Positions 1 to 64,000 of a stretch of DNA of 64,000 nucleotides are shown here, piece by piece. The stretch spans positions 14,446,001 through 14,510,000 of the forward strand of contig CM022669.1 of the NCBI GenBank assembly GCA_012295275.1, given 5' to 3'. This DNA comes from Chrysomallon squamiferum. Its lineage: Eukaryota > Animalia > Mollusca. A program made the translations under genes and the position numbers. The notes below the pieces were generated by a model that made no database searches, was not told the DNA's origin, and was given only the letters and a program-made list of their open reading frames with translations. Numbering within the stretch: position 1 is the first letter of the stretch; each line of letters opens with the position of its first letter.

Positions 1-2128
1 TAGATATAGATTCTAACTATTACTGTTAAAGTTTATTACATTTCAAAATAAAGTGCAAAATTTCAAACACCTTAGTGTGAAAGGTTATAAAACTTAAAAT
101 ACAATTTAAAAAAAATGATGACATTCTTTTTGAGCTTAAATTTGTTATTAGCTATTAAATTTTGCATGAGTTCAACATATTCAAAGACGCAAGAGGAGCA
201 GCTTTTTATCTTTATTATTTTACATTTTTGACATCATCTGTTTGGAATGGGAAAATATGCTATTTTATTGTAATAACCACTATTAATGCATGTATGCATG
301 TTTATTTGTATTAGAGAAATTAATACCTTGATGATAAATTCAAAGAAAAAACATTTAATAAAAATATATATTTTCATGCTTTCCTTTGTTCCTGCTTAGC
401 ATATCCTTTATGCTATTGATAAATTTTACATTTCATACTGCAAAAAGTTCCTGAAATATAGCTACAAATGTTAATTGTTCAGTATAAACAGTCTAAATTT
501 GATCAAGCAAATCTTTCTGTGACCATCCAGGACCCTATTAAGGATTTTTTCCTTCAAATACTATACCCCATTGTTCAACTTGATACTTGTGTCTATATGT
601 TTCTGTCACTCCTTAAGGAAATGATAATGTGTTTTGGCAGTTTAATTGCCTTGTTAATCTTTTTTCAAAAAAATGTTAAAAATCACTAATTTTGATAATT
701 CGACAATAATTTGGCAACTTGTTGTATTATGCATTCTTTGACCCAGGAACCAGTAAAATATATTGTTATTAATTGAAAAAGTTTTCCTCGTTCAACTTGA
801 AGATAATGGAACAATTAAGTATCAAGTATCATGTGATAGCATCAACAGTTTATTTGTTGATCCAGGAAGCTTTTCAAAAAGAAAAATCAGTCTATCTATC
901 TACAGACAGAGAGATAGATAAATACATAGTAATGGAAAGGTTTTTCTACAGCAAAACTGATATTATTCGGCTCAAAGGTGACAATACATTTCCTCTAATC
1001 AAAATACTCCATGCTCTATCAGCCCGTTCATCTTAAAAGTCAGAGCAGAAAAGCTCTTGAGATGTTATTTCTAGTGCTGAAATCATGCCATTATGACCAG
1101 GAGGAAAACAACTCCATCATCCGTTTACACTGAACAATGTGACCAGAGTATCGACCGTCCAGATCACTTAGCATAATCTGTTTACACACAATGAAATGTG
1201 ATTTGCACAGATTCACAGACAAAATGAAAATCTCCTCTCCGAGGTACTTGGCTACTTAATGCAGACCAATTGAACGACTTGTTACAGTGGGAAAATGACT
1301 TGTTCAGACAGCTAGCTTCATGGATACCTCAGTAGAATGTCTGAAAAAACGAAAATGAAAATTTAGTTTGGCCCCCTCTGCCCCCACCCCAAAAAAACCC
1401 CAGAGATAACTTTCTAAAACAAAAATATATTTGAAGTGGAGAAATACATAGGTTTAATGTTATTTTAAATACCTAAAATGTTCCACATTTGACCGTTTTC
1501 ATACTAATTAATATTCCAGTGTTTTATTATTATTATTATTATTATTATGATTATTATTATTTATTTTTTTTGACGTGCCTACACATATTACATTATAAAA
1601 TAATATTTAAGTACATTTTAGAATTGCTGGAATAAATAATTTTTACACTAACTAATATTACAGTATTTTTGGTACTTAACACACACGTACAGTTATTACA
1701 TTATGAAATTACATTTAACCATTCATTTTTAAAATCGATGGAATATATAATTTTCATGCCAATTAACATTCCAATACACTTACGTTATGAATGCGTTATG
1801 TCTGCATTTTGTCATCAAAGGAAATGTGTATTGTGAAAATAAAAGTTAACCAGCAGCATGTGAATGGAATGTCTTATTAACAAGCTGCAGCATGCTGAGT
1901 ACTGCATACTTTTATATTTATTTATTTATTTTTTTAATTTTAATAAAATTTTAATTTATTATATTATCATCATTGTTTTTTTATTTTTTTTTTTTTTTAC
2001 CCTTAAATTGCATTACACAGTGTTTGCTGGCAGTTAGGAGAATGTCTGTTTGGTGTTGTTGTTGTTGTTGTTGTTGTTGTTATGAGCTTTGATTCACCTA
2101 ACAGAATGTCTATTATTGGCTTTGCTAG

Positions 2129-2227
2129 CTCATCCCGGCCGTTTCATCACTAAGTTACTATACCACGGTGATACCTTTGGTCTTTGTGCTGTCCATTTCG
2201 GCCGTCAAGGAAGCAGTTGATGACTTC
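2129..2227 (+). CDS. ATP8B: ATP8B exon variant A (TM1-2 loop + TM2), candidate mutually exclusive exon
   Basis: ttgctag|CTC...TTC|gtaagt; 99 nt; [33 protein letters not shown]; absent from the ORF track. Confidence 0.88.
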
Positions 2228-4691
2228 GTAAGTCAGCTGCCCTAAACAGAGGCAATCTCATCTAACAACACCGGCGAGGCTTTGAGCTGTGTGTTCATAT
2301 CGCTTCTGTGTTAATCGCAAAAACACAACCAAAAAAAAAAAATCTCTCAAGTTTGACAAATGTTTAAAATATGCATGAAGAAGTAAAAGTAAAAACTGCA
2401 TGAGTGTTTTTTTTTATTTTTTTTTATTACCATTATTATTACTGGTTTTTATTATTATTATTATTATTATTGTACATGTATGTACTAATTTCAAAGCATG
2501 ATGGTTTGTCTTAAAGTGACTGTAATGTCCAAAGTTGTGTTTGAAAAATTGGTTATGATGTTTAAACAAGTATGCACAGATATTTGTCAAACATTTAGAG
2601 ATTTTAATAGCACTGTGCTTTCTGTGTTGCATATTTATTTTGTGTTGCAGTATTCATAGTCTGCTGTTATCAATATCTGCATATGCACATGGTTTATAAT
2701 GGATTATGTATACCTACTAGAAATAATCTTAATAAGTTTTATTTATATATAACTGATGTTTAAGCATAAATAGTACAAAATTAATGCATAATAATTAAAT
2801 AATTAAATAAACCACTATAATTATTTGTAACCAGTAATTTTTTTTTATTTTTTTTTTTATTATTATTATTTAAATAAATATATCGCAGAAATATTTGATA
2901 ATGGACCCAATAAATTCTGAAGCATTTTTATAAATATTATAAAATTTATGCTTATCCTGATAAAATTTAGCATGAGAAATGAGAGTCAGGGTATTTTTTT
3001 TTTTCACAAGTGAATAATAAACAAATCCATAACCATGGAATATGCACAAGCCTGATAACTTCAGTAACATAACTCTGACACACAGCTAAAGTTAATGATG
3101 TATTCAGCAAACCAGTTATCAACTGTTACATTGTCACGAAAGGTGAAAACAAAACAAAAATTTATCATCATGATATGAAACAGTGATAGCCCAAGCTTTG
3201 AATGTCAGATTAATTTTAGCTTTGTTATGCTTTTGAACGATATTGCTGTGTCTTTTGCATCACTTTCTTTCAGGTAATATTGTGACACTCTGAAAGCCAT
3301 TATTATTTATTTTTCTGTTCTGTTTTTCATTAACATTTGTGCTTTTATTTATTTAGTTTGACTTTTTCACAGTATTTAGCCTCTACGCATTATTTTTGCT
3401 TGATTTTTTAATTTTCTTTTAATCCACAGATTATGCATCTTTTTTTGCTTTGATCATTAATTTTACTTTAATTATTATTTTAATTTAATTTTGTTTTTAA
3501 TTATCCACCATCGCAAGTTAATTAGAAGCAGGTGAAATCTGACATAGCTTCAGTTTCACAATTTGCTATTAGTCAAAACGTCTACACCTAAAATTTAAAT
3601 TAATTGGCTGAATCAAAAATTACATTTTTGAAAATAATACAAAAAAATATTTTTAGATTTTTAGATTTTAAAATTATTATTTTTAACTTAACTTAACTTA
3701 CAATGGTGGATAATAAAAAAAAAAACCTATTATACACTGAACTTTACAAAAATGTATTTTTTAATTGTACTCAGTTTTATTAAACTAACAACAAGTTTAT
3801 AGTTTTTCAGATTTTCAAAATTAACATTTTTATTACCAAATTTATTTTTCTTTCAGTTTTTCAATTTTTTTTTTTTTCTCTGTCTTTTTATTCCTTTCTA
3901 CTTACTCACCCAACTGAGTAGTACAATAAAAAGTACATATTGTATGGTTGACTGTGTAATTAAATCTTCCGCATTGCCTCACTTTATGATTTCACCTGAC
4001 GATAAATTTCCGTTTTGCTTGTTGCCGATGGTTACAGCTGATGCCCGTCATTTCTTCTTTGACTCCCCTTACCACAGTGATTCCACTTGTTGCTGTGCTA
4101 ACTGTAACGGCAATAAAGGATGCAGTCGATGATATTGTGAGTTACTTTTACTACAAGACAAATTTTTAAATTTTGTGGGTATTTTTTGCGATTATTATTA
4201 AAAAAAATAAAATTTGGTAATTTTTCAATCGTGTTCAGTTAAGAAAAATGACGTAAGAGTCCAATTTTTATTTATTTTTATTATTTATTTATTTATTTAT
4301 TTATTATTGTTGTTGTTATTATTATTGTCATCATCATCTTCTATTTTCTCTTTTTATTACAATCAACAGTTGGTCTTGTGGTTTATTTTTTATTTTCTAT
4401 TTATTTTTCTATTTTGACAGTAAGATTTTTAAGATTGATATCTTGAATATTTCAATTTTTATTTTTTCTAAAACAATTTTTTTATATATTTTTATAAATG
4501 AACTGGGTATGAGGGACTTGCTTAACAATTCAAACTATTTGGTAATTTTATTTTTTCATTAGTGATCCTTTGGGACTTTACTTATTTTTTATTGATTTTT
4601 ATCTTGTTAATGATTGTTTATTAATTTTTTATGATTTGGGTATTTGGGATTAACAGTTATTGGAATTATGTAGTGCATTAATAACTTAAAC

Positions 4692-4758
<67 letters not shown>

Positions 4759-4892
4759 AATAATTATTAATTTATTTTCATCTTTTTTTACTGGTTTCAG
4801 TTTTTATAATTTACTTGTTTATCAACTCATTTATTATTTTGTTCTTCCATTTTAATTATTATTTTAAAACTTTTACTTTTTATTTCTATTAT

Positions 4893-4927
<35 letters not shown>

Positions 4928-5172
4928 CCTCTTAATGACCTGGACTCATGAGGTTTAAAAAAAATTGGGGCATTTTTTTTTTCTTTCTTTCTTTTTAACT
5001 TAAATTTGGAATTTTTATAAAAAATTTAAAAGGAAAATGATTTTAAAAAAACATTAAAAACTGCATCAGGAGACCTAATATCCATTTTCATCTTTTCTTG
5101 GTTATGGAATTTCCTGGTTTCTGCAACATCAACTGAAGGCAAATTACACAGTTTTCAGTTTTGTTTTTAAAA

Positions 5173-5212
<40 letters not shown>

Positions 5213-8200
5213 AAACTGATTTAAAACCTACTAACTTTTCTTCACTTTTTTTATACACTGGATTTTAGAGGGATTAAAGTTTGGTTTTATTTAAAATAAA
5301 ATAAATATTAGATAATCTGCACCACTTTATATAGATGTATAGTTCTTTATATATATATATATTTATTTTTAAAACTATTTCATATACATGTTATTGTTTA
5401 AATTTTCATTATCTAATATTGACAATTAATATTTATTACATCTAGTATTTCTAATGGTAAGCATTTTATGTTGAGAAGTAAATATTTTTGGTTAAGTTGC
5501 AATTTCAGTATGTTTCAAATATTATATTATGCAATTTAGAAATAAATGAAAATAAATAAATATTTATTTTGCTATTTCAAATTTAAAGTCATATCACAAT
5601 AATGAGTAAATGATAATTTCATATTTCTTGTTCATATAATTTTTCTTTCAGTATTTGAAATTATTAATTCATGTTTTTATTTTGCATTTCAAGTTATTGT
5701 TTATCATTTTAAACTTTATGTGTATAATTGTTTTGATGTTGTCTACTTCATTTTTGCATTATTTACTTAATTTAAATTACAAATATTTAAATCATTTTCT
5801 CTAAAATTTAATGAAGTCTTAGCATTAACCATTTTCATTTAGTTTGTGGCATTATAGATATAACAATTTTAGGTCAATGGCATTATAAATATTAAAATAA
5901 TTTTAATGCAGCAGTAATTAATTTTACTTTTTTTTTATGAAATTGCCTCAAGTAAGAATTGTTAAAACAAGGTGTGAAAAATGTTTGTAAGTCCTCAGGT
6001 AGATTTTGATTGAGTGTGCGGCAGTGTTTAACACTGATTAGGACAGAAAGTGCCATTGAGATCCTAGTACATCAATCAGGAAATAAGGGGTAGAGCCAGT
6101 AAACAGTAAATTTTAGTAGTTTCACAGTTTGTGACTAACAAATAACAGATTAAACCAAATTAAAGTATAATTTTTACATTCAGACCATTGCATCATAATT
6201 ATTCAAAATAAAAAAGTACGCACCTGCATGCACTCACACATTCACATTTTGAAGTGTAATCTTTAAATATAAAAAAGTATAAATAAAAATATAATATCCC
6301 ACATCAAACAAACATAGCATTTCAGATTCAAAAATAGTGCAGTTTAAAAGGTAATTTTCTAAATTTAATAACATCATCTACATACATTTTTCACACTTGT
6401 AATTTATATATTATTGAGATATTGGTTCTGTTAATCAGAAATATTTACAAAGTTAAACAGCCACTTTTATGTAATGAAAGATCGTGTAGCACTTTCTACT
6501 GTAAATTAATTTGACACCTTTTTTTTTCATTTCAATACAACAGCAAAGACACAGGAGTGATGATCTGGTTAACAACCGGAAGTCTGACGTACTCAGAGAC
6601 GGCAAACTGGTCTCAGAACGCTGGCACACTGTCATTGTCGGCGACATAATTCGGCTCAAAAACAATGATTTTATTGCAGTAAGTATCTGTTATTTTTAAC
6701 TCAAAACAAAAATAAAAATCTTTCCTTTCTGAGTTTTATTGCAATAAATATTTGTTGTTTTTGATGACGTGAAAAAAAAAAAAAAAAAAAAAAAATTATT
6801 TTTTCTGGTTTATCTGGTTGAATGCTGCTGCCTTATAAATCATTCAGTAAAGATTCCTGGTTGATTTCTATTTCACTCCTTGACTGTATAAATATGGATT
6901 AAAAATACATTAATTCTTAAATAAAATATCTTTCTGAATTACCCGGTTGAATGGTTAACCGTATAATTAAATTATAGTTTGTAAATATGCTCAGAAAATG
7001 ATTGAGCAATATGTTTTTTATTACTTTTTTTTTTTTTTAGTCATTGAAAACAGGTTACCTGTTGAGTTGTTTTTTCTTCTCAACTCTATAAATATTGATT
7101 AAAAATGCATTACTTAAATAAAATACCTTTGTCACTTATCCACTTGAATGGTGCCTTATAATTAGATTATAGTTTGAAAATGTGCTCAGAACATTATAAG
7201 TAATACTTTTTTTTTTCTTTCCAATCATTCAAAACATATTATTTGTTGATTTTTTTTTTCTCCTTGACTTTATAAAATATGGATTAAAAATACATTACTT
7301 CTTAAATAAAATACCTTTTTTTTTTTTTTCTCCCTCCACATATTAATAAATTATTTATTGACTTCATTTGACAGATGATGTGCATACTGAAAAATAAAAT
7401 CAATACTTAATACATCAGACTGGTCTATGACAAATTTTACAAAATTGTTCTGCAGCACACAAACTCTGGTTAAAATAGTTGTGGTTGTTTTTATCAAACA
7501 TTATTAACAAGTTGTTGTGCATGTTACTGAAGTGATGCATCTGTTGATAATTATATATAAATACACACTGAAATGATTAACTGACAAATCTTAAATTTGT
7601 ACACCATAATCCTGACAGAACTGTTGTTTTTTTTAGTGTACAATGGTGATAATATGTTGTTATCAAAGATGTCATTTTGCTTAAAGAAAAACAGTTTTGT
7701 TGTTCAGTTATAAATAAACAAACTACAGGAAAGTAGTCTGTTGACAACCACTAAATCTCTCTGCATCAAAACTCATCTGGATTATTGTTGTTTTTCTGCT
7801 TTCCAGCATTATTATTATTAAGTTGTTTGTTGCCTTCTTATGACTAACACAATTATTACTGAAGGGGTGTATATTTTGACCATTGTAACTAAACATGTAG
7901 TAGATGAAACACACTAATCAAACTGATCTGTTGACAAATCATTTAAAACTGGCCTGTACTAAAAATCAGTCAAGGCTGTTGTTTTTGTTTTTCTCCACTT
8001 CCCAGCATTGTTAATGTATTCTTTGTTATCAGTTTTGCTCGACACTTCGCACATACTGTGTGTGTTCGTGTGTGTGTCTTACTAATCAGGCTGCTGCTTG
8101 ACAAGGAGATGTGTCAGCCACGTTTAGCTGTGCAATCACAAAATGCAATCATTTGTTACTGCATCCTGTGATTTCATTTCCCTCTGCCATGATTAGAAAA

Positions 8201-11200
8201 TGGAAAAACATCCTGAGAAGAACAACTCCTGCATGTACTGATGTAGAGATAACCAGTATTTCACGTTCTCTGAAATAGTGTGTGCATGTTCTTATCCAGC
8301 TTTTACTGTTTACTGACCTTAATTTATATATATATATATATTTATATATATTTTTTTTTTGAATAGGGACAAAGCTTGTTTACATGTTCTTTGTTTCTTA
8401 ATACAGATAGTTGTTTTGTTTTAAAATTGGTGGGATAGAGGTAGTTTTTTAATGTCTTAAACTTAAAGTGAAAATTGTTGTTGATTGGTCATTCATTACG
8501 TCTTTTTAGAATCAGGACAGGACTATTAACCTGAAAAATTGTTCTTATTCATTTTCTTTTTAAATATTTTAAAATCTGGCCAGGACTATTAACCTGAATA
8601 AGTGTTCTTAAATTATTCATTATCTTTTTAAATATTTAAAAATCAGGACAGGACTGTTAATTACAAATAATCAGTATTGATCTTTTTTTTTTTTTTTTTT
8701 TTTTTAATTTATCTTGACTAGGTCTTACAGGATTTGTTTAGTTTGTCCACTCTCCAAAGACATCTGTTACAGCTATTGATCATCTATTCTGCATCTTTTG
8801 TTGTTCTATTTATTGCATTTAGAGTGAACTAGTTTTAAGACTTGTTTTTCAGATATGATATGTCAATACCCTTAATCGGGGTTTATTTGTTTATTTTTAA
8901 TTAAAACAAGTAGAAGCAATAGTAGCACTGTTTTTATTTATTTATTTATTATTGTTGTTGTTTGTTTATTTTTTTTTTTTTTTATTTTTTCATTTATTTA
9001 AAACAGGAAAGCTACAAGATTAGTATGTTTGTTTCAAAATACTTTCAACACCTCAATTATTTGTTATTTTTCATTTAATTCTTCTTTCTTTCTTTCTTTT
9101 TGAAAACTAACTAAATAAAATAAATAAAAAGTTAAAATTGAAAGCAACATCAACAAAAATGTGAACAGAATTAGTTATTAAAGTCTTGTTTAATTTGTTT
9201 ATCCATCAGCTCAATTAACAGATGCAATGTTATTGAATTATTATTTGTTTTTCATTTTTTATCATTTTGTTTTCTATTTTCTTTTTTTTTCTTTTTTCTA
9301 CTGTGTTATCTATTTCTAAATGTAATTATAACTTTCTGATTATTCATTCATTGTTAGAATCTTTTTAATATTAAAAAAGAAAAATACAAATACAGAATTA
9401 GTCCTGTGACACCTTTTCAATGATTTTTTTTTCTATTCTGTAATGTTTTTAATTATCTATCTATCTATCTGTATATCTGCTTGTTTTGTTTGTTTTTATT
9501 TTATTTATTTTATTTTAATTTTAATTTAATTTTATTTTATTTTAATTTTGTTTTAGTTTATTTTATAATTTAATTTAATTTTATTTTTTAATTATTTACT
9601 TTATTTTATTTTATTTTATTTTATTTACTAATTTATATGCATACTAATTAATTAATTTTTATTTGTATCATGCCTTCATTTTATTATTTTTTATTCATTC
9701 ATTTATTTATTTATTCATTCATTTACATATTCATTCCGTCATTTAATTTATCTATGTATTTATAAAATCAGACAGAAGCCAGATTTGCACATCTGTATTA
9801 TTTTTACATTCACCATGACAGAACTAATTTTACAAGTCAGATGAAAAGAGGATATTTTTGTTTGAAACATAAGTAGTGTATTTGCATAAAGATTCAAGGA
9901 CTGTTACATGAAAATGAAAATAAGTAAGAAAGAACACTGCATGTTAATGAGTTCAGATTATGGAAATAATTAGTATTTAAAAACAGAAAAATGATTATCT
10001 TGTATAACATCAAAATGATTAATCAGGTCTAAATAATAGTAGTATGTGAAAATGATTACAAGAAAATATGAAAATAATTAGTTTCAGAACATGAACCCTG
10101 TGATGATTGTAAACATAAAAAACAATTATGATTGTAAACATAAAAAACAATTATGATTGTTAATATGAAACAATTTCTGGTTGTAAACATGAAAATAATA
10201 TTAACAGAATTTTAAAACAATTTAAAAAAAACAACAGAATCTGCAGTATAAACTTTAATGAAGCTATTTTTTACTGGAAACCAGCACCAGAATTATCATT
10301 AATTTCTGTTTGTTATTCTCAAAGGATTTTATAAATTAATTATAAATATTATGTTTTATGTCTTTAATGATATTAAAATGCTACATGTGTTTTTGTGCAC
10401 CTGTCTACATGCATGCATGCAAGATGTTGTTCTGTGTTGAACGACTTTAATTGTTGTAAGTGGGATTTTATTTCTTTCATAGGCATTTTATTAAACCTCT
10501 TGTTTTATTGTGCATATAGAATGCCTGCACATTCACTCATATCCATACATAATTATATGCATATAGATATACAAAAGCAATCACATTCAGACATACATAC
10601 ATACATACATATATATATATATTTTTTTTTTTTTACTTTAAAAAAAAAAAATTTAAAACCAGAATGTAAATATTTTCAGTTAACTGTATTAATTCTTCAT
10701 TCGTATAAACATGGCAACATTTCAGAGTGTGATCTGTTTTGATTAATTTCAAGTTACTTCATTAGTCTGTTGACTCTTGGTAAAACCAAGACGTTTCATT
10801 ATTAACGATGATTTAAGTCTGTTTGAGCTGACGTTGCCAAGAATTTCTTCTCTTTTTAAACAAGTTAAATTGTTTTTCTCTATTGTGCAGTTTATTGTTT
10901 CTGAAAGCCTACTGCTTGTTTGTTTTTCATTACATTTTCTTCAACTGGCTAGAAAAAAAATATATTGTTTATTTGAATGGAAAAAAAAAAGCCTCTTACT
11001 TTTTTCTTTTTTTTTTTTCTTTGTTTAATTTGAACACAAATATAACAGGGAAGTCATTTTTCTTCTTCTTCTTTTTCTTTTCTCTTCATTTATTTGTGGA
11101 AAATTGTCAGGTGAAAGCTATTTTTGAGGTTTAGGAGCAGGGAAGAGGATTTTTTTTTTGTGATTTATTTATCATCCGAAGGTTAGGATGCCTGTTTCAG

Positions 11201-11493
11201 TATAACCAAAAGTACAGCCATCTGTTGCGTAATTTCACTGTGTTGTGTAGACTTTGTTGTTGAAGAAACCACTCGGATATTTTCCTTCATACAGTTCTGG
11301 CATTCATGTCACAAAGTTCCAGCAGAAAACAAAGTAATCAACTCAATCTAAGGGCAGATCTTTGGCTTGTTGACAGGGGGTGGTGGTGTCTGTATATATT
11401 TTTTTTTTTTTTTTTTTTTTTTTAATTTTATTAAAAGAAAATGACCTGTAATTTTACATTATATTTGGTATACTGTTAAAATTTAATATTATA

Positions 11494-11524
<31 letters not shown>

Positions 11525-14500
11525 AATCCTTGAAATTAAATGTTATTAAGCAGGACAAGGAGACCTGTAAGAGCTCTCTTGATAGACCTGCCGCTGAAAT
11601 CTGTGTGAGAGAATTGATTTCCTTCAGCTCAAAGGATCTCTGACAAATAAAAGCAGCACTGTTCTGCAACCTGCTTCTCGAACATCACAATGAAAATCAG
11701 AGAAACAACAAAAGCTGTGGCCATGTTTCCGCACAGTGTTATCAATGCAAGACCTTGTTTATTTCACTCCCAGGAGACCCCTGGGTTCATTAATCAATTA
11801 GGCAGACCAATAACATTATTTTATATCAAGTGAAGTCAGCTACATCAGAAGCAGCCAATGTGGAGATGTATCCACTGTGCATGACAGTTTCCATCAAACG
11901 TTGTCATTGTCATTCCTGAGTCATGTTTGATGCTTTGATTTGTTACTCTGATTGATCTCTAAATGAAATTACAATGACATTTAATTTAGATTATTGACGT
12001 AATCATAATAAATAAATTTGTGATCTCATTCAGGAATGAATAATATCTCATTATCTTAGTCTCTGTTGAGGTTTTTTTTTTTTTTTTTTTGGGTTAATCC
12101 TGCTAACCCATAAAGATCTCTCTATCCATTTGGCTGATCATATGTAGATTTAGCATTTGATTTAACTACTGAACTATTTCTTAATATCTGTCTGACTAAA
12201 TCTTGAATGATGGAGCATAAAATGTTTAGATTTATATCTGTGTTCATTTGTCTGGAGTTCTGTAGATTTGGTCTTTCCTTAAAGATTGTCTTGTGTTTGA
12301 CTTCCCAGTTTGTTCAGATAAAAGATAGCAGTGAAAAATTTAGATTTTCTTTAAATAAAAGTAGACTTAATTTCTTCTTTAAATATTTACATCAAACTGC
12401 CTAATTCATCGATATAAAATATATCTCTGTGCCTTTGATTTTGAGGGTATTTTTAAGCATTTTGAATATAATTCTTCTTCCTGATATAGTGTATCATATA
12501 TGTATGATGGTTTTAAATTTATTTTTCCATTTGAAAACAAAAATATGTAGACCAACAGTTGAAGCCAAAAGTACAGGACCATCTGAATAATTTCAATTAA
12601 AATAAAAACAACAACCAAGAACTATTCCCTGGACAGTTCTTCTTATTCAACAACATGTACAAATATTACTTGATATGTGGGGTAAAAAACAAAACAAAAG
12701 GACTTGAGCATTAAAATTCTGGTTGTAGGAGGAAATAACTCAATAATACATTTTTTTTATTAGCCTTTGTGTAGCTAATAAAAAAAATGTATTATTGAGT
12801 TATTTCCTCTTACAACCAGTGTTTCTCAACTAACCATGGGAAATGTATAATATGTCAGGTTTTTTTTTTGTTGTTTTTTGTTTTTTTCTTCTTCTCACTT
12901 TGTATATTTGAATCTAAAAGGCCCTTTGCTCTTTTTATTAGAAAGAAAACAGAGCATCTTTCTTTTTCTTCTGAAGACAACAGAGTCAATAATATAAAAA
13001 TTAAACAGACTATGTTCATTCATAACAAAAATAGAACCGTTGAAATGAAACCAGGGATTCTCACTTATATTCTGAAGAGACAGTTTGGTCAGGTCTCAGT
13101 ATTACTTGGTGACAGTTCACAGTTTTTTTGTCACTTATCAAGTAAATTACCTTTGTTGTGTTTTTTAGGCAGATCTGTTTCTACTGTCCACCAGTGAACC
13201 TAACAGCTTGTGTTACATTGAAACAGCTGAACTGGATGGGTAAGTGATTTTTAACAGACTACCAGCATGTTAGATTATATATTACTTAATCTGTAAAATC
13301 TTAAAATGTTTTAGCAAGGCTGGAGTTAAATTGTAAACTTTGTTTTAATTTATTTTGTTTAAATTTAATTATTAAGAAATGATTTCTATGTATAATAATA
13401 ATAATAATAATAATAATTTATTTTAATTACATTTATTTCCTTGTATATGATATTTCTTTTCAATTTTCTTTTTTAGTTAATATTTTTTATATTTTTAATT
13501 GCATTGCCAGTGAAACCAACTTGAAAGTAAAACAAGCAATACCAGAAACAGCCAAAATGGGAGACAACCATGAAGAAATGAGTTTGTTTAATGGTATACT
13601 CGCAATTTAATACCTTTCAGCTGTCTTCATTTTAAAAAAGTGGAAGTGATGATTTTAAAATTGTTTTGCAAAACAGAATCATTTAGTCTAAACATGATTC
13701 TGATTATAATGAAAACCTTGCATTCAGAAATTACTCTAAGAATCATTTCATTATTACCATGTTAAGAAATTCATAAATGTATATATTTAGTAATGTCAGA
13801 TGTTTCTGAAAGAGTAATATTAAGTAATAACAAGTTACATTTTATGCTTTGGTGTAAAATATGTGACCTTATGTATTCATGTGTCTGTGTGTGTGTGATC
13901 CTGGTATGTCTGTATGTTTTATATTTTACATGGATCAATCAATGCACATGTACAACTGAGTTGGTTTATGAATTTGTGTGTTTGTATGCGTGAGAAACTA
14001 TTATTAACGTTACATATTTTGTATTAACTGAACACTTAATTAAACGTAACGGTATTTCACATTACAGCTGAGATCGTCTGCGAAGCCCCCAACAACAGAC
14101 TGAACAAGTTTGAAGGGAAAATGACGTGGCGAGGCAAGACATACGCAATCGACAACGACAAGATTCTTCTCCGTGGCTGCGTGCTGCGCAACACGCAGTG
14201 GTGTTACGGTCTCGTGATATTCGCCGGGCTCGACACCAAGCTGATGATGAACAGCGGGAAAACCACTTTCAAACGCACACACATTGATCGCCTTATGAAC
14301 CTTCTGATCATTGGGGTTAGTCTTTTTTATATATATATATAACTTTATATATTTTTCTTTTTGTTTCAGAGTTAATCTTTTGTCGATAATGTGATCCATT
14401 TTGATTATGATTTTAATTTTTTTTTTTTTTTCCAGTTTATTAAATAACAGTGTTACAGTATTATAGAAAATAAAGTATGTAATCGTTTTTTAAGATGCTA

Positions 14501-15284
14501 AAGAGATTTTTCATATATTTTTTTTTTTTTTTTTTTTTTTTTACATTTTATGGTAATTCAATAATAGTAATAAACATCACTGGATTGTTAAAACTCATGT
14601 CAACTAGTATATGTTAATTTTCCGTTGATACACTTAACATCATACCATCATGTTAGCATCAGAAATGTTTTGATACAATTTATAAATACCACATTTAACA
14701 TTTATTTTTTTTTTTCTTCACGATTTTCAGATTTTTCTCTTTCTTCTAAGTATGTGCCTAATCTGTACCATAGCCTGTGGTATATGGGAGTCGTACACTG
14801 GCAGTAACTTTCAGATTTACCTTCCTTGGGAGGACTTTCTGAATCAGGACACAGAAAGAGGTTCAGCAACCATTGCTGCGCTTGTGTTTCTGTCCTACAT
14901 CATCATTCTGAACACTGTTGTGCCTATATCACTCTATGTGAGGTGAGCACATTCAAAGCTTTGCCACAATGTGATATTTCCACATTCTGTACTTTGTCAT
15001 TATGTGAGGTTAGCCTTGTCGCATAGCACGAAGTGAAGATATAATTAGAGTTTTCTGATATTTTTCATTTTCTGGAATCTCGATAATTGGTCTGATATCT
15101 GTAAAAATAATTGTCATCTTAATTCTTCCTGAATTCTCTTTTGTCTCTCTTTCATTGTTTAAAATATTATTATTATTATTATTATTAATTTATTTTTTGG
15201 GGTTTGTTCAGAACTATTTGCTGTCAACCACATGACAAATACAGTTAATTAAATATTTCCCATTTTAACAAATTATTATTAATA

Positions 15285-15343
<59 letters not shown>

Positions 15344-18167
15344 CGTACTTTCAGGTTTCTATATTACAATATTTATTTACTGTTTTCAGTGTTGAAATAA
15401 TCCGTCTCGTGAACAGTTACTGGATCAACTGGGATGTCAAGATGTACTATGAGAAGAAAGACATGCCAGCCAAAGCTAGGACAACTACACTGAATGAAGA
15501 GCTTGGACAAATAGAGTACATCTTCTCTGACAAAACAGGAACACTGACTCAGGTAAAACACAATTACTACTGTACACACCTGTAGGTAGTTATGCAAACA
15601 GGTATCATTTATTAAAACACCTGTAATCAACATGTTGATAATAAAATGTAATGTCAGACACATAAAGACCTATCAAGGTATATTTATTATGTTGAATGGA
15701 GATCTTTTAACATGAAATAGCGATTTAAATCTATAGATGGATTTCGTTTTTTAATTTAAATTTAATGCAGATGTGGGTTTTTTGTGATTATTTAAACATA
15801 GCTGTGTTTGTTTATTTAAACATAATATATATTGTTTTGTGTTAGTTTACACATAATATAGCTAATTTATAAATTTATTTAAATATATAGCTGTAATAGG
15901 TTTGGTATTAATTTAACAAAGCATAGCTAATATTTCAGTAATTATTTAAACATAAATCTGGTTGGGGTGCTGTTGATTTATTATAACAATTAGTGTAGTT
16001 ATATTGGTTTGTGTTTATACAAACAGAACTAAATTTCTTCTGTTTAAACATAATACATCAATTTGTAAATATAATGCTTTTATTTGGGTATATTTATTTA
16101 CAGTTTTTGTAACATCAGAAACACAGACATTCTGTATTTAAATTTCAGGATTTAAATTTCTCAGTGTCAGTGAAAATCTTTTCAGTGCGCATTTGAACTG
16201 TAGTAAAATCATGTTGCAAACAGGCATGAAATCTGTGTAACATGTGCTATTTACACACTTTATTGAATGCCTTGTTAGACAATATAGCATTTGAATATTA
16301 ATCTCTATTGGTTATTTTGTCTTCCTTTGTAATTTACCATGAGTGTGTGTGGGGGTGGGAGTGGGAGTGGGAGTGGGGGTGTGTGTGGGTGTGGGTGTGT
16401 GTGTGGGTGGGTGTGTGTGGGTGTGTGGGTGGGTGTGTGTGTGTGTGAGATAATGAGTGAGATAGCAGGAAAGAGAATTTTTAGAAGTAAAATGAACAGT
16501 GGGTTTATGTAAGAAATGTGTTAATGTTTGTGTGTATAGCTGTGCATGTATATGCATGTATATGTATGTATATAATTTATATAATATGAAGATCTTGTTA
16601 TCTTTGATCATAGTAAAGGAAGCCAAACTTGTCAACAGCTGCAGGCATAACTATCCATTAAACCTTTTAAATAAGAAAGTAAAAAATTAAGATTTATTAC
16701 CTTTGCCTTGACCTACTTTTTGTAACACATTTGTGGGTGCCAGATATCTGTGCTTTTTATGTGAAAAGATTAATATAATTTTAACAAAATATGAATGATC
16801 AGAAATATAAAAACAATAATAATAATTACAGCAGCAACAGCAGCAGTAGTAGTAGTAGTAGTAGTAGTAGCGTTACAGTAGTAGTAGTAGTAGTTTCTTA
16901 AGGCATTAGTAATAATATTTTTTTATTTATTATCACTACTACTATTACTTATTCCACTACTACAGCAACTACTACTGATACTACTGCCACCACCTTGCAT
17001 TAACAACCACTATTACTAGTTCTGATTAGTACCAATACTGCTATCTGTGCTTTTATCAGAATCTGTTAAGATTTAATAACTGAACCAATACTTATTGTCA
17101 TGTCACTTTTTTATAATAAATATAATATTAAAATTTATTTCAGAAATATCTTTTTATCCTTTTATTTTATTTTTTTTTTTTTTTAGCTTTTATTGACTAT
17201 TACCTAGATCACTATAAATTGCTTCTCACAAATAAGAAAGCACTTTTCTTGTCATAGATAAAATACTTTGTGTAGTACTGTTGGAACTGGAAATAACAAA
17301 AACGGACTGAATTGTGTGTGTGTGTGTGTGTGTCTGTGTCTGTTATTATTAATTTTAATCCTCTGGCTTGCAGACATACACATTATAAAACAAATCTTAT
17401 AAGAAATCATGATACTGGAACTTGCTCATGTTGTTTTCAGAATATAATGACATTCAACAAAGCATCTGTAGGTGGTAAAGCCTATGGGGATCCAGTTGAT
17501 GAGGACGGCAATATTCTTGACTTCAGAGTGAGTAAACTTGTACTAAGACATTATTATTATCATTATTATTATTATTATTATTATTATGACAATCTCTGTT
17601 AATGGATTAAGGATTGATTAATTTATATTTTATAAACTGTTTTCATTCTATTGTTGAATGGGGTTTTTTTTTTCATTATTTCTTTCTCTTGATGTATTTA
17701 TTTGTTGTTTTTATTTATGCATTTTAATTTTTTTTTTTATATTTATGTATTCATTGTTATATTTTTTTTTTTTTTTTTGTAATAATCCTTTTATTACTAG
17801 ATATACTGATTAATGTAATGTTTTAATGAAAAAAAATGTTTGTGGGTAGTAATTTTATATATTACAAATAATATAAATATAACTTTTATTATTTATTTTT
17901 TCATATAGATAATAGAGTTGTAGTGATTTTGTTGTAAAGATTATGACAAAAATAGATGAATCTTAGACATAATCAATAAGTCTTTTTAGAAGTGGATAAT
18001 TGAATTTTATTTATCATGAAAAATAAAGAACCAGTGAAAAGAGATTTTTTTTTTTTAAGTACACAAACTTACATTTTTGTTATATTTTAATTTTCAGTAC
18101 TGATAATAAATTCAGAATTTAAAAAAATAATTTAAGTTTAATTTTTTATAAAGACTGAAAATGTAAA

Positions 18168-18258
<91 letters not shown>

Positions 18259-18917
18259 GTTTTGTCCATTACTGGATACAAAATTACTACAGTAAAAAAA
18301 GAAATAATAATTATATAAATAAATAAAATTAAAATAATTTTCTTTTTTTTTTCTCTCTATATATAAAACTATCAATTATCAATCTTGTCAACTTATTTAT
18401 TATTTAACACATTATGAAAATGTGAGATCTCTTTTCTTTTCACAGTGCATGTCGAACATAGATTTTTCTGTCAACAATCCTTACAGTGAAGACACTTTTA
18501 TGTTCTATGACCCCAGACTGCTTACTGAGGTGAATGCAGGAAACCCAGATGCAAAAAGGTTTTTTAAAATTCTTGCCCTCTGTCATACTGTTATGCCAGA
18601 GAAAAAAGAAAATGGTAAGTAATTAATTTATGTATGTTTTATATTAAAGTGTTTCATTTTTTGTGTGATAAAACTATATAAAATAATTTTTTAAATAAAG
18701 TTTATCATTGGTTAAATGATAATTGTAGTTCTAATTAAGTATAACTTTTCACAGGTATAATTTTCCTCTTTTTTATATTTTTTCTTTAATTTTTTATTAG
18801 AAACAAAGTAATATAGATATTTGTATCATATAATTAAGAAATATAGATTAAATTTAGTATTGAATATAGATAGATAGATAGAGAGCATGATTTCCAGATA
18901 GATAATAGATAGACAGA

Positions 18918-18951
<34 letters not shown>

Positions 18952-20510
18952 TAGATAGATAGATAGATAGATAAATCAACAAAGAAAGACACAACATATA
19001 TAGACTAGTCAGTATTTAAACTTCAATATAAAAGATAAACATACCTTGAAAGAAGCTTTATTTAAACTGGCTTAAAAGAAACAGGTGAAATAATTTTTGG
19101 TGGATGTGGAAAATAAGTTTTTAATGTTTGTGTAAATAAAAATAAGTTTATAATGTTTGTTGTTGTTGTTTTCACAGGTAAGTTAGAGTACCAGGCTCAG
19201 TCACCTGATGAAGGGGCTCTTGTGTCAGCAGCTAGAAATTTCGGATTTGTTTTCAAGGTAACTTTTTTTTATTTTAAAACTTTAAAAAATACATATTTAC
19301 AACAACAACCAAAAAAATTAAATAATATATATATATATAAAAATGAAAAAATAAAAATAAAAAATAACATAAATAATAAAAATAAAAATTAAATATAGTT
19401 TCAAAATCGAGATAATAGTTCATCTTAAAAACAAAATAATGTTTTAAAATGTTTTAATAATTTATTGAATCACCATTCTTAGAAATTACCTGTGTGTAAA
19501 ACAGTTAATATTCACAACACTGAAAGCAACTTACATATATAATCTATAAATATCAGTTTACAAATTTTATATTTTTATTATTTATAATTTTTTTTTAAAT
19601 TTATTTATTGCTAATCCATTATTTTATTCATTTATATAAGAGAATTTTATTCTTTTAATATTGATTTATACTTTTTCAATACATTTCTGGCTTAATTATT
19701 ATATTTCGTTATTAATATTTAATTTCTTTATTAATGAAAAAGAATACTGATATATTTTTTCAGTAATAACAGAAATATGTTTCATTTTATTTATCCTTTT
19801 ATTTACTTATTTGTTTTTTTTTGTTTTAAATTTAAATTTTTTTTTTTTTTTTTTTTTAATGTTGCTGTAAATTAGTTTAAGTTACAATATTATTTTATTT
19901 CAGTCTCGAACTCCAGACACTATAACAATTGAAAGTAGAGGCAAAGAGAAAGTGTACGATGTTTTGTGCATTCTTGATTTTAACAATGTCCGTAAGCGTA
20001 TGTCTGTAAGTATTTTTTTATTTAATACATTACTTAGTTGTATAGGGATCATATTTCTAACTGATTTCAAAACATAGATGGTTGGTTCATGAATGTATGA
20101 AGTCTTGTTCAGTAAAGTTTATTGAAATTTTCAATAAAATAAAAATACATAACAGTCGAAAGGATGAAATATTAAATTTATTTTCTTGTTAATGGAACTT
20201 TAAAATAACAAAAAGATAATCACCAGACTTTTCTTATGTATTGTAGGGTGGTTGTTTTTTTTTTTTTTTTTTTAAATCTTTCATTTTTAAACAAAATTTT
20301 TAGTTATTATTATTATTTTTATATTTTTTATTTTATTATGTTATTAGGTTTTTTCTTTCTATATATAAAAATGTTATTTTAATATTTTTTTAAATTATTT
20401 TTTATGTTATATTGTTGATATTTTGGTCAGAAATAGGTTTTTATTATTAATTTGTTTCCTATATCATTTTTTTTTTTTTTTTTTTTTTTTTTAATGTTGT
20501 TGTTGAATTT

Positions 20511-20608
<98 letters not shown>

Positions 20609-23600
20609 TTTTATAAATAATTAAATTTAAAATGAATCAACAGGTGATAGTGAGAAGGAAAAACAAAATCAGATTATACTGCAAGGGAGCCGACTCTGTT
20701 ATCTTTGAACGTTTGGATCCCAGCTGTAATGAACTGGAAGAACTCACCATGCATCATTTGAATGTATGTGTGTCGGCTGTATTTTCTACATTTTGTAATT
20801 TTAGTGTTTTAGGTTTGATTTGTACTGTCACTAAACTGTAGCCGAATTCTTTATGTGCTTTAAAAATATTTATAAGTTCAGTCTGTTTTGATAAAGAAAG
20901 AATTGCTAAAGGTTATTGAATAATTCATGAAAATAATTACACTATGAAGTATAATTTTGAAAAGTTATTAAACTTTGAATTTTATTAATGTTCTTTACCA
21001 TTATAACATAATTACCTGGATGTGTGTGTATATATATATATATATATATGTGCTGTTGAGTTTTTATTATACAAATAAATAAGATCACTAATAAAATTAA
21101 AAGTTTAATAACTTTTCAAAATTATACTTTATAACGTAATTATTTTGATGAATTAGTCAATAACTTTTTGCAATTCTTTCTTATCAATATGGACTGAATT
21201 TATATATAAATATAATGTGTATGTCTACAAGCCAGAGGATTAAAATTAATAATAACACACACAGACACACACACACACACAATTCAGTCTGTTTTGTTAT
21301 TTCCAATTCCAACAGTACTGCACAAAGTATTTTATCTATGACAAGAAAAGTGCTTTCTTATTTGTGAGAAGCAATTTATAGTGATCTAGGTAATAGTCAA
21401 TAAAAGCTAAAAAAAAAAAAAAAAAAAAAAAAAAATAAGGATAAAAAGATATTTCTGAAATAAATTTTAATGTTATATTTATTATAAAAAAGTATATATA
21501 TATTTGTGTGTGTGTGTGTGTGTGTCATAAATGTTTGATTTGTATCTACCATTACAACATAATTACCTGGATGTGTATTTTTGATTTTTAGGAGTTCGCA
21601 CAAGAAGGTCTCAGAACATTGTGCCTTGCCTATAAAGACATTAAACCAGCTGAATTTGAGACATGGAAAATGAAACATCATCTAGCTAGGTTAGTGGTGG
21701 GGTTTTTGCAAAATACTGGCCTGACTGCATTTCTTAGCAAAACAGTTTCTTAATTTTATTCATCAATAGTCAAATTCTTAATTTTATTTATCAAATGTAA
21801 GAGTCTTAGTTTTTTTATTCATCAGTTGTCAAATTCTTAATTTTATTTATCAGAAAACAACAGCGGATTGTCATACTTATTTACCACAGTTAGTGATAGG
21901 GATCATTTAACATTAACAGTTTCCTGCATTTTTATTATTTCTCTGAATATCTGAGATTATATTTTTTCTAGCAAATAAATAAAAATATGTCGACAAGTTT
22001 TTTTTACATTTTTATTATTTTTATTATTTTCTATTATGCAGTCAGTGTTTTTCAATATTTTCATAAATATTCTGAAATATTTTTAGCATTACCAAGATAA
22101 ACAACATAATAAATCTGTTACTTTCTAACACTGAATCAGTGGGGCTTCAGATTTGTTATGAATATTTTGAAATATTTTTAGCATTAACCTGCATGTCCAA
22201 CGATAACTCTAAACATTTTTTTATTAATTTCTGTAAATGCAGTAAACTGTCAGTGGATTTATAAGTATTTTTAGGAATATTTCTATGTGTTTTAGTATTA
22301 CTCTGGAAAACCGTGATGATCAGTTGGATACTTTGTATGAAGAGATAGAGAAAAACCTTATTCTGGTTGGAGCCACTGCAATAGAGGACAGACTTCAAGA
22401 TGGCGTTCCAGAAACTATTGCTAATCTGTCACTGGCTGGAATCAAGATTTGGGTGTTAACCGGTGATAAACAAGGTTAATACTGCATTTTAAAGACACAT
22501 CCAAAATCTACAATAGTATATTTAAAATGTGACTTTATCCTTAATTCATTGCTGTGTTCTTGAATTATATCCTGCTTGTAATTATTTTTAATATTATCCC
22601 ATTCTTTAATTATCTTTATCATTATTTTACATCTTAGTTATCTTGAATAATAATGTACCTTGTGACCTTGTTTTTAGTTATTGCTATCTTTCTGAATCTA
22701 GTTATTTTGAATTTCATCTTCTCTGTATTTATCTTGACTATTATCTCACCTATATTATCTTGAATTTTAACCTGTCTGTAACTGTAATCATCTTGAATTT
22801 CTTCCTATCTGTATTTATCTTGAATTTGTATTTTACCTGTTTTTATATATCGTGAATAGTGTTTATCTTATATGCATCTTAGTCATTTTTTAAATATTAT
22901 AAAAGTTAAAAGTGACAAAGATGTAGTTTTTCCTTTTATCTTCTTATTTATAAGTGTGTGTGTGTCTGTTTGTGTGTGTGTGTGTGTGCATCAATTATTC
23001 CTGCTCATTGCTAACAGTAATGAAATTTTATTGTATAGGAACTGCTGGTTACTACTAATAATGAAATTTTATTGAATAGGAACTGCTGGTTACTACTAAC
23101 AATGAAATTTTATTGAATAGGAACTGCTGGTTACTTCTAATGATGAAATGTTATTGTATAGAAACTGCTGGTTACTTCTAATGATGAAATTGTATTGTAT
23201 AGGAACTGCTGGTTACTACTAATAATGAAATTTTATTGAATAGGAACTGCTGGTTACTACTAATAATGAAATGTTATTGTATAGAAACTGCTGGTTACTT
23301 CTAATGATGAAATGTTATTGTATAGAAACTGCTGGTTACTACTACTAATGATGAAATTGTGTTAATACAGAAACTGCTATCAACATCGGCTACTCCTGCC
23401 GACTGCTAACTGAGGACATTGAGGAGTTGTTTATCATTGATGCTGAAACAATGGAGGATGTTGAAGAACAGCTGGTGTCTGCTCTAAAACTAGTAGAGAA
23501 CTACAAAAGCAGCAACTCAGACAGTAATGTTATGTGCAATGGTGACGCTCATTTTAATTCTGCGGACGGTGTTACTGTTAGCTGTGAAGAAAATCCGGAG

Positions 23601-25681
23601 TATGCCCTTGTTGTCAATGGTCATAGTCTGGTGAGTGTTGACAAATATTTTTATTTGTATAATAGTGTTCATTTTTCTGGTTTTTAATAATTATTATTTT
23701 TTTTTTTTTTTTCTTTTTTTTTTTTTTTTTGTAACTCATTTGTTATTTTTACTTGTGTGATAGTGATAAGTTTTTGATTTATTTATTTTTCTATTTTCTA
23801 TTTTTGTAGAACTCGTATGTTATTTTTTTATATATAATACTAAAGTGATTTTTTGGATTTTTTTATTATTATTAATTTTTTTATTTGTATAATTGTATTA
23901 TTTTTTGTTTCTGTTTATTTTTTCTTTATAACTCATTTCTTATTTTTATTTGAATAACTGTTATTATTTATTTTTTATGTTTATATTTTCTTTGCAATTC
24001 TTTTATTTTTACTTGTATAATGGTGTTATTTTTATTTATTTCTGTTTATTTGTTTGATAACTCATTTGTTATTTTCATTTCTATAATACTTTTTTATAAA
24101 ATATTTAATGTTTGACCTTTTAATCAAAAAAATCATTTTATTAGTAAATCATATTTTCAAATGAATATAAGTAATTTTTAAAATCATAAATATTGAAATT
24201 TTATTCAATGCATTTTAAAATTCTAATGAATCTGTTGCATTTTTGAATGAAAGAAAAAAGTGACTTGAACAAATAATTAATATATATATATGTGTATTTT
24301 TTAACAGGCGTATGCTCTGAAGCCCGAATTGGAAGGTTTGCTTGTTCAGCTAGGGACAGTTTGCAGGTCTGTGATCTGTTGCCGGGTAACGCCACTGCAG
24401 AAGGCTCTTGTTGTCAACATCATCAAGAAACACAAGAAATCCATCACATTAGCAATAGGAGACGGTGCCAATGATGTCAGCATGATTAAAGGTATATCAC
24501 AGTTTTTTTTTTTTTTATTTATTATTATTTTTTTTTTCCTTGATGAAGTTTTCTCAGTGGAGTATCAATAATTCTTAATTCTGATCACTTTACACCAATT
24601 TAGTCATGTATATAGATCTCTTGCACTGATAATTTTATATTTTCTCCACTGGCCTATTTCCCGTTCCTGCATGAGCTGCAAGACTTTCAATATGCTTTCC
24701 TACCCATGGGAAAGCTACACATAAAATATTTCTTTTTTTTTACTGTAAATGAGAAATGAAGGTAGTTTCTACTAAAGACATTATTTCATTCATTTTGATG
24801 AAACAGGCAACAGAGAAAATTTTATTCATTGGCTAATATTACACATTATAAATATCTGTTACTTCACAAACTTGGAGCATGTATCTCGTATTATTTCCCA
24901 CTTTAACTGCTGTGAAATTAAGATGCAAAATGGAATAAATCGGACAAATATGCAACTGATATATAACTACAGTAATTTTAATAAATGATTTTTTTTTTTT
25001 TTTTTTTACCAGTCATGCATATAACATGGGTAGTCATTTTTATAAATTAAAAATGTGTGTGTTTGTTATTTCAGCGGCGCACATTGGGGTGGGTATCAGT
25101 GGGCAGGAGGGTATGCAGGCTGTCCTGGCCAGCGACTACGCACTTGCACAGTTCCGATACCTCGAACGTCTTCTTCTTGTCCACGGCAGGTGGTCTTATT
25201 TCAGAATGTGCAAATTTTTGAGATACTTTTTCTACAAGAATTTCGCTTTTACCTTGTGCCATTTTTGGTATGCCTTTTTCTGTGGATTTTCTGCCCAGGT
25301 AAGATGTATTTCTTTTTTAATTAAAAAAAAAAAATGACTGTGAATAAAATGAACATGTTGTATATGATTGTAGTGTGGCAGATTTTGTTTTTTGTTATTG
25401 TTATTGCTGCTGCTGCAGTAAGTATGGTTATTATTACGTGTTAATTAATTTATAATACAGAATAAATTATTGCTAGAAAGTGATGTAAGCCAAATGTGTT
25501 TATGTATTGTATTTTTTTTTTTTTTTCTTTTTTTTTTTTTTCTTATACAAGAAATTTTAAAGTTCATTATATTTCTGTTGCAGCCTTTGTTTGATCCAGA
25601 TTTGTTTTTTATTTTGTACAAAATTTAAATAAAAGTATATTTTATTATTATTAAGATTATTGATTATTATTATTATTTATA

Positions 25682-25725
<44 letters not shown>

Positions 25726-26900
25726 TTCATCATTATTAAATTTAATGGTTTTTAAATTATTATTACTATTATTAATTAAGTAAATAATAATAATGATAAT
25801 AATAATTTTTATTAATATTCATATTCATATTATTATTATTATTATTAAACATAAAATATTTCTATCTGACACTTGTCTGCTCCATCATAACATTTGTCAA
25901 GTCTTCATTATTATAGAGTTTTTTTTTAAATTTTAAATATGTAAATGCTAGTGTTAATTCTTTTTCAGACTTTGTATGATCCATTCTTCATTTCTTTGTA
26001 CAATGTCTTCTACACATCATTACCTGTCCTTGTCCTAGGAATATTTGACCAGGTAACTGCATTGTTATATATAATATCTCAACAAAAAACAAAATCATAC
26101 AAATTTAAAAATAGAAAAGAAATAATGAATGTATAATTACGACATTTATTTTATTTTACATTTCATTTTTCTTTTTTTCTTTTTTTTTTTGAGGGGGAGC
26201 TATTTCTGTAAACAACATATTCTCTTTGTACAGCATAAACAACAGATATATTTCATTTATAACTTTCAATCTTCAAATTTAAAAAAAAAAAATGTTCTTG
26301 TTATTTATTTCAGGATGTAGACGAAGATCATTCTCTCCGATATCCAAAACTGTACACACCAGGCATGTACGATGACCTGTTCAACAAGAAAAAGTTTCTC
26401 TTCAGTGTTGGTGAAGGTATCATAACCTCATTAATTTTATTTTTCATTCCTTACTGGACTTTCCTCAGTGGTGTAGGCTCATCTGGTATGGGAGAAGATG
26501 ATCTGCAGTCGTTTGGTACCTACGTAGCAGCTATTCTTGTGGTCTCTGTCAATTTGAGGGTAAGAGATGTTCCTTAAAGCATTTCACCCAAAACATCCGT
26601 ATTAAACTTGTTACTTTCATATTGTATTTTGCTGTTTCTGTATTAAGTTTATTATTGTCATGTTAAACTTATTATCGTTATGTTGAGAGTATTGTTTTCA
26701 TACTGCATTTCGTTATTTCTATATTATATTTTATTATTTCCATGTTAAGCTTATTTCCATATTGTTATTCTCATGATCTTTGAAAAGTGAATTTTGGTTT
26801 AAGATAAAAAAAAAATAGAATAAAAATTAACAAATAAACTTTTGAATGATGATAATTAAATTTGAAGTGTAATAAGTGTATAGTAAAACCATATTATACA

Positions 26901-26937
<37 letters not shown>

Positions 26938-27678
26938 AGACATACACACACACCAGAACACAACAAAACTCAAAAAAAACCACCAAAATATACATATTCA
27001 AACAAAATTACCCCAAAAAACTGTTACAAATCAAGTCATTTATTTTTATTTATTTATTTATTTCTATTTTATCTTTTAATTCCGTAACATTTTTTTTAAA
27101 ACTTTTTAAAATCTTTTTAAACTTCCTGTCTTTCACAGTGTGCCCTCGACACCTCGTACTGGACAGGCTTCAACCACTTCGTGATATGGGGAAGTATAAT
27201 CTACTACTTCTGCTTCATCCTTGCCTTCTACTCCAACGGGCTGAGCTACTCCTACGCAGGAGTTGCCTTCGCCGTCTTCTCCTCCAGCAGCTTCTGGCTC
27301 TGCCTCCTGTTGACCTGCACCATGCTCATCGTCCCCGTCGTCGCCTACAGGTTCTACAAGACCAACATCACCGCCTCTCTGTCCGACAGGGTCCGGCTGA
27401 GGCAGAGGCTGAAGAAGCTGAAGTCGCGCTCGAAGGACGCTCACCTCAACCGGCAGTCGATGGTGAGGCACAGCACTCGCTCGATGCGATCGGGCTACGC
27501 GTTTTCTCACCAAGAGGGCTTCGGCCAGCTCATCACGAGCGGACTGAACATGCGGCAGAGGCATGAAGAGCGAAGCAAGGAGCCCGTGAAGCTGACGAAA
27601 GTGATCAGACACAGTCACGAGGACGTTGTGTTTTCGCCGAATTCGCAGGAGAAGGCATTGTTTGTAGAGAAATTGTGA
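2129..27678 (+). CDS. ATP8B: P4-type ATPase phospholipid flippase, ATP8B class (multi-exon gene, 5'-truncated by the window)
   Basis: Join of (2129-2227 OR 4038-4136), 6544-6678, 13169-13239, 13511-13593, 14068-14315, 14731-14942, 15390-15552, 17441-17527, 18446-18614, 19178-19257, 19904-20005, 20644-20763, 21592-21689, 22296-22474, 23371-23630, 24308-24491, 25075-25298, 25969-26052, 26314-26559, 27139-27678. This gives 3384 nt (1127 aa + TGA), all GT-AG introns with consistent phases. Motifs: DGETN, PISL, DKTGTLT, SPDE, KGAD, TGDK, GDGAND, C-terminal GYAFS. Confidence 0.96.
4038..4136 (+). CDS. ATP8B: ATP8B exon variant B (TM1-2 loop + TM2), candidate mutually exclusive exon
   Basis: ttacag|CTG...ATT|gtgagt; 99 nt; [33 protein letters not shown]. 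Confidence 0.9.
4697..4757 (+). repeat. Poly(T) tract
   Basis: ~61 consecutive T. Confidence 0.9.
6544..6678 (+). CDS. ATP8B: ATP8B exon (A domain)
   Basis: cag|[13 protein letters not shown]...[14 protein letters not shown]|gtaagt. Confidence 0.93.
6810..7320 (+). repeat. Degenerate ~190-bp tandem repeat (~2.7 copies)
   Basis: TATAAATAT(G/T)GATTAAAAAT(A/G)CATTA...TTAAATAAAATA recurs near 6886, 7087 and 7271. Confidence 0.75.
8508..8660 (+). repeat. ~65-bp degenerate tandem repeat x3
   Basis: AATC(A/T)GG(A/C)CAGGACT(A/G)TTAA occurs three times. Confidence 0.7.
12719..12819. repeat. Near-perfect inverted repeat (46-bp arms, 9-nt loop)
   Basis: 12719-12764 is the reverse complement of 12774-12819 except for one G.T pair. 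Confidence 0.93.
13169..13239 (+). CDS. ATP8B: ATP8B exon (A domain)
   Basis: tag|[24 protein letters not shown]|gtaagt. Confidence 0.93.
13511..13593 (+). CDS. ATP8B: ATP8B exon (completes DGET motif)
   Basis: cag|[29 protein letters not shown]|gtatac. Confidence 0.92.
14068..14315 (+). CDS. ATP8B: ATP8B exon
   Basis: [16 protein letters not shown]...[16 protein letters not shown]...[16 protein letters not shown]|gttagt. Confidence 0.94.
14731..14942 (+). CDS. ATP8B: ATP8B exon (TM3-TM4, PISL)
   Basis: cag|[12 protein letters not shown]...[13 protein letters not shown]|gtgagc. Confidence 0.94.
15288..15339 (+). repeat. (CT)n microsatellite
   Basis: Direct reading. Confidence 0.95.
15390..15552 (+). 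CDS. ATP8B: ATP8B exon (phosphorylation site DKTGTLT at 15529-15549)
   Basis: [15 protein letters not shown]...[26 protein letters not shown]|gtaaaa. Confidence 0.96.
16341..16446 (+). repeat. G-rich (GT/GGGAGT/GGGT)n tract
   Basis: GGGGGTGGGAGTGGGAGTGGGAGTGGGGG then GT/GGGT repeats. Confidence 0.85.
17441..17527 (+). CDS. ATP8B: ATP8B exon
   Basis: cag|[29 protein letters not shown]|gtgagt. Confidence 0.92.
18171..18254 (+). repeat. (GA)n microsatellite
   Basis: Direct reading. Confidence 0.95.
18446..18614 (+). CDS. ATP8B: ATP8B exon (N domain)
   Basis: cag|CMSNIDFS...[19 protein letters not shown]|gtaagt. Confidence 0.92.
19178..19257 (+). CDS. ATP8B: ATP8B exon (SPDE motif)
   Basis: cag|[28 protein letters not shown]|gtaact. 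Confidence 0.93.
19904..20005 (+). CDS. ATP8B: ATP8B exon
   Basis: cag|[10 protein letters not shown]...[12 protein letters not shown]|gtaagt. Confidence 0.93.
20644..20763 (+). CDS. ATP8B: ATP8B exon (KGAD)
   Basis: cag|[24 protein letters not shown]...HHLN|gtatgt. Confidence 0.93.
20870..21205. repeat. Foldback/inverted repeat with ~125-bp arms
   Basis: 20870-20995 vs 21081-21205, e.g. AAGTATAATTTTGAAAAGTTATTAAACTTT / AAAGTTTAATAACTTTTCAAAATTATACTT. Confidence 0.88.
21592..21689 (+). CDS. ATP8B: ATP8B exon
   Basis: tag|[15 protein letters not shown]...HHLA AG|gttagt. Confidence 0.93.
22296..22474 (+). CDS. ATP8B: ATP8B exon (TGDK)
   Basis: ITLENRDD...[17 protein letters not shown]...[10 protein letters not shown]|gttaat. 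Confidence 0.94.
23001..23379 (+). repeat. 41-bp minisatellite (8 units + partial) overlapping an ATP8B 3' splice site
   Basis: Unit (G/A)AACTGCTGGTTACT(A/T)CTAA(T/C)(A/G)ATGAAAT(T/G)TTATTG(A/T)ATAG; units start at 23039, 23080, 23121, 23162, 23203, 23244, 23285, 23326. Confidence 0.95.
23371..23630 (+). CDS. ATP8B: ATP8B exon
   Basis: cag|AA (E)[13 protein letters not shown]...[10 protein letters not shown]|gtgagt. Confidence 0.93.
24308..24491 (+). CDS. ATP8B: ATP8B exon (GDGAND)
   Basis: AYALKPELE...[15 protein letters not shown]...[16 protein letters not shown]|gtatat. Confidence 0.95.
25075..25298 (+). CDS. ATP8B: ATP8B exon (TM5)
   Basis: [16 protein letters not shown]...[10 protein letters not shown]...YFFYKNF...CGFSAQ|gtaaga. 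Confidence 0.95.
25969..26052 (+). CDS. ATP8B: ATP8B exon (TM6)
   Basis: cag|[28 protein letters not shown]|gtaact. Confidence 0.94.
26314..26559 (+). CDS. ATP8B: ATP8B exon (TM7-8)
   Basis: cag|[17 protein letters not shown]...ILVVSVNLR|gtaaga. Confidence 0.93.
27139..27678 (+). CDS. ATP8B: ATP8B last coding exon (TM9-10, autoinhibitory GYAFS tail)
   Basis: cag|[19 protein letters not shown]...[19 protein letters not shown]...VEKL TGA. Confidence 0.92.
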   Translation, partial: CALDTSYWTGFNHFVIWGSIIYYFCFILAFYSNGLSYSYAGVAFAVFSSSSFWLCLLLTCTMLIVPVVAYRFYKTNITASLSDRVRLRQRLKKLKSRSKDAHLNRQSMVRHSTRSMRSGYAFSHQEGFGQLITSGLNMRQRHEERSKEPVKLTKVIRHSHEDVVFSPNSQEKALFVEKL

Positions 27679-27853
27679 GACGAAAAATGGTGTTTTTTAT
27701 TTTTTTGTTTTATTTTTTTTAATTATTTTTTTTTCTTCACAGAAAATTTGTACATTAAACAGTCTTAACAACAATTCCATTTAAAAAAACCACTGTCATG
27801 TATATTTAAAAATATATATATATGTGTGTGTCTGTAAAGTATATTTTATTTTT

Positions 27854-28143
27854 CATAAAGCCATAAAAAACATAGTCTTTAATCGTAAATTCATTCTTAT
27901 TCATAAAATCCATTTGTATGAAAATTAAATTCGGTTGATATCGTTTAAAGATTTTAAACCATAAAGCCATAAAAAACATAGTCTTTAATTGTAAATTCAT
28001 TCTTATTCATAAAATCCATTTGTATGAAAATTAAATTCAGTTGATATCGTTTAAAGATTTCAAACCATAAAGCCATAAAAAACATAGTCTTTAATTGTAA
28101 ATTCAGTTGATATCGTTTAAAAGATTTCAAACCATAAAGCCAT
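27854..28143 (+). repeat. 106-bp tandem duplication (2 full + 1 internally deleted copy) in the ATP8B 3'UTR
   Basis: CATAAAGCCATAAAAAACATAGTCTTTAAT starts at 27854, 27960 and 28066. Confidence 0.92.
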
Positions 28144-29014
28144 GATACCTAATGACTGTTGTGTGTAACTGGTACGTTTATAATTCATGTTAAACAAAAC
28201 TTAGTAAATCTTTTCAAACCAAACCCTTTCATGATATGAATAGTTTATAAAACATTATATACTAAACACTGAAATGGGTATAATAAGTGTACTAAAACAA
28301 CAAAAATCGTTGTAACATTAGTATTTATTGTAATAATTAAAGATACATTGTTTACAAATTGTGTAATCAAAAGACTGATAATAATAGTTTCACGTGTGTT
28401 ACCTGAATATCCTCTTTTCCTCAAGGGAAAATAAAAAGTAATTAAATCATATAATTAAAGGTAATAATAAATGTATTTTTGAAAATATTACTGTATCCAT
28501 ATTCATGTACGTTTTCTCATGTTCTTTATTAATAACAAATTTAATAATGAATTAAAATCTATCACAAACCCATTAATTGTGTTCTTTCCAAAATAAAACA
28601 ACCCCAAAAACACCCAAAAACCCAAACTAAAACATTGTGTTTAATGAAAAATATCATGCTTTAGATTTTAAATCAGTTTATTTTTTCTATTTTTTTTTTT
28701 TTTCTATTTCTTTTTCAATTTGAAATACAGAAACAGAAATGTTGTAATGCCTTATCAGTTGTGTACATATATATATAATTTAAATCTGTATATAGAAATG
28801 GCTTCATTTTTAAACCTAATGGTATTTTATGAAGCCTATGATTGTGTCATATATTTGATGAAATTTCGAAATGATATTTTGTACTAAACATGCATATAAC
28901 TGTGATTTTTGTTTGTTGTTGTTTTGTAAAAAGAAAATCATGATCTTTTGTGAGGAAGCATAATTCATGACATTTGTTTAAAAACAATAATTGTAATATT
29001 GGAAATCTTTTATG

Positions 29015-29052
<38 letters not shown>

Positions 29053-29339
29053 TGTATGTATATAAAATATACATATATTGATAACAAATGATGTTGTAAT
29101 GGATTGCACAGTTGTTGGAATCTGTAAATAAATTTTAGACAAAAAAAAAATAAAAAAATGAAAAAAAAAAATGAAACGATTTTTTTTTTAACCAGGAATT
29201 TTCCAAAAACTGAAAGGTAAAATTTATGAAACTTTTTTTCCCTATTTTTAAATTAATTTGTCATCAAGTTTATTTATTTATTTGTTCGTTTATTTATTTA
29301 TTTTTACAATGTTATATTTATTATTTATTATTATTGTTA

Positions 29340-29360
29340 TTTTATTTATTATTATTATTA

Positions 29361-29421
<61 letters not shown>

Positions 29422-29450
29422 TTATTTTTATTACAATTATTTTATTATTA

Positions 29451-29494
<44 letters not shown>

Positions 29495-29540
29495 TTATCA
29501 TTATGACTATTATTATTATTATTATGACTATTATTACTAT
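29340..29540 (+). repeat. (TAT)n microsatellite field
   Basis: Direct reading; source of the poly-Y/poly-L ORFs. Similar fields at 20520-20610 and 30830-31150. Confidence 0.9.
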
Positions 29541-30827
29541 TTTATTCAGTTGAATGTGTTGACAGTAGAAAAAGCTTTACTTATATAAGCCACCGCTCAC
29601 ATATCATTCCGCTGCTATTCGACAATTCTGTTTTTTTAGTTTTTAATAATTTTTAATTTTTTTTTTTTTTTTGGCTTCATCAACCATTAAAAACCTTACT
29701 TACAACTTTTTATAGACAAAAACAACTTAAGGCAAAAATTACCTTTAAACCATATTTTTAAAAACTACCTACAAATATCGTTAATAAATTGAGTTACATA
29801 TCTAGGTACTAATTTGTTTATTTTATTAGTATTATTATTTCTTTTCTCTTTTTTTTTCTTCTTTTTATTTCTTTATTTCAATTTTTTTCTTTAATACGGG
29901 TCCCAATTACATTTATGTAGGTATAATTGTTAGGAATTTTTGCCAGTTTATACCTGGCCTGTTACCATATCAGAATTGTTATATATTATACATTTATTTA
30001 TAATGTTCTGCTTTATTATTGGTTATGCATATATATTTTTTTTTCTTCGTATAAATTTTACTTACCTTTAGGAATTTATATTTTGTTATTCAACTGCTGT
30101 AAATATTGACAGTTTATGAATTTCTTCTATTATTTTGTTCATTTTAATTATTTCTTTATTTACAGTGTTTTATTGTTGTTATTATTTTTATTATTATTGT
30201 TATTATTATTATTCAATATTCACTCAAAACCTAAAATATTTATTAAATTGTGATATTTTCGGAAACTTTTTAATGAAAAATGTAATTAAAAAATATATAG
30301 AAACGGAAATAAAATAATGCTGAGTTATTATTACTTAATAAATAAACTGTAAAAAAAAAAAAAATATATGAAAGCATCATTTTATCAATTTACAATTAAT
30401 CCAGAAATTACTCTTGTACTCAGTAATTAAAACTTTGAGCATTTATGCATCACTGATTTTAACAACAACAAATTTCTGATGAAGAGATGTTTTACACAAA
30501 TGTTTTATTTTATGTAGAGGAATTAATAAAAAAAAAAAAAAAATTCAGTTGCAGATCATTTTGGTATGTTGATAAGTACATTTCACTTTGAGTAATAACA
30601 ATTTAAAAATATATGTATTTGAATAGGAACAAGTGCCATTTAAGAAAATCATGAATATTGGTTTATCTTGTAAACAACAGTTTCTATGTTGAAACATTTG
30701 GTTTATTTTCAACTAAACTTTTCACCAAATTTAATTTTTCTGCTGTTGGTGTTTCAGTTGTCAATCAAATTAAGCCATAGAAACAGGTCATTTCCAGTAA
30801 TCAAACCAAATATTCTCATGATTATAA

Positions 30828-30878
<51 letters not shown>

Positions 30879-31100
30879 TACTATTATTTTTATTATTATT
30901 ATTACTAATATTATTACTATTATGTTATATTTATTTATTTTCATTATATATTTTTCATTTATTATTATTATTATTATTTATTTATTTATTTTTGTTTGTT
31001 ATTATTTCCATTGTATTTTTTCAGTTTTTATTGACATTATTAATATTATTTGTTATTTTTATTTATTATTATTTTCATTGTATTTATTATTATTATTAAA

Positions 31101-31150
<50 letters not shown>

Positions 31151-33479
31151 GTTATTCTGATGGTGTAAAATAAATCAATAAAGTTTATTCTGTTATTTCA
31201 TGTTATTAAAAAAAGCCAGGCAATATCTCCATCAGTGTTGTATCAAAATATGTGTATGACATTCCTACTGACCGATAATGTGATTATTCTGTTAAAAAAA
31301 CAAATTATATGTATATGGGTGAATTAAAATTAATATAAATGTTGTGTTTGAAGTCAAAATCATTGAATGTTGTAAAGATATTTATGTTTTTGGGATGTTT
31401 TTTTCAATTTTTTGTTACATAGGTATAAGTAATCATGAAGGTTTATTTCTGTTATTATTATTGTTATTATTATTACTATTATTATTATCATTATTAACAT
31501 TATTATTCTTTTTCCTTCTTTTTATGTTTTTATTTATTTATTTATTCATTTATTTATTTATTTATGTTACCTTTATTTTTATTTTATATAAACATATTGA
31601 CATTTTGTTAATTTTTTTGTATTATGCTGAAATAGCAATATTTTAAATGATAATTATTTTATGAGGGACTGGTTGATTTAGTTAGATTCTTACAAAGGTT
31701 ACAGTACAAATGTATTGTTATTAAGACATTTATAAAACTTTTAACTTTACATATTTCCCCTTACTTTTAATATTGATAAACCAGAAAAACATTAAAGAAA
31801 ATTATGTAAAAAGAGATATACTTCATTGGTCAAAATCAGTTTTGTCTTCACCATTTGCTTTTTAGATTAGTTAGAACTTAACATTCTGTCTTGTAAATAA
31901 TAATTTAAAATTAAACCTGAAAATAATTACTTAAAGTTATATTTGAAACTTAAAATTGAATTTTGAAAATAATAACTTGAAATTAAAATTGAAAATAATG
32001 ATATAAAAATGATTCTTGTAAATAAAATTCGAAACATTATTTGTCTTATAAATATTAACTTAAAATAATACTTTAAATTAAAATCAGGAATATTTTCACA
32101 TTTTATTCCATTTTTCTGTTTATGTGTTGTTATTTAATTTTTTTTTTTTATTTTTTTTTTTGTAAAGATATTTATCTATGAAAAGTTTTATTTTATTTTA
32201 TTCAGGATTTTTTTAATTAATTTTGTTTCTTATTCTCTCCGTCCATTGTATCATGGCTATTTAAAATGAGTAACAACCACAAAAAATACATATATTTTAA
32301 TAAACTTCTAAATTATTTTTACAAATGTAAATTGTTTATAAACTAATGAGGTGTTTAGCACAATAGTGAAAAAAGTAAAATATATATTTTATCAAATTAC
32401 AAAATACAGATTTTAATGTTTTTAAATGTTATTTATAGTGATGAATTTTTTATTTATTTATTTATATATATATATTTTTTAATTATGATTATTATTAATT
32501 ATTAATTATTTAAAATAACAAACTAATTTAAAATTAAAAGGTCATTCATTAAAATGGATTTTGCATAGTCTTTAGACATCAAGACAATTTTTTTTTTTTA
32601 TTGGAATACTCAGACACATTTTTGGAGACCAAGAAAAAACCTCTGAATTTGGTAATATTAGTCATTTATATATAGAGATATTATATTTAGAAAATAATTT
32701 CTTTCAGTGAAAATGTAACAGAAGAAAGGTTATGTTTCTAATCTTTATATATATAATAATTCCATAGAAATAAGTTATTATTGTTTTAATTGTTACTATT
32801 ATTATTGTTTTTTATTTTATATTTTTTTATTTCAAATTACATTTTTCAAAATGTATAATACATAAAAATTATAAGGTAAATATTTTATTATTGTACCCAA
32901 GCTATGTATAATATATGCAAGAAATTTGAATGTAAGAGATTTGTAATTCTAGAAAAGAAACCAGATTGAAGAACTGATATAATTGATCATACTTCTATTG
33001 CCATTCCATCCATAAGGTTTGCCCTCCATTGTTCACTCTTTTGTAAGTTCATATATTATTCGCTGTCATAACTGAATTTTTTTTCCCATACTGAAAGTTA
33101 TTACCTTCTTTTTCTAATTTAATTTTTTTAATTTTTTTTTTTCAGAAGTGCTATATTTTGATCATAGTATCATATTATTAAATACCATATCATATATTAA
33201 AATCTTTTAAAAAAAATAAAATAAAATTTAATATAAATTAAATTGTTTGAACAGTATATTATTTTCATATTGTGTGTCATTGTAATCGATTTCTTTTCAA
33301 GTTTTTTTTTATTTATTTTTTTCTTTTGTTTATATATATATATATGAATTTGTAAAACTGTTACAGCCTTTATTATAATAATTATAATGATCTTTATTTC
33401 AATAATAGAAAAACAATGATTATAAACCAACCTAATACTGAATAGCTCTTTTCCAAAATGGAATGGGAGGGTTGCTGGG

Positions 33480-33510
<31 letters not shown>

Positions 33511-33862
33511 TTTTTTTCTTTTGTATTTATTTATGTACTAATAAACCAATCTTGACTTTTCACAGTTATGTTAACATACTTAATGTTTGTGTTCATTTGA
33601 AACCATAATATAATTTACTTTCTTAACCTTGTCACTAGTATATTGTTACCATTATTACTACTCATATCAATTATGATCATCATATCTGTCACAAGTAAAC
33701 TGTTTATTCTTGTTATTTTAGATAAAAGAATGACATTACCAAATTGTTCTTGTTTGTTTTTTGTATAACTTGAGTTTTGTTATGAATTTATTTTATTCAT
33801 TTTAATTGTTTTATTTATTTATTTATTTATTTATTTACTTATGTATTTTATTATTATTATTA

Positions 33863-33893
<31 letters not shown>

Positions 33894-34286
33894 AAACGAA
33901 ACACCAATTCATATTTTGTATTTTTCAATATTACAAAATTTAATGAAAATATTTTATGATCTCCTTTTTTTTTCTCTTCTTTTTTTTTTCTTTATTTTCT
34001 TCTGATGTGGTGTTTTTTCAGATGTCAGTCAAATTAAACCATGCAAATAGATCATTTCAAACTAAACATTCAGACAGATAAAAAATAAAATAAAAATAAT
34101 AATAATAATAATTAATAAATAAATAAATAAATAAAAACAAAATAATAAATAATGAAAGAATATTTGTTTTATGTTTATCATTCACTATAAAAAGTTAATA
34201 ACAGAGAAAACTAACATTTATTAACAAGCATCAGTGGATTTATTTTTTTTAATTTTATTATTTATTGAAATTTAATCTCCCACATG

Positions 34287-35456
34287 TTAACTAAAACACA
34301 TAAAAGTTTCCTGGGTGTAATATTTTTGGTTTAGCCATAATATAGATTTAAAAAATGCATACCTGCATGGATGATTGATTCAATGCATAACAATGTACAT
34401 TTTCTACATGTATACTCTTCTCCAAGTCCAAAAACTCATCTTTGGAGATAAAAACTCATCTGACATGTCTGAAGGAATGCCTGAAAGATATGAAAAGATG
34501 TCAAATGGCATGACATGTTCTACACAATCAGACTCAAAGGGTTAACAGGAAGTGATGCTTCAGGCTTGTCGGGAACTTGAAATCACCATTGACCACATGA
34601 CAATTAGAAGTTTAAGGCAAAGAAGTTTCTTCATCTGCATTTCTTTGACAATCTGAAGCTTTCAAGTTGGGCACAATGTTTTCTTCGTAAAACTTCGTAA
34701 GTCATTTTATCATGTCATGTGGCCTTCCCAATGATTTTGAACAAGGTTCCAGTCAACTACAGTACATCCCAGTCTGAATTTAGACTTCATCAAGTGATGT
34801 ACTGTAAATGTATTTGTACACCTAGTCTTTGGCACAGAGCATATGAACAAGGTCTACCTTCACCTTGATAAACCGATTTATACTTGAAAAATTTGGAACT
34901 TTTTTTGCATCAATGACCAGTGAGGCAATCACAGATTTCTGCATCAAGAATATTCCAGGCATTCACTTTTTCAACATCACACCAGATCACATATTAGCAA
35001 AGCATTAGTTGTAACTACAAGGGAGGTTTCAAGTGGCCAAAGGAACACAGCAGTTTCACCGGTTAGGTCCATTATCTAAATCAAAGCTACATGCCTACTA
35101 GATGAGCCTGCAGAGTGACCCACCAGAACTACTATCTGTCCAGGATTCTGAGGATGGGCTGGGCTAGTTGAGGACATTTCAGAAGAGCACAGCGACTTCT
35201 TCATTCATTTCACTGCACCCTCACAGACCTTCTAAGTTATTTCACTGGCCAAACAAAGAAGACACTTGTTGGATTAGTGAAAGTGTCATTGATACACCTG
35301 CTATTTCATCTTCTGAACTGAGTAAAATGGATGTGCATTTTTTAAATCTATATTGTATCTAAACCCAGGAAACTTTTATATGTTTTAGTTAATCTGAGAC
35401 GGTCGGGTTTAAAAAAAAAAAATTGGGTGGGGGGGTGATTTCACATGGAATGACCC
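34287..35456 (+). mobile_element. Decayed TIR DNA transposon with transposase remnants (tentatively Sola2-like)
   Basis: Inverted repeats 34287-34316/35363-35392 (29/30) and 34339-34359/35334-35354 (21/21); right end ...CACATGGAATGACCC. Interior fragments NIPGIHFFNI, RFQVAKGTQQFH, LHPHRPSKLFHWPNKEDTCWI. Superfamily assignment is inference. Confidence 0.68.
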
Positions 35457-36675
35457 AATGCTATTTTGTCTGAGGAAAATTGCATTTGAGAAAAATACAA
35501 TACTGATATTTTGTCTGAGGTTCTGTTGTACTAACCTTCATCACATTACTCAAATGTGTAAAATTATTAAACCCCAAAACCCAAATAATTTTTAAAAAAG
35601 GAAAAAAGAAAACAACAAAGACCAGATTCTCATTCATTTTTACTCTTGTATCATTACCAAAAACACAAATGTTTCATACACTGATTACAAATTATAGCAT
35701 TTCCAGATAGATAATTTTTACTCCAAGATACACATTTTTTAATCAGAAAACAATTGCAAAGTGGACAAGAAGTAAATTTCTCAACAAATTTGATATTCAG
35801 TGATATGTAGTGTATATTCTTGAAATTCACCAAACAATTAAACTTCTAAAAAAAAAAATTATTTATGATTATTTGCTGCCATGTTACTTGAAGATAAATT
35901 TTGCTTTGCATGTTTAATGCTTTGTTGTATTTTTTATTGTCACAAATCCATCATGTAAATAAACGTTTTTGCTTGCAAAATCAGAAACAATGAAAAAAAA
36001 AAAAGTGTGAAAATTTTAAACATTTAAAAGAAATGATGATTTCAGTAAGAAAATTTACTTTTCACTTAGATAACAAAATATCTGTGGAATGTTTCTAATT
36101 GCATGAATTTTATGTGTTTTACTACTTGATGCTAATAAAATGAACTTATTTAAATAATCTTTTTCTTGATGTAATATTTAAAAAATTATTTGAGCCAAAG
36201 AACAATTTGAAAACACCAACCATATTTAAAGTATAAACTTAAAGAGAAAACAGACTGAAGTTTGGCTGATTTTTTTCCACACACACATATTATTATTTAT
36301 TTTTAAATTATTTTGTTTGTTTTATTAAAAAAAACAACAAAAAAAAAAAAAAAAAAAATGTTATTTTATATAAAGAAAACAAAAGCATTGAAATATTTTA
36401 CTAAAAATGTCACAAATTTTTAATTTGTATCTAAAAAATGATGTGATAAATCCTGTATAAAATCTACTATTAATCTCCAAGCATATGTCAAGTTTTAATT
36501 TTATTATTACTGAAGTATACAGAAATAATATATAAATATATACTTATTTTCTACTAAAGATGCACTTTAAATTTGTATTTATCTATTCAGACAGTTAGCA
36601 ATATTTCAAGAGATGTAGAATGCACAAATATACATACTGTTACACAAAATATATATATATATATACACATATACA

Positions 36676-37312
36676 CAGTGGTACCTTGACTTACGAGTTT
36701 AATTCATTCCATGGCTGAGCTCATAACTCAATTTGCTCGTATATCAAATCAATTTTCGCAGATGAAATTAACTGAAATACCATTAATCCGTTCCACCCCC
36801 CAAAAACAACCCCCTTTTTTTGTAACATGTTTTTAAATAAGAAATATGTATTTATAAATGACAAATATTGTATAAAAATAAACATTATAAAAGAGAATGT
36901 AAAAAAATAAACTGGTTTTGTAAAGTGAACAGTGTTAGGGTTTCTCCATCTTTTCATGGACAGAGGTCTGCAGCTTAGAAATTATTTTAACACTTTTTGC
37001 TGGAGTTACAGCCTTTATCAACTCCTTCTGCTTCAGTATGGTACATATCGTAGAAGTACTATACTTGTACTGCCTAGCCAAGTTGACACCTCTCTATTTA
37101 ATGAGTTAATTCAATGGACATCATCCACTTCTTCTCAGCACTGTCCTTTGCACTCATTTTCTAAAGATCCATGATTGTGAATCAATGGAAATTTGGCAAA
37201 AAACTGCACAAAATGTGAGAACAACACAACACAACAGAGATGCTCTTAACTCAGATTTTGGCTCGTAAATCAGAAACTTGTAAGGTGGGGCACTTGTAAG
37301 TCAAGGTAAGAC

Positions 37313-37314
<2 letters not shown>
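36676..37314 (-). mobile_element. Second copy of the same Tigger/pogo-like element, opposite orientation
   Basis: CAGTGGTACCTTGACTTACGAG...CTTGTAAGTCAAGGTAAGACTG; reverse complement shares long blocks with 45238-45963 (e.g. TGAGTGCAAAGGACAGTGCTGAGAAGAAG, ATGTACCATACTGAAGCAGAAGGAGT). Confidence 0.86.
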
Positions 37315-37343
<29 letters not shown>

Positions 37344-40300
37344 GACATGCACACACATGTATAATTGTGAAAATGTCTCAGACAGGCACAGACTTTGAAT
37401 AAATAAAATAACAAGGCAGTTATGGCTAATTTTACAATAATAAATTTATGTGATATATATATATTTTCCAAGTGTAAAATACATCTGATAATACAAGAGA
37501 TGTTACGAGAGAGAATAAAAATAGTGTAGATACATGTATTTAAATATCATTTTTCACGGTGGAAATAACTGCAATGTAAAACTGAAATTACATAAAAAAT
37601 ATGTAAAATATCACACACTGAATATTAGATAATACTAAATAAACATGATGATTATTCAGTAAGACTAGATACATATATATATTTAAAAAAATGTTTAAAT
37701 CTTCTGAGTTTTTGGGTTCGCCCGATTCACTGAGTTAAATGAAGAAATGTTTTAGAGTTAACTGACATCTTTGTTAATAATTTTACAAGTTTATATTAAA
37801 AAAATAAAGTAGAACAGTGTAAATATAATAGAAACATATAAAAGTATCCATGTTTTGTTTTTATAAAGAAGATTTAATTACTTGTAAACTTCAACTATCA
37901 AAAACTGTTAAAATACAATCCTGAACAATTAAGGTGGAACTATAAAAATAAAACGTAAAAAAATATAAAAATTATATTATTTAATTTTTATTGCTTATTA
38001 ATTAAAAAAAAAAAGTATATTATTTAATTATGGCTGGAACTTGTGTGAACAACCACATGACTATGCTGATATAATTAACCACACTTAATAATAAATAATA
38101 ATTAAACAAAATGGCTCAGTAAAAATGTTTTAGATTTAATGTTTCAGAAGTAACCAGGCAATGCATGATTTCGAAATTTCCACGTAAATGCTCCTCTATC
38201 AAATAACTAGTTGAACAACATATGTTGAAGTTAATGGACAGCATATTTTTGTTTGTAAATACACTGAACGCATTAAATATTTATTAAACATTTTCTAAAT
38301 ATTTTTAAAAATAAATATGTGTATGTCGTTCGCTGCCCAGTTATCTATGAGTCACTTAAAATGTAAATGTAAAATCTCCATTGATTGAAGGATACAAGTC
38401 TAAAATATTTCAGTTCCAAATCATGAAAAATTGGTCACTTGTCCTTCATGCAAACTGAACTGAAGAGTATTTCTGATAGATATTAAATAATCTTTTTTGT
38501 CATAATTTATACTATAAAATGTAAATACTTGTCTGTATATTTAAAACATTATTTTGAAGCAATCGGAACAAAATCTGAATATAAATAGAATAATTTACTT
38601 TCAACTAACAGTTAAAAATTATTAGTAATGATTATAGATGTGAAAAAAGAAAGAAAATGAAACAGAAAGAAAGAGGGAGAGAGAATGAGAGAGAAAAACA
38701 TTCAATTATTATGATTCGATAAACAAACAGAAATGCCTGAATATAAATAATTTGGATGCTGATTATGTTTAAATATGTAGTTTACATAAATACTGATTTG
38801 GAAAAAATTATGAAATCAAAACAAAAATCAAGAATAATTTATTTTGTTAATTACTCTTGATCCAGTGACCCAAAAAAAAAAAAAAAAGTATCAATATTTG
38901 AAAATGATCCGATACTGATTAAATGTAATTTTTACATTTTTATATCAATGTTTTTAAAATGAGAAAATTACCTGAATAAAAATTGCTGATTTAACATTCT
39001 ATTTTATAAATTATATCTATACATGATTCATATATTATAAAAAAAATGTAATAATAATAATAATAATATCATAAATTATCTAATTAAAATGCAAAAGATG
39101 TGTTAAAAGTAAATAAAAAAAAATCCATTAATCTTTGGACAATTATATTTAATTATATTAAGAATAATTTTTGACTATCTTTAAAATATCTAGTTTTTAT
39201 TTTTGTTTTTCTAAGAAAAACTAATTTCATAAATTAGAATAAAGAGTACATTTTCACGTAACATAGGAACACTGTTAAAAACAATTATTTATAAAGTTAA
39301 AACAAAAGACTGTTTCAAGATGTGCATGTAGGTTCCAGATACAAATCACTTACTAATCAATCACAATTAGTAAAATCAGGAATGAACTATAAACTGACTA
39401 GTTTCAATATTACAATATTACGTACACAAATTACAATAATTTTCATCACAAGATTTATACATTCCAAAAAAGCAGTCATAAATAAGCTATAAAATCTTTC
39501 ATGTAATTAAACAATATTCAATCAGTTATAAATGTGATTTTATAAATATATAAAAAAAAAAAAAAAAAAAAAAATACTAAGCACAAGTATAATATGATCT
39601 GCTTCAGTTCCTAGCATTGGAACCAAATCCAGGTGAAAATAAAGTAAGAGTAGTCTGCCTTGCACTAGCTTGAACCTGTCAAGTGACTGTCAAAATAAAC
39701 ACCATACACATATACACTGACAATTGCACGTACAAGTTTAACAATAACAGTTTGATGTAAATATATCCTGTGCAAGTTGCTCTTGAATAGGACTTTACAT
39801 CTTTACTGTCTCTCCCGTTTTTTTTTTTCTTTTCTTTTTTGATTATTGTTGTTTTTGTATTTTGGGTTCTGTCGTTGTTATTTCTGTTTTTGTTGGGTTT
39901 TTTGGCTTATTAAAATAATCTAGCTTTCATCAGTATAAACTTCAAAAGAAAATAACTGCCACTTGAGTGTTTCACTTTCATTTCTTGCATGATATAAATC
40001 AGCATCACAATAATTTTATAAATTTTTATTTTCCCCGTCACTCAACTATTCAGAATGTTAAAGAAACTAGAATAGATAAATTAACATCTGATGGGCACAC
40101 AAAGCAGATTTTTCCAGTTGGCAATGTCTGAGAAAGCTATTGGTGCAGAAAAAAAAGTATTCCAAGATTTTCTTGTTTAAATTTACTGTGAGAAAATGTG
40201 AGATACCTTGCCAAGGTTTCTTGAAAACAATTATTAAAAATATAACAAAATAATAAAAAAAGTAAATGTAAATCAGTCTGAAATGAAACAGAAGTAATTT

Positions 40301-40812
40301 TTTTTTTTCAACAAAAAGTAAATAAAAATATATCTGCAGTCATTCAAACAAAAAAAAAAGAACAAAGAAAAGAAACAACCACAAAACCAATTAAATAACT
40401 AATTAAATAAATAAATAATTAAATTAAATAATTTCAACAAATGATATAGGGTGAAAAAAAAAAAATAATAATAATATATATTACAAATAAATCAGTTTAA
40501 AAAAAAAGAGAAAACACACACATACACAAAAAATAATAACCAAATACAGACTTTAAAAAAAAATAATAATAATATTTTTTTTTTTTTTTAAATTCATAAA
40601 TTAATCACATTAAATTAAGAAATAATTAAAAATCAAAAACAAAAACAAAAGAAAAAAGATTATTATTTTCTCTAACAATCATTTAAAAAAGAAACAGAAC
40701 CAGAAAAAAAAAAGCTTTAAAAAAAATAATAATAAAAAATAAAACCAGAGACATGAAACAAACAGAACACAAACTAATACAGAGCACTGGGAAGTATCAT
40801 CGCTAGTGGTTG

Positions 40813-40969
40813 TCACGACAACTGTTGCAGCATTGCCAAAATGGCACAACGGATACCTTCTGCCAGTTCTTCAGCACTGTATGGATTGTTTAAAGGTGGA
40901 ACGTGAATAAAAGCAGTTCGGCACCGGTCAATGTGCAGAGATAGATAGTAAGAGAAATCACATAGGTAC
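40813..40969 (-). CDS. PGPEP1: PGPEP1 coding exon 4
   Basis: (R)YLCDFSYYLSL...AFIHVPPLNNPYS...LQQLS TGA. Confidence 0.93.
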
Positions 40970-41382
40970 CTAAAATACACACACACAGTTAAAATGTTTC
41001 ATTTACTTCCAACAGTATTTTTGTTTGTTTTGTATATGGATAATATTGGCCAAAGATAATGAACTGCAGAATTAAGATGTTCTTGTAAATTAAGATTGAA
41101 AATAAAGGTATGTATCAGTTTCCAGTTCCAGATATTTCAAAACATTTTCTATTTTATTAATCTGGCTGCCAAAGACTACTGCAACAATATGGCAGAATGT
41201 GGATGACGTATTTAAGCCATTATCATCACTGATCCACTGTACAGTTTAAGGCAGTATATGTATAAATAAAGGAATATAAGCATCATTTTAATCATGATAA
41301 TAAAATACAACAGTGTTAATTTTTATTAAAAAAATGAAATTAAAGTTTAATCATTTTATAAAAACTAAAATCTTTGAACAAA

Positions 41383-41413
<31 letters not shown>

Positions 41414-42152
41414 TCTGTTCTATTGTAGACAAATTGATGGGCTTTCTTGTCCAGCGACACTCACCTTCCTGGGTCATGTGACACAACAGCCTTGACCTTT
41501 AATCCAGCATTATTGACTTCAGCGCAGACGTACTTCATGTCTATCTGGGAGACGAGGCAGTCCTCTGCCCCCTCCACACAGCACTGGGACATGGGCTGGT
41601 CACCACACACATCTGTTTTGTCATAACCATTGTTGTGTGCCTGCTGCTCCAGAGTCAGTTCTGTGGCCAACCCCGACACGCCCACATGAACTACTAGCTA
41701 AAATAGCGAAAAATTTTTTTAAAAATAATGCGTAAGTTAAAATATAGCTTCGATATATAGCGTAAGTACTAGGTAAATGAAAAATAGTCCAAAAAATAAA
41801 GAGATTAGAAAAATAATAATATTGTAAGTTAAAATGTAGCTTTGTCACTTACTACCAGCTAATTTTGTGAAAATAAATATAAAGAATAAAGAGATTGGAA
41901 AAATAGTAATAGGTACTATTAGATAAAAGAATGAAAATAATTGATTTAAAAAAAACTGAAAGATATAGAAGAATAAATAAGAATAATAATAACAATATTA
42001 ACAGCAGTAAATTGCAGTGGAAAAATAAACAGAAACAGATATACAGGCTTTTTTCAGTTACTTCACTTTCTGCAATAATATTATTTAATTCATAATAATA
42101 ACTTTAGTGTTTGCAATAACAGCAGCAGTAGTAGTAACAGCAACAGAAATAA

Positions 42153-42236
<84 letters not shown>

Positions 42237-43241
42237 TTAGAAAATTAACAATACACTAGTTAACAAAAAATCGTTATCTTCTATACTAAAGGAAGCTAAA
42301 TTAGTGAAAAGAAAGTTTGAAGATACAGAAATTAGAAACAAAACAAAACTATGAATTAATATATATCTTCAGTATCTACACTGATCTAAATCAGTGAAAA
42401 AATAAAAATAAAGAAAGAAAAGTAAAAATTAAAGAAGTCAGTAAAATATTAATGTACAAGTTAAAATCTCTCCAGTAAACACTTTGTTCTTGTTACGAAA
42501 GTAAAACACACACACACACACACAGACACACAAAGAGATATCACCAAAGATTATAAAGTAATATCCAGTTAAAATATTTAATAAATATTAACACAAACCA
42601 CAGGATGGTGCTGTTTCCAGAAAGATGGCACAATGCTCTTCACCTGGTTGTACTTGACGGGAATCTCTTCAATGATCAAGTCAATGTCCTCACCAAGTCC
42701 TAGCTTCTTTAACTCTTGAACTGCAACCCAGCTTGCGTTCACTTTATGATTGGCAAATGGACCAAACCCTGTAAGTGTAGAATATATATAGAATATAAAG
42801 AGCCAAAAGTAACATTCTTAGTAACTGCAGTAGTAGCATTGTTAAGTAACAATGTGTTTATTTATACGTGTATGGGCAGTAAACAAAAGTTCTTGTTGGT
42901 TTCATCTATTTATTTCCCAATCCTGCCTGTATCCAATAATTCAAAGAAAAATTAATGAATGTTTTTCAGAAGGATTAATCATGTAATCTACCCAAGCTGT
43001 TGTTGTGTTGTTGGTTTTTTTGTGTTTTTTTTTTTTTCTTTTCTGTTCCTGTTGTTTTGGGGTTTGTGTCTTTTTTCTTCATTAAAATTAATATATATAT
43101 GCGTGTGTGTGTGTGTGTGTGGATGTATATATATATACATATACATACATACATACATACATACATACAAACATACATACATACATATATATTGTTTAAT
43201 GTCCTACCTGTTACCAAGACGGTTCTGTTTGTTTCTGGCAT
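40813..43241 (-). CDS. PGPEP1: Pyroglutamyl-peptidase 1 (peptidase family C15), complete, 197 aa
   Basis: Complement join 43208-43241, 42599-42768, 41465-41697, 40813-40969 = 594 nt. Motifs VLVTGFGPF, NASW, LVVHVGVSG, LEQQAHN (Glu), DPGRYLCDF (Cys), FIHVPP (His); GT-AG introns with consistent phases. Confidence 0.95.
41465..41697 (-). CDS. PGPEP1: PGPEP1 coding exon 3
   Basis: tag|LVVHVGVSGLATELTLEQQAHN...VSHDPG AG|gtgagt. Confidence 0.93.
42157..42234 (+). repeat. (GA)n microsatellite in PGPEP1 intron
   Basis: Direct reading. Confidence 0.95.
42599..42768 (-). CDS. PGPEP1: PGPEP1 coding exon 2
   Basis: (G)FGPFANHKVNASWVAVQEL...WKQHHPV|gtttgt. Confidence 0.92.
43208..43241 (-). CDS. PGPEP1: PGPEP1 coding exon 1
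   Basis: MPETNRTVLVT G|gtagga; probable acceptor upstream (exon start 43270) implies a 5'UTR intron. Confidence 0.88.
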
Positions 43242-43574
43242 TTCTCAAATTTGAACGAATATCTTCAGATCTGTAACAATGGGGAAAAAAAATCAAATTA
43301 CAAAAATTTTTTAAAAAAAATATCATTATTATTAGTACCATTTTTAATGGCCACATTTAATTTTAACTTATTTATTTATAATAGTTTCCCCGTAGGCTAC
43401 GTTTACGCAATGCCAGTGGCATACTTTGTTTTTGTCTCTTTTTTTTAGTTAAAAACTATAGAATCGAATTGTACTTCCTTATTAAGATCCAGCATAATAA
43501 TTATGCTTTTAAACTAATCGTTAATCATGTAACTAATTAAGATATTTAACATTACGTGAACAACTAAAATAAAC

Positions 43575-43898
43575 CTACATATCGACTGCCAATAACAAGT
43601 TTCTTTTCGGATATTTCCTTCAACTTCAAGATAAATTACTTATAAACAGTGTTTATGCCGTTAACAGAAAATAATAAATACGCCAAAAAAGAAATGAACG
43701 AATTTTGACTGTCAGTAAGCCACAATATAACACAATAGGTTCTTTGTTGTGTTTCAAAACGCAACAGTTGGAAACGAAATTAAAACTATGTCGGATATAT
43801 GTCCGAATATCATTGAACAGCAAAACAGAGTTATCTTATCTTGAGAAAAGCTTGTTACTTTTATATGAACAAATCCTGCAAATTCTTCAAATTGTGAC
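43575..43898. promoter_or_regulatory. Probable bidirectional promoter shared by PGPEP1 and REXO2
   Basis: Head-to-head start codons only ~660 bp apart; probable PGPEP1 non-coding exon donor (TAG|gtttat on -) at 43575; locally more CpG, no microsatellites. Inferred from layout; TSSs not visible. Confidence 0.65.
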
Positions 43899-44036
43899 AT
43901 GCTGAGTATTTTAAGAAGAGTGACAGCAGTCGATCAACCAAGAAAATTAATTTCTTCAGTTTTATGTGCTAAATTTTGCCAAGAGAACACTGATGATATG
44001 GACAAATTTAAACGAGTTGTCTGGATAGACTGTGAG
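43899..44036 (+). CDS. REXO2: REXO2 exon 1
   Basis: [46 protein letters not shown]|gttaga. Confidence 0.88.
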
Positions 44037-45202
44037 GTTAGAAATATAACTACATAAGATACTCCGTGTAAAAAAGGATGCAACAATTTAAAGCGCGCAT
44101 TTAAAACAACTACATAGTCAATGTTATAACGTAAAATAATTATCGTAAATATACTATTATGAACTTACGTATCAATATTTTTCTGTTATTTAAGTGATTA
44201 AATAGCTAGAAACTTTATTATAACTATAACTTAACTGTGTGATCAGGAATGGTATTTTAATCACAACTGCTTTCTTTAGTTGTGCATAAACAGCAGCTAA
44301 TTATTAAAATGTTAGCTTGGTAACAGACTAATCACCTGATCACTCATCTGATTACAGTTATTGGGTGATTTCCCATTCCAGCCTATGCTCCAGTATCATT
44401 ATTATTAAAAGATACTGTTTGTTGACTACAAGTTATATAAAGTTGTATGTAAAAGACACCTTAATGCTAGTTCAGATGAGTGGCCAAAGATTGGATCTGA
44501 AGCAAATGATCTGCAAACCATGCACCAACAAAATGCTGAATTTGTAAATTAACCAAAAAGCCATTAAACCCAGACATTTAATAATCTATAAAATTATAAT
44601 GACTGGTATAATTACTTGTTTTAACTGTAGTGAAACTACATTCCCAGTAATAATGATCTTTGGCTTTAGTATAGGCTGGGTTCTGGTGTCCAAAGAGTTA
44701 ATATTTCTGGAGTTCTTTATGAAGTTAACTATTTTTTTAAATTATTTTTTTGTTATTTTTTATTTTTTCAAGATGACTGGTTTGGACAAAGATGTTGATC
44801 ATTTGCTGGAGGTAGCTTGTCTCATTACAGATGGTGAACTAAAAGTTGTGGCTGAGGTAAATACTGATACGTTCAAAAAGTGTTTTTAGAATTATATAGA
44901 ATGCTTTCTTAAATATATGTAGATAGAATAGTATGGTTAAATATTTTAAATTGGTACTCCAAATTACTTATTTTATTATTTTTATTTATGATTTAATCAT
45001 CATTGTATTTTATACTATTATTATTATTAGAAGTATTATTAGTATTATTATTATTATTATTTATTTTTTTTTCTTTATTTATTTTTTTCTTACTGTTTTT
45101 ATTTCATTTATTTATGGGTTTTTTAAAGTACACATTTAAGTTCTTGGATACTGATCTTAACATCAAATTAATTTAAAACAGAGAATATATATTTATATAT
45201 AT

Positions 45203-45237
<35 letters not shown>

Positions 45238-47821
45238 CAGTGGTACCTCGACTTACAAGTGCCCCAACTTATAAGTTTTTCGAGTTACAAGAAGTCACCT
45301 TGTCAGTTTTTTGCTTTGAGTTGCAAGCAAAAAATCCGAGTTACGAGCAAGCTTCAGATAAGCTGCCAGTAGTATTTGGTGTAGCGAACAACATAACATC
45401 CGGCCAGCATCCTGCATCTCACTCGTTTACTTCACATGGTTACCTCGCTGCTGAAGCATCTCTGTTGTGTTTACGTTTTGTGCAGTACTTTGCCAAATTA
45501 CTTTTTTTCTGGTCATGGATCCTAAGAAAGTGAGTGCAAAGGACAGTGCTGAGAAGAAGAAGTGGAAGATGTCCATTGAGTGAAAGCTTGAATTCATGGA
45601 AAAACAGAAAAAAATGAGTGAGGTGTGCATATAGTCAACTTGGCTAGGCAGTACTTCTACGAAATGTACCATACTGAAGCAGAAGGAGTCAAGAAATGCT
45701 GTAACTCCAGCTAAAGGCATTAAAATAATTTGTCTGATCTCCAAGATAAATACACTTTACAAAACCAATATATTTTGATACAATATTTGTCATTTATAAA
45801 TACATTTTTCTTATTTAAAAACATGTTACAAAAAAAGGGGGACTGGAACGGATTAATGGTATTTCAATTAATTTCAGTTGGGAAAATTGATTTGATATAT
45901 AAGCAAATTGAGATACGAGCTTGATCACAGAATGAATTAAACTCATAAATCAAGGTACCACTGTATATATATATATATATATAATTTTTTTTTAATATAT
46001 CACTTAAAAAGAATGTTCACAAAACAAATTGATCACTGTATAGATTACAAAGTACTGTATCTTCAATTTCATGTTTTAGTACCATAACGTTAGCAGAACA
46101 TTCAAAATATATTTGATTTCAAAAAGTTCATTTTTAGAGTTGTTACATTCTGCACTGCAGGGACCAGACATTGTTATTCACCAGTCTAAAGAAATACTGG
46201 AGGCAATGGGAGATTGGTGCAAAGAACACCATGGGCAGGTTTGTTTTATCTCAGCTCAAAGAAAACTGAGTAATATTCCTGTTTTCTTCAAAAGAATGAT
46301 TTTTTAAAAGAAATTTTCATTCTCCTAATATCAGTGTATTATTATATTCCATAAATAATGTTATTATTATTTTTATTATTTAAAAAAAAAAAAATGTATA
46401 ATATTTTTTCAATAGATTTTTTATATTTTTAATAAAATATATTTTCTCCATCATCCATTTTCGTTAGTATTTTTAAACTTCGTTTATATCTATTGTTGAG
46501 TTTGTTATTTATATTGTCTGAGCAATTTGCCATGGATGTTTGAAATACGAAAACAATGCATGTCTCTTTTAATCTTATCATTTTCAGGGAAATAAATTTG
46601 GTGACATTACTGATTTGTCAAATTTTGTTCTTATTTTTTTTTTTTTTTCTCAGTCAGGTTTAACTAGTGCTGTTACAGCCAGCAAAATTAGTTTGGCTGA
46701 TGCTGAATCTAAACTACTCAAATTTGTTCAGCAGTACACACCTAAAAAAGCTTGTCCCCTGGCAGGAAATTCAGTGCATACTGATCGAGAGTTCCTGGTG
46801 AAGTACATGCCACACTTCGTTGAACATCTACATTACCGCATCATTGACGTGAGCACAATAAAAGAACTTTGTCGGTATGTAAAAGATAATTGTGGAAATA
46901 TAAATATGATGGGGTTTTTCTTTTTCCAGTAATTGTTAGATTTTCCAGCAGTTGGTTCTGCCTTGAAAGAAAATGTCTGTGCCTGTTCTTACTCTGTGTT
47001 CAGCCTAGCTCATGTTTTGTTGTTGGGGTTCTGATTGTTTTCAGGCAACTTTATGAAATGACGTTCTTGACCGTGAAATACTGATATGAAATTTCATTAC
47101 AAAATAAATATAATATTTACAAAAATAAGTAAATAAATGTGAATAAATAAAAATAAAGTTCATTCAGTTCAAAAATTGGAATTCTAGCTTTTTTTTGATT
47201 CTTGAGTTTATTTTAAATGTTAATTTTGATTTTGAAACGTCGGAAGTAGATATTATGTGAGTTGTCTATGTATTTTATTGCAGTAATTTAATTTATCTTG
47301 AACTGTTTATCTTTTGCTTTAAATTTTCTTGTTTAATTTTAAGTCGGTGGTATCCTGATGATTTTAGAGAACAACCACAGAAAATAATGACACACAGGTA
47401 AGCTATATCTCACTCTAAAAGGACCTGATGGCTGTGAACAAAAAATTAAATGAACGTGACATGTTAACTAATTTTTCTGGGAATAGTAATCTACTTTTTT
47501 TTCTTCTTCCTAATGTCAATGTAAGAGAGGAACTTGATAAAACTGCAAAAATTTATCTCAGTTCCCTGAGATTGCAGGCCTAAGTACTATAATCTCTGTC
47601 ACCACTGTCTTCTTGCTCTAAGATGTGGCAGTTAATACATTTGCTTTTTGTTTTAATTTGTCTCAAATATAGTAAAAGTCAATTTGGATCATATGTATTT
47701 CATTTACATGGTTGTTATTCAGGTTATTTTATTTTACATTTTATTTTTTAGGGCTCTGGATGACATCAAAGAAAGTTTAGCAGAGCTTAAATACTACAGA
47801 AGTAAAATTTTCAAGCAGTAA
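43899..47821 (+). CDS. REXO2: Oligoribonuclease (DEDDh 3'-5' exonuclease), complete, 214 aa, with probable N-terminal mitochondrial presequence
   Basis: Join 43899-44036, 44773-44856, 46161-46238, 46654-46874, 47344-47397, 47752-47821 = 645 nt. Motifs [66 protein letters not shown]. Confidence 0.96.
44773..44856 (+). CDS. REXO2: REXO2 exon 2
   Basis: aag|[28 protein letters not shown]|gtaaat. Confidence 0.93.
45238..45963 (+). mobile_element. Tigger/pogo-like non-autonomous DNA transposon in REXO2 intron 2
   Basis: TA|CAGTGGTACCTCGACTTAC...ATAAATCAAGGTACCACTG|TA (TIRs + TA target duplication). Broken transposase N-terminus from 45515: [16 protein letters not shown]...NLARQY...CTILKQKE...TPAKGIKII (CENP-B/pogo HTH-like). 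Confidence 0.88.
46161..46238 (+). CDS. REXO2: REXO2 exon 3
   Basis: cag|[26 protein letters not shown]|gtttgt. Confidence 0.93.
46654..46874 (+). CDS. REXO2: REXO2 exon 4
   Basis: cag|SGLTSAV...STIKELC CG|gtatgt. Confidence 0.94.
47344..47397 (+). CDS. REXO2: REXO2 exon 5
   Basis: aag|[20 protein letters not shown]|gtaagc. Confidence 0.92.
47752..47821 (+). CDS. REXO2: REXO2 exon 6
   Basis: tag|[26 protein letters not shown]. Confidence 0.93.
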
Positions 47822-48274
47822 TATGTCAAAAGAAAACTCATTTAAAACTCACGGAAGTGTGCTAATTAATGTGAACTCACAGTCTGGGATCAAAGTTTTA
47901 TTTTGCAAATTCATGACTTGTTAACCTAACATAAAGCTTAAAATATTTATATCAAGATGCAATCGCGTGCATGAGTGTTATTTAGCTATTAACTATTTTT
48001 TCATTGCTTTTTTTTAAAATTTTAATTGTACTTTTTATTCACATTAATACAGATGTTTACTGTAATTATTTAACAAGGTTAAAAATATCACTATATTGAT
48101 CTAGATATTCCAGATTTTACAAGTTCCTACTATATGTTACATTTCAGTATTTGCATTTTGCATTTACATATTAAAGGGCATTACCTTACTTTTAAATAAT
48201 CATATTTGTTCTTCCATTAGATCTGATAATATAAATAGTCTTTCTGTAGCAGCTGTATTTTATTTTATTAGTGA

Positions 48275-48280
48275 AATAAA
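48275..48280 (+). terminator. Probable REXO2 polyadenylation signal
   Basis: AATAAA ~450 nt after the stop, followed by GT/T-rich sequence (tgtttatttttgggttgttgt). Confidence 0.45.
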
Positions 48281-51200
48281 TATATCGGTGTGTCACTTGA
48301 CTGTTTATTTTTGGGTTGTTGTATTTTTAATAATGTTATTTTTTTTTTGTGTGTGTGTGTGTGACTGACTGGCTGAAATATAACCATAAATTTATGTGAG
48401 CTTTTAATAAAAACATTTTCCATTTATTACTTTCATATACCAAAAATTTAATACACAACAGTAATTTTATCTTATGAGTATACTGTTTTTATAATAATTA
48501 ACTGTAATCTGATACAAACTCAACCTTATGTTCTTAATAGCTGATAAATTATTTATTTGAAAAATTAAATAATTACAAAGCTTTTTAAAAATCAAATTAA
48601 AAATTATAATTACCTTGTATTTTCACATTTTCAAATTATATGATGATTTGGCATTTTCAAATTTGTTTTTACCAGTTTTTAATTTACTTATCAGTTTTTG
48701 ATTGCTGTACCTGTGTGATCCAACTGGAACTAAAAGGAACAAAAAGTTTATAGATGAAAGTCTAATTTTTTCTTCTTTTTTTGTTTTTTGTTTGGTAGTG
48801 ATAATATATGTAGGCAACTACTGTTTAAAAATGTTTTTCATAAGTTTCTATGTGGCCTTTTTTTTATTATTACAAGCTGTGTTTTGAAAATAAATAAATA
48901 AGCAAGATGAAAAAAAAAGCACCTAATAAAACAAGTTTTTAAAAATTTTATTTCTTTTTTTATTGTTGTAGATTTCTCATTCCAGTTTAAGTTACATAAT
49001 TTAACAACTTAATTAAGAAATAATAATTAAAATTAAAGGTACATGTAAGTTAAATTTAAAACAACAGATAAAAACATAAAATTAGCTTTGATTTTTATGT
49101 TCTGCAGAAAAAAAAAACCAAAAACCTGTGTTTGTGTGTGTGTCTTTACTCACAGTCTCAAATCTAAAATGATACTGGTTTTATGGCCGTTAATCAACAA
49201 ATTAAAGTTTATTCTCTGAATTATATATTTAAAAAAGTTTTTTTTCAAAGTTATCGTTTTAAGGAAATAATTTAATTTGAAATTTACACATATTCCTTTA
49301 TTTTTCAAAAACAAATATATATTTTAGTGTATAAATATATATATATGTATATTTGAATTTATCTACTGTTAATCAGAAACCTCAATTAAACTTCAGTTGG
49401 AATATAACAATACTTTAACTCTGGACTCTATAAACAAATGTTTGATAAAAATAAGGAAAATAACCAAAATATAAAATTCCAGCCAGTATACATCTGCCTG
49501 TGATAAAATGAAACAATAAATAACAATTATAGAGATACATGTGTAAAAATACACTTTACCCAAAAGATATTTTAGCTGCACCGTTATTTGTATTTTCTTT
49601 TTTGTTTTATTATCATTATTTTTGAATATTATATTTTATTCTTCTTTAGTTTAGTTTGTAATTTGAAAATAAGAGACAAAGCAAATTGAAAACAAAATTT
49701 AACATACATTAATTTGAGAAACCTGAACCAAATTTCAATGATTACAAAATATTTCATTTACAATTATTTTTTATTATACTATTATTATTACTGTGTTAGG
49801 TTCAATGTTTTATTAAAATTAGAGAAATTTTTTAAATAATTGTCCTGGAAATATTACAAACAATTTCATGTTTTGGTAAAAACCAAGAGCTGACTAATCA
49901 AAAATTAAAACATTTTAAGTGAATTTAAATTAAAAATGAAACATCTGTAAGTCTTTCATATTCTATGTCAAATTTAACTTGCATTTCTGTTCACAAAATT
50001 TTTGAATATTCCAAATTTTCAAAATATCAACAATTAAAGCTAAAACTTTAACAATATTCTACAAAAATTATTTAAAAAAAAAAAAAAAATAATAATATTT
50101 GAACGTTTTAGATCTGTAATAATTACAGTAACTTCTGAAGTATCATTGCTAGAGAATTTTACAATGATGATTAACATACAGGTTAAAAGAAACTACACTG
50201 GTTTTCCAATAACAAATTAACATACATAATTATTATACTTGTTAACAGATAACAACAATGCATTTACATGTGAAATGATATTAAAAATAATACTGCTAAC
50301 TAAACACAACAAATATTAGATATAAAATTATACAATCTGTACAAAATCTACAAAATGATTTATTTAAAATTAGGGAGTAAAATGCTTTGGTATACATTCT
50401 TTTAAAATAAATTACAATTTCCTCTTATTTTTATATATATTTCTTTTCTTCTATACATATGTAAAATGAAAATTGTTTTTGCCAAATAAATTAGTCCTGT
50501 GTAACTTATAATTTGTGTCACATGTGCATACACACACATGTACATACGTGTGTATGCATTCGTTATAATACTTATTTTCCCCTTTTGTAAATAGAATAAA
50601 ATTTTCTGTTGTTTGTAAATGCCATTTAATCTTATTTTCAAAACAATATCAGCAGAATTAATTTTAATACTCATTATTAAAAAGTTAAAATGTATTTTAT
50701 TAAACACTGATATACTAAATGTACTGAGAAATTAAAAAAAAAAAAAAATACTTTTTATCTTAATGCACTCAGATCAATATATTTGTTGTTTTATAAAAAA
50801 AAAAAAAAAAAATCGGTGAGAAAATATAATAAAAACAAAACAGTTAACAAACCAAAAATGATATTTACACTTTTCTTTTCATGTTGTTGAAAAAGTTGAA
50901 AATGTTTAATATTACTATTTCATCAAATAACATGAAACACATTATTTTCTTTCCCCACTCCCCTAAACATTTTTGTGCTTTCTTTGGTGCATTAGAATAA
51001 AATTAAGGTAATACTTTTCGTATCTTAGCGCGCAGTGCTCTCCCTTTATTAATTTCACAAAAGTTGAGTAAAAGCATAGTTCTTGTATCAGTCTCAGTAT
51101 TAATTTTGTTTGTAATTTTTTATTTATTTGGAAGCCCTTTAAACAACCAAAGAATTCTACACATTCCCAGGAACTAAAAATACCTGAAGCTTTATTAAAA

Positions 51201-54200
51201 GTAATTTTAAAAATTAGTGTTTAACAAGATAAAATATAATTCAGGTCTTCAACATACATGAAATTATAAATAAGTTTGATAAAAGAAAGAAAAACAAAAA
51301 TTGCATTTATGGTATATTCTTCCAGTGGGAAAAAAAAAAGAAAAAGATGGAAGCGCCATGAAAACTGGAATAAACATTAGTGAACGTTTTAATAGGAATC
51401 TTCAGCTAAAAACATGATTTAGAAAAACCCAGTTAAAATAGCACTATATGTTAATACTAATTGTACATAAAACAGTTCCAATATGTACAAATAATTCACA
51501 ATACAAGATACTTAATTGTCTTAGAAATTTCTGAATAATAATAATAATAATAAATAAATAAATAAATAAGGGAAAGAAAAAAGAAAAAATATATGTCCAA
51601 TAAAATAATTAATTGTAACTATAACTACTTTTAAATATAACAATAAAGAAATGGAATAATTTGTAGTTTTTGATATTAACTGAATCAAATCACAAGAATA
51701 ATAATTAAAATAATATTCAGATTTTTTTATATTTCAAAATTTAATAAACCTCCAAATAAGACTTTCTTAATGTTTTAACAAACCATTCATGTTGTTAATT
51801 TCCTTTAAAGTTTTAAATTCTTTTTGTAGTTTTAATTTTTTAATTATTATTGATATATATATATATATTTAAATTGTTTTTAAAAGATAACAGTAATGGT
51901 TCTTTTTAACAAATCTATTTTTGCATGATTAGAAAATATCAGCAATGAAGTTGAAAAAAATCTACAAGAAACCCAAATATTTTAAGCTCTTTTGCATAAT
52001 AATCATTATATGAATCTTTGCTATCCCCAAAATTAAACTATCTGGCAATTTCACAAAACACAAGAATGAATATCTATTTTATCAAAACATAATAAAATTT
52101 CAACATTATTCATCTCTAGGGCAAAAATAAGAGAAAGAACAATAAAATAAAATTGGTTATATAGCTTTAAAAACAAATCAAGAAATAAGGCAACACTTAT
52201 TTGAGAAATGATAAACAAAAAAACCAACTTAATATTTGTTAATGCACAAGCAAACACACAAAAAAAATGGACTAACAAAAGTATGTACATACATACAGTA
52301 TATACATTACATACATCCAAAACACATAAACGTACATAAGACACACACACACACACACACACACACACATTAATATGAACTGAGTAGTGTCTGTAATCAA
52401 CTGTCCTCTTGTATATAATTTGATACATATATTTTTAATGCCCGTTTCTTTTTTCTAATTACATGAATATCTGATATTTAAGATGGTTTTCTTACTAAAT
52501 GAAACAAATTCATAATACTAATTATCAAAAACAATACTTAAGAATAAGATACTAACATTACATCTTAATAAATGAAAACATTTTACTGTCACGCACAAGT
52601 TCTGTTCTTCTGGATTGCTGTATATTTGTATTTAAGTTAACTGGAAACAGATCAACGAAATTAAAATATATCTCAATGACCTTTAGATGTGGAAGGAAGT
52701 TAAAACTAAACTGTTTCAATGTTAAAAGCAACTCAAATCTTATTTAACATTCCATCATTTAACTTTTTGGACCTAATAAATCTAAGTAACAAAAAACCCT
52801 CAAAGTAGTCACTCCAAACAATGAAAGCAGGATTCTGTGAAGTAGATGGAAGGACGGAAAGATGGACGGACATTCCTGTGTGTCAAGCCTGTCTTAGAAG
52901 ACCACTCACTTTTAAATGTTTCTTTAATGAAAATGTATTTGTAGTAAAAATAATGAATTATTAAAAGTCAATCATGAATTTAAAACAAGCTAACATTTAC
53001 AGGAGGTGAAAAACACCCATCTTGGACATACAGTAAAGGAGAGAGGGCTTTTTTTTCTGCCTGAAGACTTGATGTTAAGGTATAAATCACATATTTGCAG
53101 TGCAATGGAAAAAAACACTAAAAATTCGTATTCTGCTACTTTTGGAAAGGTGAAATTGCTAATGATTATGGGTTTATCAATCACCATTACAATATTATTG
53201 TCGAAAACAATGGATCATTCATTTGCAAAGAGACTAACAGCTCAGACAAACCCTAGTTAACTCCTAAGATGTCTGTATTTCAATTTAAAAAACAAAAAAA
53301 AATATTTTTTCTTTCCATTGCATCACAGATAAGCACAATCCAAAGCACTATTTTACACGACATATTGAAGAAATACTTAACATCTTTACCAGTGAGGTAA
53401 ATAAGGTGATTTAACAATAAAACCTTTTAAGTATTGTAAAACAGACACTACCCAGAAACAGATTGTCAATTCTATAATAATTTAATGTACTGCACAATCT
53501 CTGAAAGAAAAAAAACCCAATCAGTTTAAGATACTCAAAAGATGACATTTTCACAAAGAATGCATCAAAGGAAAAATTAATATTTTTGTTGAAGTTGGAT
53601 TTGTTGTGTGAAAGGTCTACTTCAGTAGTCTTTCTTTAATTTAATGAATAAATGTTTAATCAGTCATCCTAAATGTAAACCAATGTACATGTCGATGGTA
53701 CACATGAGCTCATAATAAAACAAACAAAAAAGATTAAAATCCACACAAATTTGAGATGATGTATTAAAAACAGTTTTAGGAATGAAACTCGTCCAAAATG
53801 CGGTAACCGTCTGTTTTGAATGTCTGTTTGGAAAAACCATTTAACGTCGAAAACAAAACAAAACACCACTGAACACTGCCATTGTCACAGCACCAAGAAT
53901 GCATAGATTTTGTGTTTCTGATTTACATACAGTAATAATAAACACACACACACACACACAGGTTAAACAATCACAAAAGTTAAGTACATTTACAATCATA
54001 AAAATTTGTATAAAGAGTAAGTATTTAAATCTGTAGAACTAGATAAAATGATAAATCATGAAATACAACAAAAAATAATTAAAAAAAAACAAACAAAACA
54101 ATCTCCTAATTAAATTTGTTTAATAAATATATAAATAAAATAAAATAAAATAAAATAAAAAAAAATCATCAGTTTTAACTGTATAAAATAGAACCAAAAA

Positions 54201-54636
54201 ATAAAATGTTTATACATATGTCTGATGATATGATGGTGTAAGTTTTTATAATCATTTAAAAACACTGAAATAAAACAAAAAAATTTAAATAATAATAATA
54301 ATAATTAAAATTTTAACTGAAAACCTAAAAGAATACAAAGGAATGTTTTCAAAAATAGCATTAAATTATTAACGTTTGATAAAAAAAAATAATGGAAACA
54401 AAATTCCGAATGTCTGTGATATTCAGTTAATTATTCTTTATATAAATTACTGCATCCTTGCAATTGTTGGTAAAACTGAATGCTTAAAAATAAAGATATA
54501 TCCATGTAAAAATAAAATAATATAATCTGTATTATTGCTGAATTATTTTGTGAAATACTTCACCAAACAGAAGAAAAAACCCTGAAATATTCATTTTTTT
54601 TTCTTTTTTTTTTTACCTAATACAGATTTCAAAAAA

Positions 54637-54672
<36 letters not shown>

Positions 54673-54913
54673 AAAAAAAGACAATCATTATTACTTTCAG
54701 TACTTAGCAGTAACTGCCACTGAACTAGAAAACAAAATAAACAACAAAGTAACAATGATACTTATAAAATTACCATTAACAATCACATAATACTTATTAA
54801 ACTCCTTCTAGTATAGAGAATATCAATTAAAATGATTCAGCAGATATTATTATTTCATTATGTTTAATGTGCTTTATTTTCTTTTTCACTTATGTAAAAA
54901 CTGCTTTCTTTTT

Positions 54914-54956
<43 letters not shown>

Positions 54957-57900
54957 TATAACTGCATTTTTCTATAAACAAAAACAATCTATCATAATAT
55001 TCTATTAAGGCACAATGCAGCAGTGAAGGAACATCATACTTCCAATGACCATGAAATATTACTACAAGCGGAGAATAAGCAAATGCTGAGTAGCTTACAA
55101 TCATTCCCTATTCAAATACTATGATGGTTTTCATCTAGCAAAATTTCACCATTGTGTTTATGGTTAAATGACTAGTCAACATTTTAGCTTGGAAAAAAAA
55201 AAAAATATATATACATATATACACACATACATATAATAATAAATAAAACAAATGTAGCTAGATAAAACTTTTTAAAAATAAATTTAGATTAAAACTTCAA
55301 TTTCTTTAAAAATAATATTAAAAAAAAAACACACACACCAAAAGGTTTAATGTTATCATTAAAAAGTAAAATTAAAGCACAAACAGTACAATTTCTAAAT
55401 GTACAGTATATAATTACATCGCAGATCTTTTTCTGCGTCTTTCTTATATGAGCTTTGTAAATGGCAACAATGCATCTATAAATCTGTTTTGACATTAAGG
55501 AAGAAACAGATAAACATTTTGTGATCATAGTCCAAATAAAGCTTTAGGTTTTAATGTTTTTTATAAATGACAAATAAAACTGTATGGTATACACAAGACA
55601 ATATGTTCCTAAGTATGACTAGTCAATCCGATATTCATTTACTTTCTGTAGTACACAATGATGAAAAACACTTATAAAAAAAAATATAAGAAAAAAAAGA
55701 AACATTGATGTCTAATCTCATCTTAAACGCAATAACAAAAATGTATAAATGTGTCATGGTGAGTTGACAAGATTAATTTTTACTAATTCAAAATGATTTA
55801 TGACACATCAAGACATTTAAAAACATTATTGAATACTTATCAGTCATTAATGTCGTGTAAGCATTCATTTAAAAAAAATTATCAGACATTGATTAAATAC
55901 GAAGCTATTGCTTTAATCTCATTTCACAGAACTCAAGTATGAACATAAAACAATATTCTGATAAATGATAAAAGCAATTTCACTGTTTCTTTTGACATTC
56001 CTTTCTGTTTTCAAAATTCGCACGAAATACACCAACACACAAAATATTCTGCTGAGCAGGGCAGTATTTTCAATCTTGTTAGAAATTAATTTTCTTCAAT
56101 AACACTTTGATTCTTTTGCTCTATTATCCCTTCAGCTAAAATGCAGAAAACTTTTTTCATGAAGTTTCTATTAAATAGCACTGACTCCATTATTGTTCCC
56201 TTTAGGTGAAATAAGCAAAACACAAAAAATATTCTTCAACCGAACATGGAAAGTTTTCCATTTGCTCTTTGTAACAAAGCTATTCAATGTTAATAAGATT
56301 GTATTCCATATTTTTTTTTTTTTTTTTTTTCATCTACAGAATCATGAGAATGACATACTCTGAGAAAAATTTTCAAAACACAATATCCTTATTTCTCTGG
56401 CAGTTCTAGGGAAAAAACACATTTAGTAATAACCTAGATCTTGTTTATTTAATCATTTTCACTAAACTGCAGTATGAATCTGTGATGTTTTCTGATAAAC
56501 ATCAGTAAGAAATGGAATGCTGGGAACAGACAGCTGATGACGTTATAACCATGGTCAACAACATAAATATTAAATGGTCCTTCATTCTGTTATGTAAAAC
56601 AGTTTCAACATAAATGTCCGAATTCTTACTTCCTTTGTCTTTTTTCCCTTTGTCTTTGTTGCTTTTTCCGTTTTTATATTCCATTTTTCTTTCTCCTTCT
56701 TTAAATCACATGGCTTCACATTCTGAATTTGGACACAATGATAACAATTTGTATTCCTCTGTTGTGAGAGATGTTGTTACAGGAATGATGAACATGTATG
56801 AACAATTTACTGAATTTCTCAAACTGTTTAGCCTGGAATAGCTTTTCATCACATACAAAAAGTAATTAATTTAAAAAAAAATTTTAAAAATAAAAATGAG
56901 TATTAACTGATATGCAACATTATATGTTTAACTCAGAGAAAATATAAAGGCAAAAAAAAAAAAATTATAATAAATATAATAATAATTACATAATTATAAC
57001 AGCATATGTGTTACATAAATGTATATTAACAATACTGTGAAAATATAAAAAATAAGAATAATAATAATAACGAATAACATTAATGTAAAAAAAAAAAAGA
57101 AAAAAGAAAAGGATTAAATGACCAGTAACAATTCTTAATCAACTGTACATTAACTAAATATAGAATGATTATCTTCTCTCTCTCTCATTTTTTTAATTCT
57201 TTTTTCTCACTGCCTTGTTTGAAAGCATTTTTAATGTGTAAAAATAAATGGTTTCAAGAAAACATTTGTTTACAACTTTAATTTAATAATAATGATACCA
57301 TTAACCTGTCTATGTCATATTAAACACTTTAACCTCTGAAAAACAGTAAATGACTAAAATCAGAAATAACTGAATGAACCATATTTATCAATACTCAGTG
57401 AGCATTACCTTAATTAATAATATTTTAAATAATAACAGTAATAATAGAATAAAATTTAATAAGAAAAGATGAATTTTCAAAAATAAAATGACAATATGAA
57501 GAATTATCTATACAGCCAAACAAGCAGGAGGTTTTTTTTGTTATCATTTGTTCAAATGAGGCAAAAAACCTCAGTAGTACTATAATAATTAATCATGAAA
57601 CCACAAATAGCACCATGTTGTAATAATGATATGCCATAAAAAAAAAAAGCCTTACAATAAGCAATCAGATACCACACAACAAAACTGTGAACATGATTAT
57701 TATCAAACAAATGCAAAAAGTTTCAACAAAGGAAACATTTTCTGATTACATTCAACTGCACAACACATATATAGCTACCTTTACAAACATTTTATATACC
57801 ATTAAAATACTGCTTCAATTAATGAACAGTTCTGTGTAAATTAAAATGTTTGTCTCGTGCCTCAACTGTTTAAAATATAATACTTAAAGTTTTATTTATT

Positions 57901-60468
57901 TTTTTTTTTTTAAATATTAAAATAAAGAATTACGTTTACATTTTATCAACCATTCTGATATGTGAATATAACAATGATTAACAAGTTCAATTCTGAAGTT
58001 ATCACCAAATGTTTAGACTGAATTTCACCATTCCTTCTGTTGGTGAGAACTGATTTAAATTCATTTTCAAACCAACTTTAAAATTTTGCATAGGAACATT
58101 TATAAAAACATCTGAACAGAACAAAGACCAGTTGAAGTCACAAGATCACTAAAAAAAAGACGAAAACAAAATCATACAAACCTTAAAAATGAAAACCTAC
58201 ATTTTAAAACATCACTTATTCAGTGGAATGCATGACAAGTGAAAAAAAACACTAAAGGTTATTTACATGACAAAACTAAGCTTGCACTGTCTGTAACAAA
58301 CCAATACACCAGCTTAAATGAATATTTCTTTGGAAAATATTTGTAAATATAATCAACCAACAAAATCCAGTTTACTATCCTCGGAAACACTCTGGCCACT
58401 ACGCACAACAGTAACAAATTAATCATTTACTATTCTCTCCAAAACAAATGGTATCAGTAAACATTTCTTTCTACAGCCCAGTTTGTTTTGTCCTTGGAAT
58501 AACGAGTTAGTAGGTAACACTCAATGTAAGCACAAACAAAAATGAAAGAAACAGTGCAAATACTATAATGAACAATGTAAAAGGAAGATATTTTAAGTGC
58601 TAAAATCAGAAAAGTATCACTATTATCAGTATTAAAAAAGAAATAAAAATGTTAGACATGATAAATGAACTAAATACTGAACTAAACAAGTGAAATAAAG
58701 ATGATCATTTTACACCATTATTTACATGACATTACAATGTATTAGAAACCTATTGCACATGGACAAAACTCAATTTGTTGATATTACAAGCACAAACACA
58801 ATTACCAAAAAAAAAAGTATATATATATATACATCACATATTTTTATACATATAAAAATATACATTACACAAAAATTAATGAAATAACATTATAAACTGC
58901 AAATAAAAGCATAATTAAAAACATCTACATAATGGCACTTTATGACAAAAAGTAATAGCAACAATGGATTCATTCTGTACAAATAATGATAATGACAAAT
59001 TCTTTGCAGTTTTATCAGTAATCACCAAAATATCATAACTGGTATTTGTAAATGAAAACTAAGAAAATTAGGCAATTATAAATTAAATAGCCAGATTCTT
59101 ATCCTTTTATTATTATTATTAATATCTTATTTTGAAATTAATTTAAACTGAAGATTGGAAATTTTTCTTCTTTTTTTTTTCTTTTCATCAAGTTAAGGAA
59201 ATAATTATACATGAAGTATTACATATCTATAGAAAACTAAATTATATCAAGATGCATGACAAAATAATTATTAAAAAATGCATGTTTTGTCGTCTTTATC
59301 TTCATGACACAAACAAGCAAGGATAAAAATCTATGACTTTTATTTTATAATGGCCATAGCATATAATTAGTAAACAGATAATGTCATACAAATATATACC
59401 TGATACAGTATATAAAGATATTAACTGTGAAACAACATAATAATCTTACTTTAAAATGTTATGAATGAAACTGTAAAATTAAGTGAACATGAAGGTATGT
59501 GCAAAATGTTAAAAAAAAACAAAATCTTTTTTTTTTTGTTTTTTTAATTTTTTTGAAAATAAAAACAAAGGATGTTTGATGTTTGTGACAAAATGCAAAG
59601 TACACTTTATGGTTATTATAATTCAAATATCAATGTGTACCAATAAAATAACCTAACTGATGATGTGCTAATTAATTAAAAGAAAATGAAAACTTGTAAA
59701 CTTTAACATCAGCAGAATACTAAATTACATAATGCCAAAGGCAAAACTCCATTCTAAGGAATTAAAAAAAAAAAACTGTAAATATTAAGTCACATACACC
59801 AAAATAAAATGCTGCTTTTTCAAAAACAAAATAAACATGTTGATCTTTTAATCTTATCAGAGCTGAAATGAATGAAAAATGTTTAGTGCAGTATTCCTTT
59901 TACTGGTCAAATTCCAATCACAGCTAAGATTGCTGCTAATCCTCATCTGTTATTGGGTGAACAGCAGTTTCTTAGTAACAGATCTGAAATCGTAATTAAA
60001 AATATAAAATGTGGGTATATAAAACAGAATTATGTGGTGGTAATGGTAACTCCTGATGACAGGAAATATCTTCAAGGTCATGATTGCCCTATTATTGCAC
60101 AAATTATTCCAATGAACTCTGCAATGAAACAGCCTTGTAACAACGGCAAGAAAAAAAAACCAACAACTGTATGTTCCATAAAAAACCCACTGAGCACCAG
60201 AAAAACATTACTCAGTCATTTCTGATGTAGTTTATAAACAAATTCTTTTGTATGAAAGCCTTTTATTAAAAGATTTTTCTTCCTTTTTTAAATTTTTTTT
60301 TTCTTCTTCTTTTTTTTTTTGGAAAAGCTTCATGAATTCACAGTGAGTGTGTATAAATGAGTATCTTCTGTGAAACCAGCAGCAATTCTTGATGATAATT
60401 TTATAAAAATCTAAAATCAGCTGCGACGACGGGAAAAAAACGAAGAGATGAAAACGTAGAAAAATCAA

Positions 60469-60794
60469 TCACCTCTGATGAAGAGCGATAACAAACTTGT
60501 GACTGAACGGAGACACGTAATGCACTCCGGCTTCAGTGAACACTTTCTTGGGCAGGCCCAGGTCACAGAGGTAGATTTGACTTTGTGTCTTCATGCTGAG
60601 CGGCAGACACACGGCCAGGCTCCACTTGGCTTCGATCACAGAGCCCTCGCTCGGTGGATCAATGGCAATTACTGGAGCTTTTTTGTTATTTGTCCATTTG
60701 ATGAGAGACTTGTACCAGGTCTGGTCCATGAAGTGGGAATGTTCGTGACTGTCCAAAGCATTTACAATCATGTCTACTGGGCCAGCAGGCAGTT
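60469..60794 (-). CDS. EDC3: EDC3 last coding exon
   Basis: cag|AA LPAGPVDMIVNALD...KFVIALHQR TGA. Confidence 0.92.
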
Positions 60795-63734
60795 CTGTCA
60801 GAAAACATAGTAAGTTAAGTTAAAGCTTAAGGCAAACTAAGAAAAAAAAAAAAAAAATTCCTGAGTGATCATAAAAAGTAAGTTTAGATGATATGCAATT
60901 CATATAAATACCAAATATAAAATAAACAAGATTGACTTTTGTAACCAGAGATGATTTCAGAATAAAATAACAAACCTACTAAACATCAATTAAGACAACT
61001 TTTAGTAAATTATATTATGCTAATTAATTAATTAAAAAGCACTTAAAAAAAAAACACTCCCAGAACAACATAAAAATTTAACCTACACGAGTATGAAACT
61101 ATTCATAAACCATTTCATAAAATTAAGGGCAAGATATATCAGGACCACGGAGAGGGTTTATTTATCATGTTGTTATGATAAATATCAACTTGGTAATAAA
61201 ATACATTAAATAATATTGTTTTTTTTTTTTTATATTCAAAATCGCAGCTCTTACCTTTAGTACTAGATGTTCTTTTTCCATCACAGAGATCATACAGTTC
61301 GAGTTCTTTCTCCACCTCTGGGTTCATCTTGACAAAATTTGGCACGTAAACAATCGTTTTAACATTGTGGTTGCTGAGATGGCGACTGCAGCTGATTCCC
61401 TCGGCACCCTGCACGTTAGGACCACACAGCACTACGACAGTGGGCAGCTGATGGTCATTCTGAGGATTCAGTCTGGACAAGAGAAATTTTAACAGTTAAT
61501 TCAATTTCTGAGACAGTTCTTAAGCTGTTAATTAATAGGAAACTGAAGAAGATTAGTGGAACAAATGATGAAAAATAATCAGAAGTTCATGATTATGTAA
61601 TAGCTTTTTGCAAAGAAAACATGAAGACCCACCCCAAAAAGAAAAAACTGAAATGATTTTTGTCGTATTTAAGTTTGTTCTGTTTTTGTTGCAAGGAGTT
61701 CAGTTTATTTTACATAGCTTTTATTTATTATTTTCATTAGATTTAATTTCAAAAATCCACTGAGTTTTCAAACTATTTTACCATAAACATTCATTATAAT
61801 AAATTGTATTTCAGGTGAACTAATAAAAATAAAAAACACATGACTGCAGATTAATGAAAAGTACAAAGTAGAGCCTATTATATAGTAATATTTTACCTTT
61901 CTTCCTTTTCTTAATTTAAAAACCAGAACAATAACACAGAAATATATCAATAAAAAATTAATGTGCCCACCTGCTACTGCCACCAAGGAGCTGCAAAACC
62001 ATTTCACTGGCAGACCTACCAACCATTTCTATGTGACGATCCAGAGAATATCCATAGCCTTCAGCTATTGAAAACACCTTCGTTCTTAAACTGTACGTTA
62101 TCGAGGGAACAACGAGTCCTGCATCTTTTGAACAAAGACCAGTTAAAAGTGTTAGTCACAAATGAATAATGTAAAAAAAACTGACACCTACAATTCTCAT
62201 ACAAAAGAAGAAATATATAAAAGTAAGAAATGTTTAAAAAATTAAGACAAAATGTAATTCAAGATAGAAAATTCTAATAAAATCTTCACCATCTGTCAGT
62301 TTTTGTTACCGAAAAGTATCAAATATCTACTTTAGTTTTATTATTTGCAAAATAAATTATGTTGTTAAAAAGTGTACATCTTTTTTCTCTTTGTTTCTGG
62401 CATTTATATACGTTTACAATTTATTAAAAGTGAAATTTTGATTTTTGTCAATAAATATGTAAGTGAAGCAAAAATGGAAGGAGATTGAAATTATATAATG
62501 AATATCAATCTTGTCATTAATCGATAAAAATAATAATAAAAGTACAAATGTAAACAAAATTTCACAAAAACTAATTATAATATATGTATTTTTTTAAACA
62601 AATAATAAGAAAAACAAAAAATAATAAACCTTCAAAAACAAAGAAAAATGTTTTTGCATAAAGGTAAGAAAAACTAAATCGTGTATTATAAGATAGTATA
62701 ACAATTATTTGATCAATCCTTTCATTGCCATGCAACATACCTGTAACATACTCAATGCCAGCTGAGGTTGGCACCTTAATCTGTTTAAGAACTGCAGGCT
62801 TTGTTTTCAGAACATTCTCGTCACACCGATACTTAACAGCTTTCTTCTCAACAGTCTTAAAAACATCCGGCCCACCATTTTCAATCTCTTCAAACACAGC
62901 CCTCTTGTCGAAGAGAGCCAGATTTTTCTCAAAGTCAAATTCCTTTGTCAAGAAAGATTCAACAGGGGCACTGAAACAGTCTTCACGCTGAGCGCTTTTC
63001 CGCCCATTGGAATCTATTTTCCTCGGGGTAGTTGCCTTGCGTGCTTTTGATTCGGAAACTGAAATGGATTCAGAGCATATTTGACACAAAGTAAATTATG
63101 ACCAACTCCGTAGTAGTTAGGCATTTTTTTTTTACTGTTTCTTTCTAAAGATATGATTGATATTTAATATATAAAAAAAAAAATAATAGTAATTTAATAA
63201 TTTTATTTATATTAAAACGTTTTAAATAGTTCAAAAAACAAAAAAAAAACATTTATTCTGATATATACCATCAAAACATTATTAAAGTTATTTTAAAAAG
63301 CTGTTCTGAATACAGTGGAGATTTCAAATTTGTTTCTGTTGTTTATTAAAAATTTTACAAATATTTTTCAAAGAAAATACAACCACTTACAAGACTGTGC
63401 CCTTTTATTTTGATCACAATCTTTCGGCGGAGTCTGTCGGGCATTCCTGCTGCCATTATTGTAATGACAGTCGTAAGACACGTCTCTGGTTGGAGTCAGC
63501 CTGTTCACATAGCCATTGTTACCACAGTAACCATTGTTACCGCAGTAACCATTGTGTTGCTGGGTGTACGAACCAACAAGAACAGGCTGCACCACTTTCA
63601 CTGGCGATCGACAGCCAGGGTTCATCGACTTCTCAGCCTCTTTTGATAATTTGGATGGAGTTTTGGGTTTGTTCACAAATTCATGTGCATTGCTGCTTGG
63701 CTGAATAATTTTTAAGTCTCGAATGTCTTGAGCA
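60469..63734 (-). CDS. EDC3: Enhancer of mRNA decapping 3 (end of Lsm domain, FDF motif, YjeF_N domain); 5' exon outside the window
   Basis: Complement join 63391-63734, 62741-63058, 61971-62124, 61255-61472, 60469-60794. Motifs AQDIRDLKII, EFDFEKNLALFDKRAVFEEI, YRCDENVL, TDAGLVVPSI, LLGGSSRLNPQN, VVLCGP, YLCDLGLP, SPFSHKFVI. Confidence 0.95.
61255..61472 (-). CDS. EDC3: EDC3 exon (YjeF_N)
   Basis: cag|A LNPQNDHQLPTVVVLCGP...RTSSTK G|gtaaga. Confidence 0.92.
61971..62124 (-). CDS. EDC3: EDC3 exon
   Basis: aag|AT AGLVVPSITYSL...QLLGGSS AG|gtgggc. Confidence 0.9.
62741..63058 (-). CDS. EDC3: EDC3 exon (FDF)
   Basis: cag|TT SESKARK...FDFEKNLALFDK...IEYVT G|gtatgt. Confidence 0.91.
63391..63734 (-). 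CDS. EDC3: EDC3 exon (Lsm C-terminal end + disordered linker)
   Basis: cag|T AQDIRDLKIIQ...KRAQS T|gtaagt. Confidence 0.88.
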
Positions 63735-64000
63735 CTGCGAAAATAAATAGCACATGCTTTAATTTATTAAATGAAAAGATATTCATGTTACCATGACAAT
63801 GATGCTCTCATTATGTTTATACAACAGTCATTTTCCATTATATCTTAACTCTTCTCAGTCATAAAATACGATACAGAATTAAGTTTGAACTAAAAATCAC
63901 ATTATAAGATATTTATAATATTTACTCAGTCATGGAAACCATTTATTGAACTTAAAAATTATCCTATTTTTTACTGAAAGCAAAAGATTATATGACTGTT

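Follow-up and report, generated by a model that had tools for sequence, protein, structure and literature searches.

The ATP8B gene of the gastropod Chrysomallon squamiferum raises the question of whether a single flippase gene may produce two different pumps by choosing between two versions of one membrane segment. In the window analyzed here (64,000 nt of contig CM022669.1), two exons of 99 nt each are located on the forward strand at 2129..2227 (exon A) and 4038..4136 (exon B). They are separated by an intron of 1810 nt with U2-type ends (2228..4037). Both exons are in phase 0-0 and have AG acceptors and GT donors, as an initial sequence-only reading of this region had described; the donors are GTAAGT in A and GTGAGT in B. 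The recount of its peptide comparison gave the same figures: the two peptides share 20 of 33 residues, 14 of which are encoded by different codons. On the nucleotide level 63 of 99 positions coincide, with pS 0.68 (near saturation) and pN 0.24. Both strands of the window were searched with a profile of 124 distinct homologous segments, from which both window peptides were left out, the identical Gigantopelta B segment being included. Exon B scored 111 bits and exon A 105 bits, the best other place having -18.7; thus the likeness of A and B is not due to chance. No third copy was revealed by the same search of both strands; the intron sequence 5' of base 1 is not part of the window.

The flanking introns are not similar, in agreement with the initial reading. 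The likeness of the upstream flanks of A and B does not exceed that of shuffles at 60 nt and at 150 nt (p 0.25 and 0.90, respectively), and the value of p 0.037 for the 150-nt downstream flanks, one of three flank tests, comes from a single AT-rich match of 14 nt. Homology of the flanks was thus rejected as being within chance, and the motif common to both upstream flanks is the branch-point-like consensus. Matches to the motif CTRAC were found 31 nt 5' of exon A (2098..2102) and 42 nt 5' of exon B (3996..4000). The A-B intron also contains an AT-rich inverted repeat of 33 nt with 88% complementarity (3489-3521 / 3693-3725), possibly a small transposon remnant or a hairpin.

The N-terminal exons of the gene are 5' of the window, and the upstream exon is known solely from loose letters of RNA contigs. 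The common downstream exon C (6544..6678), preceded by CAG, encodes the start of the actuator domain. It was identified by tblastn, and its first 30 nt are the loose contig letters observed behind both A and B. The remaining coding region, traced by tblastn with Gigantopelta and Patella proteins, comprises approximately 19 exons (6544..27678) and ends with a stop codon at 27676-27678. Among solved structures human ATP8B1 is the best match of both peptides. The last coding exon matches ATP8B of Gigantopelta aegis first (80%), followed by proteins of Haliotis and Patella. The closest homologues are thus ATP8B P4-ATPases, and both the DKTGT phosphorylation motif and the DGETN actuator motif are present. 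The gene product is predicted to be a CDC50-dependent phospholipid flippase.

A single study provided four RNA runs (X1-X4), whose contigs were mapped on positions 1900-4300, a region without exon C and the B-C intron, where joins skipping both exons are out of view and contigs give no rates. Contigs of X1, X2 and X3 match exon A exactly and continue into letters of the upstream exon on its 5' side and into the first 30 nt of exon 6544 on its 3' side. For exon B, coverage comes from X1, X2 and X4; among the joins listed, both of its joins occur in X4 (in a contig of 3759 nt) and the upstream one in X1. The letters preceding B are identical to those preceding A. Hence A (X1, X2, X3) and B (both joins in X4) are each spliced alone between the same flanking exons, and either one continues in frame into 6544, as had been proposed. 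Both forms are present in two runs, X1 and X2, and X1 has one contig of 157 nt per exon, as would be expected if A and B were alternatives flanked by common neighbors. X3 contains A only and X4 contains B only; since contigs show presence and not absence, this is at most a hint of a choice regulated by tissue or stage and was not counted as evidence. No A-B joint is listed in the four contig sets, although contigs lose rare forms. The sole joint listed, from 3502 to 3857 in X4, is unrelated to either exon. Besides the exon contigs, X2 has two intronic contigs, and thus some unspliced RNA or DNA is present in it. One of these contigs (2889-3429) differs from the window by 6 substitutions and 2 one-base indels and is another allele, as unspliced RNA or DNA.

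Both exons are therefore found in transcripts, and frequent joining of 2227 to 4038 was not seen in the contigs, which cannot give the rate of co-inclusion. Together with the isoform pairs of 19 other mollusc taxa, this agrees with the mutually exclusive use suggested by the initial reading, and we are nearly certain that such use is the main pattern.

The pair was then compared with relatives using 30 protein clusters, 18 from molluscs and 12 from other animals, with no more than 15 members listed per cluster. Among the members listed, both A-type and B-type segments occur in 17 of the 18 mollusc clusters, covering gastropods, bivalves and octopods, and the duplication is old, as had been claimed. 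For Ostrea edulis, the 2 members listed contain only A. Isoform pairs of the same length, with all differences inside the 33 residues, were found in 19 mollusc taxa: 10 of these are gastropods, among them a pair without a name in the Elysia cluster, 7 are bivalves and 2 are octopuses. The two copies are adjacent and homologous, agree in length and phase, have intact splice sites and are both conserved in relatives. In all ten gene models that contain both exons A precedes B, the same order as in the window. The earlier remark that annotation could easily miss one exon has to be weakened: the pair is not usually missed, and RefSeq lists both forms in many relatives, as unnamed X variants. Three exon versions exist in Dreissena (P0025, P0172, P0175), where 5 positions distinguish the two B-type versions, which suggests a later duplication. 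In Babylonia areolata, two ATP8B records on contigs of unequal length (P0018, P0022) are one A-type and one B-type; these could be two gene copies each keeping one form, or the result of incomplete annotation.

Outside molluscs, the segment varies in one of 12 clusters, that of the nemertean Lineus, with four versions. The other 11 have one version per species (Lingula, Tubulanus, Dimorphilus, scorpion, spiders, horseshoe crabs, Daphnia, Trichinella, crayfish, rotifer, Ptychodera), keeping in mind that annotation can miss exons. A second same-length swap was observed in Lineus longissimus at residues 956-978 (P0146 vs P0048, 9 differences), in an exon after TM5. This exon corresponds to positions 25966-26052 of the window, where it has a single copy. 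The four TM2 versions and the second swap suggest that Lineus has two exclusive exon clusters. A metagenome scan yielded 10 loci, none of them two-copy and none mollusc-like. A genomic metagenome contig encoding an arthropod-like peptide (L001) contains the 99-nt exon once, with identical borders and short introns on either side. In a distant intron-rich P4-ATPase of another metagenome locus (L002:97-195) the matching exon is also 99 nt long with AG/GT at the same borders, and thus the exon borders may be very old.

What does the swap change in the protein? The initial reading assigned the exons to TM2. TM2 is indeed included; however, the exon also spans the exoplasmic TM1-TM2 loop. In the AlphaFold model of a Haliotis B form, from which the helix limits were taken (pLDDT of about 60 in the region), the end of TM1 falls on exon position 1, the outer loop comprises positions 2-9, and position 10 is the first of TM2. 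All 21 A/B pairs differ at position 19, which is Phe (18), Thr (2) or Leu (1) in A and Ala (15) or Val (6) in B. Positions 9 and 11 differ in 20 of 21 pairs, and positions 10 and 12 in 9 of 21; the pairs are related by descent and thus do not represent 21 independent events. Positions 3, 8, 13, 16, 20, 27, 31 and 32 are invariant in these pairs. The B form has Thr/Ser-Pro-x-Thr-Thr throughout and resembles most other protostomes. At the gate the A form has aromatic pairs in bivalves and Chrysomallon, and Pro-x-Ala/Thr in other gastropods and octopuses. In Chrysomallon, positions 10-11 are Tyr-Tyr in A and Pro-Leu in B, and position 19 is Phe and Ala, respectively; 10 of the 13 differences are conservative. 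The B peptide is identical to that of Gigantopelta, whereas the A peptides of the two species show 5 differences in 33 positions, including three neighboring ones (9-11).

In solved P4-ATPase structures the outer gate is formed by TM1-TM2, and TM2 is one wall of the TM2-4-6 groove. The entry-gate residues Pro240/Gly241 of yeast Dnf1 presumably match exon positions 10-11, although no argument rests on this match. In human ATP8B1 the same fold region corresponds to the A/B exon, and its Thr144 aligns with position 13, which is Thr in both A and B. The available part of one structural study equates this residue with ATP11C Ser91, which turns toward PS or away from PC, and reports that ATP11C Thr90 (exon position 12) also bonds the PS headgroup (PMC12723151). 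Residues of TM1-TM2 shape the headgroup cavity and shut the entry, according to the accessible text of a preprint (10.1101/2023.04.12.536557). Positions 15, 16 and 19 correspond to ATP8A1 Val103, Pro104 and Phe107, which are named as part of the acyl-chain pocket in the portion seen of another preprint (10.1101/666321); the numbering was set by matching these three residues, and the same offset puts Leu at the preprint's 'Ile105'. The strongest known specificity residues in the available text of a 2024 review, TM1 Gln, TM4 Pro-4 and TM6 Asn (PMC12424579), are all outside the exon.

The best explanation overall, and a probable one, is that transcripts include just one member of an old tandem-duplicated exon pair and that this splice choice tunes the lipid-carrying groove, so that one ATP8B gene would encode two flippases. 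These would differ solely in the outer loop and the second membrane helix, sharing the catalytic core and having different groove walls. Form A, with the bulky Phe at the equivalent of ATP8A1 Phe107 and, in Chrysomallon and bivalves, a TM2 beginning with aromatic residues, would narrow or reshape the acyl pocket and the gate. Form B, with a small residue at position 19 and a Thr-Pro helix start, would keep the common protostome form. Core positions 13, 16, 27, 31 and 32 would be left intact. On this comparison of residues we lean slightly towards a change of lipid preference or gate kinetics, with the core preserved, as the effect of the swap. Both states of positions 19, 10 and 11 also occur in single-form orthologues, and hence each state is compatible with ordinary ATP8B work.

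It is possible, rather than probable, that the pair is exclusive and the swap nevertheless alters trafficking, stability, contact with CDC50 or another partner, or the fit to membrane thickness, and not the choice of lipid. The conservative nature of most Chrysomallon differences is consistent with this, as is the fact that the headgroup-binding residues of solved structures are mostly outside the exon or invariant; besides, TM1-TM2 forms the mobile portion linked with the actuator domain. However, the only position that differs in every pair maps to a residue of the ATP8A1 acyl-chain pocket. Moreover, CDC50 packs against TM10 and keeps TM3-10 in place, whereas TM1-2 remain free. A further proposal is less likely than not: in molluscs, separately or jointly with Lineus, exon choice might act as a lipid-specificity switch in their single ATP8B, changing the class of lipid (headgroup, ether or acyl type). 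If so, splicing would do in these animals what vertebrates do with four paralogues, ATP8B1-4, between which we take the TM2 segment to vary. The vertebrate, arthropod and nematode records examined, the vertebrate ones being ATP8B1 and bird, reptile, frog and dog proteins, have one version of the segment per gene. In Lineus, the four versions of TM2 and the two of a second groove-side exon would extend the switch to combinations.

The age of the pair was addressed with trees of the 33 columns. In the tree of 24 mollusc rows (LG+G4, also used for the AU tests) all A exons are split from all B exons by one branch (77/83, unstarred), and none of 500 label shuffles was as low. Forcing A and B of each class together was weakly rejected for gastropods (p-AU 0.026) and bivalves (0.041), and not rejected for Octopus (0.098). 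The same single A/B change is seen in a tree of 57 rows with outgroups, at 55/74. One duplication before the split of gastropods, bivalves and octopods would be the simplest reading of these trees, not a proven one. A still older origin, with the pair dating from early bilaterians and an A-like copy kept by vertebrates and some nematodes and a B-like one by arthropods and annelids, appears unlikely. It is suggested by the grouping of bivalve A exons with Xenopus, Gallus and Caenorhabditis bovis in the 57-row tree (93/97, unstarred), by position 19, which is F or L in deuterostomes and mostly G, A or V in arthropods and annelids, and by the four Lineus versions. However, in 33 columns two aromatic residues can be enough to drive such a grouping. 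Repeated convergence is indicated by exon A of Chrysomallon, which has Tyr-Tyr, gained or kept, although its identity with the A exon of Gigantopelta, a Pro-Val form, is 85%. The single form in 11 of 12 non-mollusc clusters also argues against early origin, and such exon events often arise independently, as stated in the available parts of two studies (PMC9741552, PMC7434440).

It may be asked how strictly the exclusion is kept and by what means. Database models contain both exons in 10 cases from 7 species and neither exon in 4 cases from 4 species. The former include RefSeq models of Pomacea, Crassostrea virginica and Argopecten, several others being GenBank 'hypothetical' predictions (Littorina, Dreissena, Pinctada); the latter are RefSeq models of Patella, Pomacea, C. 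virginica and Mytilus edulis. Thus the exclusion may be leaky. By the general topology of P-type pumps, proteins with both exons or neither, having one helix more or less ahead of the actuator domain, should be non-functional. Such transcripts would stay in frame, and their products would be removed as misfolded protein. A deliberately loose exclusion, with these transcripts serving as a regulated off-switch of the pump, is improbable. The RefSeq models of both kinds in several molluscs are compatible with it, and since 99 nt keeps the frame, nonsense-mediated decay cannot remove the transcripts; on the other hand, such joints are absent among those listed in the four Chrysomallon runs, and several both-exon models are just 'hypothetical' predictions.

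For the same reason of frame, nonsense-mediated decay is ruled out as the enforcer of the choice. Steric blocking is ruled out by the 1810-nt intron, the AG-free zone before B being only 102 nt, and mixed U2/U12 spliceosomes by the GTRAGT donors of both exons. The choice of one among several tandem copies, as with the four of Lineus, resembles Dscam-like docking-site/selector systems; in positions 1-6600 of the Chrysomallon window, however, no such pairing is stronger than chance. The best stem has -17.7 kcal/mol, compared to a mean best of -17.2 in block shuffles, and 5 stems at or below -15 kcal/mol were found where 1.9 are expected, none of them convincing. One candidate is an 11-nt intron element at 3529..3539, whose complement at 3988-3998 overlaps the branch-point-like site of B; its -15.4 kcal/mol is not above chance given the same shuffle mean. 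The output of a repeat search was dominated by AT runs. By elimination only, leaky control by splicing factors is left as the default, and the choice would then depend on tissue or state.

That A and B are functionally equivalent and kept by drift is highly improbable: both residue states do occur in single-form orthologues, but the A and B signatures are distinct in three mollusc classes (mean segment identity 0.67 within A, 0.71 within B and 0.58 between A and B of one species), and pN is 0.24 with synonymous sites near saturation.

The exon pair has parallels among known systems. According to the available text of PMC9741552, tandem duplicated exon substitutions are ancient, have often arisen by convergence and are overrepresented in genes of membrane transport. 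The ATP8B pair is alike in that homologous exons of equal length and phase are swapped at one site of a membrane transport protein and are ancient, whereas that catalogue covers human and fly. Flippases, including ATP8, are absent from its main text, and ATP8 is absent from one supplementary file, the event tables probably being outside that file. The closest parallel in function is provided by exons 6a/6e of coq-2, the rhodoquinone switch, as presented in the accessible part of PMC7434440. There too equal-length exclusive exons remodel the core of a membrane enzyme near a lipid-like substrate, and both pairs are present in molluscs and absent in vertebrates, for ATP8B in the records examined. 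However, the substrate switch is proven for coq-2, whereas for ATP8B it is proposed from structural mapping. The coq-2 exons are 134 nt long, not a multiple of three, compared to 99 nt here, and that pair is also found in annelids and helminths, where the few ATP8B records examined have a single form. For Drosophila dATP8B seven predicted isoforms are reported, with TM2-type exons unmentioned in the part of the article available (PMC3961175). Further related literature includes PMC5732287 and 10.1101/2020.06.24.169771.

A literature search, covering listings and the starts of abstracts outside subscription journals, gave no description of ATP8B A/B isoforms. The exon pair is real, expressed and conserved in three mollusc classes, and apparently undescribed in the literature searched. 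The lipid choice of P4 flippases is only partly solved, and the entry-gate features separating related flippases are still unclear according to the available text of the 2024 review (PMC12424579). The A/B isoforms are natural pairs differing at 10-17 residues in the gate loop and TM2. As such they can serve directly as test constructs, and they single out the equivalent of ATP8A1 Phe107 as the one position that differs in every pair. The finding also draws attention to annotations of several mollusc genomes in which the two exons are wrongly joined.

Several other features were observed in the window. An exon of pyroglutamyl peptidase (Pfam PF01470) is located at 42581-42817 on the reverse strand. 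Exons with YjeF_N matches at 60472-63763, also on the reverse strand, presumably belong to EDC3. Two coding-looking ORFs without Pfam matches at 40816-41697 (reverse strand) resemble, we assume, a fucose mutarotase. Finally, two similar degenerate stretches without Pfam matches, at 36929-37300 and 45177-45756, are taken by us to be DNA-transposon remnants.

Follow-up and report, generated by a model that had tools for sequence, protein, structure and literature searches.

An ancient, RNA-supported pair of alternative exons in the lipid groove of an ATP8B-class flippase gene of Chrysomallon squamiferum

Can a lipid flippase exchange part of its lipid groove by alternative splicing, and what would such an exchange do to lipid transport? 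The question is raised by a stretch of 64,000 nucleotides from Chrysomallon squamiferum (the window), in which two tandem copies of one exon (A and B) encode the TM1-TM2 loop and TM2 of a P4-ATPase. A sequence-only reading of the window had proposed that A and B are splice variants of the groove-lining segment, with A of the PS type and B of the Dnf1 type. The splicing is upheld by RNA contigs; the direction given to it is not, as TM1 and TM4 are shared by both forms. The pair is real, RNA-supported and ancient, and encodes part of the lipid groove in an ATP8B flippase of molluscs.

Gene structure, splicing and exon choice

On match scores, rather than on a whole-family tree, the gene is assigned to the ATP8B class of the P4-ATPases, closer to ATP8B than to ATP8A, ATP11, Drs2 or Dnf1. 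Its exons in the window match residues 70-1201 of an ATPase ID-like protein of Gigantopelta aegis (P0003), the nearest full-length relative; the exons for residues 1-69, including the one directly upstream of A and B, precede the window start. P0003 reaches bit scores of 1247 with ATP8B1, 921 with ATP8A1, 851 with Drs2 and 772 with Dnf1, and carries the PhoLip_ATPase N and C domains (Pfam). The motifs DKTGT, DGET and PISL are present in exons of the window. Relatives are named ATPase ID in the source records, i.e., they are ATP8B2-like. The last coding exon (27139-27678, +) is 80% identical to the Gigantopelta aegis protein, has a G+C content far above the remainder of the gene, and includes a GYAFS motif resembling the regulatory tail of ATP8 flippases (motif: PMC11775268). 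A tandem repeat of ~40 nt at about 23030-23345 (+) reaches the acceptor of the exon at 23371. Neighbouring genes encode a pyroglutamyl peptidase (PF01470; 41464-42817, -), an oligoribonuclease-like RNase_T exonuclease (about 44500-46930, +) and a protein with FDF plus YjeF_N domains (about 60470-63760, -), which we take to be EDC3-like.

Table 1. Features of the ATP8B-type gene and its exon pair (window coordinates)
Feature	Position	Strand	Basis
ATP8B-type P4-ATPase gene	1..27678	+	stop 27676-27678; exon map against P0003
Branch-point-like motif ahead of exon A, CACCTAAC	2095..2102	+	
Alternative exon A (TM1-TM2 loop and TM2, 33 codons)	2129..2227	+	AG/GT, phase 0/0; RNA contigs
Intron between copies A and B (1810 nt)	2228..4037	+	GT-AG; sequence
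Branch-point-like motif ahead of exon B, CACCTGAC	3993..4000	+	
Alternative exon B (33 codons)	4038..4136	+	AG/GT, phase 0/0; RNA contigs
Downstream exon common to A and B (start of A-domain linker)	6544..6678	+	RNA loose ends, tblastn
Common exon, TM3 end and TM4 (N at Pro-4, PISLY; selectivity determinants)	14731..14943	+	
Common exon with DKTGT phosphorylation motif	15390..15552	+	
Common TM6 exon	25969..26052	+	

Both copies are 99 nt long and agree at 20 of 33 residues and 63 of 99 bases. Among the 20 positions with the same residue the codons differ at 14, so the exon duplication is old. Counted from the exon start, A and B differ at positions 4-5 (AV/VI), 9-11 (SYY/TPL), 24 (S/T) and 28 (E/D), as the sequence-only reading had listed, and further at positions 2, 19, 22, 23, 26 and 33, absent from that list. 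Exon B equals isoform X1 of Gigantopelta aegis at 33/33 residues. A six-frame scan of the 64-kb window gave no third copy.

Elsewhere in the gene, a likely decayed copy of the TM6 exon was observed at 25584-25621 (+), with an intact acceptor and an early stop; its local alignment score of 47 exceeds the maximum of 39 reached among 1055 background windows. In the nemertean Lineus two versions of the TM6 exon are annotated (P0049, P0188). Given this decayed copy and the two Lineus versions, a second groove exon, that for TM6, may once have been alternative in this gene.

RNA was taken from four runs of a single study, as assembled contigs only, placed on positions 1-4300 of the window. A 157-nt contig spans exon A in all four runs, and another of 157 nt spans exon B in two of them, B being present as shorter pieces in the other two. 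In run X4 the 5' loose ends are the same for A and B, and so are the 3' loose ends, which equal the next exon (6544-6573); three of the four such ends were seen in run X3, among the loose ends listed. Each copy is joined to the same upstream and downstream exons in the RNA contigs, and the pattern is that of two alternative exons between common neighbours. No joint between A and B was seen among the three joints listed, but rare forms are lost from contigs; moreover, both copies stand in tandem in 9 of 226 stored public proteins, RefSeq isoforms among them. For these two reasons mutual exclusivity of A and B is likely rather than proven. Double inclusion would preserve the reading frame. Contig depths of A and B are similar within each run and cannot rank the forms.

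As to the choice between the copies, steric exclusion is ruled out by the length of the intron between them, and a frame check by the 99-nt length of the exons. Pairing of a docking site with selectors was likewise rejected: the two branch-point regions can both pair with a site near 3526 (-13.6 and -17.9 kcal/mol), but at background level, the best common partners of blocks elsewhere in the window ranging from -12.9 to -15.9. A repeat scan for pairing elements returned mostly low-complexity DNA. Both donors are GT with a U2-type consensus. The motif CACCT[AG]AC stands ahead of both copies, 31-42 nt from the acceptor, and is absent from 6700-27700; CTRAC was found within the last 50 nt at none of 19 constitutive acceptors. 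In related metagenome loci CACCTAACTA is retained in the intron between A and B (9 of 12 compared regions), and TGCTAAC also stands ahead of B. The RBFOX-type motif TGCATG is not enriched around the exons, with two occurrences against 1.7 expected (P 0.52). CTAAC, presumably a STAR-family site, occurs five times against 1.45 expected (P 0.016, uncorrected for six motifs and with the branch motif counted in). As steric, frame and base-pairing explanations fall away, tissue-specific splicing proteins likely set the exon choice and would act near the consensus branch points.

Occurrence of the exon pair in molluscs and other animals

Annotated instances of the pair come from gastropods, bivalves and cephalopods. 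Comparison of isoforms of the same length confined the differences to the 33-residue block in 16 of 19 cases; of the three exceptions, two are Octopus pairs with further differences at the N-terminus, and the third is a Lineus pair in which the TM6 block alone differs. Mercenaria isoforms likewise differ in the 33-residue block only. The order A then B is fixed in eight genera, represented by the window and by tandem gene models of Littorina, Pomacea, Crassostrea, Pinctada, Argopecten, Dreissena and Argonauta. For pairs without a known order the labels were assigned by similarity, so the A/B tree is partly circular. In this tree, built on 40 rows and 33 columns, a single change suffices to separate 15 A copies from 16 B copies, and none of 500 shuffles was as low; the branch has support of 85/91, is not starred, and occurs in 86% of 200 bootstrap trees. 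The tree is consistent with one duplication before the split of the three mollusc classes.

Further copies were observed in some lineages. Four versions of the TM2 exon are present in Lineus longissimus (P0188, P0191, P0192, P0193) and three in Dreissena (P0025, P0222, P0225). All four Lineus variants group with the B copies in the tree, which suggests separate expansions for these multiples. In Babylonia areolata the A-type P0018 and the B-type P0022 lie on different contigs and may be two genes, with one version retained or annotated in each.

A pattern scan of metagenome contigs yielded 51 loci, of which 49 have an exon with the same borders and 12 have two tandem copies, two of these 12 loci being one and the same sequence. 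All 12 two-copy loci have an aromatic residue at position 10 upstream and Pro downstream, and position 19 is mostly small in both copies. Locus L022 is nearest to bivalves and the other two-copy loci form one related group, without a placement in a small reference set; the 12 loci therefore count as about two lineages. In eleven of them (L005, L007, L014, L015, L016, L028, L031, L038, L039, L046, L049) the upstream copy starts with Ser and the downstream copy with Leu, so that in that group the swap reaches into the TM1 motif, which is QQ or GA in the flippases studied, and alters its second residue.

Of 14 further isoform sets, 13, from arthropods, Lingula and Tubulanus, have a single annotated variant; the exception is the bivalve Mercenaria. 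With regard to annotated copies, all 11 arthropod isoform sets hold one variant and no exon pair, and a search with the cricket TWV variant gave 100 new matches, each with TP[VI] and none two-copy. An aromatic residue instead of Pro10 was observed in single exons of Gryllus (P0291), Tetranychus (P0240), Brevipalpus (P0300) and Chamberlinius (P0285). The Pro/aromatic change recurs in scattered arthropods without a known duplicate.

Alignment with known flippases and the differences between A and B

Exon positions 9-32 align ungapped to Dnf1 239-262 of S. cerevisiae, with 10/11 at 240/241, 24 at T254 and 28 at D258. This bears out the register assumed in the sequence-only reading; for positions 4-5 (234/235) it is extrapolated from the offset of the same alignment. 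Dnf1 of C. thermophilum aligns ungapped over 2-32 and has I-F at positions 4-5. Positions 2-32 also align to Drs2 239-269, to ATP8B1 133-163 (the best PDB match of exon A) and to 95-125 of an ATP8A1 construct, the numbering of which is 5 ahead of the native one according to the spacing of V103/P104/F107. Position 0 is Dnf1 G230 and ATP8A1 Q88, and position 19 is ATP8A1 Phe107. The lipid path of flippases has been outlined with two gates (PMC5732287, PMC11460456). In Dnf1 the exit site is formed by T254, K257, D258 and E261 and the hydrophobic middle by L247 and I250 (PMC7773333); these are exon positions 24, 27, 28 and 31, and 17 and 20, respectively. The Dnf1 register is supported by positions 17, 27 and 31, at which both copies have Leu, Lys and an acidic residue, respectively. 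In none of 16 mollusc pairs do the copies differ at 20, 27 or 31, which are gate and exit positions.

On a helical wheel oriented by the groove residues of Dnf1, position 24 lies at 10 degrees and 28 at 50 degrees from the groove axis, 19 at 130 degrees, and 22, 26 and 33 at 150-170 degrees. Whether the differing residues face away from the groove had been named as a check on the sequence-only reading, and the answer is divided: 22, 26 and 33 do face away, while 24 and 28 face the groove, the only differing TM2 residues to do so, both with conservative changes. An AlphaFold model of a Haliotis A isoform is of low confidence (mean pLDDT 57, with about 50 or less in the membrane part); its loop at 69-79 and helix at 80-112, with the exon at 70-102, agree with the expected topology.

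Sixteen mollusc pairs were compared by position, with Babylonia dropped and Mercenaria added. The steadiest differences are position 19 and the loop lid at 9 and 11. Position 19 differs in 16/16 pairs, being Phe in 12 A copies and in no B copy, where it is Ala or Val; positions 9 and 11 differ in 15/16. The B loop is nearly fixed as T-P-L. The A loops vary (SYY, TPV, SPV, NPV, EPV, PWY) and form no single conserved motif: an aromatic residue at 10 or 11 occurs in 7/16, and x-P-x, with Pro10 kept, in 9/16. Position 24 is S/T in nine pairs, T/S in four and the same in three. Position 28 is E/D in six pairs, Glu28 being found in 6/16 A copies and 0/16 B copies. The set Y11, S24 and E28 occurs in one of 16 A copies, that of Chrysomallon squamiferum, and the A copy of its nearest relative reads TPV in place of SYY.

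Possible effects of the exon swap and their significance

The reading that we favour, with modest confidence, is that the swap would retune the shape of the groove (acyl fit, breadth, rate) rather than switch between PS and PC. A and B would differ in the loop (9-11) that closes the outer end of the groove and at residue 19 of the acyl pocket (Phe versus Ala or Val), and, depending on the lineage, the exit site (24 and 28) would also be altered. The ATP8B headgroup site would be left unchanged, and lipid preference or kinetics would be shifted. As the main headgroup contacts in TM1, TM4 and TM6 are common, both forms would keep the ATP8B-type substrate range. These assignments draw on ATP8A1, in which Phe107 is reported to line the pocket for the acyl chain, activity varies with acyl length, and the outer groove end is closed by the M1-2 loop, which does not contact CDC50 (bioRxiv 10.1101/666321); the last point weakens a role of the loop in assembly. 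The broad range of ATP8B1 has been attributed to the spacing of TM1-2 versus TM3-4, not to headgroup contacts (PMC10657443), a simulation describes one lipid entry route near the TM1-TM2 loop (bioRxiv 10.1101/2020.06.24.169771), and small changes along the lipid path are reported to alter preference (PMC7939387; PMC11536178). The wheel angles of 19, 22, 26 and 33 count against retuning of the groove, as do the A loops, which share no motif and keep Pro10 in more than half of the copies.

Both forms could instead flip the same lipids, and the swap alter turnover, stability or the fit to a tissue or organelle membrane. Four of the seven differing TM2 positions past residue 16 face away from the groove (22, 26, 33 and, less so, 19), in agreement with such an effect, and TM1-2 is described as a mobile unit tied to the A-domain, so cycling could change (PMC10657443; bioRxiv 10.1101/666321). 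The steadiest differences, however, lie in the named acyl pocket and the lid loop, and the lack of CDC50 contact by the ATP8A1 loop also speaks against this reading, which is possible and, in our judgement, rather unlikely.

A splice switch between a PS-preferring A, like Drs2/ATP8A, and a PC/PE-preferring B, like Dnf1, is improbable. Reportedly, the exchanges T254A and D258E in Dnf1 favour PS transport in yeast mutagenesis, and I234/F235 and P240/G241 are said to be implicated in substrate selection. The Chrysomallon squamiferum A copy does match ATP8A1 at 11 (Tyr), 19 (Phe) and 28 (Glu), and its B copy matches C. thermophilum Dnf1 at 10, 24 and 28; Glu28 is exclusive to A copies. Positions 24 and 28 belong to the Dnf1 exit site (PMC7773333), and in ATP11A a single change at the exit site can be enough to add transport of PC (PMC11536178). 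The motifs xYTT with SAxKE and Pro with TAIKD had been taken as opposed types, but ATP8B1 itself joins AWYTT with TAIKD. The full A set stands in a single pair, the polarity of position 24 is inconstant among the molluscs, and all 12 two-copy metagenome loci have position 24 reversed and Asp28 in both copies.

The shared parts of the protein also argue against such a switch. The residue with the strongest effect on PS transport, the TM1 Gln (PMC12424579), is encoded at the very end of the shared upstream exon, and both copies have Leu at position 1. Isoform A has this Leu in place of the second Gln of the QQ pair of PS flippases (register to ATP8A1 Q88/Q89 and Drs2 237/238 by offset). TM4 is common to both forms, with N at Pro-4 and the sequence PISLY, in which Tyr corresponds to Dnf1 Y618; T254 and D258 act coupled to Y618 according to a review, and ATP8A2 has Leu at this place (PMC4937031). 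Isoform A thus carries Tyr where a PS flippase would have another residue. Dnf1-type PC/GlcCer flippases are marked by GA in TM1 and Gln at TM4 Pro-4 (PMC7773333, PMC12424579), and isoform B has Gln-Leu and Asn. With shared TM1 and TM4 determinants, the joint motifs of ATP8B1 and an unstable polarity across pairs, the PS/PC reading is weak; it overweighted motifs peculiar to Chrysomallon squamiferum.

That the copies are interchangeable leftovers of an old duplication is very improbable: a single copy suffices in the arthropod, Lingula and Tubulanus sets with their one annotated variant, but both copies are open and spliced across three mollusc classes with class-wide differences such as Phe19, and a useless copy would be expected to decay, as the likely TM6-exon copy in the same gene did.

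Mutually exclusive exons are a known kind, and an instance in a flippase groove was not found described in the literature searched. The closest counterpart is exon 4 of NKCC2 (SLC12A1), the tandem copies A, B and F of which (96 nt, against 99 nt here) also encode TM2 and the adjacent loop; the affinity for ions differs between its variants, and a double-inclusion form (AF) is also known (PMC2790964). NKCC2 is an ion cotransporter of the vertebrate kidney with measured effects, in contrast to a lipid flippase of molluscs, in which the loop concerned is an outer one. Ancient homologous mutually exclusive exons are enriched in membrane transport genes in a set that covers human, fly and worm genes, and the main text and one supplement of that study name no ATP8, ATP10 or ATP11 gene (PMC9741552). 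Human ATP8B1 and ATP8B2 (class 1b P4-ATPases) resemble the present gene, ATP8B1 being the best solved-structure match and the relatives being ATP8B2-like; an alternative TM2 exon in either was not found in the literature searched. Ding et al. (2000) are said to report four isoforms of ATPase II (ATP8A1) and to address activity and phospholipid specificity; the ATP8A1 splice variants are reportedly cytoplasmic. To our knowledge, neither ATP11C nor ATP8A1 variants swap a groove helix. Splicing diversifies a flippase in ATP11C-a/b as well, where, unlike here, the variants differ in the C-tail, which changes location and regulation (PMC11775268). No prior description of the flippase exon pair was found among open-access papers searched by title and abstract opening; A/B isoforms are already in RefSeq as automatic models.

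The reported substrates of the ATP8B class differ between studies (PMC12424579). At least 16 mollusc genera supply natural pairs of proteins that are identical except for one 33-residue groove block, and such pairs permit a direct test of the contribution of the TM1-TM2 lid and TM2. They direct attention to the ATP8A1 Phe107 position and the loop, neither of which has first place in the yeast headgroup model. Should the two forms differ in lipid preference, this would be a splice-controlled change of membrane asymmetry, not found described for any flippase in the literature searched. Tentatively, molluscs and some other spiralians may alter the lipid choice of ATP8B tissue by tissue via the groove exon, so that one gene would cover the range of several vertebrate ATP8B genes. 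In the case in which this is true, the swap of some lineages, with Ser/Leu in the metagenome loci, would reach the second residue of the TM1 motif, and the second alternative exon of Lineus (TM6) would permit combinatorial grooves.
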